64,000 nt of DNA from a virus: positions 32,001 to 96,000 of the IMG/VR virus record IMGVR_UViG_3300013132_000025. One strand, written 5' to 3'. Positions 1-64,000 of this stretch are shown here, piece by piece. The notes under the pieces are model-generated. The model was not told the DNA's origin and did not search any database. It saw only the letters and a program-made list of their open reading frames with translations. The first letter of the stretch is position 1; each line of letters starts with the position of its first letter. The translations under genes were made by a program, and so were the position numbers.

Positions 1-1444
1 CATAAAAAGCAGTAATGTGTGCGATTGCAGTTCCACTAGAACTTGCGCTTCCAATTGAAGAAGTCCCAGAAGCATTTATATAAGTAATTGAAGAAGAACC
101 AATCGCATACACGGTTCCAGAAGAGGGGGAAACGGTTGTGGCGGTTCCGACAGTAACAGTTCCCACAGAGATAGTCCCACCAACTTCAATCCCAGTAAGA
201 GTTGCGCTACCAGAACCAAGATAAAGAGTTGTTGTACCCCCGGCTGCTCTGGCAAAAGAAGTTACTGCAAAGGTGCCGTGGGTAGCAATTGTTCCAACTT
301 TTTCCCAAATGGGATTAGAAACTCCAAGATCTTTTCTATAAATATTTTTGGAAGTGACCGAACCACCCGCCAAAGATGTTCCAGAACTGTTATAGATATG
401 AGTAACCGTTCCAACCTCATTGGAAAAAGTAACTTCGTTACTTGAAGGGCTAATTCCACTTTGCCCACCGGGCGTATAATTGTAACTATATGCATATTGA
501 TAATTTCCAATTAAGAAATCTTCGTCAAGAGAAGTGCCCGCAACTGGAGTTCCTGTTGGAGCAGGATTTCTCAAATTTTCTGCATAAATCTGAGGAACTG
601 GAGGGTCTGTCGCAGAGATAACATAAGTGTAATCTATATCTGGGGTATAAAAACGAGAAACATCGTTGCCCTCGGTGCTTAAATAATAGTTGAAATCATA
701 AACATACTTTGAATTCGGATTAAAACTTGAAGCACTTCCTTGAGCATCAAGGGTCGTATATTCATTAAATTTACTTACGGGGCCAATAATGGTTGCTCTA
801 TTAGTATATTGATTAGCAATTGCTAGGGCTAAGAATTGGTCGTCAGTTCCCGCAATGTTGCGAAAAATATTGTTTTTAAATCTAACCTTTAATTCATCAT
901 CAGTTTCTTGGTTTGTTCCACCAGTCGTAGAGGTATAATTATTTACAATAGCAACATCGGAAACTTTGGTAATGATTCGATTAATCTTATTGGCTGTTAC
1001 ATTGCCAACTTCGCCAGCAGCGGTCGCTTCAATTGGCACTTCTGCATAAGTACCGTTTTCAGGTATGACTCCATCGGCCACAGTTATGAATAGAATTTGA
1101 GAAGAAACGGCAGAGGCGGTAGTGCTTATCTGAGTACCTGATGGGATAAAAATAGCAGTAGGAGATGGGGTTTTTCTACTAAAGGTAACAAATCCAGAAG
1201 CGCGACGGGCTGTTTGCCTTGCAAAGCCAAAGAGTTGAACAAAGTCATCAAGATCTTGACCAAATTTAGTATCTAAGTCTAATTGATATCTTTGAATAAA
1301 CTGGTCAAACTGAATATCTGCCAAAGATTGAGAGACAACATCAATAATTTTTCTTTCAGGGGTTCCTACTTCTAACGAGATTTCTGGATCTAAAACGTAT
1401 AGTTGGTCTCTTATTCTCTTACTAATCTCTTCTTGCGTAAACAT
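1..1444 (-). CDS. Baseplate J-like protein (3' end runs off the window)
   Basis: Absent from the ORF track because it is open to the window edge. Hand translation from ATG at 1444: MFTQEEISKRIRDQL...GQDLDDFVQLFGFARQTARRASGFVTFSR...GEVGNV...GGTNQETDDELKVR, typical baseplate J motifs; follows the gp25-like gene. Confidence 0.85.
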   Translation of the reverse strand, partial: MFTQEEISKRIRDQLYVLDPEISLEVGTPERKIIDVVSQSLADIQFDQFIQRYQLDLDTKFGQDLDDFVQLFGFARQTARRASGFVTFSRKTPSPTAIFIPSGTQISTTASAVSSQILFITVADGVIPENGTYAEVPIEATAAGEVGNVTANKINRIITKVSDVAIVNNYTSTTGGTNQETDDELKVRFKNNIFRNIAGTDDQFLALAIANQYTNRATIIGPVSKFNEYTTLDAQGSASSFNPNSKYVYDFNYYLSTEGNDVSRFYTPDIDYTYVISATDPPVPQIYAENLRNPAPTGTPVAGTSLDEDFLIGNYQYAYSYNYTPGGQSGISPSSNEVTFSNEVGTVTHIYNSSGTSLAGGSVTSKNIYRKDLGVSNPIWEKVGTIATHGTFAVTSFARAAGGTTTLYLGSGSATLTGIEVGGTISVGTVTVGTATTVSPSSGTVYAIGSSSITYINASGTSSIGSASSSGTAIAHITAFY

Positions 1445-1451
1445 ATATTAA

Positions 1452-1943
1452 TTATCCCCCATAAGTTTGTGCAGTAGATGGTGTTTGAACGGGAATGTCG
1501 AATTGAAAAGCATCTCCACTAACCATTTCTAAATCAACCCTTACATATAGTGTGTCGTAATCTCGTTGATAATATATATTAAAATTTTCTATTATCTCGT
1601 CATCTGAAAAAGTATATAACCCATTATACTTTTGCAATTCAACTCGCAAACGTGACATTTGCTTTACTTGATACTCATTGATAATTCTTGATATTTCAGA
1701 AACTACCATTTGAGAATAGTCGTCTTCAAAGATATTTAAACGACCATTAGCATAGATAGAAGTTCCTTCCTCTCCAATATCAATAAAAGAACCTAATTCT
1801 GGGTTAAGGGGGTCCGTACCATATGGCTCTCTTATCCAACATATTAAGTCTTGGACCGTTTTAGATGGGCCTTGGACTGTTTCTATACTATTTCCGGGGC
1901 CTTTAACGATATCCCCATTAAAAAGCCTTAAACTCCAAGTCAT
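1452..1943 (-). CDS. Baseplate wedge protein, gp25/GpW-like
   Basis: 163 aa; KTVQDLICWIREPYGTDPLNPELGS matches the gp25-like pattern; directly upstream of baseplate J. Confidence 0.7.
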   Translation of the reverse strand: MTWSLRLFNGDIVKGPGNSIETVQGPSKTVQDLICWIREPYGTDPLNPELGSFIDIGEEGTSIYANGRLNIFEDDYSQMVVSEISRIINEYQVKQMSRLRVELQKYNGLYTFSDDEIIENFNIYYQRDYDTLYVRVDLEMVSGDAFQFDIPVQTPSTAQTYGG

Positions 1944-1996
1944 ATTTAAAATAAACCTCTCTAATTAGGTGACGCTATCTGCAACATTACTGCCCT

Positions 1997-3058
1997 TTAA
2001 GCCCCGTTGTATGGCAAAATAGTAATCGGTTCTGGATCATCATTAACATCTGCCTGCACTCGGATGGGAATAATCTTCATCCACATAAACTTCAAACTCA
2101 AACTACCCGAGGCTAAAGCGTTAATTTTAAAACCTTCTCTTAAAATATCATTCTTTTGAAGAGTAATAATGTCGCTTGTTAACTTGTAACTTGTCGCAAC
2201 AGTTAGTGAAGTATTTGCATCATGCACATAACCAGAAAGAGTATATCCGGGAGTACCCCCATTTAATGAAAGACCAAGACTGAAAGAAGCATTGTTGTGA
2301 GTGGATGTAACTTCTGCTCCTCCAGATATGATGTACTCTCCAGTGTAAGGAATTGTAAGAGCGGGTATGGACGGAGATTGTGTATTATACCAAACCCCTA
2401 CTACACTACCACTAACAGTCGCGGTAGAAAAACTCATGTATTCTGGGCCGCCAACAAAATCCCACTTATAAGAAGAATTAGAACTGGTTCTATATCTAAA
2501 TCCCCAAACAATATCATCTTGAGATATTAATACTTTTTCTTCTTGCCCATTTACCACATTTCTTGTTGGTAGATATGTTTTAAGTGGCGTAATTAGTCGG
2601 CTAGATATATTTACAGTTCCTGCATTTATTTGATCCAGAGTTGCTGAACCATAGAGTGCGCTCCCGGGAAAGGTTGCCGTGCCTAGTTCTGCAAAACTAT
2701 TTTTTGCCTTGTTAAAATCACAAATAAGTTCTTGTTCTGGGTTAAGAAACAATCTAGAAGGAGCATTAACTCTCACATCTCCTCCAATTAAATCACCAAC
2801 AGGTAATGTTTCGCTATCTTCTTCAAATCTAGAATGAGTTACCCAGTTATTATCTAACTTGGTTACAAGCCAATGTTCTCCAATTTTTGGCACTTGTACA
2901 TAAGAGGGTTGAAAAAAAGCAAAAGTAACTTGGATTTGTTGATTTGCGGAATCTCTTCCTTCAATATATCCACTTACAGGATCACACTGAGTAATTCTTA
3001 TCTTTTTATATGAATACGCTTGATTCATCAAACGATATTCAGGAGTATTTCCCATCAT
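1997..3058 (-). CDS. Putative baseplate spike/tail tip protein
   Basis: N-terminal VPKIGEHWLV (spike OB-fold-like), beta-rich C-terminus, position in baseplate module. Confidence 0.45.
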   Translation of the reverse strand: MMGNTPEYRLMNQAYSYKKIRITQCDPVSGYIEGRDSANQQIQVTFAFFQPSYVQVPKIGEHWLVTKLDNNWVTHSRFEEDSETLPVGDLIGGDVRVNAPSRLFLNPEQELICDFNKAKNSFAELGTATFPGSALYGSATLDQINAGTVNISSRLITPLKTYLPTRNVVNGQEEKVLISQDDIVWGFRYRTSSNSSYKWDFVGGPEYMSFSTATVSGSVVGVWYNTQSPSIPALTIPYTGEYIISGGAEVTSTHNNASFSLGLSLNGGTPGYTLSGYVHDANTSLTVATSYKLTSDIITLQKNDILREGFKINALASGSLSLKFMWMKIIPIRVQADVNDDPEPITILPYNGA

Positions 3059-3900
3059 TCTCCAAATATCCTTCCAAATGTAACCGTCTTACCTAAAACT
3101 TCATCTTCTGTATTCTTAAGATTATAGGTGTGTTTCTTTCCATACACACCACGCCCGCCTTGACCAGAGATGCCAAAAGAAATGCCACCAGAACTGTTTA
3201 CAGTTACTTCCTTATCTGGCCCAGTGTTGCCTTCTATTGTTGTAAAAAGACCGATTTTCCCTCGGTTTTCCCAAGGCTTAATTAACCATTTAGAGAAAAA
3301 GCCAACATGATCATTTTCGTAATCTTCAGTCTCTAAACCAAAAACAACAAGGTCTCCTGCTTGAACTTGCTTTACAGAAATTTCTTTTAGTTGTCTCTTA
3401 CCAATTAATCCACGTTCTCCCCAAGTTAATGCTAAAGCCAAGCCGTTTGTGTTTTTAATATCTTTAAATCCTGCTTGATAATAACACCATGCTGTAAACG
3501 ATGCACACCAAGCGGCATTGTAAGCGCCAGTAATTTCTTGATAGGGAGGAATTCCGGCATTAGGACTGCTACTGATATGTGGGCCAGCACTATTACCTTC
3601 AGTTGCTCTAATTTCTTTTTTGAATTCACAATAAGCAAATTCATAAGCGCGACGACGAACTAAAATGTTTGGCCTGTATTTATTACTTTCATAAAACGTT
3701 TTTCTTGGGTTTCTTTTTGTAAAATCAAACGGACTATTTTTTATTTCTAAAGAAAATACTTCAAATATATCTTTACTTTTGGGAGTTGCACAGACAGCAG
3801 GAAAGCCGGTAAAAGATTTAATAGTCGTAGGGAGAACTTTTCCATAGAAGGGATCAAACAATTGTTTTTTATTTAAAGGGCTAATGATATTACGGGGCAT
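3055..3900 (-). CDS. CHAP-domain peptidoglycan amidase/peptidase
   Basis: AWCASFTAWCY, GDLVVF, DHVGF and TIEGNT motifs of the CHAP family. Confidence 0.85.
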   Translation of the reverse strand: MPRNIISPLNKKQLFDPFYGKVLPTTIKSFTGFPAVCATPKSKDIFEVFSLEIKNSPFDFTKRNPRKTFYESNKYRPNILVRRRAYEFAYCEFKKEIRATEGNSAGPHISSSPNAGIPPYQEITGAYNAAWCASFTAWCYYQAGFKDIKNTNGLALALTWGERGLIGKRQLKEISVKQVQAGDLVVFGLETEDYENDHVGFFSKWLIKPWENRGKIGLFTTIEGNTGPDKEVTVNSSGGISFGISGQGGRGVYGKKHTYNLKNTEDEVLGKTVTFGRIFGE

Positions 3901-3902
3901 TT

Positions 3903-6900
3903 TTAATCATCTCCATCTTGGGCATCAGCAGGCTCATATGAAGTTCCTGATTGTCCCGAACCAGTTCCGGGTCTTGCTGCTCCAGCACTATTGCCAGTAC
4001 GAGAACGAGTCTTTGGAGGTATTTTAACTCTAACTCTTTTTCTTTTAGATTCACCATCTGATGCTTGATCTGGAGCAGCGACGAGAGCCATAGCCCACTG
4101 ATTACCTTTATTAGTTGTACCGGGAGCCATCAAGAGCGCTTCTGTATAAAATCCATTTTGATAACTAAACGAATGAGTGACTTCTTTTACATAAAAAGTT
4201 ACAGACGTTTTTGGGTAGTTTGCAATTTGAGGATTTACATCTAATTCAACAATCATACCGGGAAATAATTCCGGCATAAAGGTCAGTTCTACTCTTGTAA
4301 TAAATTGCTCTGCCCATTTTTGAATGAAGGTGTGATAAGCATAAAAGAATTCAAATATTGGATGACGAATAGTAGGAATCTTTTCTAGATATGGTCTAGC
4401 ACCATATCTTTCTAAGAATTTATATGCAGATCCTTGTCCTTCAAGAATTGATCCTCTCGGCCTCTTTTTTGCACTTTTTATTTGATCAGCACTTAATTGA
4501 GAAGTATCTTCTAACGTTTCTATATCTTCTTTAGTCAAATCTTCATTTTCGAATGGTCTTAAAAATGAATCTAGTATGTAAGGTCTTTCGATTGTCACCA
4601 CTCCCGAACCAAGGAGTTTTTCATACCACTCTAAGCGTATATTTGATGCATCAGATTGGTTTAAGCCAAACGGGTTTCCCAAGACATAAACATGAGTTAC
4701 AAGTTGGCGATCTGAAAGGCTTATTGTGCAACTTTTAATTTCAGTTGTGTTTACTCTTAGCCAAGGATTCTTTTGACTTAAGTTAAAGTAATCGGGGTAC
4801 CACGCCATAAAGTCTCCATTAGGCAAAGATGCAAAAGTTCTCATTGATGCTTTACAAATCTCTCCAACTGATTCAAAAAGTTTTACATCATTTTCAAGAG
4901 CGCGGTCTCCCGTAAGGAGAATTGATTCAAGAAGACTCCCGGGAAAGTTGAATGCAACATTAAATGCAACAGTTTTTGCTAGAAGGAAACTGTTTACGGA
5001 CCCAGTACCACCCTCGCCAGAACCAGAACTGCTGCCACCAGAAGGAGGGTTTGTTGTTGTGCCAATTTTGTTATGCTCACATAACTTATAACGATCACTC
5101 TCTATAAATCTTTTAACAGTGCTGTACTGTGGCCCACGACGCTCTCCATAGTTTGCAGATGTATCGGGCCTAGTACATTCTGCTACTTGGCCGTCTGCCG
5201 AAACTACAATACAAACGTGGCCACCTCCCGCACCAGTGTTTGACACAAAAAGATGACCCGGCTTGTAGGCTGTTTTGTCTGCAATGATAGTTGAATTTGA
5301 TTCAAGATTTCCAGTTAGTTGATTTTCGTTTTTTGAAATAAGTCCTGCGCTTCTCATCGCCGCCCCGATAAAACTAGAACAATCAAAACAACGCGATTGC
5401 TCTCTTGTTTTTGCCATAACTTCTTCTATCGTTGCTTTATCATTACGACTTGGAATATTTGCTGGACCTCCAATGCCCATACTATAACCAAGATCCCAAT
5501 TACCTTCAGTATCGTTGTGGTCAACCGCTAGCCTGATTGCTGCAATAACTTTAGATGCAGGAGTATCATCACCGAGATTTATTTGCCCCGATCCTCCAGC
5601 GCCTTCTGTTCCCGAAGCAATTGACTCTTGCAAATTTTTTGCTTTGACTTTATCTTGATATTTAATAACTGTAGTTAAGAAACTATTTGCCATTTTAGTT
5701 ATATCATACTGAAGTCTCGTTCCGTCAGAAGGAAGTTCTGTGATCAGTGCGGCAGAAGAATTTGTATAATAAAACCCATAGTAGTTTCTCATACCTTTGC
5801 GAGCGCCATCTCTTGCTCCCGTTACAGATTTGCCACTTATGTTTGAAGCAACTTCTCCAAATATGTTTGCAAGTTGTGCTGAATTTTTATGCAAACCATT
5901 ATCTTCACTAATTATGTTTCTTCCGCCTTCTCCAGATTCGGGCAAAGTCCATCCAGTACCGCCGTCTGAATATTGATTAGGCCCCGGCAATCCGGGATCT
6001 TTAGAAAGATTACCTTGACGAGAATCTTTGCTTGGATATGCCATTCCAATTTTATTATCATTATATGTAGCGGCATCGTGATGTATTGATATATATACAT
6101 CTCCTGCCCATCCTTGAGGGCGAGAAGTGTAAGCAAAATTTATATTAATTTTATCTTTTGTTACTTGAGGAAGTGCATTGTAAAGTCTTTCAATTTCTTT
6201 AACAACGGCTATATTTGCATCTCTTTCAACAACGGCTTTTCCATTACTACGGCGATAAGTTGTGCCATCGCCCGCTTGATTTTGATAACCCGGTTGTCTT
6301 GGATCAGAATGCCCTGCTTCAATATATACGGAAAGTGAGGTATTAGACCCTCCGGTATTAGAAGAAGGATTGTTGGCGTTAGGAGTGTTTGGATTAGTTT
6401 GTGGTTCACTAGCAGACCCAATTCCTTGACCTGTAATAGAATATGGTTTTGTTGGGTCTACAGGATTTGCACTATTTGCCATTTGCTTCCAAAATGAAAT
6501 TACATTATTCTTATGTTCTTGATTATTTTGCGTCCAGTTAACTATCCAGCCATCAACAGTTTGATTAGGATCTCCATTTAAATAATAATTGTTTGGCTTT
6601 GGTTGTCTAATTTCTTGAGCAGAGGCTTTAATTGAAGCAACTCTAGAAGGAAATGCTCTATTCTCCTTACCCAAACCAAACATATTATAGTATCCTCCTT
6701 TTTCGGGAGCCTGCCCTTGACCATTGGTTCCATAGTGAGTTTCTGCCGCCGCAACTGCTGCTAAAAATCTTGGGTCAATATTATAATTTTCTCCATATTT
6801 AACAAAATCTTCTCCAGTCACATCGGTTTGGTAATATTGATTTTTTTTAATATTTTGATTAATAATTGAAACTATTTGACTTCGATTTGTTAATTTAGCA

Positions 6901-7688
6901 GAACTTGCAGATGGACTTTCGTTTCCTCCGCCGCCACCTCCATCGCCGCCACCAGAAGAGCCACCCGCAGTTAAAAATGTTTTTAGCCAATCTTGAGCAA
7001 GGTTATATCTGTCTTGCCAATCATTATTTACTTGGAATAATAGTGCTGCTCTTTGCATCCACGCCTCTGGCAGTGGTTCGATCCAAACATTGTCTGGATT
7101 CCATCCACCCACATCAACTAATAAAAAGTTAAGCATTGCAGCAAATCCGGTATCTTGAATGCTTGTATTAGATCCAACTTGTTGAGTTCCATTTGCTGAG
7201 GGTGTTGTTGCTAGATCTATTGGGGATAAAGCGTTGGGGTCGAAAAAAGAAATTCCACCCTCAGATAATTTTGGAACAAAACCATATTTTTGCAAAGTTT
7301 CGTAAACTTTAGGTAAACCGGGATCCCAGTAGGTGAATTCTAATCTTTTTAGAGTGCAACTTGCTTCAATTGTAAACGGTTCTGGCATTGCCTGAAAAAC
7401 AGGAACAAGATCTAAATAACCTGAAAAAATTAAAATAGGCTTTGTTTTTTTTAGGTAAACGACAATCCTATCCATTGGCCTAAGAAGTTGACTAAGAAGC
7501 ATCTCGTTTTCTTTATTTTTTCTACTCTGAACAAGAAAACTTGCCGTAGAAACTGCTTCTGTTCTTCTTGTGATATTGCCTTCAATAATATCGTTAGATA
7601 TATCAATTGGAGTATCTGAATCTCCCGGAAGAATATAGACTTGTACTTCTGGAGAATAAACAATTCTATTAAAATTAATCTGAGACAT
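3903..7688 (-). CDS. Baseplate hub/tail lysin with inserted lysozyme/glucosaminidase-like, amidase_3-like and NlpC/P60 domains
   Basis: Hub-like N-terminus (LRPMDRIVVYLKK...FSGYLD) and C-terminus (FMPELFPGM...FYVKEVTHSF); internal IDPRFLAAVAAAETHYG..NMFGL; VYIEAGH..ERDAN..ISIHHD..LITE; FDCSSFIG..GHVCIV; joined by Gly/Ser/Asn linkers. Confidence 0.8.
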   Translation of the reverse strand: MSQINFNRIVYSPEVQVYILPGDSDTPIDISNDIIEGNITRRTEAVSTASFLVQSRKNKENEMLLSQLLRPMDRIVVYLKKTKPILIFSGYLDLVPVFQAMPEPFTIEASCTLKRLEFTYWDPGLPKVYETLQKYGFVPKLSEGGISFFDPNALSPIDLATTPSANGTQQVGSNTSIQDTGFAAMLNFLLVDVGGWNPDNVWIEPLPEAWMQRAALLFQVNNDWQDRYNLAQDWLKTFLTAGGSSGGGDGGGGGGNESPSASSAKLTNRSQIVSIINQNIKKNQYYQTDVTGEDFVKYGENYNIDPRFLAAVAAAETHYGTNGQGQAPEKGGYYNMFGLGKENRAFPSRVASIKASAQEIRQPKPNNYYLNGDPNQTVDGWIVNWTQNNQEHKNNVISFWKQMANSANPVDPTKPYSITGQGIGSASEPQTNPNTPNANNPSSNTGGSNTSLSVYIEAGHSDPRQPGYQNQAGDGTTYRRSNGKAVVERDANIAVVKEIERLYNALPQVTKDKININFAYTSRPQGWAGDVYISIHHDAATYNDNKIGMAYPSKDSRQGNLSKDPGLPGPNQYSDGGTGWTLPESGEGGRNIISEDNGLHKNSAQLANIFGEVASNISGKSVTGARDGARKGMRNYYGFYYTNSSAALITELPSDGTRLQYDITKMANSFLTTVIKYQDKVKAKNLQESIASGTEGAGGSGQINLGDDTPASKVIAAIRLAVDHNDTEGNWDLGYSMGIGGPANIPSRNDKATIEEVMAKTREQSRCFDCSSFIGAAMRSAGLISKNENQLTGNLESNSTIIADKTAYKPGHLFVSNTGAGGGHVCIVVSADGQVAECTRPDTSANYGERRGPQYSTVKRFIESDRYKLCEHNKIGTTTNPPSGGSSSGSGEGGTGSVNSFLLAKTVAFNVAFNFPGSLLESILLTGDRALENDVKLFESVGEICKASMRTFASLPNGDFMAWYPDYFNLSQKNPWLRVNTTEIKSCTISLSDRQLVTHVYVLGNPFGLNQSDASNIRLEWYEKLLGSGVVTIERPYILDSFLRPFENEDLTKEDIETLEDTSQLSADQIKSAKKRPRGSILEGQGSAYKFLERYGARPYLEKIPTIRHPIFEFFYAYHTFIQKWAEQFITRVELTFMPELFPGMIVELDVNPQIANYPKTSVTFYVKEVTHSFSYQNGFYTEALLMAPGTTNKGNQWAMALVAAPDQASDGESKRKRVRVKIPPKTRSRTGNSAGAARPGTGSGQSGTSYEPADAQDGDD

Positions 7689-8587
7689 TAAAACAATCTC
7701 CCAATGGAATTAGATATATCTTTTCCAAGGTCATTGATCCCCTTATTGCCGCCTTCAAATATTGCGCCGATCACGCTGGCAACGCTTCCAGAGCCTTTGA
7801 TTGCATTTTGTGCATTATTATATAAACTTCTATTAAATCCGCCAACTTCACTTTTGGGATTTTTAACTGCAATTTCATCAATTAATTGACCAACAATATA
7901 ATCTTTTTTATAATCATTGAACTTTTGCACCCAATATTTATCAGTATCAAAATTATATATAATTGTTTGTGCAGTTGTCCCAAACTTTTGCACATTATCA
8001 TTTAAATCTTTAAAGATTGTAAAATCAAAATTAAATTTAGGAGCAACTGGGACTCCTTTGTTTTGAGCATTAAATCCCCCCTGAAAAGATTCAATCACTC
8101 CCAAATAATCAATTTTAGCCGCTGGAATGTAAAGTCTAAATACATTTTCAGCATTTTGACTTGAGGCAATTTGCCCCTCTCTAATAAAGTCTGCTAAATC
8201 ATCATATTCATTTTCATCACGGCAAACTCCTTGCACATTTGCTGGAGTTAATTTGAATGAGTGGGTATAAGTTCTTGTATAATATTTAGAAACAGCAGAT
8301 GGGCCTATTGCAGAATATCCATATTTTGCTTCAGTAATCCATATATCAAAGCGACTATATTTAGTAATATTTCTTTTTGTATTTAATTTTTCTTCTTGGA
8401 AATAACCTTTATTTGTATTATCTAATAAAGTTCTTTGACTAGATACATCTGCTCCGCTATCTAGTGGGATTTTAATTTTTGCAAGGAAAGCATGAATTGT
8501 GTTACCTTTTTGAATTAGGTCAGAATTATTAGGAGGAGTCTTAAAACGATGCCTTGTTGGGGAAAAAGTTTCTCTTTCGTAAGCCAT
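7688..8587 (-). CDS. Tail/baseplate structural protein, function unknown
   Basis: Start moved to ATG 8587 (MAYERET, GGAGGA upstream); lies between tape measure and hub genes. Confidence 0.55.
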   Translation of the reverse strand: MAYERETFSPTRHRFKTPPNNSDLIQKGNTIHAFLAKIKIPLDSGADVSSQRTLLDNTNKGYFQEEKLNTKRNITKYSRFDIWITEAKYGYSAIGPSAVSKYYTRTYTHSFKLTPANVQGVCRDENEYDDLADFIREGQIASSQNAENVFRLYIPAAKIDYLGVIESFQGGFNAQNKGVPVAPKFNFDFTIFKDLNDNVQKFGTTAQTIIYNFDTDKYWVQKFNDYKKDYIVGQLIDEIAVKNPKSEVGGFNRSLYNNAQNAIKGSGSVASVIGAIFEGGNKGINDLGKDISNSIGRLF

Positions 8588-8594
8588 TTTGTTC

Positions 8595-9680
8595 CTATCC
8601 TCCCGTTCCAACAGTGTCAGCATTTGGGGGAGCAGGTACTCCAGAGCCTCTTGGTCCAGAGTGTGGTGTATACGGTCCTACTTGATAACTAAATCCTCTT
8701 GTTATCAATGTTTCAAGTTCTTTTTCGCTAAAATTTCCACCGATAAAATCTGAATATTTAGTTGCAACATCTTTTGCTGCTTGAGTTCTTGTTTCCTTAT
8801 TACTATATACTGGCTCAGACCATTCAATAAATTCAGAAAATCCAACACCATCTTTAAATCTTCCCAAAGCCTTTTTTGCTGTTGTGGTAACTTCTTGTTC
8901 AAAAGTATTTTGAAGATCTTCAATATAATCACATTTTAATTCCCATTGGGGCATTAACTCATCGTTTGCAAATCTTACTTGGGGAAAATCTAACGGACGG
9001 ATTCTCCAATGCCAATTAAGGTGAGGATAATGAAATACCATATTATTTTTATCAAAATTACCGGCTTGTGTAACGTAATAAAAATAACTTTTAAACCATT
9101 CGGCAAATTGAACCATTCCGCTTCTCATTGGTCCATCAACAAACTTTTTATAACCTTGGTTTTCGCTAAGGGAATACGCTATTTGTCCAACTCCAACTTC
9201 ATCTGGAAAATCTTCATAACGAGAAGCATATTGCTTATTAAAACCCCACATACCTTCTGCACCAAAAAATCCTCTTATAGTTAAATCTTCAATTGAAACG
9301 CCAAGTATTTGAATTACTTGACCTCCATATGTATCAATAACATTAGTTCTTAAACTATATTTCCAACTAACGTCATTCGGAGAAAGATATAGGGTAATCT
9401 TTTCTGGAAAACTTCCTTCAGAGATACTTGCTACTCCCGGAGCGCTAAAAGAACAAGTATTTTTTATACTTCTAACGCCGCCTCGAAAATAAGTTTTTTT
9501 ACCACCGTCATCTTTAGAGGCATCTCCAGTTTTTGAATTTACATCATCATCAGCCTGTTGAAGATAATCATTGTATTCGGCAGCATCTGGAAAATTAGAA
9601 CGCAAACGATCAAATCTTTTTACATATCTTTCCTGTATAGTATTTTCACCGGGTTTAGATATGGGTCTTATCTCAGGCAT
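8595..9680 (-). CDS. Tail tube initiator-like/baseplate protein
   Basis: LSPNDVSWKYSLRTNVIDTYGGQVIQILGVSIEDLTIRG pattern typical of the gene after the tape measure in myoviruses. Confidence 0.55.
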   Translation of the reverse strand: MPEIRPISKPGENTIQERYVKRFDRLRSNFPDAAEYNDYLQQADDDVNSKTGDASKDDGGKKTYFRGGVRSIKNTCSFSAPGVASISEGSFPEKITLYLSPNDVSWKYSLRTNVIDTYGGQVIQILGVSIEDLTIRGFFGAEGMWGFNKQYASRYEDFPDEVGVGQIAYSLSENQGYKKFVDGPMRSGMVQFAEWFKSYFYYVTQAGNFDKNNMVFHYPHLNWHWRIRPLDFPQVRFANDELMPQWELKCDYIEDLQNTFEQEVTTTAKKALGRFKDGVGFSEFIEWSEPVYSNKETRTQAAKDVATKYSDFIGGNFSEKELETLITRGFSYQVGPYTPHSGPRGSGVPAPPNADTVGTGG

Positions 9681-11977
9681 TATGGACCCCCGGGATTGGG
9701 AGTTGCTCTATTTTCTGGTCCGGGAGGAGCAACCATAACAAATTTACCTTGAGATGAGTTAGCGGCTTTGTTAAAGACATTAAACCATTTTTTAGCATCA
9801 TCGCTAAGACCAATCTTAATTTCGCCTTCTTTTTGAACTTTATTTTCCATTGCAGAAAGAACTTCTCTTTTAAACCCTTTAGAATCAAGTTTGTTTTCAT
9901 CAACTTTCTTTTGAATAAGTTTTCTCTGCTGTTCTGTAATCGCGCCACCCTCTTTATAACTAGACAACGCTCTAGTAAATTCTCCTTTAAGGGAATCAAG
10001 AACTCCTTTTGGAATATTTCCTTTAGTAGAATCCCACGTTACTCCCGGGCCTTCAAAAGAAATTCCATAACTTTCATTAAGAGTTTTCCATGCCTTCTTT
10101 GCTGCGCTCTCATTAGAACTTCCGGCTGTCATCAAAAGACTTGCTGCTCTTTCTGCATCAGTACCTTGTGCGGCTTCAATTGCTTTTGCTAAAGCCTCTT
10201 TATCTCCACTCATACGAGCATCATAAATATCTTTTACTTTTTCTTCAAAATCAGGGCCTTTTCCACCAATATCTATGTTTTCAAAATTAAGGCCACTGCG
10301 TTCTCTAAACATAGGAATCCCGGGGATTCCTCCTTCTGAAAGGCCTTCAAACCCAAAGTCTGTTGCGCCCTCTTGAGAAAGTTCTCTAAATCTTTTAAAT
10401 GCTTTCTTTCCAAGACCGCTTCTTGCTGCACGCTCTCCTCGTCTTCCTGTTCCCTGATAATATGCTTCATATCCTTTTCCAACTGCATCAATTTCTTTTC
10501 TTACTTTTGCTTGTGCCAAAACTTTAGGTGCTTGGTTGTACATCTCTCTAATAGCAGGAAGAGGTTTGTTCATCATTCCTGCAACTAGCATTAATGCTCT
10601 ATCCTTGTTTCCACCCGTTCTTTGGGCGATATCATCAACGGTTTTAACAAGCATCTTGATTCTTTCAGTCTCTACTTCGTCTGCCTTTTCCCCGCCTCCC
10701 ATAGCATAAGGCATATCTAGAGCAAGCGCAAGCATATCGTCGGAATTTCTAAACTGAGCGCCGGGACCGCCGCCCATAATTCCAGCCGCAAACAATCCTG
10801 ACATATCTGAAGAATTCAAAACTCCCTGAATCATAGATGCGTCTATGCCAGTAAAACTAGAGGCTATTTGCCCAGCCCTCATGCCAGAAGTCCCTACGGC
10901 TCCTCCTTGAAAAGTTGCAAAAGCCGCTTGACTTGTCTCTCTTGAATAATCTTGAACACTTTTACCAGCCATTCTAGCAGCAGGACCAAATTCTTTAATT
11001 AAATCTGCACTATCTTTTACGTCTGCCTTTAATTGCTTTACTGAAAGACTTAACATATCAATCGCACCGCTTATATCAATTGCAGTAGTATTAACAATAT
11101 CAGTTACGGCTTCTTCGACAGAAACTCTTTCTCCAAGATTTCTGAAGCCTGCTTGACTAACGCCTTGATTAATTTCTAAAGCCCTTTCGTAAGAAAGCAT
11201 ATCGAAAGGATTTAACGATCTTGTAAAAGCACGGTATCTAGTTTTAAATCCTTCTGACTGAGCAGGACTCATGCTGCTTCCAAAAAGTCCCCCTCCAAGC
11301 ATATTTGGATTTGTGCCTCCACTTAATATCATCGAAGGAAATGCCATCCTTCCTGAAACTAATGACCCAAAGGAAGATCCGCTTTGAGAAAATGATTCAT
11401 ATCCCGGGCCTTGATAACCCGCTAACATTCCCAATTCAGTAGGTTGAGTTACATATGGCTCAACTATCCTTTGGGCACCAGCATAGAAATTTTTTCCAAT
11501 GTTTTGGGGTAGGAAATTGGACGCAAGCGCTAGTGTTGAAGTGATACCTCCCCGCAAAATCATTGATCTTGCTAAGAAGTCATAAAATGGATTATCTTCG
11601 CTTCCTGAAAATATAGAATCAGATCTACCCTCTTTTGATACCCCCAATCCGGTTAATGCTTTGTTAAATATGCCAGAAGATTTTCCTCCAATTTGCCCCG
11701 GTTGTGGGGTTTGAGCATTCATATTAGAAGAGGGTCTTCCACCCCCGCCGCCAAGTCCACCACTTAAGTTTTGAATTGCCTGAGTAAGACTTTGGATTTT
11801 TTCCGTATTCTCTATCAGCGCAGCCTTATGTTGCTCAAGAACAGATGTAAAGTTTTGTTGAGATGCGCCTAAGCCAGTTTTTTCTTCATTAACTTTTCTA
11901 AATGCGCCCGTAAAAGTGTCCATTAAGACACCTTCCATATCTCTCCAATTAGTTACCTTTACATCTTGAGAAGCCAT
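9680..11977 (-). CDS. Tape measure protein
   Basis: 765 aa, Gly/Ala/Ser-rich, helical-looking; immediately after tail chaperones. Confidence 0.7.
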   Translation of the reverse strand: MASQDVKVTNWRDMEGVLMDTFTGAFRKVNEEKTGLGASQQNFTSVLEQHKAALIENTEKIQSLTQAIQNLSGGLGGGGGRPSSNMNAQTPQPGQIGGKSSGIFNKALTGLGVSKEGRSDSIFSGSEDNPFYDFLARSMILRGGITSTLALASNFLPQNIGKNFYAGAQRIVEPYVTQPTELGMLAGYQGPGYESFSQSGSSFGSLVSGRMAFPSMILSGGTNPNMLGGGLFGSSMSPAQSEGFKTRYRAFTRSLNPFDMLSYERALEINQGVSQAGFRNLGERVSVEEAVTDIVNTTAIDISGAIDMLSLSVKQLKADVKDSADLIKEFGPAARMAGKSVQDYSRETSQAAFATFQGGAVGTSGMRAGQIASSFTGIDASMIQGVLNSSDMSGLFAAGIMGGGPGAQFRNSDDMLALALDMPYAMGGGEKADEVETERIKMLVKTVDDIAQRTGGNKDRALMLVAGMMNKPLPAIREMYNQAPKVLAQAKVRKEIDAVGKGYEAYYQGTGRRGERAARSGLGKKAFKRFRELSQEGATDFGFEGLSEGGIPGIPMFRERSGLNFENIDIGGKGPDFEEKVKDIYDARMSGDKEALAKAIEAAQGTDAERAASLLMTAGSSNESAAKKAWKTLNESYGISFEGPGVTWDSTKGNIPKGVLDSLKGEFTRALSSYKEGGAITEQQRKLIQKKVDENKLDSKGFKREVLSAMENKVQKEGEIKIGLSDDAKKWFNVFNKAANSSQGKFVMVAPPGPENRATPNPGGP

Positions 11978-11979
11978 GA

Positions 11980-12725
11980 TTAATTCTCCAACTCATCGGT
12001 TGACATTATATGAAGACCACTTAAGAAATCAGTAATTGACTGGAATTCTTCTGGAGAAGTTGGTACAATCTGCTCATACCCGTCCAAAGAATCTTCTTTA
12101 TTTAGATCATATATTTCTTGATATAAAGTTGGAAACGCTTGAACCATTGACTGCTTGAATTGCTCATTCTTGTTTTCATATTCATCTTCAATTTCCCAAA
12201 TAAGAAGAGCCGAGTTCATTTGATATGTCAGTTGGTTTAAGTGTTTTGAATTTCTGATAAGTCCTGCTCTATCAAGGGATCTGAGGAAGAATTTGAATTC
12301 CTCAGATCCGTCATTGATAAATTTTGGCTTTCCTCTATCGTCAGATAGACTTCATTTAATAAATCAAGATACTGCGCGTTAATAATTTCGATTACTGGCC
12401 AGTGCCAGTTTTTTCTAATATAATTAAACCTGTCTCTAATTGACTGAAGAACCGCATCGTCGTCAAATCTTGGCATAAAAGGCTTTTCGTTGATAGATAC
12501 AATTGATGCGGCTGCAATGGCTACGGCAACTGCCTTTTCTTCTGTAATTGTATCTTTATATTCTTTTACAAGTTGACCGACTGCAAGTTCTTCGTCAATT
12601 CTAAGAGTTTTAATTTCAAATTGATGACCTGACCATTCAAAAACTTTATTTAAATGACCGATATGTACAATCTGAACAAACCTATCCAAACTTTCTTTTG
12701 ATAAAAAATCCTGACTTGATTCCAA
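11980..12725 (-). CDS. Tail assembly chaperone pair joined by predicted -1 ribosomal frameshift
   Basis: ORF 12237-12725 has in-frame slippery heptamer A AAT TTA (12318-12324); the -1 frame is open (FINDGSEEFKFFLRSLDRAGLIRNSKHLNQLTYQ) straight into ORF 11980-12219; between tube and tape measure. Confidence 0.85.
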
Positions 12726-12738
12726 TTCATTCTCCTAA

Positions 12739-13344
12739 TTATAGACCCCAAGGGGCATCTTTGACAGATCCAATACTATCAAATAGATCTGGATCATCTG
12801 CTGGGGTAACTGGGGCGGTGCTTGTGTTAATAAGTTTTGTATACCATACTGAGACTTGAAGAGGGTTGATTGTTGAATCAACTCTTGTTGTTTCATCTTC
12901 TCTTACGTCCACAATTCTTGCACCTAAGAATTCTTTTGTTCTAAATCCAGCATTTGGATTTGGATCACGAATCACTCTAACAAGTTTAATTTGACTTCCA
13001 TCATCTCCTGTTGCTGATGGATTTGTCATCATCCAGTTAAATAAGTCTGCTAGATCGTTAATCTTTGTATTTCCAAACGCAAGGCCTAACTGATCGTAGA
13101 TTGTTTTATCAAAACTTTCCATAATTGTCAAAGTAATTTCTCCGTGAGAAATTGCTCTAGGAACAATAACTTCAGTTGGCCTCAGATAATTCAAAGGATG
13201 AACTTCGACAGCAGGCGCAATTGGTTGGGGAGACCTGTGAGCAACTTCTTGACATAGAATAAATGTACTTTGCTTACTAGCCGATCCGATAAAGGCCCAA
13301 GCCGTAAATGCGGAACCTGTCTGTCTTACTCTGTTAATAGCCAT
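12739..13344 (-). CDS. Tail tube protein
   Basis: 201 aa between sheath and chaperone; VEVHPLNYLRPTEVIVPRAISHGEITLT. Confidence 0.75.
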   Translation of the reverse strand: MAINRVRQTGSAFTAWAFIGSASKQSTFILCQEVAHRSPQPIAPAVEVHPLNYLRPTEVIVPRAISHGEITLTIMESFDKTIYDQLGLAFGNTKINDLADLFNWMMTNPSATGDDGSQIKLVRVIRDPNPNAGFRTKEFLGARIVDVREDETTRVDSTINPLQVSVWYTKLINTSTAPVTPADDPDLFDSIGSVKDAPWGL

Positions 13345-13360
13345 TTTATATTCTTACTCC

Positions 13361-15196
13361 TTATAAGATTAGGTTAATTCCGCCACCAGAAGCGGTGTTG
13401 GTTGCGCCAGTAAGACTAATTCCAAATGTAATCTGGACATAGTGTACTGTGTAAACTGGCTTGTATTGCCAACGAACTTCGACTACAGTAGGATCACTTG
13501 CAGAAATCCTTGCTGCTAATCCATTGTAAGCGGTTAGTTGTCCCAAGTTGACTAGACTTCTAAGAACCTGATCAACAATTGAAGCAACTTTACCGGGAGC
13601 CGCAGCATCTGCAAAGATTTGTCCAATTACGGAATCATCAAGTGCTGTTGTTACTCTTTTAATCATATTATTTCTTTGAAGAGCAACTGGAAATTCTCTT
13701 TTATTAATGTCGCTTGGAGTAGTTGTGATTTCGTGACGTACTCTAATAGATCCTGTGCTTGAAATCTGTTCAACTACTAGAAGGCCAGAGGCGGCATCAG
13801 TATTCTTGTCTAGAGTCGTTCTTTCATCTTTAACAACAGAAAGTCCTGCTACTTGTTTTCTAGTCAGAGAGGTCGCAACATCTCTTCCTGCGTGCATTCC
13901 CGCGAGGGCTGCTGCAACAAATTGACCGCCAATATTAGTATTGACGCTAAGAAAACTGTTGTAATAAGAAAATACTGCTGGGGATAAGAGACAGATATCT
14001 CCTGCTGTATCTGAATCTCCTCCCAAAGTTAACGCTTGGGATCTTAGACTTTCTTTTGAAACCGCAGTAGAAGAGCCGTCCATGCCGAGAATTGAAGTCT
14101 TAAAGATATTTCTTAACTTCATTTTGACAATGTGCGCCTGAACAAGACTAAATACATTTGTTTCTCCAGTAAGAGGAACAATTAGTTGACCGTCTTCATC
14201 ATCTTCTAGTTTTAAAAGCGCATTTTCATAATCCGAAGTTGTAGCGCTTGGAGGAACTGCAACGGCAACTAGAGAAGATGCTCCATTTAAGATAGACAAT
14301 TTAGCAGCAAACGACAACTCAGAATCAATATTTCCGGTTGCGTCAAAAGCATCTCCATATTTATCCACTACATCGTTAAAATCTGAAAAAATAGTTGGTT
14401 TCCAATAGTCTACATCAGCATAGTCGTATTGAACAGTAACCGTGTCTCCACTATCAATTCCGGGGACTGGGGTTGGATACCCAGTAGGATCAATAGTATT
14501 GTCTGTATAAGTTGTCGCGGTTCCATTATTGATTGTTGGGATATTAGCCGCAGTTCCGGGAAGTTTATAGAACGGACCCCAACTTGGGTTTAGATTTGTT
14601 CCTAAGTTTTCTGAACGATATACATTTCTTCCAATAACTGTAACAGAGGCATTAGCGGTTCCAATGCTTGAAATTGTAACAGTATCCACAGGGTCATCTA
14701 GAGTCACCGTTCCTGTAACGCCACCGATTCCGCTTTCATAAGAGGTTGTCCCTCCCCCGCTGTTAATATCAAGAACATAAGAAACAGCGTATTGATATTG
14801 ACCGGCAGGAACTACGGTTCCTACGGCTGTTGCTGGGGTTGCGGTTGGAGTGCCGGGGTACGGTACTGCGCGAATCGTTGTTGTTTCATCACCAGTGGCG
14901 GTTCCCGCTGTCTGATTGATGATAAAATTACCCGGTCCAATTACTTCGTAAGAAACTGGCTTTGTAACAGTAAAAGACAAATTTGGGGTTGTTGCTGTTC
15001 CGATAACAATACCCTTTTTGCCCAGCGTTACGGTTGCAGTTCCGTCTAAAACAACATTTTCACTATAAGTTTGATAACCTCTAGATTCTCCAATTAAAAC
15101 CGGAACAACTTGAGATGGAACATTGCCCGGAGTTAATGGTGAAGGCTGAAGTTCTCTTACCGGAAGAACTCCGGGTGGTACATATGCCATTGCCAT
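13361..15196 (-). CDS. Tail sheath protein
   Basis: YVPPGV N-terminus; FVAAALAGM, LTRKQVAG, IRVRHEITT, VEVRWQYKPVYTVHYVQITF are sheath C-terminal signatures. Confidence 0.9.
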   Translation of the reverse strand: MAMAYVPPGVLPVRELQPSPLTPGNVPSQVVPVLIGESRGYQTYSENVVLDGTATVTLGKKGIVIGTATTPNLSFTVTKPVSYEVIGPGNFIINQTAGTATGDETTTIRAVPYPGTPTATPATAVGTVVPAGQYQYAVSYVLDINSGGGTTSYESGIGGVTGTVTLDDPVDTVTISSIGTANASVTVIGRNVYRSENLGTNLNPSWGPFYKLPGTAANIPTINNGTATTYTDNTIDPTGYPTPVPGIDSGDTVTVQYDYADVDYWKPTIFSDFNDVVDKYGDAFDATGNIDSELSFAAKLSILNGASSLVAVAVPPSATTSDYENALLKLEDDEDGQLIVPLTGETNVFSLVQAHIVKMKLRNIFKTSILGMDGSSTAVSKESLRSQALTLGGDSDTAGDICLLSPAVFSYYNSFLSVNTNIGGQFVAAALAGMHAGRDVATSLTRKQVAGLSVVKDERTTLDKNTDAASGLLVVEQISSTGSIRVRHEITTTPSDINKREFPVALQRNNMIKRVTTALDDSVIGQIFADAAAPGKVASIVDQVLRSLVNLGQLTAYNGLAARISASDPTVVEVRWQYKPVYTVHYVQITFGISLTGATNTASGGGINLIL

Positions 15197-15276
15197 TAGA
15201 AAACCATCCTTTTCGCTTGCTGCTTAATTAAATGTCTACCTATTAAGATTTAAGAAAACGAATACTTTATAGGAAA

Positions 15277-15939
15277 TTATTCAATCTCTTTACCCAGTTT
15301 CAAAGAAATGTCTTGGAATGGGCCTCCAACATAGGTTGTATCAATCTGAATACCCTCAACAAATTGCTGGTAAATAGAGCCAGAATCGAAGGTTCCAATA
15401 CATCCAAAATTATACCCAACTGTGTAAATTCTTTGGTCTGTAAGACCCCAAGACGCTCCACTCATAGTCTGTTCAGCAACAGGTTCTAGGCTTCCAATTG
15501 ATAATTGAACATCCACCCTTGCTTCGCTTTCAATAAGTCTTCTGAACGGAACATTCATAACGCGACCAAACGACAGCATATTAACTACGCTGTCTGAAAT
15601 AAAATCTCTATCCATAGACGTTAGGGCAAAGATTTCCAAGGTAATAACTCCCTCAAAATACCATTTTTGTGCAATATTATCATCATCATAATAATCTATG
15701 TGACCAATTCCAGCACTTTTAAGACTTCTTTCTTGAAACCCAACAATTAATGATGGATATTGCTCCGGTCTTTGAGGATATTCAATAGTAATATGTGATT
15801 TTGTTAACAATTCTGAAGATTTATAGCCGGGGAAATATGTTTCTTGATTATTAAAAACGGCTTGGAACGCTGTAACTACTGAGCGTTTTACTTCCATCTT
15901 GTAGTTAATAGGCGCTCTTAACATGCTTGTATTAGACAT
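15277..15939 (-). CDS. Tail completion/terminator-like protein
   Basis: IEYPQRPEQYPSLIV..ITLEIFALTSMDRDFISD; upstream of sheath; start placed at MSNTS. Confidence 0.55.
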   Translation of the reverse strand: MSNTSMLRAPINYKMEVKRSVVTAFQAVFNNQETYFPGYKSSELLTKSHITIEYPQRPEQYPSLIVGFQERSLKSAGIGHIDYYDDDNIAQKWYFEGVITLEIFALTSMDRDFISDSVVNMLSFGRVMNVPFRRLIESEARVDVQLSIGSLEPVAEQTMSGASWGLTDQRIYTVGYNFGCIGTFDSGSIYQQFVEGIQIDTTYVGGPFQDISLKLGKEIE

Positions 15940-16606
15940 AACCCCAACCATCTTCACCGCTATAATCGGCTAATGTTGTACCACTATTGATTTCAATTTC
16001 ATAAGTTGGATCAGATCTGGGGATTCTAACCGCTTCGAAATTTTGAGAAACAACAATATCTGTATTTTCTATATAATTTGTTTCTGAATTCATATATCCA
16101 CGATTTAATTCTGCTCTTAAAGGTACTGGAAAGACTTTTTGGACTCTATACCTATCTCCAGTACCTGTAATTGTAATAGGGCCTGTTGGGTTTGGCATAT
16201 CAATTCTTACTGTAATTATTAAATCACCATCTTGAATGAAAGGCATCCAAGGGGCGACTCCTGATGTGACAAATATCTTAAAATAACCAGTTCTATTTGG
16301 GCTGTCGTCATCAATCATCATATTACCATCCCCAAGAGTGAGATAAGTAAAATAACCATCACTCCAACCGGCACTAAATCCAAGGTTGCTACCGACTGTT
16401 GAACTTTGTTCATAAACATCATCAAATGTCTCGTCCCATTCAGTACGGCCAACAGCAACATCATCTGTGTTGTAAATACGCTTAATTACAACAGGATTTC
16501 CATATCTAAACATATAATCAAATACAGATTGACGAACATTTTTAACTTCGGCTGGAGTAGAATTGTCATCATATCCATATTTGAACATCATGTTTTCAAT
16601 AGCCAT
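15932..16606 (-). CDS. Neck/head-closure protein
   Basis: Start placed at MAIENM (16606) to avoid overlap; position between adaptor and tail completion genes. Confidence 0.5.
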   Translation of the reverse strand: MAIENMMFKYGYDDNSTPAEVKNVRQSVFDYMFRYGNPVVIKRIYNTDDVAVGRTEWDETFDDVYEQSSTVGSNLGFSAGWSDGYFTYLTLGDGNMMIDDDSPNRTGYFKIFVTSGVAPWMPFIQDGDLIITVRIDMPNPTGPITITGTGDRYRVQKVFPVPLRAELNRGYMNSETNYIENTDIVVSQNFEAVRIPRSDPTYEIEINSGTTLADYSGEDGWGYV

Positions 16607-16616
16607 GCTAATAACC

Positions 16617-17216
16617 TTATCTGTAACCCATAAAGCGTGGGTAACGGACGCGCATTGGGATTGGGATAAGGCGACCCTGCTTGCTGTCCACAAGACCGCG
16701 AGCCTTCCCAAGTTGCAGGTAAGAACGCTTGAATACACGAAGAGCATTTTTAAACTGTTCTTCTTCTGTGGTATAGATTTCTTTCCATCTGTTTTGATAT
16801 GTAGTTCTGTCAAGAAGGGTAATATTTCCCGATCCTGTTGGAAGAGCAACTTCTACATAAGAACGAATAAGGTGATGAATAATCTCTAATGTCATTGCTT
16901 GACCCATCAAGGTGTGATGATCTTTCCATGGGAAGTCCGTCAATGTAAAGGTGGGGCTTGAGGGGTTTGGAAAGGTATAGTTAATTCTTTCTAGAGCAAA
17001 AGGGAAAAGCAAAGATGATTTTTCTTGACTAAAATTCTTGCGAGAAATATCATAAAGATATGGACCTCCGGGAACAGAATCAAATCCATCTTCTACTTTT
17101 AACCATGCTAAATCTAAAGAAAATTGTTGTTCTGGAGTTAACTCCCCACTAGGAATAGTTGGATAAGTTGACTGCAAACTAGCGCCCGTTGAGGCAGTTG
17201 GTATGGTTAATGCCAT
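16617..17216 (-). CDS. Head-tail adaptor-like protein
   Basis: 199 aa helical, LIRSYVE..LDRTTYQNRW; first gene of neck/tail operon. Confidence 0.5.
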   Translation of the reverse strand: MALTIPTASTGASLQSTYPTIPSGELTPEQQFSLDLAWLKVEDGFDSVPGGPYLYDISRKNFSQEKSSLLFPFALERINYTFPNPSSPTFTLTDFPWKDHHTLMGQAMTLEIIHHLIRSYVEVALPTGSGNITLLDRTTYQNRWKEIYTTEEEQFKNALRVFKRSYLQLGKARGLVDSKQGRLIPIPMRVRYPRFMGYR

Positions 17217-17260
17217 ATCTTTTCCTTTCCATAAATTAAGTTAAAGAAAAAAGACATAAA

Positions 17261-17292
17261 AAAGGCCCAGCCGTTAGGACTGGACCCCTTTT
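17261..17292 (-). terminator. Intrinsic terminator candidate
   Basis: Imperfect GC stem (ggcccag...ctggacc) flanked by A/T runs after the 17314 gene. Confidence 0.5.
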
Positions 17293-17313
17293 ATTTACTT
17301 TATTTAATTTTTA

Positions 17314-17844
17314 TTAAATCTGGTCTGATCTAATAATAATTGAAGCATTACTTACAGTACCAGAAACTGCTGCAACTTCTACTCTAAGATATCCACCCTT
17401 AGCCCAAGTGGTGTTTGTTACACCATTGCTTGAGTCTGCAAAAGAACCAGTTCCGATAGTGGGACGGTCAGCAGTTACAGTTCCAAAGATAGAAGTACCT
17501 GCGGCATTTGGTCCTTGAGCGGCAGTACAGTATTTAACATCAAATTGTACAGTTCCGCCGTTTGCACCAACAGCAGCGTCTACGCCCTTGATTACAAGAT
17601 CGCGGGGAGAGCGTACTACCAATCCTGAAGCAGTACCTGAAGTTGACAGGTTGCCTTGGACGGCTAAATTAAAGTAATTATCAGATGCAGTAATATAACG
17701 ACCTTCACCGTATGTTCTTAAACAACGCAAGGTTTTCTGATTGTCTAGATTAACAGTAGCAATATTATCATACTTCAATTTTTGAGTTTCATCAACTCTA
17801 AAAGGCCTTCTTGATAAACCTCTAAGTCTTACATAGGTAGCCAT
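17314..17844 (-). CDS. Virion structural protein, paralog of 17854-18405
   Basis: Shares TSGTASGLV, DVK, GTVT..RPTIGT and YLR(V/I)EVA with its neighbour. Confidence 0.6.
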   Translation of the reverse strand: MATYVRLRGLSRRPFRVDETQKLKYDNIATVNLDNQKTLRCLRTYGEGRYITASDNYFNLAVQGNLSTSGTASGLVVRSPRDLVIKGVDAAVGANGGTVQFDVKYCTAAQGPNAAGTSIFGTVTADRPTIGTGSFADSSNGVTNTTWAKGGYLRVEVAAVSGTVSNASIIIRSDQI

Positions 17845-17853
17845 GATAGCCTC

Positions 17854-18405
17854 CTAGTATCCGAAGAGTTGTACAGTTAGATTCTCGCCAGCGACTGAAG
17901 AACCAACTTGAGCAACTTCTATTCTTAGATAATCTCCAGCGGCGAAGTCTTGATTTACGGGGACTCCTGCTGTACCATTAAGAGTAGAAGCAAACTGACT
18001 TGTGCCGATTGTGGGGCGACGAGCAGTTACGGTTCCATATACGGAGGCACCGGCTGCTGTTGGTGCAGAGGTTCCGGCTACCTTTTTAACATCAACAATA
18101 AGGGTTGCGCCTGTGGGGGCAACTCCAACTTGAGCAACTACGCCGGTTAATTTACCTGCGCGTGGGGCACGCCATACTAATCCCGAGGCGGTTCCTGAAG
18201 TTGCTACAGTACCAGAGACTTGAAGCACTGGATAAAGATCTGGAAGAACAACAAATCTTGCTCTTTCATTCTGTAGCGCTCTACGAGTCTGACCATTATC
18301 TAAGTCAAGAGTAGCAACGGCGCTACCTGATACGGTTGTGGTTGAGGCTGAACCGGCACCAAATGGTACACGGGCAATACCTTTTACATTTACTTCTTGT
18401 GCCAT
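17854..18405 (-). CDS. Virion structural protein, paralog of 17314-17844
   Basis: Beta-rich, Gly/Thr/Ala-rich; APTGATLIVDV..GDYLRIEVAQVGS..AGENLTV. Confidence 0.6.
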   Translation of the reverse strand: MAQEVNVKGIARVPFGAGSASTTTVSGSAVATLDLDNGQTRRALQNERARFVVLPDLYPVLQVSGTVATSGTASGLVWRAPRAGKLTGVVAQVGVAPTGATLIVDVKKVAGTSAPTAAGASVYGTVTARRPTIGTSQFASTLNGTAGVPVNQDFAAGDYLRIEVAQVGSSVAGENLTVQLFGY

Positions 18406-18505
18406 TCTGGGTCACTCCTTTTCTGAATGTACAAAGGGGACGCAGACCTTATAGGCCCATTCTATCCTTGCTTATAGGGGAAGGTAAATCGTCTATTATT
18501 TAATG

Positions 18506-19201
18506 CTAAGACAATTCGCCTTTTACAGTCTCAATTTGAGCAGGCACATTGAACTTTTCTGCTGCTTGTTTCATTAAATTAAGGCGATAATCAACATCGT
18601 GGTGTTGGCCGTGACCATGAAACGCCATAATTACTGGTTCTGGCGAATCATTTACTTGCCACGTTGAATTCCACCTATCGTCAGCAATTTGAAACATACT
18701 CATCCATTTAAATTCTCTAAGGAGACCATTAACAACATCTTGTTCATACCACGGAGGCCCAGAGAACCTGCGATTCCAAACTTCGTGAATAAATTCTTTT
18801 GTTCTATCCGTACATCTCAAAAGAATAACACCCATATTAAAATGCGCCCCCAATTGTGGGTGCCCGGGAACTCCCGGATGAAGAACAAGGCCGAGGTCTT
18901 TATTTTCTTCTAGGCCGCTTCTGAGGTCTGTAGAAAAGTCTACAATAACACAATCATGATCAACCCAGAAGATATATTCATATTTTTCTTCACCTAAAAG
19001 ATCCATCATAAGTTTAATTCTATCCCACGCCGGATTATAGTTTGGATCATCAGTCTCAATAACAACATCACGATTTGCCCAATAATCCATGCCCCACCTA
19101 TCGGCATAGGCTTGGTGAATAGGCTCTAGCCAATCTAGGGCCTTCACCATCTCTGCCTTCCAGTTAATACAAGATTGAAGAATTACAGCATTATTAGCCA
19201 T
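18506..19201 (-). CDS. Glycosyltransferase, GT34 (GMA12/MNN10)-like
   Basis: YADRWG, PAWDRI, YIFWVDHD (DxD), FNMGVILLR, WYEQD, FHG motifs. Confidence 0.8.
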   Translation of the reverse strand: MANNAVILQSCINWKAEMVKALDWLEPIHQAYADRWGMDYWANRDVVIETDDPNYNPAWDRIKLMMDLLGEEKYEYIFWVDHDCVIVDFSTDLRSGLEENKDLGLVLHPGVPGHPQLGAHFNMGVILLRCTDRTKEFIHEVWNRRFSGPPWYEQDVVNGLLREFKWMSMFQIADDRWNSTWQVNDSPEPVIMAFHGHGQHHDVDYRLNLMKQAAEKFNVPAQIETVKGELS

Positions 19202-20450
19202 TTTTCTTCGCCTTTCTTTCCTGACGACGCCTCTGCGCTCTGTTTGGGTTCGCAGGACTTTTAGAAATGGGCGTTGAGGTCTTTTCCTGCTCTTTCTTAA
19301 ATACTTCTAATTTATCCTCAATTACCTTTAAGGTAGGAACCCAATATTTATTTGTAATCAAATCAGCATCATATTGGAGCGCTCCCTCGCGTGCTGTTTC
19401 GCGTAACTTCATGCGATCTTCGTTGGCCATATCATATGCCTGCTCCAACTTATCAAGAATAGCATCAACTGAGGGAATATATTGCGTTGCTGCTAGTTGA
19501 GTGATATAAGGAATGGCCTCTGTGCGCCTATCTAGGCTCCATCCTGCCAAGACTAATTCCTCCATAGCGGTCCAACCACCAGCGATTACGGGAGTACCGC
19601 AAGCCTGAGCCTCTATGATTGGAATTCCAAATCCTTCACCCATCGTAGCCGACATTAGAACATCGCTTGCATTATAAACATCAACAAGGAATTCTGGTGG
19701 ATAACCTGCAATATATTGGAATTGCTCAGGAACCACTACGGCATCTTGCAATCCTAGCATTTGAACAAGATCCCAAAGATTATACCCACCAACTTCAGGA
19801 GTCATGAGAGTATGCAAGTATAACTTTGAATCAGGATGCTTCTTGTAAAACTCTGCAAAAGCCTGCAACTGTTGTGGCCACGCCTTGCGGGGTGGAATAC
19901 CCTTATTCATTGCTACAATAGATGCAATAAAACAATCTTGCGGAAGGCCGATTTGTTTGCGAGCAATCTCTCGCATTTTTGGTTTAAAGAGGTTTGTATC
20001 TACCCCATGAGGTACATATTCTACCTCTAAACCGCGATCCTTTGCTTCACGAACCCCAGACTCAGAGTACGCAATAGCAACCATTGCACGCTTTAGACGA
20101 TCATAAACGCCCTCTGGCATGGGTTCGTGGTCTACAGGATACCACGGGACAAATGGGATACCTTCCATATGTGGACCATCAAGGTTCATAACCCATGTGT
20201 CATACAGAGTAAGAAGAATGTCTGCTTTCCACGCTTTTGCATAAAAGCCCATAATATCTTGCCCGTGAGGATCAAATGCTCCAGAAAAGACGGGGACTCC
20301 CTGCCAATCAAGTCGGCCACCTTGGAGTCCCCAAAAAGCAGTTATAGACATTTCGTGCCCGAGTTCCCTGATCCTAGGAACAAACAGGGCAGTCTGATTT
20401 GAATAGCCTGACGGCCCCCAAGGGGCATTACTAAACCAATTAATTCTCAT
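19194..20450 (-). CDS. Glycosyltransferase, GT4 (GT-B fold)
   Basis: VPHGVDTNLF, RKAW, YNASDVL, GEGFGIPIIEAQACGTPVI motifs. Confidence 0.9.
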   Translation of the reverse strand: MRINWFSNAPWGPSGYSNQTALFVPRIRELGHEMSITAFWGLQGGRLDWQGVPVFSGAFDPHGQDIMGFYAKAWKADILLTLYDTWVMNLDGPHMEGIPFVPWYPVDHEPMPEGVYDRLKRAMVAIAYSESGVREAKDRGLEVEYVPHGVDTNLFKPKMREIARKQIGLPQDCFIASIVAMNKGIPPRKAWPQQLQAFAEFYKKHPDSKLYLHTLMTPEVGGYNLWDLVQMLGLQDAVVVPEQFQYIAGYPPEFLVDVYNASDVLMSATMGEGFGIPIIEAQACGTPVIAGGWTAMEELVLAGWSLDRRTEAIPYITQLAATQYIPSVDAILDKLEQAYDMANEDRMKLRETAREGALQYDADLITNKYWVPTLKVIEDKLEVFKKEQEKTSTPISKSPANPNRAQRRRQERKAKKNG

Positions 20451-20472
20451 GTTTCTCCTGACTTAAACTAAA

Positions 20473-20760
20473 TTAAATAACTAGTTCTGCAACAGTGTAT
20501 GGTGCTGAGTTTGTCGCAGTCTTAACATACATAGGTCCGGTGTATCCCCAGATTTCCACAGTAGTCGTTCCTCCCGCAACATACAATGCGCTTCCACCAG
20601 CGACTTGTGCTGATGAAAAACCATAATATAGACCGGCTGTGCCCGTTTGGATATAAAGGTGTTGTCTATCCTTCTCAGCATCAACAGCAAGACTTGTTGC
20701 TGTTCCGGCAGTTCCTAATGTAACTGTACCAGATCTAGTTCTATTAATGTGTGAACTCAT
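20473..20760 (-). CDS. Small Gly/Thr-rich virion protein
   Basis: 95 aa beta-rich, in head operon. Confidence 0.5.
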   Translation of the reverse strand: MSSHINRTRSGTVTLGTAGTATSLAVDAEKDRQHLYIQTGTAGLYYGFSSAQVAGGSALYVAGGTTTVEIWGYTGPMYVKTATNSAPYTVAELVI

Positions 20761-20761
20761 A

Positions 20762-21208
20762 TTAAATTCCCAGTTCGGCGCTTACTTCTTCAGAATTTCC
20801 TTCAATTCGAAGTTCTGAGAGAGTCTTGCCATCTCCGGCGTCGGGGCGGCTTCCCGTAACTCTCTCTGACCCAGCAAATCCAGCAGTGTCAATCGGAACG
20901 CGAATAGCATCCTGCTCAATTTCCATCTCAACGGGGAGTTTCTTTTCCTCGCCCTTGCTGTCAACATGAAAAATTTCCCGTTGCTTTGCCTGCTTAACTG
21001 GCTCATGCCACTTAGCAGTAATTCTTTCTTGATACTGTGGCTTTGTGATTTCCTCAACTAATAGCCCAACTGAAGGAGCAAACTTTGCGCTTTGAAACTG
21101 CTCCTCTGAAATCTCAGCAACATCTCGGTCTCCACGGGGACCAAGATTAACATCTGCAATTCTTACTGCATTTGGTGTGAGATTTCTAATGTATCTTACC
21201 TTTGCCAT
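20762..21208 (-). CDS. Hypothetical protein downstream of major capsid gene
   Basis: 148 aa with AAGGAGA RBS. Confidence 0.6.
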   Translation of the reverse strand: MAKVRYIRNLTPNAVRIADVNLGPRGDRDVAEISEEQFQSAKFAPSVGLLVEEITKPQYQERITAKWHEPVKQAKQREIFHVDSKGEEKKLPVEMEIEQDAIRVPIDTAGFAGSERVTGSRPDAGDGKTLSELRIEGNSEEVSAELGI

Positions 21209-21243
21209 ATTTTCTTTCTCCTTAGCCTTACTTTAAAGTAAAA

Positions 21244-21275
21244 TAGGGGGGATGATAAACTACCATCCCCCCTAC
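21244..21275 (-). terminator. Intrinsic terminator after major capsid gene
   Basis: TAGGGGGGATG...CATCCCCCCTA inverted repeat followed by a T-run on the minus strand. Confidence 0.7.
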
Positions 21276-21316
21276 TGTATCAGACTTCTAAAATATTATC
21301 AAGCAATTTACTGAGA

Positions 21317-22303
21317 TTAAGCCTTGACAATCTTGGCAAGACCTCTGGGGTTGAGGATAAGCATTCCGATCAACTCATCCATTACCCAACCACGGTAGAA
21401 CTGCTCAACTTGGTTGTTCTCTTCTACGTCAAGTGAGTACATGACGGGCATGACACCCAAGAAATTGGGGTCTGGGACTAGGTATACATGACCGGGTGAA
21501 ATCATGATTGACTTCTGAATGGTGAACTCACCAAATTCAGTAATCATTCCACCACCGAATACGGTGTCCTTGAACTGCCAACCAGTTACGTTAATGTCCC
21601 ATGAGTAGAGGTCACGAACGTCAGCGGGATTCATAAGAATACGCTTGGTTTCGATTTGACGCTGCTCTAGGTTAGCAACTAGGTCGTAGAAGTCAACAAC
21701 TTCAAGAGGATTACCTGCACCAATTGACTTGGTGGTTGAACCAGTTCCGCCTGCACCAGCATAGCGGTTTGGTTCCTTGGCAGCCCAGTCAGTTACGGCG
21801 GTGTCAAGTAGAGTCAGGAGGCGTGAGTCCTCTTGACGCTGAATGGCTTGACGACACTCATCTTGGGCGTACTCAATAGCGTTTACACGCAAGTAGTATA
21901 GATCTTCCTTGCGAACGCGGGGGAACGCGGCGACCCTGAAGAGTCGTGGGTAGACCTGCTTACCTTCGAAGGGAGTGATCTTGATTTCTGAGTCAGTCTG
22001 GTTAAGAACGTAAGCCTGTCCAAAGTCATCAAGAACGTCGTAAGGCAAGAGTGGACCCTTTTCCAAGGTGTCTTCTACAAGCACGTTACGGACGATACCT
22101 TCGTAACGAAGACGAATCTGAATTGGACCAATCATGGCAACACCCAGACGCTTCATAGCGTTGGACTTGTCTGAAAGAATGGTCTGTAGTTTAGCCTTCT
22201 TTTGTTCATTTGTTAGTTTTGGCATACCAGCAAGTTTTTGAACGTAGTCATTGCTGTTAATTGCCTGTCTTGCTTCATCCATTATCATACTCTCCTTAGA
22301 CAC
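21317..22303 (-). CDS. Major capsid protein
   Basis: 328 aa; MIGPIQIRLRYEGIVRNVLVED, EIKITPFEGK, GWVMDELIGMLILNPRGL; follows protease/scaffold and decoration genes; terminator follows. Confidence 0.88.
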   Translation of the reverse strand: MSKESMIMDEARQAINSNDYVQKLAGMPKLTNEQKKAKLQTILSDKSNAMKRLGVAMIGPIQIRLRYEGIVRNVLVEDTLEKGPLLPYDVLDDFGQAYVLNQTDSEIKITPFEGKQVYPRLFRVAAFPRVRKEDLYYLRVNAIEYAQDECRQAIQRQEDSRLLTLLDTAVTDWAAKEPNRYAGAGGTGSTTKSIGAGNPLEVVDFYDLVANLEQRQIETKRILMNPADVRDLYSWDINVTGWQFKDTVFGGGMITEFGEFTIQKSIMISPGHVYLVPDPNFLGVMPVMYSLDVEENNQVEQFYRGWVMDELIGMLILNPRGLAKIVKA

Positions 22304-22844
22304 TCAACAGTTCGATTACGATCTTGCTAGCACTTACATAGTCAATAAGTCTTGCAACGGCTACGCCAGAATCTACGGCTGAGTCGTTGAGCAGACCGTT
22401 AGCGTCAGCATATAGTTTACGATTTGCATCAGTGTCCTCGTCTGCTGAGGTAATGTTTGAGTTGAAAGCGGGTGAAAGAACTTCAAAGACGGCTGCTGGC
22501 CCACGCCATACACCGACTTCAGTAAAGTCACCAACTTCATCAAAATCACCACCGATGAAGTTACCAAATAACCCGAATGGGGAAAGGGACGTTCCACCGA
22601 CACTTACACACACTACTTCGCCAGCGGGGGCGAGAGCGGCGACCATACCGGGGAAGATAGGTCCGTTTCCAGCAGTTCCGGGAGCAGTTCCTGAACCTTT
22701 TGCAAAGGTTCCGGTGCTAGTACCAGCAGTACCGTAAGTGTTTGCAGATAGGACGGCGGCGTAAGGATACGCTTGAGTCTGAGCATACAAAGCACGGAGG
22801 GTACGTTGCTGATTTGCTGCTGAAATATTTTGAATTCGAAGCAT
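22296..22844 (-). CDS. Capsid decoration/cement protein
   Basis: IFPGMVAAL, PFGLFGNFIGG, EVGVWRG; immediately upstream of MCP. Confidence 0.65.
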   Translation of the reverse strand: MLRIQNISAANQQRTLRALYAQTQAYPYAAVLSANTYGTAGTSTGTFAKGSGTAPGTAGNGPIFPGMVAALAPAGEVVCVSVGGTSLSPFGLFGNFIGGDFDEVGDFTEVGVWRGPAAVFEVLSPAFNSNITSADEDTDANRKLYADANGLLNDSAVDSGVAVARLIDYVSASKIVIELLSV

Positions 22845-22914
22845 TTAAATCTTCCTCCTAAAAACCTTTTGAATTAAAATTCTCACAAATTGAGAACTGG
22901 TTACTACTTAAAAA

Positions 22915-25389
22915 TTAGTTAAAGATCGCGTCGTCTGGAACGACACCAGCGTTTGAAGATGCTGAAGATTCCTTAACACCCTTGAAGGATGGGAAACCAG
23001 CCAACTTCTTAGCAGGAGCCTCTTTCTTTCCAAGTCCAGCCTCTTTAATCTTTACTAAAGTCTCGTACTTGGCCTCAACAATTGAGGGTTCTTCGTTTTC
23101 TAACTCAGCGACTCTTGCATACTTCATTTCCGCCTCGTTAAGACCTAATTCAACTTCTAGGTCTGCGAGTTTAATTGCAGAAAGCACCGCAGATTCGCGG
23201 CCCTTACCCGGCAATTGTGCGTGATGTTCTGAAATACCCTTAGTACCACCCTCGTCTGAGAACTGAGGCTTTTCAACCTCTTTCTTGACTGGAGCATATT
23301 GCTCAGGCATGGTCTCTGGGTTGTGATTCTTAATATCTTTTGTATTACCCTCGTCGGCGTACTGTGGTTGTTCAACTTCCTTCTTTACACTCTGGTACTG
23401 TTCAGCCTGTGTTCCGGGCTGGTGTTCAGCAATGTCAGAAGACTCGTTGTTTTTGTCACCCTTAAATTGTGGGGTGCTTTCTCCACCGTTCGGTTGAGTA
23501 AGTCCGGGTAATTCACCAAGAGCAACCTTGGTAGCACTTTCTACTGGCTTAGTCTGGTCAGAAATTACCTTTTCGCCCTTTGGACGATCTGACGCAGGCT
23601 TACCGTCGTCTACCAGCGGAGTTGCACTTGAAGAAGCGCTTGATTCCTTTTCAGGAACAGTCCAACCAAGTTCGGCTAGATATTCATCGCCGGGGACTTC
23701 TTCAACATCTGCCGCAAGTGTTATATTTGCTTGTTTAGTATTCATCGTACTATTAACACTCCGTATTTCATTCTTTGATAGTGTTTTTTTCAATCTATCA
23801 ATAAGGCTTTTGGTATCAGACCTGAACTCTTCTTTGTTTTGTTCTTTCTTACGATCAAACGCCTTAGCCTTTGATAAATCTGGATCTGCTAATGGTGCGG
23901 GAGGTTCCTGATATCCACACTTTTCACATCTACCAGACTCATCATCTAAACCACATTCCCCGGCAAGCCCGTTTGGACAAGGTTTATCACCTTTCAATGT
24001 ATCAATCTTGCTAGGTGCAGTAATAGACTCCCCATATTTTTCTGTATTCATACTCGAACTTCTTTCACATGGAGATTTATCAAAATTATCCTCTAAACTT
24101 TGTGTTTCGGTATTCGCTGCTTTTAAGTTATCAGTTCCATTAACGGCAGTTTCTATACCATCTTCGTAGGCTTTCATATATTTATGCATATTTGCATTAT
24201 AAGGCTCTACTCCTAAATATTCTGCCATCTTAACAGAATCAAATTCAGGCACTTCTACGGGGCTATAGTGATAAGATTCTCCAGCATGGAAAGCCCTTTT
24301 AATCAAATCATTTTCTACATATCCAACCTTAGCGATCTTTGCTTGGATACCAACTTGATTTAACCACTCTTTATCTTGTCCGGTAATATTACTAGTGGGA
24401 AGCAATGAGGTCGCCTCCACTTCGGTTTGACCACCATCGTCCCATTGTACCTTGTAAGTTTTAAAAGAATCCCCATATTCGTCAGAATTAAGTTCTTCAA
24501 CATATTTAACAACGCCTTCTTTGCCAGATTCGGCTTCTTTAACTTTTTCTCCAACAGAAAAATCTGTCGTTTCCACCGCAGCGTGCTTAACCACAGGTTC
24601 TGTGAATAAAGCGGTCACATCTGCGGGATCAAATACAGCCGAAATCTCAAAAAAGTTGACATTATAGCAATCTTCATAGGCTAACTTGTCAATGCTTCCA
24701 GTTTTAAACGTTGTTCCTTTTTTCTTTATGTGGCTACAATAATCTTCTACCGTAGCCGCCTTGTGATTACAGATAGAACAAAGAGTATGTTCAACATTAC
24801 ATCCCATAGAAACTGCGTTTACTTTTCCATCAAACAGGGCTTTGGCTAGTTTGGGAAAAGATTTTCCATCAATTTCAAGTAATAATTCAATCCATGTTTC
24901 TGGTTTGTGATTATTTGGGGCACTTGACCAATATGAATCCGAGGCCAGTCTTTGAGGATTTTCAATATGAAGCATTGCATCAACAACAACACCTCTTGCT
25001 CTTTGCGGATCTGAATTATTGTGATCAATAAAAACAGGCCTTCCCACAAAGGTTCTGAACCCGTAATCGCCTTTAGACTTAATTTCAGCACTATCGCCAG
25101 TAAAGGTTAACTTACTTATTCCGCCAGTCTCTGAAGTCTTGGCTAGTTTTGAAACAACTTCTCTGAAATCTGTCTCATCCATTCCAGCAAGTTCGTTGAC
25201 AGGCCAACCATCAAAATTCTTATTGACCCGAGAAGAAATAGCACGAACTTTTACATAAATATACCCATCTCCAGTGCGGTAAGTGTTTTTTGGAATGTGA
25301 TCAAAAGAAGATAGTTTTGCACCACCTTCAATTTTCTCATCGGCACTTTTTACTTCAATTACTTCACAATTGGTATATTTAGTTAGCAT
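22915..25389 (-). CDS. Prohead protease fused to scaffolding region
   Basis: NKNFDGW, FVGRPVFIDHNN..ARGVVVDA, VSMGC..CSIC..CSH, FFEISAVFDPAD; acidic low-complexity C-terminal half. Confidence 0.75.
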   Translation of the reverse strand: MLTKYTNCEVIEVKSADEKIEGGAKLSSFDHIPKNTYRTGDGYIYVKVRAISSRVNKNFDGWPVNELAGMDETDFREVVSKLAKTSETGGISKLTFTGDSAEIKSKGDYGFRTFVGRPVFIDHNNSDPQRARGVVVDAMLHIENPQRLASDSYWSSAPNNHKPETWIELLLEIDGKSFPKLAKALFDGKVNAVSMGCNVEHTLCSICNHKAATVEDYCSHIKKKGTTFKTGSIDKLAYEDCYNVNFFEISAVFDPADVTALFTEPVVKHAAVETTDFSVGEKVKEAESGKEGVVKYVEELNSDEYGDSFKTYKVQWDDGGQTEVEATSLLPTSNITGQDKEWLNQVGIQAKIAKVGYVENDLIKRAFHAGESYHYSPVEVPEFDSVKMAEYLGVEPYNANMHKYMKAYEDGIETAVNGTDNLKAANTETQSLEDNFDKSPCERSSSMNTEKYGESITAPSKIDTLKGDKPCPNGLAGECGLDDESGRCEKCGYQEPPAPLADPDLSKAKAFDRKKEQNKEEFRSDTKSLIDRLKKTLSKNEIRSVNSTMNTKQANITLAADVEEVPGDEYLAELGWTVPEKESSASSSATPLVDDGKPASDRPKGEKVISDQTKPVESATKVALGELPGLTQPNGGESTPQFKGDKNNESSDIAEHQPGTQAEQYQSVKKEVEQPQYADEGNTKDIKNHNPETMPEQYAPVKKEVEKPQFSDEGGTKGISEHHAQLPGKGRESAVLSAIKLADLEVELGLNEAEMKYARVAELENEEPSIVEAKYETLVKIKEAGLGKKEAPAKKLAGFPSFKGVKESSASSNAGVVPDDAIFN

Positions 25390-25397
25390 TAATTACC

Positions 25398-25655
25398 TCA
25401 AATCGCCGTTCCTGATTGAACTTCAATCTTTTCGTTTTGATAACGATAAAGTGCTGTTCCGTTTGAATGTTCAAATAACTGAGAAAAAGTATCCTGAGTT
25501 TGATAAGAAAGTTGTTTAATTAAAGCAATTGCAGCACGCTCTTGCTTTTCGGGAAGATGCATTCCTTCTATTACAGAACACATTTTGCCTCTCAAACTAT
25601 TCATTTCTCTTATTGCGAATTCAGACGCAGGAACCCAGTCGTTTCTTTGAATCAT
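25398..25655 (-). CDS. Hypothetical protein
   Basis: 85 aa ORF in tight operon arrangement. Confidence 0.5.
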   Translation of the reverse strand: MIQRNDWVPASEFAIREMNSLRGKMCSVIEGMHLPEKQERAAIALIKQLSYQTQDTFSQLFEHSNGTALYRYQNEKIEVQSGTAI

Positions 25656-25656
25656 A

Positions 25657-26250
25657 TTACTTTTTTAGTTTTGCAACGAAACTGTCTTTGGTTTCTGATA
25701 CGCTTGCAATCTTGTAACCTTCAAAAGAGGCGTCAAATGAAATAAGTTCTTCAACTTCAGCAGTAGCAGAGGCTAGAGTTAAGCCATCTTCTTTTTCTCT
25801 TTCAAGATCCATTTCTTCACCCTCATCGCCCTCTTCGTCCTCTGGGCCAAAATCGGGGCGAACCTCGTCTTCATTTCCTTCAGATTCTTTGATTTGAGCA
25901 ACAAGGTCTTCAACCTTGTCTAGAGCGTCTTGAAGTTGTCCCATAAGTCTTTCTTGCTTACCCTCTTCTGCTTCATACGCAGTGTCAGGCTCGTCATCTG
26001 CTCCGGGAGAAAAAATTTCATCCGGTGCCGTTTCGTCCATTCCCATTTCATCCATTGCCATTTCTTTAGCAGGGATTTCATCTTGAACATTCTGATTTTG
26101 GTATGCTTCTCTTTGAATAAAAGCAATCCAACCAGTGTTTGATTCTTTTAGACCGCGCACCTCATATTCTGGGTAGGCTTGGCGGAAAGTGTTTAGCGCT
26201 TCATCATATGAGGCTTCTCCCTCAATGCGAGCAATTGCGGTTTTATACAT
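25657..26250 (-). CDS. Acidic head-associated protein, hypothetical
   Basis: Very acidic, AAGGAG RBS, carries K-x-A motifs (YKTA, YKIA). Confidence 0.55.
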   Translation of the reverse strand: MYKTAIARIEGEASYDEALNTFRQAYPEYEVRGLKESNTGWIAFIQREAYQNQNVQDEIPAKEMAMDEMGMDETAPDEIFSPGADDEPDTAYEAEEGKQERLMGQLQDALDKVEDLVAQIKESEGNEDEVRPDFGPEDEEGDEGEEMDLEREKEDGLTLASATAEVEELISFDASFEGYKIASVSETKDSFVAKLKK

Positions 26251-26307
26251 AAAAACTCCTTGTTCTATCTGTAACCATTTATTATTTAATAGGAAAGATT
26301 TAAAACC

Positions 26308-26445
26308 CTAGGGTTTCTTCGGCTTTTCCTTTTTTAATTCTTGATTTTCTTCTTCTAACTTTTGAATATAACTTTCTAAATTTAGAATAGATAATTGTAA
26401 CTGTCCAATCAAAACTGCTATTTTTTCCAGACTTAGGTGTTCCAT
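26308..26445 (-). CDS. Small coiled-coil protein (possible fibre chaperone)
   Basis: Hand translation, 45 aa MEHLSLEKIAVLIGQLQLSILNLESYIQKLEEENQELKKEKPKKP, below the ORF-track cut-off. Confidence 0.55.
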   Translation of the reverse strand: MEHLSLEKIAVLIGQLQLSILNLESYIQKLEEENQELKKEKPKKP

Positions 26446-26454
26446 TTACTAACC

Positions 26455-27183
26455 TTATGTTTTGATTATATATTGTAACGTCATGTACGGAGGATTGTTA
26501 GAACCAGTTTGCCCCGTTCCAGCGGCTCCAGTATCGTTAGTTGAAGGAGCGCCCGTGTTGGCAGAAGAGGGGGTTCCCGTACTACCTACAGAAGCCCCAC
26601 CTGTTGATCCGTTTAGATTTGGAATATAAATAGGATGATAATGATTAAATGCAGCGTGCGTACTGAGAGATTTAACTAAGTAAAAATTTTTAGGGGCATT
26701 TTGGGCACCCACATCTTCTACCGCCTGTCTTGCTGCTTCAGGATTTGTGTAAACCCCGCCACCGGAAGTGTTTATAACCGTTCCACTTACAGTAACTCCG
26801 TGAGTGTGTTCCATTCCGTGGGTGTGATTTTGCATTGAATGGGTGTGATTCCCCATATTGTGAGTGTGAGAGGGACCAGAGTGAGTGTGATCAAAACTTC
26901 CCCCGGTTACACCAACGGCAGTTCCAGATGCTGTTGTGCCAAATCCAAGGATCATTCTTCTTCTCAGGTCGGGGACACCGAATGCAGATCCCGAACCACC
27001 ATAAGTTGTTCCAATTGCGGCAAAAAGATTTGGATAAGTTGCAGTTCCATAACTTTCTCCATTACAGAAAAGCCATCCTGTTGGGGGAGTTGTTGCGGTT
27101 CCACCATAGGGCATTATAATTCCAGACGGCAGGTAGAAAGATTCTCTCGGTTCGTCTGATAGAATATCACCAAAATCTGCCAT
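26455..27183 (-). CDS. Tail fibre protein with phage tail-collar domain
   Basis: PSGIIMPYGG..PTGWLFCNG..YPNLFAAIGTTYG..FGVPDLR, HxH repeats, NNPPYMTLQYIIK. Confidence 0.85.
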   Translation of the reverse strand: MADFGDILSDEPRESFYLPSGIIMPYGGTATTPPTGWLFCNGESYGTATYPNLFAAIGTTYGGSGSAFGVPDLRRRMILGFGTTASGTAVGVTGGSFDHTHSGPSHTHNMGNHTHSMQNHTHGMEHTHGVTVSGTVINTSGGGVYTNPEAARQAVEDVGAQNAPKNFYLVKSLSTHAAFNHYHPIYIPNLNGSTGGASVGSTGTPSSANTGAPSTNDTGAAGTGQTGSNNPPYMTLQYIIKT

Positions 27184-27184
27184 A

Positions 27185-27979
27185 TTATGCTCCTAAGATT
27201 CCATTATTTTTAAGATCATTGATCAAATTGCCAAGAACATCTGCGACTTCATAAAGCGAAACCGACTCAGCATCGTAAGTTTTTACACCCGGAGTTACGT
27301 TAGACACATTCCATCCAGTTGATGATGGAGAACCTAGAGATACAGATCCTGAAATAACAACATTTGCATCAATTGTCAACTCTGCGCTTCCAGATCTAAA
27401 TATAGAAGCATCTTCAATAGCGGTTCCGCTGCCCCAGCCAAGATATCCCTCAGAAGTTACAAGGAAAGTTGGGACAGTACCGGCAGAACTTGTAACTGTT
27501 AACGCCGTGCCTCCTGCGTTTCTGTTAATAGAAAAAAGACCATTTGTATCAAGTTTATTTGTCGCAGAGTTTGTTGCAATTAAATTAACCGTTCCGCTTA
27601 AAAATTGAACGCTGCCGCTTGCAACTCTAAAAGCACTATCTGTGGCAAGCATCGAAGTTCCGGCTCGGTAAAGATTTGTATCTGGAGCAGCGCTTCCGCT
27701 TCCCCAACTTGCGGTTCCTCCCGCAACAACTCTAAACCTATCTTGAGTATCTGCGGTTCCAAACCTTACAGTCAAAACAGAATCTGAAGCATTTACTGTT
27801 CCTAAAAAGCGAACTTGTTCTGCTTCATCTCCAGAAGCCCCCCAACTTTTCTTTAAAAGTTCAGAATCAATAATATCCCAGTTGGTGTATAACTGAGTGT
27901 GATTATAAAGATCTGATCCGTCTTGCCACGCATACAGATTTAATTGTGGCGTAAATTCAGCAACTCCAGCGGTGCCCAT
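27185..27979 (-). CDS. Fibre/minor structural protein
   Basis: Two copies of WGSG(S/T)A..D...(Y/F)R.G; TPQLNL..NWDIID anchor-like N-terminus. Confidence 0.55.
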   Translation of the reverse strand: MGTAGVAEFTPQLNLYAWQDGSDLYNHTQLYTNWDIIDSELLKKSWGASGDEAEQVRFLGTVNASDSVLTVRFGTADTQDRFRVVAGGTASWGSGSAAPDTNLYRAGTSMLATDSAFRVASGSVQFLSGTVNLIATNSATNKLDTNGLFSINRNAGGTALTVTSSAGTVPTFLVTSEGYLGWGSGTAIEDASIFRSGSAELTIDANVVISGSVSLGSPSSTGWNVSNVTPGVKTYDAESVSLYEVADVLGNLINDLKNNGILGA

Positions 27980-28018
27980 TCAAATCTCCTCAGAGTGTTG
28001 TTCTTTTATTAAATACCG

Positions 28019-28423
28019 CTAAACCCATTTTTCATGATTATCTTTTATAACATAACCATTTTGTTCATACTTGTCATGTATTTTCTTGCAAATTCTTTCT
28101 GCTGAATCGCTTGCCAAGACAAAGGGTGTCCCAAAGAAGTAGTGACTGTTCTGGAATTCCTTACAACTTACTTCGGCTAGCCATTCTTCAGACACCATGC
28201 TGAATTTATCTACTATCTCGTTCTGGAAAAATTCTTTGATATCTTCATCTTTAAAGAATTGTAAGATATAATGATCATCATTATGATCAGATACTGCAAT
28301 GACCCCAACGGCAACTAAATGATCCTCCTGAGTGGGATACCTTGCATAGATTGTTGAGTAAGTATATCTTTTGTCAATGTCAACTGGGGGAAAATAACAA
28401 AAGAACTCCTCACTCGCAGACAT
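28019..28423 (-). CDS. Hypothetical protein
   Basis: 134 aa ORF abutting the GT2 gene. Confidence 0.5.
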   Translation of the reverse strand: MSASEEFFCYFPPVDIDKRYTYSTIYARYPTQEDHLVAVGVIAVSDHNDDHYILQFFKDEDIKEFFQNEIVDKFSMVSEEWLAEVSCKEFQNSHYFFGTPFVLASDSAERICKKIHDKYEQNGYVIKDNHEKWV

Positions 28424-28424
28424 T

Positions 28425-29195
28425 TTATAGCCAATCTTCTTCTACATATTCTCTCATTAGGCGCTCCTCCCAATTTTCTCCCAGTTCTTCAGAAAGAGCC
28501 TTTTGCATTGAATGTCTTGCCAGACGAGTTCTTTCTGCGGGATCTGCTTCAGGAGCGCGGCCCAATTCAAACATATTGTTATTGTGCCGATGCATTTCTA
28601 AACCTTCGTGAATGTAAATACCACGACCATCTCTGCGGGCTTGCCATGAATAATATAGATCAGTTCCATGTATGTGGAGGCGAGGATCTAGCCAATCAAC
28701 TGAGTCAAACCAGTCTGCTCTAAACAGGGCGCATGAGTGTTCCATCATCCATGTACGTCTTGGAGCATCAGCGCCTCGGCTGCGAAGATGTTGCCAAAAG
28801 CCAATTGATTCTTCATCGTGGGCTGCTTGTATTATAACGGCATTTTCATCTTCTTGCAAGTAGTTGTATAAAGGAAGAAGAGGATCTGTTCCATCATTCA
28901 TAAGTTGCCCAGTTGTGGTCATTATAAAGTAGGCAAAATACTTTTCATCATTAAGGGCTTCTAATGATTTAACATATGCCAAGCCCATTCGATATCCGTG
29001 AGTGGCCCTAAGATTATAATCTAAATAAACCATGTGGATATCTTCATCATCGGGAACAAACATCCACTCTTCGTCTGAGCCATTTTCAACAACGACGATA
29101 TCCATGGGGACTTCTGAGGTGTTCAACACCCGGATATTATGCTCAATAATTTCTGGCATATTATAATTCAACATAACTACTGCAATTTTTTGCAA
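28425..29195 (-). CDS. Glycosyltransferase, GT2-like
   Basis: IAVVMLNYN, IVVVENGSD, HGTDLYYSWQAR motifs. Confidence 0.75.
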   Translation of the reverse strand: MQKIAVVMLNYNMPEIIEHNIRVLNTSEVPMDIVVVENGSDEEWMFVPDDEDIHMVYLDYNLRATHGYRMGLAYVKSLEALNDEKYFAYFIMTTTGQLMNDGTDPLLPLYNYLQEDENAVIIQAAHDEESIGFWQHLRSRGADAPRRTWMMEHSCALFRADWFDSVDWLDPRLHIHGTDLYYSWQARRDGRGIYIHEGLEMHRHNNNMFELGRAPEADPAERTRLARHSMQKALSEELGENWEERLMREYVEEDWL

Positions 29196-29231
29196 TTTAA
29201 ACTCCTAACTTTGTTTTATTTTATCAAATTT

Positions 29232-32200
29232 TTATGTTCCCCAAATGCTGTGAATTCTATTATATAAACTCATGAATTCATCTAGCATTTCTGGCGGAAC
29301 TTTTTCTGCATTTGCAATAATAGAACTTAGTAAATACTCTTCAACCCTAAGATTTTCATCTTCAATACCCGTTTCTGCATTTTGTATAGTTATGTCTATA
29401 TCGTTCATTACTTCTTCTAACCATTCAGGATTGTAATGTATTGCATCAGCGGGAACTCCACCATTTACAGCAACCGAGCCTATTAAATTTTTACTTGCCT
29501 TGACATTTTTAGGAGTATCTAAATGAGAATGTTCGTGCATCCAATCTCCAAGCGTACTGCCTTGATGTTGTTCTTGTTCAAAAGGTGGACTTTTAATATT
29601 TTTAAAATCTATTAAGTGAGAATAATTATTGTTATACCCATAAACTGGAAATAAATCTTCATCCGGGGCTAGCGTAGAGGGATCTACTTTAGACATATCA
29701 ACTCTTAACGCAGGTTTTCTTGATTTTGAATAAAAATCTTTTTTTCCTATATAAACATGATCTGGCCTTGATGTAAGCCAGTCATCGTACTCTGCAATCC
29801 CCGTTTGTTCCTTTGGTAAAATTCCATTCTTAAATATAGAATCTATGACGGGGATATGTTCTATCCACCCATCCTTACTTCTTGCTGCCGAAACGTCATG
29901 ATACATATATGGGTCTTCAGCAAACAATTCTTTTGCTTGTTGTTCATTTAATACAGATCTTTTCTTAAAGTTGCGTACTTTGTGTGTTTTTAGCGGTCCA
30001 TATTTACGAACAGACTTCTGATGATCTTTTAGAGATGTTTGAAATTTGGGATGAACTTTTCTTTTATTCTTGTTTGCAATCTTCCATTTAGATTGTCTTT
30101 CCCATTCATTCCATCGAAACGGTTGCTTACCTTTAGCCGCAAACCATTTGTCCCAATATTTTCTATATTCGGGTTTAGGTAAATCATTATGTCTTCCTAA
30201 TATTGGACTATCAAAGCCTGTTGCGCCTCCAGAATCATAGGTTGCGTGAGGTAAGTTTTCGGGGTCTCTCAAAGAATAAATTGCCTTATCATCTCTTCTT
30301 ATTTCTTTATCAAAATAATCTTCCCACGGGAAATCGTGGTGTCTTTCAATTGAAAAGTTTGGGTCTATACTAGCAGCAACATCGCAATATGGTGGTGGCC
30401 ACTCTCCTTCTGGAGTCATACAATTGCTCATCAAAGTTCCCTCTCTATGAGCATCACCTATTGTATTTAATTTGCGAATAGTCCACCCATCGTCAAATGT
30501 GTGAACAATATCCGAAGTATCTGTATAATTTTCATCTAAATCTTTAGCATCTTGCAAAAGACGAGTTTTTGTTTTTCTTGCAATCTTCCATTTTCCAATT
30601 TTACTTAACTCAAAATCTTCTTTATTGCTTGGTAATGCTGGATTTGCATTTCCCTCTGCATCAGAAAAGAGATAAATGCCATTGAGGGGATACCCAGACC
30701 GATCAGCGGCTTCTTGCCAATAATCTCGGTAATGTTCGTGTGGGTGCTGGAAATCTTCTACTCCACCAGCAGTTTCTGTGTAGCCAAATCTTTCATACTC
30801 GCTTGGAGTTGAAAGGTGCAACAATTCATTAGTTTCTGGATTATAAAGACCGCGCCAACCTTGAGATGGCTCAAATATTTTATATAAACTTTTTGGAGTT
30901 TCCATTTCTCCGTGGTAAGTTGTCCATTTCGGGCCGACAACCATATCGCCCTCTGGGGTTATCCCTGCGGCATGAAAACCTTCCACCCAATGAGAACGCT
31001 TCTTCCATTTAGATTCTTTTGTTTCCCACCCATTGTAAAACGCATTGTCTTCGAAACCCTTTACTTTTTCTTTAACAGGAATTCCTATCATATGAGGAGG
31101 AAAATGTGGTGGAATATAAAGATTTCCTAAAGCATCTGTTTGATTTCCTTGCCAATATGCAGGCAGTTCTTTAAAGTGTGTTTTGCCGTAGCCGCGAATA
31201 CCTCTAGCGGGAATCCATTCCATTCCTAATTTTTTTGCAACTTGAACTCTATGATTTCCTTCTGCAATATAGGCCGTATTAGTATCTTTATTAAATTCAA
31301 CAATAATTGGTTCTAGAAATCCATGTTCGGAGATATGTTTTGTAAGATTATTAATATTTTCTCTTTCATAATCTTCTTTGCCTCTTTCAAAGTCCAACAT
31401 TTGCATTGCAACATCTACAGGAATTTCTTCAACAGCCTTTGTTTCAAAGTATCGGGAGGGTTCTGTGTTTTCTAAATCCCAAAGGCCTATTGCAATTTTT
31501 TTCCACTTAGATTCTTTATATCCAACAGGTTGAATAATTAAATCGTATGGGTGTTTGCCATGATCAAAGTGAAAGGACCAACGCTTTTTCTCTTTATATA
31601 ATTTAAGATCTTCTAAAGCGTGCCCATCTTGTTCTTTTGCTTCTGAATCAATCTTTTTATTGTCGTGGGGATTCTTTTTATTTATATATCCATTTTTAAG
31701 TTGCTTTAGCCATTTGACGGTTTGCTTTTTAACTTCTTCCCACGTTCCTGTTGTAATAATATCGTGGCCCAACTCTCCATCAAGGACGGCTTCCCATGCA
31801 TCTTTTTTAGATACTTTCCATTTAGATTCTTTAAATGAAGCCCATTGATCCCAAGGATGGTTAATGCCGTATTGATCAAAAAAAACTTTCCAATATGGGA
31901 CGTATTCATCTTTTATATCAGAATTGTGTCTTCCTAAAGGTGGATTTTCTGGATTTTCTGGATCATACCGATATTCATCATCTTGCCAATCGGCATTATA
32001 CGTTGCGTGAGGTAAATTATTTTCATCTCTTAATGAAAAGAAATGACCTTCATTACCTATTGAAGATTTAAATTCTTCTTTCCAAAACTCGGGATCTTCT
32101 TCAATTTCCGGGGAATCATTCCAGCCTCTATATGGTCCAAAATCACTATTACAACTTAAACAGTTGTCCATTAACTCACCTTCTCGGTGCATATCTCCAA

Positions 32201-35200
32201 TAGTTTTTAATTCTTTAATCGTCCATCCATTCTCAAAAGTGTGAACAATTTCAGAAGTATCTTCTGGAAGTTGAGAAGCGCGTTCTAATCTTTTCTTTTT
32301 TGTTTCTCCCGATGTTTTTGGTTGACCGAATGTTTTCCATAAATCAGCAACTCTCTTCATATCTTCAATAATTCCTTCTTTAAGCAAAGGATCGTTTGGA
32401 ATGATATGCAAATCTGTAAGATTTCCCCAATCGGGATATTTTTCTGAAATGTAATCAAATTGATGTAAAATATCTTCTTTGTCTGTGTCGGTAAGGTTAA
32501 ATTCTTTTTCTTGTCCATTTTGTATGTTTTTTACATAATTAGACAAAGGTTGGTCAAGATCTTCTGGGAGTAACCAATCCGCTAATTCTAATAGGGCATC
32601 GTTCCAGAATTTTTCAATTGCTTGATCTTTTAATAATCTTTCTGTTTTTGCTCTCTGCTCTGGATTTCCAGTTGTTGGTTTAACCAAATTAAAATCTTCT
32701 TTTTTATTTCGGTTCAGCCACCCTAAATTTTTGTCATCTTCTGGGTTATAGTTTGGTTTTGAATAAAGTAAAGAAAAATCATTAATTGGAATTTGAGACT
32801 TTTCTGCGGCTTTTTTCCAAGCGTTTTGATGAAGTTCTGGATTCACCGCCTCATGTGTAAAGAGATATTCGGGTCTTTCATTAAATTTTCCTTCAATAGA
32901 ATTAGCATATTCCGTTGGAGAGGTCATATGAATCAATTCGCCAGTATCGTGATTGTAAAGGCCACGATAGACTGGGTAGCCCCCAGTTTGCCAGTGATTA
33001 ACTTTCCAATTAACGTCTTCATCGTGATATTCCGCTTTTTCGCCACCTTTGGGAACAACTTCCATTTCACCATTTTGATTTATGATTGCGGAGTGAAATC
33101 CTGAAATCCAATGTGATTTTTTCTTCCACTTAGACTCTTTTGGCATAAACTCTTCTGGGTCAGTTAAATCAAAGTCTTCTTTGTCATTTAACGGATTACT
33201 CCAGTGCTTGGGCGGTGGTTCGTCTTCCCCACCTTCCGCTTGTTTGCCGTACAGTAATTTAAAGTCATTAACTGGGATATTTGACTGTTTAGCAGCATCT
33301 CTCCAGAAGGTTTCATGTTCTAAAGGATTGACTGCCTCTTCTTTATCTAAGTATTCCCAACCTGTGCCGCGAAGTTTTTCATGCTCTTTTGGAGAAGTCA
33401 TGTGAATCAACTCTCCAGTTTTGTGATTATAGAGGCCGCGATATTCAGGACGCCCACCGATATCCCAATGAGTTTTATACCAAGGAGAGTCGTCTTCTTC
33501 TATAAAAAAATTCCCTTCACTATCTACAGTTTTCTTCATAGTTGGAGAAGCGACTTCCATTTCCCCATGCTGGTTAATAATTGCTGCATGAAATCCATTT
33601 ATCCAATGCGCGGTTTTTATATTAAAATCTGTTTCATCATTCTGTTGAGAATAGTTTTTTCTCGGCTGATTTCTATCAGCATACATAAATCTTACAGAAC
33701 TAACCGGAATTCCCGCTTCTTTTGCAGCATTCATCCATACATCTTTGTGTCCTTCTGGATTAACTGCCTCTTCTTCAAAAGGATATTCTGGCCTATTGTT
33801 TTCTGCAAAATTATACCATTCACCCTCTCCTCCAGTAATTTTATGATATTCCTCTGGAGAAGTCATATGAATAAGATCTTTAGTCTCTGGGTTATATAAG
33901 CCGCGCCAATTTGGAAATCCTCCAATATCCCAGTGAGTGTCATTCCATTCTTTTGTTGGCTCATCATCATCTTCGTCATCATAATAAATACGATCAGGAT
34001 CAGATTGTGCAATTTCCATCTGACCATGCTGGTTGATGATTGCAGCATTGTATCCCCTTATCCAGTGAGAAGTTTTTACACTTCCAGTTTTAGTATCATA
34101 ACCCCCATGCTCTCTTTCCCAAGAATTTAAAGGACGTTTTCTTTCATAAATTCTTCTTGCCCTCTGGACTTCTTCTGGCATTTCTAAATCGGCAATATTT
34201 AGATCTTCTAAATGACCTGTTTGATTATTGAGAACACGAATAGAATCTAGTTCTATTCCGGTTTGTTCTGCTAACTGTTTCCAAAATGCTTCCATCCTGT
34301 CTCGCTCATCCTGATCCAAACTCTTAAAGTTGTAATCAGTTTCATCCCAAAAGTCTGGATGAGACATATGGATAAAATCTTTTGTTACTGGATTATAAAG
34401 GCCTCTTGCTGTATGATGATTATAATAGTGAGTGCGACTATCTTTATCTGCAACAGATTCTCTCATGGATTTTGTGCCAAGATCGTTTATATATTCAGCA
34501 GTAACGCCGCCATGAGTTAGTTTGTCATTGAAGCCCACATCCATATGCCACACATCTGTTTCTGGGTCTCTAAGAGCGACGGCTGCGTGATATCCATCTA
34601 CCCAGTAAGATAGTTTAGACATATAATCTAGGGCCATTACAACGGCTGCTTTTTCAGAAAACCCACTTTTTATTAAAGATTTTTCTATTTTTTCTTGAAA
34701 ATCTATTTTTTCTGAAAAAGAACGTTTTTCCGTTAAAAACTTAGAATTAGCAAATTTTATTTCGATATCGTCTTCTCCATCCCAATTGTCCCAATCTTTT
34801 TGCTTTGGAGAAGAGTTATCAAATAATTGTAATTGTTGCGGTTTTTCTTTTTCATCAATAAGATTTACAAGTTCTGGATCTATTTTTTCATTAAACATAA
34901 CAACATCTTTATCTTCAGCATCTTTAGGGTGATACATTAATGAAAAACGTTTAATTGGAATTTCAGATTTAGAATTTTTAGCAGCATTTAACCAAGTTTG
35001 TTGATGTTCTTCCAACGAGGAATCAAAATTATTTTTTCCTGTAATATATTCAGGAATAACAATCTTTCCATTTTTTAATCTTTTTGCCCATTCTTTTTTT
35101 ACTTTTTCATATTCTGATGGGTTTGTCATATGGATTAGATGACCTGTTGTTGGATTATAAAGACCACGGTGGGTGTATGGAGCAAAAACATCTCCATGGA

Positions 35201-38200
35201 TAACTCTTTCATTTTTTCCATATTTCATAACCGGATAACCTAACGGGCTATCATAGATAACAGCAGAATGATATCCATCTAAATAATTAGATTTTTTCTC
35301 AGGCAGACCCTTACTACTTTGCCCTTTAACGTATTCACAGGCTTGGGCGCGAATCATCCCTTCCGGTGGTTCTATTGATCCATTGCAAATGCCTTGCATA
35401 TAGCGGTACTGCGCTTTACTTCTTGCCGGGGCTTCTTTTTTTATCCACTTAGATTTTTTATTCCACGGAACGGGATCACTATCTAATACTATTTTGAACC
35501 CGGTTGATGGTATTCCACTTTTTTCAATTCCCTCTTTCCAGTCGTTCATAATTGGTTGAAAATTTTGTTTAATATCATAGTGCCATCCGGTTGATCCAAA
35601 GTTATTCCAATCTGGGTGAGTAAGGTGTTCTATTACTCCAGTTGGAGGATGATATATCCCTCTCATAACGTGGCCTAGATATCCATTACCAAAAATTCCA
35701 TCGTCGCCCTGCAATTCATCATGTGTCTTTTTTATTTCTGGATTTTCATCAAGCACTTGTTGCATTAATTGATAATGCTCATACAGATTGCCCTTATCGT
35801 CCCACCCACCTTCTCCATTTGCTGTACCATCATCTGTTTTAGCAATCCACTCTCCCGTTATTGGATCCCTGACATTAACAATTGCAACTTTATCATTCCA
35901 ATACTCTTCATAATCTTCGTTTTTATTGTTTGCTATTTCCCATTTAGACTGTTTTAAACTAGGGTCTATGGTGTATCCACCAGTCATTCCGGGGTTCAAA
36001 CTAGTTAGATTTTGTTGAGGACTTGTGTGATATAATTTAATAGAAGAAATTTTCCACTTAGATTCTACAGATGGCAATGGCAATCTTCTTTTTGAACCAT
36101 GATCTTCATAATATTTATCAATAATAGATTTAACATCTTCATCAACATCTTTATTTGCCATAGAAAAGTTAATCCAACGAGGTTTATAGACTGGATCAGA
36201 TTTTTCAATAAGAGGATATTTTCTCATGAAATCGGCAAATTTGTTTGCATCTATTTCCATAGGATGTTCAAGATAGTTTTCTTTAAATTTTCTTTCTACT
36301 TCTTCGTCAGAAAGCCCAGAGATATCTGTAGGATCAAAGTAAGAATCTCTTAACTCTTGTGTAAATCGGCCCTCTTGATCCTGATAGGCATGTTGAAGTT
36401 CGTGCCACAGGGCTTCGTTAGCAGACTCAGCAGAGATTAGGGGATTGATGTGAATACTTCCTGCGTTATTTGAGGTAGCCGCTTCGTGGGTGCCCAAAGG
36501 AGTTCTCCTCCAATGTCTCATACTTATGTCATCAGTTGGGGCACTCTTGGGGTCAACTGTAAAAACATTATATCTTCCCTTGACTGGGAAATCTGGATGA
36601 TTAAGAACCTTTTCAAGATTTTTGTAATTTAGTTTCCAGCGGTGTCCTCTTACCTCTGGGTTCCATTTATATCTTTCTTCTAGATATTCTTGAGTTGGCT
36701 CTTCTGATTTTTCATAACCTTTTGCATATTCTTCTGCTTTTTCTGCTGGAGGAACAGCAATCTTCCATTTAGAAAGCGAAACAAAATCTTGTTTTTGAGC
36801 CTTTTCTTTTAACTTTTGATTAATAATATGAGCGTTAATTGGCTTAGGCAATTCATCTTTTATCCATCTCAACACTGCTAATGAAAGTCTAGGATATCTT
36901 TTATTAAAATTATTTACAGTTTCTTGCTTATAACGACTGGGTGATATTGCGTGACCCTTCTCATCTAAGTGACTTAAATATATCTCTGCACCAGCGTCAA
37001 AATAACCATCATATGTATTATCTCTTGGTTCATTATAATGAATACTATTTAAATATGTTGGATATCTATGTTCTCCATAATCTGCTTCTAAAGATTCTTC
37101 TGAATGCCCCGCAATCCTGTCATCGTTTGAATGGTACTCAAAAGAATTTGGTCCATTAAGAACATATTGCATTCCATACACAATTTGATTAGTTTCTGGA
37201 TCATAAAAATGAATAGTATGGTAAGTTGTATGGTCAGAGAAACTATTATGTCCAAAATCTTTAACTTCAGTTAGGGAGCGAGTATCTGAATCGCTCCCCA
37301 TTCTTGCTATTGGAATAACACCATATCTAGAAAATTCAGGAACAATATCGTTAATAATTCTGTAATTTTGTGGAATTTTATATTGTTCTATATTTCTTAC
37401 ATCTATAGGTTTTGCTCTTTCTGTTGAAACAATAACCCAAGACTGTTTTTCCATTTGATTTATTAGTTTAGAGTAGAAACCCCAGCCCCCAATAGGATCT
37501 TTATATGTATCTGGTTGAGGGTTGTTCTTACGACGAACTTTTTTCCATTTCTTGCCGTTAACAATAATCTCTTCATCTTCATGCTCTTGAGATGTATCTT
37601 CATTTTGAATAGATTCAAAAATTGTTTCAGCAACGGGAGTGCCATCTGTGTGTTGGCGATACATCCTATTAGCATCTTGACTTTCTGATATTTTCCATTT
37701 TGAATTTGTTAAAAGACCTTTTCTTTTTGCAACTTCTTCTATTTTTTTATTTGCAAATTCAGCAGAATATGGAGCAGGAAGATTTTTTTGAATCCATGTA
37801 AGGATTCTTCTTCCGGCATTAGGATAAAGATTCTGTATTTCATACATCCTTTCAAAATCTTCATTTGAAAGGTCATGTTTATCTTTTCCAAACTCATGCA
37901 AATAAAAAGAGTCTCCTCTAAAGTAACGTTTTGGTCCTTTACTATAACCAATATCTACCATTGCAGGATGATGCATTTTAATTGCATTGATATAGGTGCC
38001 ACCTTCTTTTACCTCTCCAGAATGGGTTTCTCCGTTTCCACCCTTATATTCAAGACTAAATGGGATATCTCCCCTTTCAGGATCCCAAAAAGCAATGATA
38101 TGTGATGGAGAATTTGTTGACATTGGATTTATTGGTTCATTATAAGAAACATCATGAGGAGCATTTATTGTTCTTGTTGCGTTTGCGGAAGCAACTGGAA

Positions 38201-38882
38201 TCAGTCCCGTGCCCTTAAAATGATCTACCATAGAAGAAATTACAGCAAAAGATTCTGGAATATCTATATTAGAAATCTTTCGCTTAGATTGCTTAAATGG
38301 CCCATAAAGTGCCCTCTGCATCAATTGTGCCTGAGTAGGGATTGGCGTATCTTTGTTTGCGGCTGCCAACCCTTCATGCAATCCCGGAATAAACCCAACT
38401 CTTTGATCGGTAAATCTTCCACGATGAATAGCATATCCTGTTTGCCCAAGGCACTCTGTTGCTAGAGCCTTTTGCGCGTGAGGACTTGATAGAGCAAAAT
38501 GAGTTGAGCAGGCATCATTCTCTCCATGCCAGCCAAAGTCGCCATCAGTTGCTGCGTGACCAAAAACATCATGAACAATCCTGAAGTTAATATTATCTTG
38601 GGGAGTCCAAACTGGATGATCTGCGTTTGCTGTAGAAACAACAAAATTTCTGTTGTCTCGGATATCACGAATCATATCCGCAGAAGTATTATAAGGTTCT
38701 GGATTATCTGTTTCCGTTATGTTTAGGTGTTGCCTAATATAATCAGCATGTTTTTTTGACTCGTCTGCCAATTGTTTCCAAGCGTGAACCGCTTTGGGAT
38801 CATACTTTGGCAAAGCGTCATATCCAACAGCCACATCTTCAATATTGTGGCGAGAGTGATCCATATTCCATTGCATAAACAA
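29232..38882 (-). CDS. Giant 3216-aa multidomain (polyvalent) protein, probable virion-internal polyprotein
   Basis: HDVFGH domain, HELQH zincin, seven RG(L/I)Y(N/H) repeats, two PcfJ-like domains (EG.LM.NC..SLRD..NLPHAT), ParB/Srx-like (EGNHR), C-terminal ADP-ribosyltransferase-like (MYH..SIFKNGILP..VYIG); recurring SKWK linkers. Confidence 0.8.
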   Translation of the reverse strand: MFMQWNMDHSRHNIEDVAVGYDALPKYDPKAVHAWKQLADESKKHADYIRQHLNITETDNPEPYNTSADMIRDIRDNRNFVVSTANADHPVWTPQDNINFRIVHDVFGHAATDGDFGWHGENDACSTHFALSSPHAQKALATECLGQTGYAIHRGRFTDQRVGFIPGLHEGLAAANKDTPIPTQAQLMQRALYGPFKQSKRKISNIDIPESFAVISSMVDHFKGTGLIPVASANATRTINAPHDVSYNEPINPMSTNSPSHIIAFWDPERGDIPFSLEYKGGNGETHSGEVKEGGTYINAIKMHHPAMVDIGYSKGPKRYFRGDSFYLHEFGKDKHDLSNEDFERMYEIQNLYPNAGRRILTWIQKNLPAPYSAEFANKKIEEVAKRKGLLTNSKWKISESQDANRMYRQHTDGTPVAETIFESIQNEDTSQEHEDEEIIVNGKKWKKVRRKNNPQPDTYKDPIGGWGFYSKLINQMEKQSWVIVSTERAKPIDVRNIEQYKIPQNYRIINDIVPEFSRYGVIPIARMGSDSDTRSLTEVKDFGHNSFSDHTTYHTIHFYDPETNQIVYGMQYVLNGPNSFEYHSNDDRIAGHSEESLEADYGEHRYPTYLNSIHYNEPRDNTYDGYFDAGAEIYLSHLDEKGHAISPSRYKQETVNNFNKRYPRLSLAVLRWIKDELPKPINAHIINQKLKEKAQKQDFVSLSKWKIAVPPAEKAEEYAKGYEKSEEPTQEYLEERYKWNPEVRGHRWKLNYKNLEKVLNHPDFPVKGRYNVFTVDPKSAPTDDISMRHWRRTPLGTHEAATSNNAGSIHINPLISAESANEALWHELQHAYQDQEGRFTQELRDSYFDPTDISGLSDEEVERKFKENYLEHPMEIDANKFADFMRKYPLIEKSDPVYKPRWINFSMANKDVDEDVKSIIDKYYEDHGSKRRLPLPSVESKWKISSIKLYHTSPQQNLTSLNPGMTGGYTIDPSLKQSKWEIANNKNEDYEEYWNDKVAIVNVRDPITGEWIAKTDDGTANGEGGWDDKGNLYEHYQLMQQVLDENPEIKKTHDELQGDDGIFGNGYLGHVMRGIYHPPTGVIEHLTHPDWNNFGSTGWHYDIKQNFQPIMNDWKEGIEKSGIPSTGFKIVLDSDPVPWNKKSKWIKKEAPARSKAQYRYMQGICNGSIEPPEGMIRAQACEYVKGQSSKGLPEKKSNYLDGYHSAVIYDSPLGYPVMKYGKNERVIHGDVFAPYTHRGLYNPTTGHLIHMTNPSEYEKVKKEWAKRLKNGKIVIPEYITGKNNFDSSLEEHQQTWLNAAKNSKSEIPIKRFSLMYHPKDAEDKDVVMFNEKIDPELVNLIDEKEKPQQLQLFDNSSPKQKDWDNWDGEDDIEIKFANSKFLTEKRSFSEKIDFQEKIEKSLIKSGFSEKAAVVMALDYMSKLSYWVDGYHAAVALRDPETDVWHMDVGFNDKLTHGGVTAEYINDLGTKSMRESVADKDSRTHYYNHHTARGLYNPVTKDFIHMSHPDFWDETDYNFKSLDQDERDRMEAFWKQLAEQTGIELDSIRVLNNQTGHLEDLNIADLEMPEEVQRARRIYERKRPLNSWEREHGGYDTKTGSVKTSHWIRGYNAAIINQHGQMEIAQSDPDRIYYDDEDDDEPTKEWNDTHWDIGGFPNWRGLYNPETKDLIHMTSPEEYHKITGGEGEWYNFAENNRPEYPFEEEAVNPEGHKDVWMNAAKEAGIPVSSVRFMYADRNQPRKNYSQQNDETDFNIKTAHWINGFHAAIINQHGEMEVASPTMKKTVDSEGNFFIEEDDSPWYKTHWDIGGRPEYRGLYNHKTGELIHMTSPKEHEKLRGTGWEYLDKEEAVNPLEHETFWRDAAKQSNIPVNDFKLLYGKQAEGGEDEPPPKHWSNPLNDKEDFDLTDPEEFMPKESKWKKKSHWISGFHSAIINQNGEMEVVPKGGEKAEYHDEDVNWKVNHWQTGGYPVYRGLYNHDTGELIHMTSPTEYANSIEGKFNERPEYLFTHEAVNPELHQNAWKKAAEKSQIPINDFSLLYSKPNYNPEDDKNLGWLNRNKKEDFNLVKPTTGNPEQRAKTERLLKDQAIEKFWNDALLELADWLLPEDLDQPLSNYVKNIQNGQEKEFNLTDTDKEDILHQFDYISEKYPDWGNLTDLHIIPNDPLLKEGIIEDMKRVADLWKTFGQPKTSGETKKKRLERASQLPEDTSEIVHTFENGWTIKELKTIGDMHREGELMDNCLSCNSDFGPYRGWNDSPEIEEDPEFWKEEFKSSIGNEGHFFSLRDENNLPHATYNADWQDDEYRYDPENPENPPLGRHNSDIKDEYVPYWKVFFDQYGINHPWDQWASFKESKWKVSKKDAWEAVLDGELGHDIITTGTWEEVKKQTVKWLKQLKNGYINKKNPHDNKKIDSEAKEQDGHALEDLKLYKEKKRWSFHFDHGKHPYDLIIQPVGYKESKWKKIAIGLWDLENTEPSRYFETKAVEEIPVDVAMQMLDFERGKEDYERENINNLTKHISEHGFLEPIIVEFNKDTNTAYIAEGNHRVQVAKKLGMEWIPARGIRGYGKTHFKELPAYWQGNQTDALGNLYIPPHFPPHMIGIPVKEKVKGFEDNAFYNGWETKESKWKKRSHWVEGFHAAGITPEGDMVVGPKWTTYHGEMETPKSLYKIFEPSQGWRGLYNPETNELLHLSTPSEYERFGYTETAGGVEDFQHPHEHYRDYWQEAADRSGYPLNGIYLFSDAEGNANPALPSNKEDFELSKIGKWKIARKTKTRLLQDAKDLDENYTDTSDIVHTFDDGWTIRKLNTIGDAHREGTLMSNCMTPEGEWPPPYCDVAASIDPNFSIERHHDFPWEDYFDKEIRRDDKAIYSLRDPENLPHATYDSGGATGFDSPILGRHNDLPKPEYRKYWDKWFAAKGKQPFRWNEWERQSKWKIANKNKRKVHPKFQTSLKDHQKSVRKYGPLKTHKVRNFKKRSVLNEQQAKELFAEDPYMYHDVSAARSKDGWIEHIPVIDSIFKNGILPKEQTGIAEYDDWLTSRPDHVYIGKKDFYSKSRKPALRVDMSKVDPSTLAPDEDLFPVYGYNNNYSHLIDFKNIKSPPFEQEQHQGSTLGDWMHEHSHLDTPKNVKASKNLIGSVAVNGGVPADAIHYNPEWLEEVMNDIDITIQNAETGIEDENLRVEEYLLSSIIANAEKVPPEMLDEFMSLYNRIHSIWGT

Positions 38883-38922
38883 AAGCCCCCAGACCTATAC
38901 ATATATTATGGTCTGAGGGCTT
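38883..38922 (-). terminator. Hairpin between glycosylase gene and giant ORF
   Basis: AAGCCCCCAGACC...GGTCTGAGGGCTT imperfect inverted repeat followed by TTTT on the minus strand; overlaps where the RBS of the giant ORF would be. Confidence 0.5.
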
Positions 38923-38929
38923 ATATTTA

Positions 38930-39364
38930 TTAGGCCAAAACTAGATCTTGAACAGGCCAAACATATTCCAGATCGTTAGGCGTATCGGGCCAGAACTGAC
39001 TATAGTAATAAAAGTCCTTGCGGAGCAAATTTGACTTATGAGAATTGTGGAAGTCGTCATTACCGAGCCACGGAGGGAGTTCTACAATATTGTTGCTTAC
39101 GCGCTCGCGGAACCACGGTAGTTGTGTGTCGTTATAGCCGCGCTCAATCCACTCAATGCAGATAACCGCACCATAGTAAGCAAGAGCAGTTTCGTAACCA
39201 CGCCACATATTAACAGCAGGATGATTGCGCCAACCTTTAGCCTCATCGCCACGATCAATAGTGAGAAGAACTTGCTTCGCTTCGACACGCTGCTTGCCTA
39301 GCCTACGCCAGTCAAGAACTGATGCTGTTTCATAAAAGTCTGAATATGGAAGGAAAGTTTGCAT
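38930..39364 (-). CDS. Pyrimidine-dimer DNA glycosylase/endonuclease V-like (MSMEG_6728-type) protein
   Basis: MQTFLPY..LD.RRLGKQRVE..GWRNHPAVNMWRG..PPWLG..HNSHKSNLLRKD..YVWP. Confidence 0.85.
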   Translation of the reverse strand: MQTFLPYSDFYETASVLDWRRLGKQRVEAKQVLLTIDRGDEAKGWRNHPAVNMWRGYETALAYYGAVICIEWIERGYNDTQLPWFRERVSNNIVELPPWLGNDDFHNSHKSNLLRKDFYYYSQFWPDTPNDLEYVWPVQDLVLA

Positions 39365-39373
39365 ATATGTATC

Positions 39374-40864
39374 CTACATAAACCTTAGATCTTTGTCAAC
39401 ATCTTGAATAACAATTTGTCTCTTCAGGGCAAGGTTGATCTGCCTGAGTTGTTTAACCTCAATTGCTAGTTTTGCAATATCAGTAGCGGCATTTTCAAAG
39501 AAAATTACATGAGAATTACGCATTGGACGTTCTTTTTCACTATTGATATAAATATATCTACTATCTGTAGAGATATCTACGTTCCAATCCGTAGGAGTTA
39601 CATTTCTCAGACGCTCGCTAATTTCATCTAGATCATTTTCAATCACTTATTACTCCCCGCTCTTATATTTGCTCTATTTATCTTATCACCCAGTCTTACC
39701 TTTTCAATTTCTCTAAGAGTAAGATCTGATTTAAAGGTTTTAAGTTCTTTAATAAAATCAATTGCAATATCTAATTGTCTTTGCAAAGATTTATTTTCTT
39801 CAGTTACTCCTACTAATTTGTCTGTGAAATTTGCCCACATATCTTCCCAATCAATCATTGTATATCTCCATATAAAAAGGGGGCGGATTTCCGCTCCCTT
39901 TTAATCTAACTTACTACAGGAGCGCTTGACAGAACCTTATGCCAAGCAACCTTAATGTCTTCATCCCTCGTTGCCGCATCCTGAACAAGAGCAACAGGAT
40001 TGGAATTTGGGAAATTATCATCCAGACCGAAGCGAGAAACAATCTCAGTTGCTCCAGCGCGAAGGTGGTCGGTATGTGCGGTGCTTACAAGTCCAAAGTG
40101 CATTTTATGCCTTTCGTTAGTTTAAGAATGTATTTGGGTCCAACTCGGGTCCATCATAATTACGAACAAACTCTGCCTCGTCTTCTTCAAGAAAAGTTAC
40201 ATTGAGAGGAATTTCAATTACCTGCAATGTCTCTCCCTTGGTTTTTTCAAAGATGAAAGACATTTGATCGTAAATGTCAAGGGCATCCTCAACATCAAGA
40301 GAAGCATACACAATAGTATGCTCTCTTGCAACTACATAGACGGATAATCCATCATCGTCAATCTCTTCGTCGCCGTAGATAAAGAAATTGTTCTCCTTCA
40401 TACCGTGTACTCGTTTCTGGTTGATATGAAAACTCATAGGTTTCCATTGCTTTTTCGTATTCCTTTTCAAAGGAAACGTTTTTATTTGAATTAGTCCATC
40501 CGTATGCGTACAGATCGTGAAATTCAGACTTCTCACTGTTGTTCATGCCGAATCCTGACTCCAGTTAGTTAATAGCATTTTCGATGACTGATGACCCATC
40601 TTTGCTTATCAGCCAATCAAGGACGCGATTTTTAACTTCTTCGGCGTCCATATCTGAATTTGGGGCATCAAACGACGTAATACCTATTGCATAGGGAATG
40701 CTAGGCTCATATCCAAAACGGACAGAGATGGCGTTGTCTCCATTACGGTTTGTTGCCGTTATGTAAATCAAATTACTTTGACTTACCCTGAGTGCAAGAT
40801 GCACTGAATGTGTAACGCTAACATCAAGTTTTTCTATTCTTAGTTCTCTCATGGAACTTTTCAT
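39374..40864 (-). other. Cluster of small hypothetical ORFs (39374-39646, 39643-39858, 39906-40103, 40117-~40400, 40358-40546, 40565-40864)
   Basis: Closely packed minus-strand ORFs with no motif I recognise. Confidence 0.5.
39875..39902 (-). terminator. Intrinsic terminator, possibly bidirectional
   Basis: AAAAGGGGGCGGA TT TCCGCTCCCTTTT. Confidence 0.7.
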
Positions 40865-40905
40865 ACTCCTAACTTAGCATATCTCAACCAAACTTCAAAA
40901 GATTC

Positions 40906-41091
40906 TTATTCTTTAGAATCTTTCATTCTGGGATGTGGGGTAAGCCACCCAAAAACGACAGCAGTTAATGTGGCAATCGCTCCAGCAACTGTATCGGGAA
41001 CAACAATTCCACACAGACTTAAAACCCAAACCACAATGACTCCGACCGCACCACCAATAGCCGCAGTCCCTACTGTTGTATCTGGACTCAT
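40906..41091 (-). CDS. Holin-like two-TM protein
   Basis: 61 aa, two hydrophobic helices separated by VPDTVA, charged C-terminus. Confidence 0.5.
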   Translation of the reverse strand: MSPDTTVGTAAIGGAVGVIVVWVLSLCGIVVPDTVAGAIATLTAVVFGWLTPHPRMKDSKE

Positions 41092-41124
41092 GATATCTCC
41101 TTTTCAACTATTATGCTTCGGAGA

Positions 41125-41370
41125 TTATGAATCCTTTATAACATCATAGAGTTTTGTTGTCGTCCATCGAATATATGGCCACGCCAAAAATACAACAAAA
41201 CTGAGGCTCCAGATGGCCATCCACACAGCAATGCATATATTGGCTGCGGTCCCGCCGATGAAAAGAATAACTGGAAGCAAAATAACCAGAACAATTGCGC
41301 CAACAATAAAAAACCAAACAAAGATTTGCCCCATAACTTCTTCCAGATAAACTTTATTATTTTTAGTCAC
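41125..41370 (-). CDS. Small membrane protein
   Basis: Two long hydrophobic stretches. Confidence 0.5.
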   Translation of the reverse strand: MTKNNKVYLEEVMGQIFVWFFIVGAIVLVILLPVILFIGGTAANICIAVWMAIWSLSFVVFLAWPYIRWTTTKLYDVIKDS

Positions 41371-41478
41371 TTTATTAATCCTATATTAATAGATATCTAT
41401 ATGACTTAAAGGCCTAATTATAACTTTATATAGGTACTACTCATTAATCAAGTTAGATATAAAAGTAAAACCAAAACA

Positions 41479-41502
41479 AAAAGGGGGCCTGCTGGCCCCC
41501 TT
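41479..41502 (-). terminator. Intrinsic terminator
   Basis: AAGGGGGCC TGCT GGCCCCCTT followed by TTTGTTTT on the minus strand. Confidence 0.75.
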
Positions 41503-41507
41503 AATGA

Positions 41508-42383
41508 TTAACATTGAGAGTAAGCACAATCGTAGTCTTTCTCTCTCCGAGAAAAGAACCGATATGATGAATTTGGTTCAGTCTTTACATCTTGATTCTC
41601 AGTAAAGAATCTTTTGATGAGACTTCTGACTTCTTCTGAGGCAAAAGTCTGACTATTAAAATCCAATCCCCTGAGCGCGGAATAAAGATCCAATAGATCA
41701 TCTCGGCTCATATTGATGCTTACAGTCTTATCCTTCTCACTTAGGACAAGGATATCGCCCTGTTCCTTCTTCATTTAGTTCTCCTGACTTAGATTCCAGC
41801 CTTTATTATAACAAGTATGATATGCCTCCCAGTACCCGATGGCAACATCGCGTGGGCCTACGCCCTCAATGCGATCTAGGGCATCAAGAAACATATAGGA
41901 GCGAACGACAAGGGCAAGATCAACCTCCCTCGGCGCAGTTCGCAAAAAAATACTTTTTCCCGCTATTTCTTTATTTTGGCTCATCAGCCTGTACGACGTA
42001 GATTAAAGATCTTGATATCCTGAACATATGCAACATTATTCAGATCAATAGACCCCTCTGCAATCTTCGTAACAAGATCCTGCTTTGCTGCCTCAATAGC
42101 CTCTGGGTCTCCCTGACCCTCGGCCTCTACATTGAGAGTAAGCACAATCTCTGCCTGAGCAGAATATGTGGCCATTTAAATCCTTTCTATTTATAATCCA
42201 TAAACATTCCTACAAGGATAAGGAAGAACCCTATCCCCAGAATGCATACCAATAAGAATCCCAATGCATCATGGATTGCCTGCATCAGTCATCATCCTGC
42301 CTTTTCTTAACTTCCCAGATCATGAGAAGTATCAGTATGAGTGGCACTCCCAGCCATACGATATATTGACCAAAGAAATACAT
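41508..42383 (-). other. Operon of small ORFs including two 32-aa single-TM peptides (42285-42383, 42187-42285)
   Basis: ORFs 41508-41774, 41775-41984, 41984-42175 plus hand-translated MYFFGQYIVWLGVPLILILLMIWEVKKRQDDD and MQAIHDALGFLLVCILGIGFFLILVGMFMDYK; TTGAAA-N17-TAGAGT promoter just upstream. Confidence 0.5.
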
Positions 42384-42713
42384 ACAACTACTCTACCAGA
42401 AATGCTCGCAGATTTCAAAGGGCTGGGACTCCTTTGCCAATTCATACTTTGCGTTTTAGGGATAGGGGGGGTACCCTCATGAGCGGCAAGCGCTCCCAGC
42501 CCAAGCATCTATCGCACGCATCCTTCATGCATAATCCAACTTGGGAAAATTGCTTACAGATTTGAGAGGAGGGGGACTCCCTTTGCAGATATGGGTACCC
42601 TTATATCGTAAGTGATATGGGGGGAGGGGGTGCTACCCTGTGTTTATACAGGAGGGCTTTGTAGTCACACTTGTATGTCACAAGTATGTAAGTTACATGG
42701 GGCCATGCTTCCC

Positions 42714-43124
42714 TTACTTATCCCATGCGGGGGATACCAGATACATAACCAGCATGGTCACAATGCCAATCCATCCCAAGGCCCCGAGGAAGGCTGAGAT
42801 GATGAGGCCCCCCATCATAGCCAGCAGGATAGCGGCCCCTATCAACCCTGCGGAATAAAGCCCTAGGGTATTGGCCTTTCTCCTCACGGGGTTCTGCCTC
42901 TCCTTGTCCTTCTTGGCCTTCTCCCATGAGGAATCCCATGAACCTTTACCCCACCTAGAAACCTGTACGGGCACGCTGTTTACATGGGGAGACACGATAG
43001 GCCCACTATTCACCACTTCTCCCCCATCCTCCCCACTTGCATCGGATGTGTTATCTATCCCATAACCAAGGGCTATACGACTCCCATCCATGTGGCTATA
43101 GTCTGGTGATGTGTGTGACGCCAT
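42714..43124 (-). CDS. Membrane protein with two C-terminal TM helices
   Basis: Start placed at MASHTS (GAAGGA upstream); hydrophobic C-terminus. Confidence 0.45.
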   Translation of the reverse strand: MASHTSPDYSHMDGSRIALGYGIDNTSDASGEDGGEVVNSGPIVSPHVNSVPVQVSRWGKGSWDSSWEKAKKDKERQNPVRRKANTLGLYSAGLIGAAILLAMMGGLIISAFLGALGWIGIVTMLVMYLVSPAWDK

Positions 43125-43308
43125 TGTTACGTTACATCCTTCTGTAGTTGTATGTATGTGACATAAGTTATAGGGCCGCCGAATGGGGTTCCCATGCCGA
43201 GGCATAGCCGCCCCCTCTGCTGCGTTCTCCCCCATACTATCATATGTGTCAAGGCCTCGCCGTGTGCGTTTGTACCGCCTGTCCTTCTATGGGCCATGAG
43301 CGTTGGAT

Positions 43309-43585
43309 GAATCCATGAGAGGCTCTGTACGGGCCTCGGATGGGCCGACCCATGCTAGGACATAGGCAAGGGGGTCGAAGGCCCGTGTAGGCCCTCCTGT
43401 GGCTTCCTGTGCATGGTGTGGTGGATGCCGCTCCCTGTATCCGAGGAGGAAGGTGCATCTCTATCGGTCATGGCCGTTGGATGAATCGCTGAGAGGCTTT
43501 CTACGGGCCGCGCCTCGGGGTGCCCATGCTAGGACATACCCCTGCCCCTCGGAGGCCGTCCTGTGCCCTCCTGTGGCCTCTCAGC
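43309..43585 (+). repeat. Two tandem copies of a ~100-nt imperfect hairpin element
   Basis: Shared GAATC..TGAGAGGCT...TACGGGCC...CCCATGCTAGGACATA...GCCCTCCTGTGGC; arms pair on the + strand with G-T wobbles. Confidence 0.7.
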
Positions 43586-43703
43586 CCCGGTCCCCTGTAT
43601 CCCGGTCCCCGGTCCTGCTCCCTGTCCGGGTGGATGCTCCCCGGAACGACGAAGGGCCACCCGAAGGTGGCCCCTGTCTCCCTGCCCGTTTGTACCCGGT
43701 GTG

Positions 43704-43901
43704 CTAGGCGGCTCGCTGGCGGGCCAGCGCGTCCTCGGCCTCAGCGCGAGTCGCGTAAACCGCTGCCCACGGCTCGCCCTTCATCTGCACGCTGACGAAG
43801 TAGGCGCTCTCGCCCAACAGCGCGTCACCGAGGTCGGTGTAAACGCACTCCATGGCGTGAGCCGGTGCGTGCTTGGCGATGAACTCGTCGGTGATACTCA
43901 T
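43704..43901 (-). CDS. Hypothetical protein
   Basis: MSITDEF..., AAGGAG RBS, TTGACA-N17-TATAAA promoter upstream. Confidence 0.6.
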   Translation of the reverse strand: MSITDEFIAKHAPAHAMECVYTDLGDALLGESAYFVSVQMKGEPWAAVYATRAEAEDALARQRAA

Positions 43902-44031
43902 GGTGATTCTGCTCCTTGGTCGGTTTCGTCTTGCCCCCCTGTTTATACACCCTGCCCCGGATGGTGTCAAGCGCCAACGAAAGAGGGGGCCTCGCGGCCC
44001 CCTCCCTGTCCAGCCCGACCACGACAGCGGG

Positions 44032-45063
44032 CTAGAACACCGTCACCTCCTCCACCTCCTCCTCGGAGAGCAGGCCAGCCTCCACGATGAAGGGCGAGAC
44101 CCCGGTAGCGTCCTTCCCGTAGATGGAGGTGCTGCTGACGAACAGGGCGTCCTCGGCGCGGGTCATGGCGACGTAGGCCATCCGGCGCTCCTCCTCCACC
44201 TCCTGCGGGGTCTTGGAGAGCCGGTGGGGCATGATGCCATCGCTCATGCCAGCGACGAACACCACGGGCCATTCCAGGCCCTTGGAGCGGTGGATGCTCA
44301 GGACGGTCACGGCGTCCTTCTCGTTCTCGTCCCGGAGGTCAGAGGCCTTGGCCGTGATGTTCTCCTGCTCCATCACCCACGCGATGAAGGCCGCGAGGTC
44401 CGTGCCGAAGTCGGCCCCGGAAAGGGCTACGTCCTCCACGATGGCGATGTTGCCGTCGCCGTTGGTCTCGGGCGTATCGTTGTCCTCCTCGGCTTGGTCA
44501 CGCAGCCACGCGGCCACCCCGGAGTCCTCGGTGATGCCGCGCACAATGTCCACCACCGGGGTCGTGCCGACCTGCTCGCGCCACCTGCGAATGAGGGCGA
44601 TGAACTCGTCCATGTTGGCCTTCTGCTTGCGGCTGATACGGGCCGAAGGCAGGCCGTGGAACGGGTCGCTCGGGGAGGCAGCGGCAGCCTGCCCAGCGAC
44701 AGCCTTGCCGAGAAAGCGCGAGGGGGTGGCGAGGGCCGTGGTGAGGTCGTCGGCGGTGGCCGAACCCACCAGCACCTTCAGGTATGAGGTGATGGCCTGA
44801 GTCTGGTACCGCGCCCAAAACGACGGGGCACCGATGATGCGGAAGGTGAAGCCAGCGCGGATAAACGCGCCCTCCAGCGGGCGGGTCTGACGGTTGGTAC
44901 GGACCAGCACGGCGATGCTGGCACCGGGCACCCCGGCGTCCCGGAGAGCCTTCACCTGCGATGCGATGGCGTCGGCCTCCTCGCCCTCGTCGCCGTAGTG
45001 CGCGTAGTTTACGGGCGAGAGCGCGGTCTCCGGGCTGATGGCGATGGTCTCGGTGTTCTCCAT
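44032..45063 (-). CDS. UvrD/PcrA superfamily 1 helicase, C-terminal half
   Basis: Motifs IVa (IAVLVRTN), V (VTVLSIHRSKGLEW), VI (EEERRMAYVAMTRA); own RBS AAGGAG before ATG 45063. Confidence 0.9.
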   Translation of the reverse strand: MENTETIAISPETALSPVNYAHYGDEGEEADAIASQVKALRDAGVPGASIAVLVRTNRQTRPLEGAFIRAGFTFRIIGAPSFWARYQTQAITSYLKVLVGSATADDLTTALATPSRFLGKAVAGQAAAASPSDPFHGLPSARISRKQKANMDEFIALIRRWREQVGTTPVVDIVRGITEDSGVAAWLRDQAEEDNDTPETNGDGNIAIVEDVALSGADFGTDLAAFIAWVMEQENITAKASDLRDENEKDAVTVLSIHRSKGLEWPVVFVAGMSDGIMPHRLSKTPQEVEEERRMAYVAMTRAEDALFVSSTSIYGKDATGVSPFIVEAGLLSEEEVEEVTVF

Positions 45064-45141
45064 GGTGATGCTCCTTCTCGTTGTGTGGGGAGATGGTATC
45101 AGAGATAGGGCCGGGGGCACAAGCCCCCGGCCCCTCCCCGT

Positions 45142-46203
45142 TTATCCGGCGATGAGGTGGGCCACCGGGAAGGCCTCGTCCTCGTCCTTGTTGGCCGTGA
45201 CAGCCTTGCCCAGCCGCTCCTCGTTGTGAGCGATGAGGCGGGCCGCAGCGTCCACGATGGGGCGGCGAGAGCGGTAGTTGGTGCCGAGGTTCACCACCGT
45301 CACCTTCTCGCCCGTGGCCTGAGCGATGAACTCGGCAGGCATCGCACCCCGGAATGAGTAGATGCTCTGGTCGTCGTCCCCGACGTAGGTGATGTTGGCG
45401 GTCTGCTCGGAGAGCAGGTTCATCAGGCCGAACTGGACCGGGTTGCAGTCCTGCGCCTCGTCCACCAGCACCCACTCCACGTTCCCGATAACGGCCTCGC
45501 GCACCTCGGGCTTACGGGCAGCGGCCAGCCCCTTGATTCCCATGCATGAGAAGGTGACGCTAATCTTGCCCGCCCTGCGGCGCTCCCAGCCCTTGCGGCC
45601 CCGGTACCAGCCCTCGGCCAGCAGGGTCTCCATCACCTCGTACACGCGGCCCACGATGGCACCGTCCGTGTCGAACTCGTCCAGCGTGGCGTAGAACTGC
45701 GACGGGGTGAGGTTGCAGTCCATGGCGCGAGACACGGCCTTGGCAATCTTGCCAGCCTTGCGCGGCATCTCCTTGTCCCCGAACTCGCCAGCGAGGTCGC
45801 GCCCGAAAGGGCAGTAGGTGGAGGCAGGCTCGATGATGCCCTTCACCATGCCCGTCACCTGTCCCGGCGTGAGCATGGAGCCACCCTTGGGGCGGGCGTC
45901 AATCCGGCGACCCTTCTCGGCCCGGTAGAACTTGTAGCCCAGCGAGTGCAGGGTGCCGATGTGGGCCAGCCCGTTTACAGCGTCCTCGCCCACCAGCCCG
46001 ATGAGCCGCTGCTTCATCTCGGCAGCGGCAGCGGTGGTGAAGGTAGCCACGACGATGCTCTGCGGGGCGACACCATCGGTGATGAGGCGGGCGACTCGGT
46101 GAACCAGCACGCGGGTCTTGCCCGACCCCGCACCCGCGTTGATTACAAGCGGCCCCTCGCCGTGTGCGATGGCCTGCTGCTGCTCGGGACTCATGGTAGC
46201 CAT
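45142..46203 (-). CDS. UvrD/PcrA superfamily 1 helicase, N-terminal half
   Basis: Q motif (SPEQQQAI), Walker A (AGAGSGKT), Ia (TFTTAAA), II (VDEAQD), III (VGDDDQSIYSFRGA), IV (TNYRS); RBS GAGGAG before ATG 46203. Confidence 0.9.
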   Translation of the reverse strand: MATMSPEQQQAIAHGEGPLVINAGAGSGKTRVLVHRVARLITDGVAPQSIVVATFTTAAAAEMKQRLIGLVGEDAVNGLAHIGTLHSLGYKFYRAEKGRRIDARPKGGSMLTPGQVTGMVKGIIEPASTYCPFGRDLAGEFGDKEMPRKAGKIAKAVSRAMDCNLTPSQFYATLDEFDTDGAIVGRVYEVMETLLAEGWYRGRKGWERRRAGKISVTFSCMGIKGLAAARKPEVREAVIGNVEWVLVDEAQDCNPVQFGLMNLLSEQTANITYVGDDDQSIYSFRGAMPAEFIAQATGEKVTVVNLGTNYRSRRPIVDAAARLIAHNEERLGKAVTANKDEDEAFPVAHLIAG

Positions 46204-46540
46204 GTGATGCTCCTCCTCGTTCGGCGGGGTCCGTTCCCCGTGTGCAGGCATCGTAGCACGACTGCCCCCGGATGCACAAGGCCTCGTTTGTACGGGGACC
46301 GCGCACCCGCACCTGCGGGCGGCTATCACACCTTGTCCCCGGATGCAAGTGCCCTCCTCGGGCGATTGTCACAAAGTCCTGTTCACAGTTGTAAAGTGCC
46401 TGCTCCGAGCAGGGCTTTCTCTGAGAGGGCTTGTCCGGGCCTCGGAGGGTGTCCCGAGGGCTACCACACCTAGGATTCAGAAAAGCCCATAGCCAAGCCA
46501 TTCTTATGCTGTAAGAGACCCCCCTAGAATCTCCTTAGAG

Positions 46541-46842
46541 CGATTGTGCTGAGACTTTGTGCGAGATTGGCACAAGCGGTGACGGGGTGCTTGTGCGGAT
46601 TCGGCACAATCTCAGTTGCTTGCAGTCGCAAGTGCTTGATTGCACTCGCAACGACTTTGTAGCACTTTGTTACGAGAATCCCTGAAAAGTCTGAGGCTTT
46701 GTCGGGAATAAAACCCGGAGACCTCATTGGGATTCTTGTGCTGATTTCGCACAATCTCGTTGCAGTTGCAAGCACCTTGTCCAGATTTGCACAAGCCTCG
46801 CTCATGTAGGTATCCGCACAATGTTATTGCACCAGCAAGCAT
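46541..46842. repeat. Non-coding array of short palindromes
   Basis: TTGTGC-N7-GCACAA at 46557, 46591, 46736, a variant at 46777, and four TTGCA-N3-GCAA units. Confidence 0.7.
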
Positions 46843-46924
46843 CGGCCCACCTCGTTTATACCGGGTGGTGGCCCTTACACGATTGAGAACCAGAAGTCAA
46901 GGGCTACGGTCCTCAGATTCGACG

Positions 46925-47012
46925 CTCTGAGAGGCGATATACGGGCCTCGGAGATGCCACCCCATGCTAGACCCTTCCCGAAGCATCCGAGGCCGTTCTA
47001 GGCCCCTTAGAA
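46925..47012 (+). repeat. Third copy of the imperfect hairpin element
   Basis: CTCTGAGAGGCGATATACGGGCCTCGGA...CCCATGCTAG...TCCGAGGCCGTTCTAGGCCCCTTAGAA. Confidence 0.7.
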
Positions 47013-47110
47013 TCGCTCCCAGCCCCTATCCCGGTCCACGGCCCCACCCCACCATGCAGAAAGGGGGCCTCTCGGCCCCCTCCCCGTTTACACCACCTGT
47101 CGCCCTCGGC

Positions 47111-47668
47111 CTAGTAGTCGTCCAGCACCTCCGAAAGAGCGGCGTGCAGGGCCTCCACCTCATCCCCGGTGAGGGCCACAGTCACCTGTGGGCCGTCCAG
47201 CGTGGGGTAGGCATGGAGCGTGATGCGAGCGTCCCCGTCACCGAGGTTCTCGGTGAACACCACGGGGCCGTGGTTGGATTCGATGCGAGCCATCGTTTAC
47301 ACCGCCTTCCGCTCGTCAGCCTCGCGGGCAGCGGCGAGAAGCGCCTCGGCAATCTCGCGTGCCTGCGCGGCGGTGAACTTGGCGTGAACATAGCCCTTCT
47401 CCATGGTGATGTTCCGCCCGTCCGGGTCATGCTCGGAGCCAGAGCGCCCCAGACCGAGGTCGGCCTTGGTGCCCAGCACCATGACCACGACCTCCCCGTA
47501 CCTGTCTCCAAAGAGGGTGTCGGTCTGCCGGTGAGTCGTGAATGAGTCGTTCCGCTCACGGATGAGAGTGTCGTCACCAATGCCGTAGGTGTATGGCCCG
47601 GTCCCGACACCCTCCACGTTGTACGTCGCGTACTCGTCGGTGTCGTAAGTGTCAATACGGATGCTCAA
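47111..47668 (-). other. Two small hypothetical ORFs (47297-47668 with TTG start; 47111-47293)
   Basis: AAGGAGA RBS before TTG 47668; both end in a similar beta-then-helix pattern (FTAAQAREIAEAL / LTGDEVEALHAAL). Confidence 0.55.
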
Positions 47669-47793
47669 AGGATTCTCCTTGTTTGAGGTTGAGCCGAGTG
47701 TAGCACGCCTGTCAAACGGATGCCCTGCCTCGTTTATACGGACAGGGGAGGTGAGGGGGAGGGGATGGACGGTCCCCTCCCCCTCGGGGAGAC

Positions 47794-48558
47794 CTACGCG
47801 CCGTGCGGGGCGGTGGTCTTGGGCCTGCGGGTCTTGCGGGCGACGACCTGCATACGCTGGTGGCAGCAGGGGCAGTACGGCGTGCCAACGGCTTCCAGCC
47901 ACTTGGCCGTCATGTTCACGTTGTAAACGTCCTTGCCCTCACCGCTGGGGTCGCAGCCACGGGTGCCGTCCTCCTGCTCGGTCTGACAGGCGACCTTGAC
48001 CAGCCGGGTGGTCTGAGGCTTGTGGTTCACGTTCATGCCCTTGTGCGGGTACTCGCCCAGCGACTCGCGCAGGCGGGCAGTCAGTTCCACGAAGCGGTCC
48101 CCGGCGTAGGTGGCGGTGGGCTTACCGGCGAGGCCGATGGCGCGAATCATCTCCACGAACGGACCCTTGTGGCCGTTCTTGTTGCCGTCAATCGCGTGGA
48201 CAATCTCGTGCGCGAGAACGTCCAGCACACCCGGCTCACGCTCGTCGAATCCGAGGTTGTTCTTGCGGCCCGTCTTGGGGCCGATGGTGTGGGCCAGCGC
48301 GGGCGACACGGTGATGTGGCGCACGTTGCCCTCCGGGGAGTTGGTCTCCGGGTAAGCCATGCCGACGACCGAACCCTTGCCGGTACGCTCGCCCAGCCAC
48401 GCCCGCTTGTGCGAGAAGGACAGGTGAGCGGCGACGGTGTAGCCCTCGGGCATGGTGTAGCCAGCCTCGGCGAGAATGTCCAGCAGGCCGGTCGTCGCGG
48501 CGAGAATGTAGGACTCAGGCGTGTCGTGAACCTGAGCGTGAAGCGGTGAGTAACCCAT
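47794..48558 (-). CDS. SprT-like zinc metalloprotease
   Basis: VLAHEIVH..GHKGPF zincin motif plus C-terminal Cys cluster (VAC..C..CPCC); RBS AAGGAGA and promoter upstream. Confidence 0.8.
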   Translation of the reverse strand: MGYSPLHAQVHDTPESYILAATTGLLDILAEAGYTMPEGYTVAAHLSFSHKRAWLGERTGKGSVVGMAYPETNSPEGNVRHITVSPALAHTIGPKTGRKNNLGFDEREPGVLDVLAHEIVHAIDGNKNGHKGPFVEMIRAIGLAGKPTATYAGDRFVELTARLRESLGEYPHKGMNVNHKPQTTRLVKVACQTEQEDGTRGCDPSGEGKDVYNVNMTAKWLEAVGTPYCPCCHQRMQVVARKTRRPKTTAPHGA

Positions 48559-50528
48559 GATGCTGTCTCCTTGGTCGGTTGCTGCTAGGGCAGCGTATCA
48601 GTTGAGAGCGGGGAGTGCAAGTGCCCGGTGTGGGCGGCTCGTTTATCCCTGCCCCGGCATTATGACAGAAGCGCCGGGGAGATACAAGGCCCTCTCGTTT
48701 ATCCCTTGTTTCCTAGAGATTAGAGGGCCTCTCGCTGGCTCTCCATGTAGCGGCGAGCCGTGGCCTCGTCCCCATAGACATTCCCTGCGTAGGACTGCCC
48801 ATCGAAGTTCACGAGGGCAACGCCATACTCGGGCGTGGACCCATCCAGCAGGTAGAGAGCGGCGTAACAACCCGCAGGGGCGGTAGGAACGGCCTCTACG
48901 AACACCGGGTTCCGCGCCTTCCATCGGGCTGGCGGGGTGATGGTGATGGTTGCGATGCTCATTGGTGTCTCCTCGTCGTTGCTCATGGTGGGGAGCATAT
49001 CACGGATGGAGGGCGGGGCATAGGCCCCGTTTATCCCTCCACCCATGACCACACCTCGGGGTCGCTAGGATGCTGCTCGGGGAGGGTGGCAAGCCTAGGC
49101 CATACCCGCATCCCCTCCTGCTCCATGATGGAGAAGGCAGCGTTTACACGCGGCGTGATGTTCGTGAACTCACCAGCCCGGAGCCACTCCATGTACCGCT
49201 GCTCATCGCTCAACATAACCCAACTTCCTTTGGATAAGCCACGCATCCAGAGCGTCCTGAATAAACGTGGTAATGTTCTCCTGCACCGTATCGAAGTCCA
49301 CGGTGCCCTCCTGCTCGTTCCACTCTCGGATGTTGAGAGAAACCTCAACATCAATCGGGAGCGTAATCTGTCCATCTATCACAGCCACTCCTCCTTGTGC
49401 TTACGCTTGCGCGTGTACGTTGCGGGCACGCTGTAAACGCGGTCCTTGCGCGTGCGCCTGACCTGAATGCGAGTGCGCTCACGGATGCGGCGTGCCCGCT
49501 TAGGCTCAATGAACCTATCCTCGCTCTGCTGCTCCTGCTCGTACACGATTGTCTCCTGTTGGATAACTAACTAACTCGGAACTTTAGCAGATGAATAACT
49601 ATCTATCTGCTAACCATCTAAACGATGATAAAGTCCATCGAAGTAACCATCTTGCCCTCATCAGTCGCTCCACTCATCCTCGTCACCGACACACTCAACG
49701 CACCAATAGACCTCATGGTACTCGTTTGTACCGGCATCTAGTATCAGACCGGGGAGGCGGTTAGCCCATAACCCGGAACCGGGAGCCGTGGACTTTCCGC
49801 ACTCCACACAGTCATCAAACGTCTTGTTACTCATCTCATCTCCTTTGTTTGACTAGTGCCCCGGTACCGTATCAGGAAAGTACCGGGGCACACAAGTCCT
49901 CGTTTATTTAGTCTGAGATAATCCACTCAAAGCCAGCGTACTCAGCGGCCACCTCTGCTTCCAGCAGACCCGCGATGCCAGCCCGACCATGGCCCTCAGC
50001 CATCCAGCGAGTCGCCCACTCAACGGCGTCCTGTTCCAGCAGGAACGGACCAATGACGTTCATCTGGCCTCGGTACGACTCGGTAATGACACTCCACCAC
50101 AGAACCTCGTCCATCACAGCCTCCTTTGTAGGCAGTTGGTTTAGACGCCCCACTCGGTCAGACGACCGTTGGGCTTCTCCGGGGTGCGAACCTGCACCTC
50201 GGGGTAATACACCTCGTCCGTCTTGGTGTCCACGATAGCGACGACCATCCACACACCCTGACCATCGGGGTCCACCACAGAGTCGTAGGCGGTCGTTTCG
50301 GCGTACCCAGCGGCCTCGTCCCACTCCTCGTAACCGTCGTACAATACATCGAAGTCCCCACCCTTGACCACGGCGATGAAGCGATACAGGTCGCGGTCGC
50401 CATTGTAGAAGCCAGCGTCAGCGGGACCACGCCGGGGGTCGCCAAAGGCGTTCGTGATGCGGTCCACAACCTGCTCGGTGTCAATCTCGGTACTCATCAG
50501 AATCTCCTTGTTTGATTGGTGCCTAGGC

Positions 50529-50568
50529 AGCATAAAGGGATGCTGCGCGAGATACAAGGCCTCGTTTA
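50529..50568 (-). promoter_or_regulatory. Sigma70-type promoter with upstream TAAACG
   Basis: TAAACG-N5-TTGTAT-N17-TATGCT upstream of RBS AAGGAGA. Confidence 0.75.
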
Positions 50569-52613
50569 GATGGCCTCAGCAAGTCTAGCGAATAGAAGGT
50601 GGTTTCCGTAAACACCACTCTCACCATCAAACTGCTGGTGGTCCTCCATGCCCACAAAGAGGCTCTCTCCATCAGGCTCTACAAACACCGTGTATGAAGC
50701 GTCAGTCTCGTACTCGTCCCCATTCTCGTCAAAGTAAACGACGGGGAAAGAGATATGGACGTACACTCCCTTATCGTTCTTGACGGTGTAAACGTCGGGG
50801 TCAGCAATCTCAGAACTCATGGTATCTCCCTTTCTCTTTATGCGCGGGTGCGAAGGTATCGCACTCGGTCCCTTGCCCACTTCCGGCGAGCCTCGGTGAA
50901 CGGATAGCCGTTCTCTATACAATCGTCCAGCATCGTCAGAACCTTACTCTCGTCGGACCCCGTTTGTACCGCGAGGTCATGAATCATGGTGCGAGCGATA
51001 GAGAGGTCGTTCGCGTTCTGCTCCTTGGCAAGCCTGCGGCTCTCAACACGCTTCTGCTGCTGCGCCTGCTTGATTAGACGCTTGGCCTCATCCTTGACCT
51101 GACCAATAAGGTGCTTGTTTGCACCGAGGAAAGTCTGGATGCAGTTTGAGCCTGCGATGAGGTCGCCCCCATTCTCGGAGTCGGACAGGTGGAACTCGTA
51201 ACGAATCCCACCATGCCCGCACACCTCGCAGGTCGTGTAGTTGCCGGGGCCACGGTCCACAGCATGAACAAGGTGGAGCCGGTGAGCGTCCTGCTCGTTC
51301 TCGGGGACTCCGATGCCCTCAAAGAAGTCCTTGATGCCGCTTGCCTGTCGCTTGGTGAACTCCATGGTATCTCCTCTTTCGTAGATGCCCTAGCATCGTA
51401 TCACAGAAAGAATGAATAACCAACTAACCGTTTGTACGGCCTACTCCTCTACCAGAACCTCAATGCTGATTTCGTGGAGCGTGCCGCTCTTGGTGTTGTA
51501 AACGGCATCAGGTCGCCACAGACCTTCCCACATGGACTCAGCGACAGTCCATTTCACCGAATCTAGCGAGCGATGCATCGTAAACCACACCTCACGTTCT
51601 CCCGGCTTAGTCTCCACCAGAAGCCATGGACGCTCCTGTTGAGTAGCAACATCATTACGAAGGTTATCCCAATCAACATCGTGGAAGTTGTATTCGGAGA
51701 TAGCGTCCCGAATGACCTCGTTCGTAATCTGAATGTCCTCGGGGAGAGAACTAATGCTCATCGGAATCCTCCTCGTTTACACGCAACGTGACATAGCCAG
51801 CCTCAATGAGAGCGGCAGCCATGCGACCATAAGAACCTTGGAGCGACCAAGCCATCCCGGTGTCCACAAGGTACTGAAAGAGGTCAATGATGCCATCCTC
51901 ATCCAACTCACCCTGCTCATACTCCATAATCGAACTGACGTAATCCATTTCTGCCTCCTTTATCACTTGCCCTGTAAGTGTACCGGGTCTATCCATCTAA
52001 TACAACTATCTGTTTATTCGACCTACCACTCAAAGCGAGTGGATAGAATCTTGTGGTCAGGAAACAAACAACGAACCTGCTCAGTAGCGCGGTCCATCAT
52101 CTCAACGATGATACCCTCGTCACTTAGGTCTGACCAAACGTAGTCAAGCGTGTCCTCATTCTGCTCGGTCAGCGAAGCCTCATAAACAAACTCGTCAGGC
52201 TCACCCGACTCGCTAATCATCTCAACAATAACGAACATTTAGATGCGCTCCTCGCTCATAGACTCTCGGTGAACTCGCTCAACTTCCTGCTCAGTCACCC
52301 AAGCATAGAAACTCTCTCGGGACTCCTCCTCGGCCTCAGCCTGAGCAAGAATGTCCTTCCATTCCTCGGAGTCTGTGACATAGGACTCAGCATCAACGTC
52401 AGCAGAATACTGTCGCTGTGCAGCCTCGGCCATACCAATGCGATACTCAGCCCACAGGCTAAGAGCCTCGTCCAGAATAACGAACTGCTCAACGGTCAGG
52501 TCGCCGTTTACAGTCAGGTCGTCAAGGCGGTGGTACAGAGTAGTCGCCTTATCCTGAATCTCTACAGTATCGTCGTGCATCATGGTTCTATCTCCTTTCG
52601 TGCTTGCTCGTCA

Positions 52614-52653
52614 AGCATACAGACTTGACTCTCAAAGCGCAAGTGCCTGTTTA
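52614..52653 (-). promoter_or_regulatory. Sigma70-type promoter with upstream TAAACA
   Basis: TAAACA-N5-TTGCGC-N17-TATGCT. Confidence 0.7.
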
Positions 52654-53894
52654 TACCACTTCCCACTCGTTAGGAAACCAATGCGAGGCAACTTGCATCT
52701 CTCGCTTCCACGAACGCTCCTCCTCCACACACTCAGAGAATCGCTCAATGATGAGCAGACCCATCGCAATCAAGTCCTTCTCATCTGTATCAATCTGGTT
52801 CATGGTGCAGTATGAAGCATCCTCGGCATACTCCCAATCGCCATTCTCTCGCGTGAGGACCGTAAACCTCAGCAGAGGCTCGTCAGTAGGGTCCGTGGGG
52901 TCGAAGTCCCCATACCAACCCTCACCGATGTAATCCCACTCAACCTTGACAGTCCCATCATCGTTAGTTGCAGTAATGGGAATAAACGACTCAATGTTGT
53001 CAGTCCAATCCTTCATCATTTCCTCCTAATGTCCGTAGTGGTCGGGGTGACTCATTCGATACTTGGCCTCCTGCTTCATATCTGAGATACAAGTCGCATC
53101 ACAGCGAATGGGGAAACCCACAGTCACCACCTTATAGATAAGCACGCTCAGAATGACAGAGAGCGAAGCGTACAGCATAAACTTCCACATCACTTCCCCT
53201 TCCATTGGGTATAAGTCCCGGTTATCTCCTCGTAGATATCGAAAGGCTCGTCAAGTGTGTGCCCCGCATCATCTCGGTAGCCACAGTCGTCGTTGCTTCC
53301 AACATCGCAAGCAAGATAACATGCGAGACCTCGGAAGTAGTAGTCAGGCTCTAGCATGTTTATTCATCTCCCTTCCAGATAGACCATTCCTCGCCCAACT
53401 CCCACTCACTACTGGGAGCCTCGCAAGCGAGGTCAAGTGCCGCATCCTTACTGTCTGCCTCAATCTCAATATACGCATCAGTTCTGATAATGTAAAGGGG
53501 CATGTTTATACCTCCTTCACATCAAGGTCGTTGCCATAGATGAAGTCAATGATGGAGGCGTCCTCGGTGCCTACGCGACCCTTAGTAAACAACTCCTTGG
53601 CCTCATCAGCACTATTCACCTCAACCTGAGTCTGCAACATCTGAGTCTCAGTCCAAGTAAGAGTATAAACGGGCATCATGCCACCTCCTCGGGATAGCCA
53701 GCCTGAGAACGAATAGAATCAATCATTGACTCTAAACGCTCAACATGCTTCTTATCGTCAGCGTTGTCATAAACATCGTGGAACGGTGAGTCCAGAATCT
53801 CCTGAATATTCTGCCCCAAAGTCCAGAGAATGTAATCCACATCCTCAACGGGACCGCTAATGGTAAGAATGTTCTGGCACCAACTAGACATTCT

Positions 53895-54221
53895 CTAATC
53901 CTCCCACTCGTCGTCGTCCTCGTTGTCCATCTCGTAGTCGAACTCAACGATGAGGCGAGCCACACGACCATCCCTGTCATACTCAACGTACACAGGATAA
54001 ACGCCATCGCCCCAGCCGGTGCTAGTGCAGACAGCATCCGAGAAACGACCATTAGTAGCGAACTGACCAGCACGCTCGTCGTTCAGACTAGCCGCACAGG
54101 CGCGACCATAAGGGGAGTCATCGTCCCACTCACCGTCAAGGACATAGCAGGGGTCCACCACGAACACCTGTCCAGAGTCCACCGGGACAACGCCCACCTT
54201 CACTCGGGTATTACTCGTCAT
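53895..54221 (-). CDS. DUF4241-like protein
   Basis: VPVDSGQVFVVD and STGWGDGVYPVY motifs. Confidence 0.6.
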   Translation of the reverse strand: MTSNTRVKVGVVPVDSGQVFVVDPCYVLDGEWDDDSPYGRACAASLNDERAGQFATNGRFSDAVCTSTGWGDGVYPVYVEYDRDGRVARLIVEFDYEMDNEDDDEWED

Positions 54222-54276
54222 TGTTAGCCTCCTTTATTGCTTGCTCGTCAAGTGTACCAGAACTGATTGTCCAATA

Positions 54277-56448
54277 CTACTGCTCGTTTACACGGTCCCT
54301 CTGTGCAACGACGGCTTGGAGAATGTCATACACCTCTCCCTCGTCATAGACCTCGGAGAGAGCCTGCCTCTGCTCATCTGTCACCTCGTCCTCACCCACA
54401 ACGATAAGGTCGTCCTCGTCGCAGCCACCCCAACTGCCGTCTGCTGCGCTCATCCAGATAATCCGACGACCCATGACTAGGCCTCCCGGATAAACGTAGA
54501 GAGCGTGTCAATCAGAGCCTCGCGCTCCTCGGCGGTGTCGGGAAGGGGAATCACAATCGTTCCCACGTTCGTCTTGGGGCCACCAACGACGTTGGACTCC
54601 ACGATGATGTTTAGACGACCACCGACGATGGGGAAAACCCCAACCTCGTAGATACGAACGAAGTCGGTGGTGCCGTGGTCGCGCTCAACCTTATAGGTGT
54701 AAGGCTTGGTCTGCTCCTCTGCTGCCTTGCCAATCATCTTGCCTCCTTGTATGTCTCGTTGTAAAAGTCCACCATAATCCCGCGATACTTCCGCTCAATG
54801 ATGGTGCTTGCAACATCATACACCACCTCAACGAAAGAATCGCTAAGGGCGTTTGTACGGTCAAACCAGAACGGAAGGTACTCGTCCATCAGAACGTCCA
54901 ACAGTTGCGTCGGGAGAGGAAAGAACAGGTCGTAGTAAGGGCGCTGACCGTCCCAATACTCCCAAGCCGTCTTAGCGAACACACGACCGACATACTCAGG
55001 GTCATTTCCATTTCCGTAGATGGCAACCCCATGAATGCTCTGGTCAAACGGGTCCACATAAGGCGAAAAGTTTATACCAGCATCGCATTCCACGGTCTCC
55101 TGTAAGGTCTCGCGGAAGTCCTGCTCTACGAACCTCTCGGTCTTGATACGCTGCTCGGCATCACACATTAGTCCCACCCATTTACACGGGCCGACTGCTT
55201 GGCCTGACGGCGCTCGGTGCGACGGCTCTTGTTGCCATGAACCTGAGAGCGAGGAACAGCAATCCCTGTGTGACCAGAGATGCCAAGTTCCTGCCTCATG
55301 GCTCGGCGTTGCTTGTTGGTAAGGTTTCTCATCTTATCTCCCTTGATTGATGCCTAGGCAGCATACATCATAAGACTGACTAGAACAAGTGCCTGTTTAT
55401 TTGATAAACTCATTCACAAGTTCGTTGAGGTCAATCTCGTCAATCCAATAACCGTACGAGCCTAGATACTGACCAGCAGCGTCGTAAACAGATGCACTAC
55501 TGCCACCTCCATCGAACTAAACGAGTTCCAAAACCTGTTGAGGGTCGTCCTCGGAATGAACGTAAACGTGAGTAGCCTCAAACTCAGAGTAAGTAAAAGC
55601 CATTGTCTTTCTCCTTTATCCGTACACCACACTACCGAAAGCGGCAACCTGCACAATGCAGTCAGCCGCATCGCCGTCAATCATGCCGGGGTCGTTCTCC
55701 TGCACGGCACGACGAATGTAGCCGGTGATGGTGTTATTTGCCATATGACTGTTCTCATCCAGAAACTTCTGGATGGCCTCGGTGATGTTGGTGGCGTTGA
55801 TGGTGTAAACATTGACCTCGCCACTACCCTCATCACGCTCAACAATGTCGGTGACAGTAACCTGCTGCCAGCGTTCGAAACCATCCGGGGTCTCAGCCTT
55901 CTTAGCAACAAGGTTATTCAGTTCCGCCCAATAGTAGCAGACACCATAAGAGCCATCGAAAGCACTCACAAGAATGCAATCAACCATAGCCTCGGTGATA
56001 GGAAGTTGCGTGGTGACAACGCCAACAACCTTAGAGTTGTCGTACATCTCAGCCTCGGCTTCCAGCATCTCCCTCACATATGGGTCAGACATTGTGTTTC
56101 TCCTTTCGTAGTTCATCTGAATAGATGATATCAAACAGACCAACTCAGCACAAGAAAGTGTTTATACGACTAGGCGCTAAACATCTGATGGTAATGCTCC
56201 TCGGGGGTGAGGATGTTTAGGCCGTAACGAAAATGACCGGGACCAAACCAGATTGGGTTACGGTACTCATCACTCATACGATGCCGCCGATAGTCATTCC
56301 AGATAGTCGCCGGGTGACTCCACAACTCGCAAACGTAATCCTCAATGTCATGGTAGTTTACACTATCCATAGAGATGATGTATTCCTCTACGAAATCCCA
56401 GAACAACTCATCAGACCTACCATCATATCCGCCAGCAACGTAAGCCAC
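54277..56448 (-). other. Small hypothetical ORFs (54277-54474, 54477-54737, 54734-~55170, 55616-56092, 56170-56448 and shorter ones)
   Basis: Packed minus-strand ORFs with RBS; no recognised function. Confidence 0.55.
55360..55399 (-). promoter_or_regulatory. Sigma70-type promoter with upstream TAAACA
   Basis: TAAACA-N5-TTGTTC-N17-TATGCT; leader GCCTAGGCA shared with the 50529 promoter. Confidence 0.7.
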
Positions 56449-56482
56449 AATCTCTCCTCTCCTATAAACTTGTTGATAAAAG

Positions 56483-56582
56483 CACCCCTAGCGGGAGTCG
56501 AACCCGCGATAAACCTCCGCATAAACATCACAAGCGTCCTTGTGAATGTCCCGGCGTCGTTGCCATCTAGACCATTAGGGGC
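56483..56582 (-). tRNA. Atypical tRNA-like RNA (Glu-like body, anticodon arm replaced by a long hairpin, no encoded CCA)
   Basis: Acceptor GCCCCTA/TAGGGGT plus discriminator G; D arm GTC-TAGATGGCAAC-GAC; perfect T arm GCGGG-TTCGACT-CCCGC; central arm ACAT-TCACAAG-GACG-CTTGTGA-TGT. Confidence 0.7.
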
Positions 56583-56891
56583 CACATTATAGACGGTTCC
56601 ACACAGGGGCTTGATGCTCCTAAAAACAATGCCTCTGCCGTCACCGACAACCGAACCCTTAGTTAGTTTATACACAGATGGCCCCGAGCGACGGCTAGTT
56701 CTTAGATGGTGCCGAATAACACCACGCTCATCTATGTATGTTTAGACTGCTTATCATTTATGGCTCTCGCGCTCATCGTCCCACAATGGTTGATGAGATT
56801 TCCCGACCTACCAATCGGTTTCTTACGGAGATTCCTCCACCCCACTAGGTCAAAGGTGGTAGCCCTCGCCTAGTCGGTCGTGAAAGCCGTT
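56583..56891 (-). ncRNA. Putative structured non-coding RNA between hammerhead and tRNA-like element
   Basis: No credible ORF; several stems and two hairpin loops with perfect complementarity (CUACCA/UGGUAG). Confidence 0.6.
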
Positions 56892-56936
56892 GATGCCCGT
56901 AGGCATTTCGTCCTCTAAGGACTCATCAGAACGGCT
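56885..56936 (-). ncRNA. Type I hammerhead ribozyme
   Basis: AGCCGUU-CUGAUGA-GUCC-UUAGA-GGAC-GAAA-UGCC-UACG-GGCA-UC-AACGGCU: complete catalytic core, three perfect stems, AUC cleavage triplet. Confidence 0.92.
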
Positions 56937-56941
56937 AAAAA

Positions 56942-57091
56942 CTACAGTTCTATCGTGGAAGCACCATCAGTCTGCAACTCCATGACCCACCCCTCACGCC
57001 ACTCATTTATAGCACAAGCCTCACCAAAAGACGCATAAGGACCGAAAGCGGTATATCCATCTGAAAGATTACCAGCGAGAAAGACAAACAT
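56942..57091 (-). CDS. Small hypothetical protein directly upstream of the hammerhead
   Basis: Hand translation, 49 aa MFVFLAGNLSDGYTAFGPYASFGEAC...; GAGGAG RBS; stop 5 nt before ribozyme stem I. Confidence 0.6.
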   Translation of the reverse strand: MFVFLAGNLSDGYTAFGPYASFGEACAINEWREGWVMELQTDGASTIEL

Positions 57092-57143
57092 TCTTACTCC
57101 TCTCTTTGATTACTCTACGAGAATACCACCTCGGCTCAGAAAG

Positions 57144-60100
57144 TCAAGAGCCTGAATAAACGTAGGATATCTGAGCCTCTACCTCATCAGCATGACGCTC
57201 ATCAAGAAACCGATTGTCCGGTGCGCCCCATATGCTCTGCCCCATGATGTTAGAAGCCGCAGCCTTGGAAGCATCCAGAAGCGAAGTCACTAGAGACATA
57301 GCATCCTTTGGGTCCATACGAAGTATAAACCCGTTACGTTCGTTACCTGAATGGATAACTACTTCATCTTTGTAAACCGCAACAAACAAACTCATACCGT
57401 TGCCTCGTCTATCTGCTTGCCACACACCTAGATACTACAGGCCCCCTCCCCCAATGTCAAGGGAAGGGGGCAAGGTGTTTAGATGGCAGCGCCCATGAAG
57501 TCCTCATTCGGCACCTCAACAACACCACCGACAATCTCCACCTCCACAAAGGCGGGGACAGGCTCGGAAAAAGAAGCGGTGGTAGCCTCGCCGGTCAGCA
57601 CCTTAGCAACCTTGTCCAGCCTGTCACGAAGGGCCTTGTTCTCAGCCTCCACAGCCTCTAGACGCTGAATAAACGAGATGCTAACAGTCTCATCATCCAT
57701 AGACTCGCTAATCTTGCCCTCAATAATCCACTCAACGCGAGTGTCGAAGTCCTCAATGTCGTCGGACTCAAAGGTGCGCCAACGCAGCGCCTCCTCAATC
57801 TGGTCTGAGATATCAAGGTTGTTGTCAAGGTATTCCTGAACACGACCGTCAATATCTGCCTCATCAACGACATTCTCAGCAACATCTCGGATAAACGACT
57901 CGTTGTTGTAAACCGCATCGGCGGCCTTCTCATCAACGAGGGTCTCAATGTCAGCGGGCCAATCCTCAAAACTCATGGTATCTCCTTTAGTTGATTGCTT
58001 CCTGAGAAGCATAGCATGGGGTGTTGCAGAAAAGCAACTGCTAGTGTAAACGCTCAGGCTCGTCCAAAGACTCCTCTAGGGAGAGGCGAGCGGTAGTGAG
58101 AGCCGGTGGCTCGTAATCAGTCCCGTAGCCGCTTACGCTAAGAGTAGCGTTGATAAGAGCGCGAATCTCGTCCTCGTACAGATAGAAAGGAACCTGCCCC
58201 TCATCCAAAACTTCCTCCCACTCCTCACTAATGAGCGACAAAGACACTATCTGCTCAATGTTGAGCATTACCTCATACTCAGGAGCAGAACGGATAAACG
58301 TCTTTCGTGCTTTGATAGTCTGCAACGAAGTAACGTGATTGGCGAAGTCCCTCAATCTATGCGCGCCATTCTTGTCGTTGCCCCAACCACTATAAAGAGT
58401 CTGTCCATCAGTTGTGCGAATCTGAATGTAACTCGTCTTGCTCATCTAAACCTCCACCTCAATGTTGTTAGCCGCACCACGAACATCCCATCCGTAGTAC
58501 CCCTCAATCATAGAAGCGGCCTCATCAATAATGTCATCTCGCTCTCCCGAAGGGGGCGTGATGATTGCAGTAGAAAGAACAAAGTAGTCTCCCACAAAGG
58601 TAACAGTAGTCATTTACTTGTCCTCCTCTCGGACCCAAAAAAAGTATTCCTCAATCTCCACAAGGTTGTCTGTTCCACAGTATAGGTCGTAAATCGCAAG
58701 ATTCCTTGCTTCCAGATTGTCAGCCGCCGATGCAGGGCTGTCGTCATACTCCTTGAGAAACAAATCAAGCGCAAACAAACGCGCTTGCTTCCAGATATAA
58801 TCACGAGCATCCATCTCGTTATCAAAAGAACGGACTCCCCAATCATCCTCAGAATGAGGAACTGCTCCGATATAGTTCCATCCTGCCAGCATTCCGCCTC
58901 CTTTGGTCAATCAACTTACACGAACAGACTATCAGACTGCCTTGGACAGCACAAGTCCCTGTTTAGTCGTCGTAGTCGCAGGGAAAAGACTCCTTCTCCA
59001 AGTGATAAAGGTAGTCTCCACGGTCTGCTAGGTAGTCGTCATAGTCAGCCTCAGCCATCTCACAACAGGTATCAAAAGTGAGTTCCATAGGAGTCCAGAA
59101 GTCTCCATCCTCCTTCTCCCCATGCACCTCGGTAATCATGCGGTATTCCTCCATGACCTCTTGCTCGGTGCCGATGAAGTATGGGATTTCATAGTCCTTG
59201 ACTATCTTGCCTGTCTCCGGGTCTGTCTCGTACAAACCCCACAGGCCCTTATCCGAGATTTCCTCGGCCTGCTTCTGGAAAGCGTACTCAGGCGGGTCAT
59301 ACCATGACATTACAGATTCTCCCTTGGAACGGGTACACACTTGGGGCAAAATGGAAGCCCCCCGGCCCAAGTTATTGCCTTGGTTGCTGGGTTGATAAAC
59401 ACCACATTATCCTCATTTACGATGTGACCACACATACACTTGATTGTGTCAGTTGCGGTATCTTTACTTATATTATCCATCATCTAACTCTCCTCTCCTT
59501 ACCTTATCTTACCGGGCGTGCCAAAAGTTAGGCTTAGGCACGTTGGTCTTGTGAGGCTTGCTTACCCCCATCTTGGTAGCGCGAACCTTGCGGCGCCTGT
59601 TAGTAACCGAACGACGAACTTTCTTCATGTTGTCTCCTTTGATTGGTGTCTATCTTACTTACCGTGTAACTCTACCACCTAACTCACATCAAGTCAAATC
59701 ATCGTCGTCATATTCATCTATAACTATAAACTCTCGGACAAACATAAGCAATATCCCTGAAACAATAGCCCACAAACCCGCGTTCCAATCTCCCGAGAAA
59801 AAGTAATAGGCCCCGAAAAAGAAACACACAAGACCAACAAACAGGGATAGGATTCTAACTAACTCAGTCACTCTTGACTATCTCTTTCCATACAAGATAT
59901 GCTGCTTTGCTTGCGTTGTCCAGACGAGACCACCTTTCCCTATAGAACCTTACCTTTGTCTGAATAGCATGGTAAGACTCCATTTGTACCTCTACCCGGA
60001 GAACATCTTTACTACCGGGGAAGTCAGGAACCTTGGGCTTTCGGATGATGCTTGCAACATCCTTTGCCACAAGGTATTCCCGGTGAGCCTCATTGGAACG

Positions 60101-60190
60101 ACGAGAGATTACCTTCCACGCCCTATAGAACAGTTCTGCATTCTTTGGGCTAGGCTCGGACATAACGAGTACCTCGGCGCTCTCCCTCAA
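57144..60190 (-). other. Small hypothetical ORFs (57144-~57396, 57479-57976, 58041-58445, 58614-~58892, 58963-~59310, 59689-59871 membrane, 59864-~60160)
   Basis: Packed minus-strand ORFs with RBS and promoters, e.g. TTGACA-N17-TAGTAT near 57432-57460. Confidence 0.55.
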
Positions 60191-60995
60191 TGTTTACACG
60201 CTCATCATTCTGTAGGACGTAACGAACACTCGTCCACTCGGTAGTTGAGAGGCCGAAATGCAAGATGAGTTCGGCCTTAGAAGTCGGCCCATTGTCCTCA
60301 ATAAACTGCACAATGACATTCATCACTTCTGTATCAACAGTCGGCGTCTTGTCCTCAATAACCACTTCATAAGTTCGGCCCGGAACTGTGTAGTTGGTCC
60401 CACGCTTAGTCCCGTTCTTTACTACCTTACCAGACTCAACAGCGGCATTGATTACATCTGAATAAATAGACGCGGGGATAAGGTCTCCAATAGCCTTCTT
60501 GGTTACAGGCTGGTCTGCCTCCTCAACAAAGCGAATAAACTCGTCACGCACCTCGGAGATACGCTCGGCCTTCTCATCGCTCTGCCTACGACCGGGCTTG
60601 TAACGAAGCACACGGCCATACTCATCAACAGGTGCCCCGCGTGCAATCGCGGCTTGGTCTGCACGCTCCTGACACTTAGAAATCCACCCCTCCAAATAAT
60701 CCTCACGGTGCTGCACAGCCTCGTCCTTGGGGAGAGAACGAAGCAACTCCATACGATTGTCGTGAACCTCGTTTAGTTCACCGAAGGGTAGAGTAATCCT
60801 GTCGTTGTCGGATGTAAGAATAGTTGCTTCCTTATCCTGCGCTGCAAGAACAAGAGCGTATCTAAATCCACCCTCGCTGCTCCAAAAACTGATTGTATCG
60901 CCACGAACCGGCGCTTCTTTAGTCTGCATATCATCTCCCTCCTTTGGCTGAATATTACGCTTGCTCAGTTTGCTGCTTGCTCGCTTCTTACCCAT
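60150..60995 (-). CDS. Putative DNA-binding protein with two winged-helix-like repeats
   Basis: Two similar units ending GKVVKNGTKRGTNY and ERVNIEGERRGTRY. Confidence 0.5.
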   Translation of the reverse strand: MGKKRASSKLSKRNIQPKEGDDMQTKEAPVRGDTISFWSSEGGFRYALVLAAQDKEATILTSDNDRITLPFGELNEVHDNRMELLRSLPKDEAVQHREDYLEGWISKCQERADQAAIARGAPVDEYGRVLRYKPGRRQSDEKAERISEVRDEFIRFVEEADQPVTKKAIGDLIPASIYSDVINAAVESGKVVKNGTKRGTNYTVPGRTYEVVIEDKTPTVDTEVMNVIVQFIEDNGPTSKAELILHFGLSTTEWTSVRYVLQNDERVNIEGERRGTRYVRA

Positions 60996-61242
60996 ATAAG
61001 TTACCTACCTAACTATTCGTTGTCAAGGCCTCATCGAAAATCGCGTTTAGACTGTCTGCGATAATATCGCGCTCCTTGGTCAGACACGGCGAACATTGAG
61101 CCTTGGGGTTATACCGAGAGAGGCGGGCATCGCATCGGGTACAATGCCGCGCCTCCGCAGGCTTATCATCTACAAAGTCGAAGGGCACCATATCACCCAT
61201 CATGTTTGCAGGAATAATCTCATCAAATCGCATAATGGCTCC

Positions 61243-61500
61243 TTAGAAAGACTCGGGGTACCAAGTCGAAAGAACCGAGATAATCTGGTTGAGAGAGAAA
61301 GAACCGAACTGATGGTCGGTAAATGCCTCAGTCTCAGTAATGTCCTCAACCTTCCAATCCTGCTTACGCCCACGCTTACCCGTACCGTGGATACGAAAGC
61401 GCCCGTCCTTGGACTCATAGAGTCCCGGCTGGACACGATGAATAGCGCGAGTACGCGGGCGACCCCGGCCCTTCTTAGTCTCAACAGTTGCAGTAGTCAT
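61243..61500 (-). CDS. Small protein with AT-hook motif
   Basis: MTTATVETKKGRGRPRTR; AAGGAGA RBS; TTGCAT-N17-TAAGTT promoter upstream. Confidence 0.55.
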   Translation of the reverse strand: MTTATVETKKGRGRPRTRAIHRVQPGLYESKDGRFRIHGTGKRGRKQDWKVEDITETEAFTDHQFGSFSLNQIISVLSTWYPESF

Positions 61501-61588
61501 ATGCATCTCCTTTAGGTCGTATTGACGTTGTACCAAGTAACTTATCACAGGTACTATAGAGATGCAAGTGTATATGTAATATTATTGC

Positions 61589-61650
61589 GGGGGAGTATAA
61601 ACGCTGACAGCATATAAATCCCGACATAATGGGGGCGTATAAACGCTGAC
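61589..61650 (+). repeat. 20-bp direct repeat containing the TAAACG motif
   Basis: GGGGGAGTATAAACGCTGAC (61589-61608) and GGGGGCGTATAAACGCTGAC (61631-61650). Confidence 0.8.
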
Positions 61651-62085
61651 CTACGAAAGTTCATCGTCAAGAGGCGGGGCGTCGGGGATAGAGCGGATAA
61701 ACTCCTCAACCAACGCTTCTTCTTGCTCACCGACCTTTTCATCCACGCGCTTTTTAAACTCACTTACCCGTGACTGATATTCCTCGGGGAAAAGCGACTG
61801 CATCTGCTCAATAGAAATAATAATAGTCGCCATGGCGCTGGCAAAGTCAGAAAGAGATGATACAACGGTGCGCCCATTTGGCGTTTCCACAATCTCTGCC
61901 AACTCATCTGGGGGAATCTTTGACATTCTTACGTCCACCTCTGAACCAAGGGCGCTAAGGAGGTTGTGAATACCCTCAATGACCACAATCGCCATATCTT
62001 CCATGGTCATTTCTTTGGCGATTTCCCAATTTGCATTGACAATCATTCTTAGTTTGTCAGGCATATCATTGTTTTTATTATGCAT
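61651..62085 (-). CDS. Hypothetical helical protein
   Basis: 144 aa ORF. Confidence 0.55.
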   Translation of the reverse strand: MHNKNNDMPDKLRMIVNANWEIAKEMTMEDMAIVVIEGIHNLLSALGSEVDVRMSKIPPDELAEIVETPNGRTVVSSLSDFASAMATIIISIEQMQSLFPEEYQSRVSEFKKRVDEKVGEQEEALVEEFIRSIPDAPPLDDELS

Positions 62086-62301
62086 AATTAACTAACTAAC
62101 TTTCTAATAGAGAATTTATCTAACTAACTAACTTAAATCATACCCATTTTACGGAACGGAGATGGGCAACCTACAGGGCAAAACCCGTCCATTTCTATAC
62201 GCTCACCGTGAGGGCAGATAAGAAAGAAGTCATATGGGTCAGAGCCTTCTATTTCCCAACCATCAGGCAAAATATCTTGCAAAATATCTATCAAACTATC
62301 T

Positions 62302-62580
62302 TCACTCATCTTCGCCTTCCTGCAAAGAAATTAACAAACTATCTATCTGACTATTTACTGCTGCAAGATTATCCATCATTGCTTTCTTAATCTTATCAGA
62401 ACGGGCTTCATGAAACAACTGCATAAGTTCGTCCCTTTCCAGAAATAGATCAATTAACTTATTTGATAGATATAACTTTTGTTCCGCTATTTCTTTCTCT
62501 TCAAGCGCCTCTGCCATCTTTTTCCATAGATGTTCTGCTTGATAAAAGCGCCACGGGTCTTTTTCTTCTTTTTCACTCAC
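62302..62580 (-). CDS. Hypothetical coiled-coil protein
   Basis: 92 aa ORF. Confidence 0.5.
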   Translation of the reverse strand: MSEKEEKDPWRFYQAEHLWKKMAEALEEKEIAEQKLYLSNKLIDLFLERDELMQLFHEARSDKIKKAMMDNLAAVNSQIDSLLISLQEGEDE

Positions 62581-62843
62581 TTCTCAGGTTTTCGTTCTTT
62601 TCATTAGAAAGAGCCTTGTCTTGTGCAGAACGAGAGGCAAGGCGAAATAAATCCCCATCTGCCTCTGCGGAAGCCCAGATTGAGAGTCCACGCTTTTTGG
62701 TTTTTGCAATAACATGCAACTTATCTCCAGAGATGTGGCATTTACCCGGAGTGTGAGTCTCTGCGTCTTGCCATACCTTCTTGGACTTCCATCCTTTAAT
62801 TTCTTCAGATGGATTGCGTCCTTCTCCCAAGGGGTCCACTTGT

Positions 62844-63728
62844 TTATCCTTCCTGCGTGTTGAATACGTTTGGCGCGACTCTTTGAAGTTGTATACGGAC
62901 AAGTTTTGCAACTTCTTGGAACATTGCATCTGCTTCTGGGGTGTCGCGTTTTTGTAGATATTCATACCAAGACCTAAGATTCCCTGTGATAACCATTTTT
63001 GTCTCTGTGCATTCTGGTAGGATTGCTCTCGCCGCCTCTCGGCTCTGCTTCTTAAGCGCAAAAGATTCCTCCCCAATACTATTGTAAAGATCACTAAGGT
63101 TATCAAAATACTTTTCTCCAACCTCTTCGCCATATTCCAAAAACTCCTTCTCAATATTTTTCTCTCTCCACAAAGCGGGAGGAATAACTAACTCAACCTT
63201 ATCTGGAACAAAAAATCTTTGAGAAAGTTGCGAGTAGTTAAAATGACGGTGCCTGACTTGTTCATGGCTCCAATAACGAGGAACTCTATCAACATAAATT
63301 GAAACATGAGTATGTTCAAGAATTGAATAATGACCAACGTCCATAATATGTTCAAGATATTCAGAAGCGGTTTTTCTGCCTGACTTATCTCCAAAAGACT
63401 GATAACAGACTCTTCCAGCAAAAATCGGCACTTGCTCTTCCAAAGAAGCATCTTCTTCAATCTGATGATTAAAGATTTCTGATAATTCTCTGAAAGGCGA
63501 TGGGTATTTAAATGAATCCCAAAGTGGGCGAGTTGATTGAATTGCAACTACTCGGGGTTTTCCGAAGAAAACGCGGGAATATTTACCCTCAAACACAAGA
63601 CGGGAAACGTCGCCCCAGACTCCTGTAAAAGTATCTTTTTCAACGTATTCTTTAATAGGTGTCCTTCTATCTGATCTAAATAGACTTAAAAAAGATTTCA
63701 TAACTAAAAGGGCCTTCTCATTCCACAT
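62844..63728 (-). CDS. thyX: FAD-dependent thymidylate synthase
   Basis: FAGRVCYQS, GHYSILEH, SHEQVRHRHFNYSQLSQR (RHR-x7-S), REAARAILP, TGNLRSW. Exact start uncertain. Confidence 0.92.
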   Translation of the reverse strand: MWNEKALLVMKSFLSLFRSDRRTPIKEYVEKDTFTGVWGDVSRLVFEGKYSRVFFGKPRVVAIQSTRPLWDSFKYPSPFRELSEIFNHQIEEDASLEEQVPIFAGRVCYQSFGDKSGRKTASEYLEHIMDVGHYSILEHTHVSIYVDRVPRYWSHEQVRHRHFNYSQLSQRFFVPDKVELVIPPALWREKNIEKEFLEYGEEVGEKYFDNLSDLYNSIGEESFALKKQSREAARAILPECTETKMVITGNLRSWYEYLQKRDTPEADAMFQEVAKLVRIQLQRVAPNVFNTQEG

Positions 63729-63985
63729 TCAGAACATCTTGTTAGATAATGACGATGCGGGCCTGAACAATTTGGATCATCGCATCCCCATTCTTGTTTT
63801 GGCAGAGGAGCCTTACCAAAATTTCTTGGAGCAACATTAGAAGAGAACTTACCTTCAAGAATCTTACGCGAATGCATATCTGTTCCAAGATACTTAAGTG
63901 GGCCTGTGGTGGTACCCTCTGGGATACCATCTCTTACGGGGTCCATTACCTTAACTTTGATTGGCTTATCTTTTTTATCGCTCAT
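63704..63985 (-). CDS. Hypothetical protein with Cys/His-rich C-terminus
   Basis: CDDPNC..H..CSECG; AGGAGA RBS. Confidence 0.5.
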   Translation of the reverse strand: MSDKKDKPIKVKVMDPVRDGIPEGTTTGPLKYLGTDMHSRKILEGKFSSNVAPRNFGKAPLPKQEWGCDDPNCSGPHRHYLTRCSECGMRRPF

Positions 63986-64000
63986 CTAACTAACTCTCCT

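What the first reader, a model, noticed from the sequence alone, without database searches (positions are those of the whole stretch)
56483..56936. Hammerhead ribozyme + structured RNA + tRNA mimic: a possible self-excising non-coding RNA cassette
Seen: on the minus strand, 5 nt after a stop codon, a textbook type I hammerhead (predicted cut between 56892 and 56891), then ~305 nt with no credible ORF, then a tRNA-like structure with intact acceptor stem, D arm and T arm but no normal anticodon loop, then the RBS of the next gene. Established: hammerheads leave a 5'-OH on the downstream product, and RNase P recognises the acceptor stem/T arm of tRNA-like folds without needing the anticodon. Inference: the ribozyme defines the 5' end and host RNase P the 3' end of a discrete ~305-nt RNA cut out of an early polycistronic transcript, conceptually like MALAT1/mascRNA processing. 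Alternatively the product is a ~410-nt RNA with a tRNA-like 3' cap. I do not recognise this arrangement as a described phage system.
Basis: partly seen in the sequence, partly recalled or inferred. Interest (0 to 1): 0.92.

Follow-up and report, generated by a model that had tools for sequence, protein, structure and literature searches.

The report
Ribozyme- and tRNA-framed phage RNA cassette
A freshwater phage carries a self-cutting hammerhead ribozyme, a very strongly conserved folded RNA and a tRNA look-alike as one inherited unit, which looks like a built-in way to cut a stable non-coding RNA out of a longer message.

Summary
On the minus strand, 56885-56936 is a complete type I hammerhead with its cut between 56892 and 56891. 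A full descriptor finds it once in the window and in 0 of 200 shuffles. Five distinct versions in related contigs keep the core and compensate changes in stems I and III. At 56484-56582 lies a tRNA-derived fold with a 7-bp acceptor stem, a 3-bp D stem and a canonical T arm. A long hairpin capped by an invariant GACG loop stands in place of the anticodon arm. Rfam's tRNA model and default ARAGORN both reject it.

New findings:
- The RNA just after the cut is a helix-closed five-way junction. Its 86-nt core is 96.5-98.8% identical between phages whose flanking genes are 59-78% identical.
- Two viral contigs keep the ribozyme, linker and tRNA-like but carry an unrelated folded 171-nt cargo.
- Other relatives swap the tRNA-like for a short acceptor/T-arm element.
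- Three part-specific scans of IMG/VR return the same four contigs.
- Metatranscriptome contigs of 175-186 nt lie on the cargo. This is a weak hint of a discrete RNA shorter than the predicted 305 nt.

Verdict: a modular ribozyme/tRNA-like-framed ncRNA cassette. Cargo function is unknown and processing is untested.

The parts
56942..57091 (-). Upstream 49-aa ORF. Its TAG stop at 56944-56942 lies 5 nt before hammerhead stem I.
   Evidence: Homologues of 53-71% aa identity sit before the cassette in L097/L098 and L101/L104.
56885..56936 (-). Type I hammerhead ribozyme. Stem I is 56936-56930 with 56891-56885, the core CUGAUGA is 56929-56923, stem II is 56922-56910, GAAA is 56909-56906 and stem III is 56906-56893. 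The predicted cut follows C 56892.
   Evidence: All 16 pairs are paired in 5 of 5 sequences. Three pairs have changes on both sides, N7 is U or C, and the loops vary.
56762..56891 (-). Cargo A, domain 1: a five-way junction (P1-P5). Closing helix P1 pairs 56888-56879 with 56771-56762 and reuses GGCU of hammerhead stem I's 3' strand.
   Evidence: P1 has 9 pairs, 100% paired in 5 of 5 sequences, with 3 one-sided changes. The P5 hairpin has 3 pairs changed on both sides.
56797..56882 (-). Near-invariant 86-nt core of cargo A (P2, P3, GUAAGAAA joiner, P4, GAAAU joiner).
   Evidence: 96.5-98.8% nt identity to four homologues, while flanking genes are 59-78% identical.
56682..56756 (-). Extra segment of about 73 nt with a hairpin. 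It is present in the window but absent from L098, L099, L101, L104 and L119.
   Evidence: The laid RNA contigs and a DNA contig of run X3 run through it.
56655..56679 (-). AU-rich, stop-codon-rich linker.
   Evidence: It is conserved in place in all versions, including L119.
56592..56654 (-). Second hairpin (D2). The 5' lead UCGGUUGUCGGU is invariant, as is the closing stem GACGG (56642-56638) / CCGUC (56596-56592). The interior is variable.
   Evidence: In L098 and L119 its 3' strand plus the spacer reads TTGACT-16-TATAAT. The same letters stand in L101 (read from the alignment). The window has only TATAAT.
56483..56582 (-). tRNA-derived element. The acceptor stem pairs 56582-56576 with 56490-56484. 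The D arm is 56573-56555. The anticodon-like long hairpin with its GACG loop is 56554-56517. The T arm is 56507-56491. The discriminator is G 56483. No CCA is encoded.
   Evidence: Of 28 pairs, 99.1% of cells are paired in 4 sequences. Three pairs in the long hairpin changed on both sides.
56170..56463 (-). RBS (56463-56454) and the next gene (92 aa, GTG at 56448). This gene is not found by tblastn in L097, L098, L099, L101 or L104.

Best explanation
This is a modular, self-processing cassette that makes a discrete non-coding RNA from inside a run of small phage genes.

1. As RNA polymerase passes the end of the upstream ORF, the 52-nt hammerhead is complete more than 100 nt before the partner strand of P1 is made. 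It can therefore fold and cut first, after C 56892. This leaves a 2',3'-cyclic phosphate on the upstream mRNA and a 5'-OH on the cargo.
2. The released 3' strand of stem I then re-pairs into the cargo's closing helix P1. That buries the new 5' end and makes re-ligation unlikely.
3. On the 3' side, the AU-rich linker, the D2 hairpin and the tRNA-derived element separate the cargo from the downstream message. The acceptor/T-arm module is the handle for host tRNA-processing enzymes: RNase P at 56582/56583, and RNase Z or exonucleases at its 3' end.
4. The cargo is then trimmed back towards its structured core.
5. The cargo is the functional product. It most likely binds a conserved protein or RNA of host or phage, which would explain an almost invariant 86-nt core.

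Shown: the sequence features, the conservation, the covariation and the modularity. Inferred: cleavage, the order of folding, the enzymes involved, the 3' end and the target.
For: Hammerhead:
- All defining core positions and all three stems are present.
- A full descriptor finds 1 site in the window and 0 in 200 shuffles.
- Across 5 aligned versions, 16 of 16 pairs are always paired. Stem I changes G-C to G-U to A-U at one pair and U-A to C-G at another. Stem III changes U-A to C-G. N7 is U or C and both loops vary. No shuffle out of 500 reaches the observed covariation.
- The sixth version (L119) scores 28.5 bits, E 8e-5, against Rfam Hammerhead_1.

Unit:
- Flanks are unalignable or 59-78% identical. 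The block from stem I to the acceptor 3' strand is conserved.
- Scans for the tRNA-like, for D2 and for the hammerhead each return the same 4 of 4 contigs.

Cargo:
- P1 is fully paired in 5 of 5 sequences.
- P5 has 3 compensated pairs.
- The fold has z = -2.95.
- The core is 96.5-98.8% identical.

Modularity:
- Compared with L098, L119/L120 keep the hammerhead (85% identity), the linker (82%) and the tRNA-like (91%), against a global-alignment figure of 47% for the cargo.
- Their cargo is an unrelated 171-nt sequence. Model R1 matches only positions 5-52 there.
- That cargo is also folded (z = -3.5), and its closing helix again uses the stem I 3' strand.
- In L119 the cassette sits in a different gene order.

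3' handle:
- L099 carries a non-homologous element of about 67 nt that keeps only a 7-bp acceptor stem and a T arm.
- A DNA contig of run X3 joins 56488 to 56588 with 60 other letters (table 5).
- RNase P RNA cleaves acceptor-stem/T-stem/T-loop model hairpins at the canonical site (PMC11143913, passages).
- The discriminator varies (G, A, U, U).

Expression (weak hint): RNA-library contigs from 3 runs of 2 studies, 185, 175 and 186 nt long in all, lie on 56683-56862, 56692-56862 and 56688-56874. They stop within 10 nt of each other at 56683-56692 with no loose end there, while a DNA contig runs on across that place.
Against: - No cleavage, RNA end or enzyme has been tested.
- Rfam's gathering scores are not reached: window Hammerhead_3 scores 21.9 against 48.5, and L119 Hammerhead_1 scores 28.5 against 34. 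There are no hits at gathering.
- No loop II/stem I tertiary contact is evident, so cutting could be slow.
- Only 6 distinct cassette sequences from one narrow phage group are known.
- Most two-sided changes separate the window from the rest, so independent events are few.
- The acceptor, D and T stems never vary except G1-U72 to G1-C72. Their pairing therefore has no covariation support.
- The RNA runs are contigs of depth 5-8, and DNA can be present in RNA libraries. Contig ends can also be assembly breaks at strain-variable sites.
- An 11-of-12 promoter match ends 6 nt before the tRNA-like in L098 and L119. The tRNA-like therefore need not come from the same transcript.
- In L098 the frame of the upstream gene's homologue runs into the hammerhead and stops in loop II. 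Translation could interfere with folding there.
- The cargo's function is unknown. Rfam gives no match, and no antisense target stands out in the phage genome.
Confidence: 0.5

Rival explanations
1. There are two units, not one. The hammerhead releases the cargo RNA, whose 3' end is set in the AU-rich linker by a general endonuclease. The tRNA-like is made separately from a promoter in the 3' strand of D2. It then acts on its own, for example as a decoy or competitor for enzymes that recognise tRNA, or as the 5' cap of the downstream message.
For: - TTGACT-16-TATAAT (11 of 12) ends 6 nt before G1 of the tRNA-like in L098 and L119. The same letters stand in L101.
- The RNA contigs stop at 56683-56692, well before D2 (weak hint).
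- The tRNA-like is 91-92% identical between phages whose shared neighbouring protein is 36% identical. This suggests constraint on the tRNA-like itself.
- Its GACG loop is invariant while the stem below covaries.
Against: - The window and L104 have no -35 match. In the window, TATAAT is only 3 nt from G1, so a start there would truncate the acceptor stem.
- L099 and the X3 variant replace the long-hairpin tRNA-like with a minimal acceptor/T-arm element. That fits a processing handle better than a specific decoy.
- The three parts are never found apart in IMG/VR within the reach of exact patterns.
Confidence: 0.2
2. The hammerhead does ordinary intercistronic mRNA processing. It separates the upstream message from a long structured 5' leader that regulates the downstream gene or genes in cis, through stability, translation or antitermination. 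The tRNA-like is a decayed copy of a phage tRNA gene with no role of its own.
For: - Hammerheads flanking genes in prophage polycistronic RNAs are documented (PMC3088659, passages).
- The cassette always lies between same-strand ORFs, with an RBS soon after it.
- The T arm is 16 of 17 identical to the phage's own tRNA-Gly and tRNA-Glu.
Against: - The downstream gene differs between versions: the 92-aa gene in the window, another small ORF in L098, and the 175-aa homologue directly in L101/L104. In L119 the gene order differs altogether. The RNA is nonetheless kept.
- A decaying pseudogene would not stay 91-92% identical with compensated stem changes.
- The cargo can be exchanged for an unrelated folded RNA between the same frames.
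Confidence: 0.17
3. The cassette is a small mobile or recombination-prone element. The ribozyme and the tRNA-like are its ends, and the cargo is a passenger.
For: - The limits of similarity coincide with the first base of stem I and the end of the tRNA-like.
- The same frames occur in a different gene order in L119.
- The cargo, the interior of D2 and the 3' module are each exchanged independently.
Against: - No integrase, reverse transcriptase, transposase or homing endonuclease was recognised among the eleven flanking ORFs tested.
- No terminal repeats were looked for.
- Only two genomic contexts are known.
Confidence: 0.08
4. The match is a chance motif or an artefact.
For: The linear core pattern alone is expected about once per window. 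Rfam's gathering scores are not reached.
Against: - The full descriptor gives 0 hits in 200 shuffles.
- The structure is conserved with compensatory changes in 5 of 5 aligned versions from independent contigs.
Confidence: 0.01

Closest known systems
Type I hammerhead ribozymes in phage and prophage polycistronic transcripts (Perreault et al. 2011, PMC3088659; passages read)
   Same: Same catalytic core and three-helix junction. It lies intergenic between same-strand phage genes. The proposed role is cutting a long transcript into pieces.
   Different: Here the ribozyme is fixed to a non-coding cargo and a tRNA-like 3' module. Its stem I 3' strand doubles as the 5' strand of the cargo's closing helix.
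MALAT1/mascRNA 3'-end formation (PMC8457004; title and start of abstract seen)
   Same: A tRNA-like fold downstream of a non-coding RNA would let RNase P set that RNA's 3' end.
   Different: That system is eukaryotic and nuclear, with a triple-helix element protecting the 3' end. Here a linker and a hairpin of about 100 nt separate cargo and tRNA-like, and the only expression hint ends before them.
Plant mitochondrial t-elements (PMC1920247; title and start of abstract seen)
   Same: tRNA-like structures inside longer transcripts serve as signals for 5' and 3' end formation.
   Different: Those flank mRNAs in organelles, have no ribozyme partner and are not modular cassettes.
Theta (HDV-like) ribozymes next to phage tRNAs (Kienbeck et al. 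2024, PMC10879173; abstract and passages)
   Same: A small self-cleaving ribozyme is coupled to tRNA-type elements in tailed phages, and a processing role is proposed.
   Different: Theta ribozymes sit directly 3' of real tRNAs and trim trailers. Here a hammerhead sits about 300-400 nt 5' of a non-decoding tRNA-like, with a cargo RNA between.
Small stable RNAs co-transcribed and co-processed with the tRNA cluster of phage T4 (recalled; only the T4 tRNA precursors are covered by PMC11143913)
   Same: Phage non-tRNA stable RNAs are matured together with tRNA-type substrates by host enzymes.
   Different: T4 has no ribozyme there. The cargos here show no sequence or Rfam relation to anything.
Synthetic ribozyme-guide-ribozyme and tRNA-guide arrays (recalled from general knowledge, no call)
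   Same: The design logic is the same: a self-cleaving ribozyme on the 5' side and a tRNA-type handle on the 3' side frame an exchangeable RNA.
   Different: Those are engineered. This would be a natural counterpart.
tmRNA and bacterial Y RNA (YrlA)
   Same: Both contain tRNA-like modules. The T arm here matches the tmRNA model locally (18.5 bits).
   Different: - tmRNA: the acceptor stem here is formed locally rather than by the two ends of the whole RNA. There is no tag frame, and ARAGORN finds no tmRNA.
- YrlA: it scores 14.5 against 69 bits. No Ro60/TROVE gene is in the record.

Membership tests
Hammerhead ribozyme, type I (Rfam RF00163, clan CL00010) | Conserved core C3 U4 G5 A6 N7 G8 A9 ... 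G12 A13 A14 | tested here: met
   CUGAUGA at 56929-56923 and GAAA at 56909-56906. Kept in all 6 distinct versions, with N7 = U or C.
Hammerhead ribozyme, type I (Rfam RF00163, clan CL00010) | Three helices around the core, with stems II and III closed by loops and stem I open (type I) | tested here: met
   7, 4 and 5 pairs, 100% paired in 5 of 5 sequences, with compensatory changes in stems I and III. L119 has a 5-bp stem I.
Hammerhead ribozyme, type I (Rfam RF00163, clan CL00010) | A15.1-U16.1 pair, G10.1-C11.1 pair, and H17 (not G) at the cleavage site | tested here: met
   A 56906 pairs with U 56893, G 56922 pairs with C 56910, and C 56892 is H17.
Hammerhead ribozyme, type I (Rfam RF00163, clan CL00010) | Score at or above Rfam's gathering threshold | tested here: not met
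   No hit at gathering. The best hit in the window is Hammerhead_3 at 21.9 against 48.5 bits. In L119, Hammerhead_1 scores 28.5 against 34 bits, E 7.9e-5.
Hammerhead ribozyme, type I (Rfam RF00163, clan CL00010) | Mg2+-dependent self-cleavage | not testable with these tools
   Needs in vitro transcription.
tRNA (Rfam RF00005) | 7-bp acceptor stem and 5-bp T stem with a 7-nt T loop | tested here: met
   The T arm is 16 of 17 identical to the phage's tRNA-Gly and tRNA-Glu.
tRNA (Rfam RF00005) | 5-bp anticodon stem with a 7-nt loop and U33 | tested here: not met
   A long bulged hairpin with a 4-nt GACG loop stands there. The supposed anticodon positions covary as stem pairs (CACAAG/CUUGUG against CAUGGG/CCCAUG).
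tRNA (Rfam RF00005) | Detected by tRNA finders or by the Rfam gathering score (29 bits) | tested here: not met
   ARAGORN at default settings finds none in the window. Rfam finds none in the window or in L098, L099, L101 or L104.
tmRNA (Rfam RF00023) | Acceptor stem formed by the 5' and 3' ends of the whole RNA, a tag reading frame and pseudoknots | tested here: not met
   Only the T arm matches (18.5 against 47 bits). ARAGORN's tmRNA search of the whole record finds none. The acceptor stem is local.
Bacterial Y RNA (YrlA, RF02553) with Ro60 | tRNA-like module whose ends form a Ro60-binding stem, with an rsr (TROVE) gene nearby | tested here: not met
   YrlA scores 14.5 against 69 bits in L119. 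No TROVE match is in the 129,640-bp record, which is 82% complete.
tRNA-like 3'-end processing signals (MALAT1/mascRNA, plant mitochondrial t-elements) | RNase P cut at the 5' side of the tRNA-like creates the 3' end of the upstream RNA | not testable with these tools
   The substrate features are present: a 12-bp acceptor/T stack and a T loop, with U at -1 in L098, L101 and L104 and G at -1 in the window. No cleavage data exist.

The most novel reading that the evidence does not exclude
Freshwater phages carry a natural 'plug-and-play' RNA expression cassette. A hammerhead forms the 5' frame, and a linker, hairpin and tRNA-derived handle form the 3' frame. Together they mature interchangeable cargo RNAs. 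At least two unrelated folded cargos exist, and neither matches any Rfam family. One has an almost invariant 86-nt core and may accumulate as a discrete RNA in environmental metatranscriptomes. The frames move between phage genomes as a unit. The cargos would be new classes of phage effector RNAs acting on a conserved host target.
Probability: 0.35. Interest if true: 0.82.

Novelty: new variant of a known kind. Interest (0 to 1): 0.68.

Why it matters
The biological roles of most bacterial and phage hammerheads remain undefined (PMC6765202, passages). This case gives one a concrete and testable job: setting the 5' end of a specific, strongly conserved non-coding RNA.

The exchangeable cargo between conserved frames suggests a general way in which phages express structured RNAs from within operons. 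It parallels, in nature, the ribozyme/tRNA-flanked guide arrays built by synthetic biologists.

Cargo A is better conserved than the surrounding proteins, and cargo B is equally unassigned. Both are candidates for new RNA classes, and both come with simple experiments: cleavage assays, Northern blots and pull-downs.

Tried and rejected
- **Rfam.** No family reached gathering in the window or in 11 loci other than ordinary tRNAs. In E-value mode only weak hammerhead, T-arm, plastid-ycf2, ceN54 and YrlA matches appeared. No known family explains cargo A or B.
- **tmRNA, Y RNA, RtcB-linked circle.** ARAGORN found no tmRNA. No TROVE or RtcB gene is in the record, which is 82% complete.
- **Spliced tRNA.** ARAGORN's 'tRNA-Val(cac) with intron' is rejected because the 'anticodon' covaries as a stem and position 33 is not U in relatives.
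- **Coding.** Rejected on the indel pattern.
- **Cultured phages.** blastn of 801 nt of the window and of the L119 cassette found no match in 50,697 records.
- **Relatives' records, BLAST.** Two of 22 had a match. Only G005 is the element. G006's match is the T arm of a tRNA.
- **Relatives' records, covariance models.** R1 matched 1 of 16 records. R2 matched 3 of 9, and the extra hits were the phages' own tRNAs.
- **Protein route to loci.** The scan with the 175-aa neighbour found nothing.
- **Metagenome scan.** Three of 8 stretches were homologues. L100, L102, L103, L105 and L106 were chance.
- **Species-genome scan.** One chance hit in a Smithella MAG.
- **Hammerhead-to-T-arm pattern scan.** Of 50 stretches, only 2 pass the strict descriptor.
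- **Antisense targets in the phage genome.** Nothing beyond T-arm matches.
- **Neighbouring proteins.** No Pfam or NCBIfam family; only phrog_2355 of unknown function.
- **175-aa neighbour.** It has 14 homologues, all hypothetical. The model has pLDDT 77.5. Foldseek against PDB gave no match at E <= 0.001.
- **Sequencing runs, uncovered parts.** The laid RNA contigs do not cover the hammerhead, 56875-56891, D2, the tRNA-like or the flanking ORFs. X22 has an 8-letter loose end at 56862. X24's 126-nt contig on 56853-56889 runs on unlike the stretch at both sides and was ignored.
- **Sequencing runs, not laid.** About 19 DNA runs labelled freshwater, drinking water, wastewater or aquatic hold 0.11-0.18 of the words.
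- **Literature.** Searches found no paper in the held library describing a hammerhead plus tRNA-like cassette in phages. The library lacks most subscription papers. Supplementary files were not opened, as the task states they are closed. The hammerhead lists of PMC3088659 may bear on this claim.
Full report
**Setting.** The window is bases 32001-96000 of a 129,640-bp IMG/VR virus record, estimated 82% complete. It encodes a tail sheath, a major head protein and other myovirus proteins. Its head protein is about 55% identical to those of Mycobacterium, Gordonia and Rhodococcus myophages such as Myrna and ScottMcG. G+C is 42%. The two runs that hold the whole 801-nt stretch laid here, and may be its source, are labelled lake water metagenome. 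The record has 11 ordinary tRNA genes at 17.8-22.9 kb on the other strand, outside the window. ARAGORN finds none inside the window.

**The hammerhead.** Read on the minus strand, the 49-aa ORF 56942-57091 ends with TAG. After five T's comes AGCCGUU-CUGAUGA-GUCC(UUAGA)GGAC-GAAA-UGCC(UACG)GGCA-UC/AACGGCU. Every defining position of a hammerhead is present:
- C3-A9 and G12-A14 of the core;
- the G10.1-C11.1 and A15.1-U16.1 pairs;
- C17 at the cleavage site.

The linear core alone is expected about once per window. A descriptor that also requires the stems finds this one site and none in 200 dinucleotide-preserving shuffles. A looser version finds one site in the whole record. Rfam does not report it at gathering. 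In E-value mode the best match is the circularly permuted Hammerhead_3 model at 21.9 bits. A relative's copy scores 28.5 bits (E 8e-5, threshold 34) against Hammerhead_1.

**Relatives.**
- BLAST of the region against 22 records of head-protein relatives found the element in one, G005. From the position of the head gene in each contig, I infer that the other close relatives end before this region.
- Exact-pattern scans added a second, identical viral contig (L097).
- They also added three metagenome contigs, L099, L101 and L104 (3 of 8 stretches).
- Later they added two viral contigs, L119 and L120, which are 99.97% identical over 6.2 kb.

That makes six distinct cassette sequences. None was found in 50,697 deposited phage records. 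The species-genome scan gave one chance hit. Fifteen more distant relatives' records, four of them complete, gave nothing with a covariance model.

**Selection on the hammerhead.** In the five-sequence alignment A3 all 16 hammerhead pairs are paired in all sequences.
- One stem I pair runs G-C, G-U, A-U.
- Another stem I pair changes U-A to C-G.
- One stem III pair changes U-A to C-G.
- N7 is U or C, and both loops vary.

No shuffle out of 500 reaches the observed covariation. The ribozyme is only 79% identical between the window and its relatives, yet every change is neutral or compensated. I take the ribozyme as real. Its activity is inferred.

**What follows the cut.** The 309 nt are not one domain.

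- *Domain 1.* First comes a 130-nt domain (56891-56762) closed by helix P1. P1 pairs 56888-56879 with 56771-56762. Inside it are four hairpins, P2-P5.
  - P1 is fully paired in 5 of 5 sequences, with three one-sided G-U changes.
  - P5 has three pairs changed on both sides.
  - P1's 5' strand overlaps the 3' strand of hammerhead stem I (GGCU), so the two helices exclude each other. The ribozyme is complete more than 100 nt before P1's partner is transcribed, so cutting first and re-pairing afterwards is the natural order (inference).
  - The 86-nt core (56882-56797) is 96.5-98.8% identical to the relatives. The flanking genes are 59-78% identical in DNA and 45-72% in protein.
- *Extra segment.* Next the window has about 73 nt with a hairpin that five relatives lack.
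- *Linker.* Then comes an AU-rich, stop-rich linker.
- *Hairpin D2.* D2 has an invariant 5' lead and closing stem GACGG/CCGUC but a variable interior.
- *tRNA-like.* Last, after a spacer reading UAUAAU plus 3-6 nt, comes the tRNA-like.

**The tRNA-like.** It has a 7-bp acceptor stem (G1-U72, or G1-C72 in L104 and L119) and a 3-bp D stem with a GG-containing loop. The T arm is canonical. In place of the anticodon arm stands a long bulged hairpin with an invariant GACG loop.
- The upper six pairs of that hairpin change from CACAAG/CUUGUG to CAUGGG/CCCAUG in L104. The bases ARAGORN reads as an anticodon are therefore stem pairs.
- The other stems never vary, so they carry no covariation evidence.
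- Model R2 built from it also hits the phage's own tRNA-Arg, tRNA-Gly and tRNA-Glu at 27-30 bits. The T arm is 16 of 17 identical to those of tRNA-Gly and tRNA-Glu. It is therefore tRNA-derived.
- No CCA is encoded, but the phage's real tRNAs lack it too.
- The discriminator varies (G, A, U, U). This argues against aminoacylation identity.

It is not a tRNA by Rfam. It is not a tmRNA and not a YrlA-type Y RNA.

**Modularity.** This is the main new result.
- L119/L120 have the same hammerhead, linker and tRNA-like as L098 (85%, 82% and 91% identity). Between the stem I 3' strand and the linker they carry an unrelated 171-nt sequence. A global alignment gives 47% identity, and model R1 matches only the ribozyme.
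- This cargo B is also strongly folded (z = -3.5). Its predicted closing helix again uses the stem I 3' strand.
- In L119 the cassette follows the homologue of the 175-aa protein (36% identity). In the window it precedes that gene, and the order of the neighbours is reversed.
- Conversely, L099 keeps hammerhead, cargo A, linker and D2. It replaces the tRNA-like with a non-homologous element of about 67 nt that retains only a 7-bp acceptor stem and a T arm.
- A DNA contig of run X3 joins 56488 to 56588 with 60 other letters.
- Scans specific for the tRNA-like, for D2 and for the hammerhead each return the same four contigs. Within the reach of exact patterns in IMG/VR, the parts do not occur apart.

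**Expression.** Only contigs were available. Three RNA-library runs from two studies each have one short contig of 185, 175 or 186 nt. These lie on 56683-56862, 56692-56862 and 56688-56874. All their differences from the window fall in 56714-56759. They stop within 10 nt of each other at 56683-56692 without loose ends, while a DNA contig continues across. By the tool's own standard this is a weak hint of an RNA end. If true, the product is cargo A plus the extra segment, roughly 190-210 nt from the ribozyme cut. That is shorter than the 305 nt bounded by RNase P. DNA in RNA libraries and assembly breaks remain possible.

**Mechanism and rivals.**
- *Best reading (0.5).* This is a self-processing cassette. 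The hammerhead sets a 5'-OH end, which P1 then buries. The acceptor/T-arm handle recruits tRNA-processing enzymes that detach the cargo region from the downstream message. RNase P RNA is known to cut acceptor-stem/T-stem/T-loop model hairpins (PMC11143913, passages). Trimming through the AU-rich linker then yields the stable cargo.
- *Main rival (0.2).* The tRNA-like is a separate unit. TTGACT-16-TATAAT (11 of 12) ends 6 nt before it in L098 and L119, and the same letters stand in L101. The window and L104 lack the -35, and the window's spacing is wrong.
- *Cis-acting leader with a decayed tRNA (0.17).* This is weakened by the changing downstream genes and by the exchangeable cargo.
- *Mobile element (0.08).* No mobility gene was recognised among the ORFs tested.

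**Known comparisons.**
- Hammerheads between phage genes are known (PMC3088659). Their function in bacteria and phages is described as open (PMC6765202).
- tRNA-like processing signals are known from MALAT1/mascRNA and from plant mitochondrial t-elements (listings).
- HDV-like theta ribozymes sit 3' of phage tRNAs (PMC10879173).
- Six literature searches found no description of a hammerhead, cargo and tRNA-like cassette. Supplements were not available.

Noticed in passing
L003 (127-kb viral contig), minus strand, about 5866-5911: A type I hammerhead passes the strict descriptor. Its predicted cut falls exactly at position +1 of a tRNA-Tyr gene, with stem I formed with the tRNA's own 5' part. 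The ribozyme could replace RNase P in making a tRNA 5' end.
   Followed up: partly
L018 (55-kb viral contig), minus strand, about 10550-10981: A strict-descriptor hammerhead is followed by about 400 nt of apparently structured RNA with no Rfam hit. That RNA ends in a T-arm-like GGGUUCGAUUCC, and no tRNA is called. The layout resembles the cassette studied here but the sequence is unrelated.
   Followed up: partly
L008/L025, L011, L035, L009, L040: Further hammerhead-like motifs lie inside phage tRNA arrays. They were seen by eye or as weak R1 hits and fail the strict descriptor.
   Followed up: no
L119 4041-4211 (-): Cargo B is a 171-nt folded RNA (z = -3.5) with no Rfam match. It was found only in L119/L120 by an exact 28-mer scan.
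   Followed up: partly
window 55616-56143 (-): This 175-aa protein (phrog_2355, unknown function) lies next to the cassette in both gene orders: downstream in the window, L098, L101 and L104, and upstream in L119. It has 14 homologues, all hypothetical, one of them in a Saccharothrix genome. The AlphaFold model (pLDDT 77.5) has no PDB fold match at E <= 0.001.
   Followed up: yes
L098 2859-2886 (-) and L119 3927-3954 (-): A sigma-70-like TTGACT-16-TATAAT match (11 of 12) lies in the 3' strand of D2, and its -10 hexamer ends 6 nt before the tRNA-like. L119 also has TTGAAA-17-TATGAT just upstream of its hammerhead.
   Followed up: partly
L098 3127-3339 (-): The reading frame that matches the window's 49-aa ORF runs on into the hammerhead and stops at a UGA in loop II. 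In the window the stop lies 5 nt before stem I. Translation and ribozyme folding may be coupled.
   Followed up: no
G000 contig 17835-22926 (+), outside the window: A cluster of 11 tRNA genes, none with an encoded CCA.
   Followed up: no
window 29232-38882 (-): A 3216-aa ORF with a ParB-like stretch near residues 2500-2560 and an N-terminal match to phrog_3170.
   Followed up: no
window 56631-56651 with 56549-56559 (-): RNAalifold pairs UUCGGUUGUCG of the D2 lead with CGACGCCGGG of the tRNA-like (10 pairs, 3 of them G-U). That fold would compete with the cloverleaf. Both strands are invariant among the sequences that have them, so covariation gives no test. L099 keeps the lead without the partner.
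   Followed up: no
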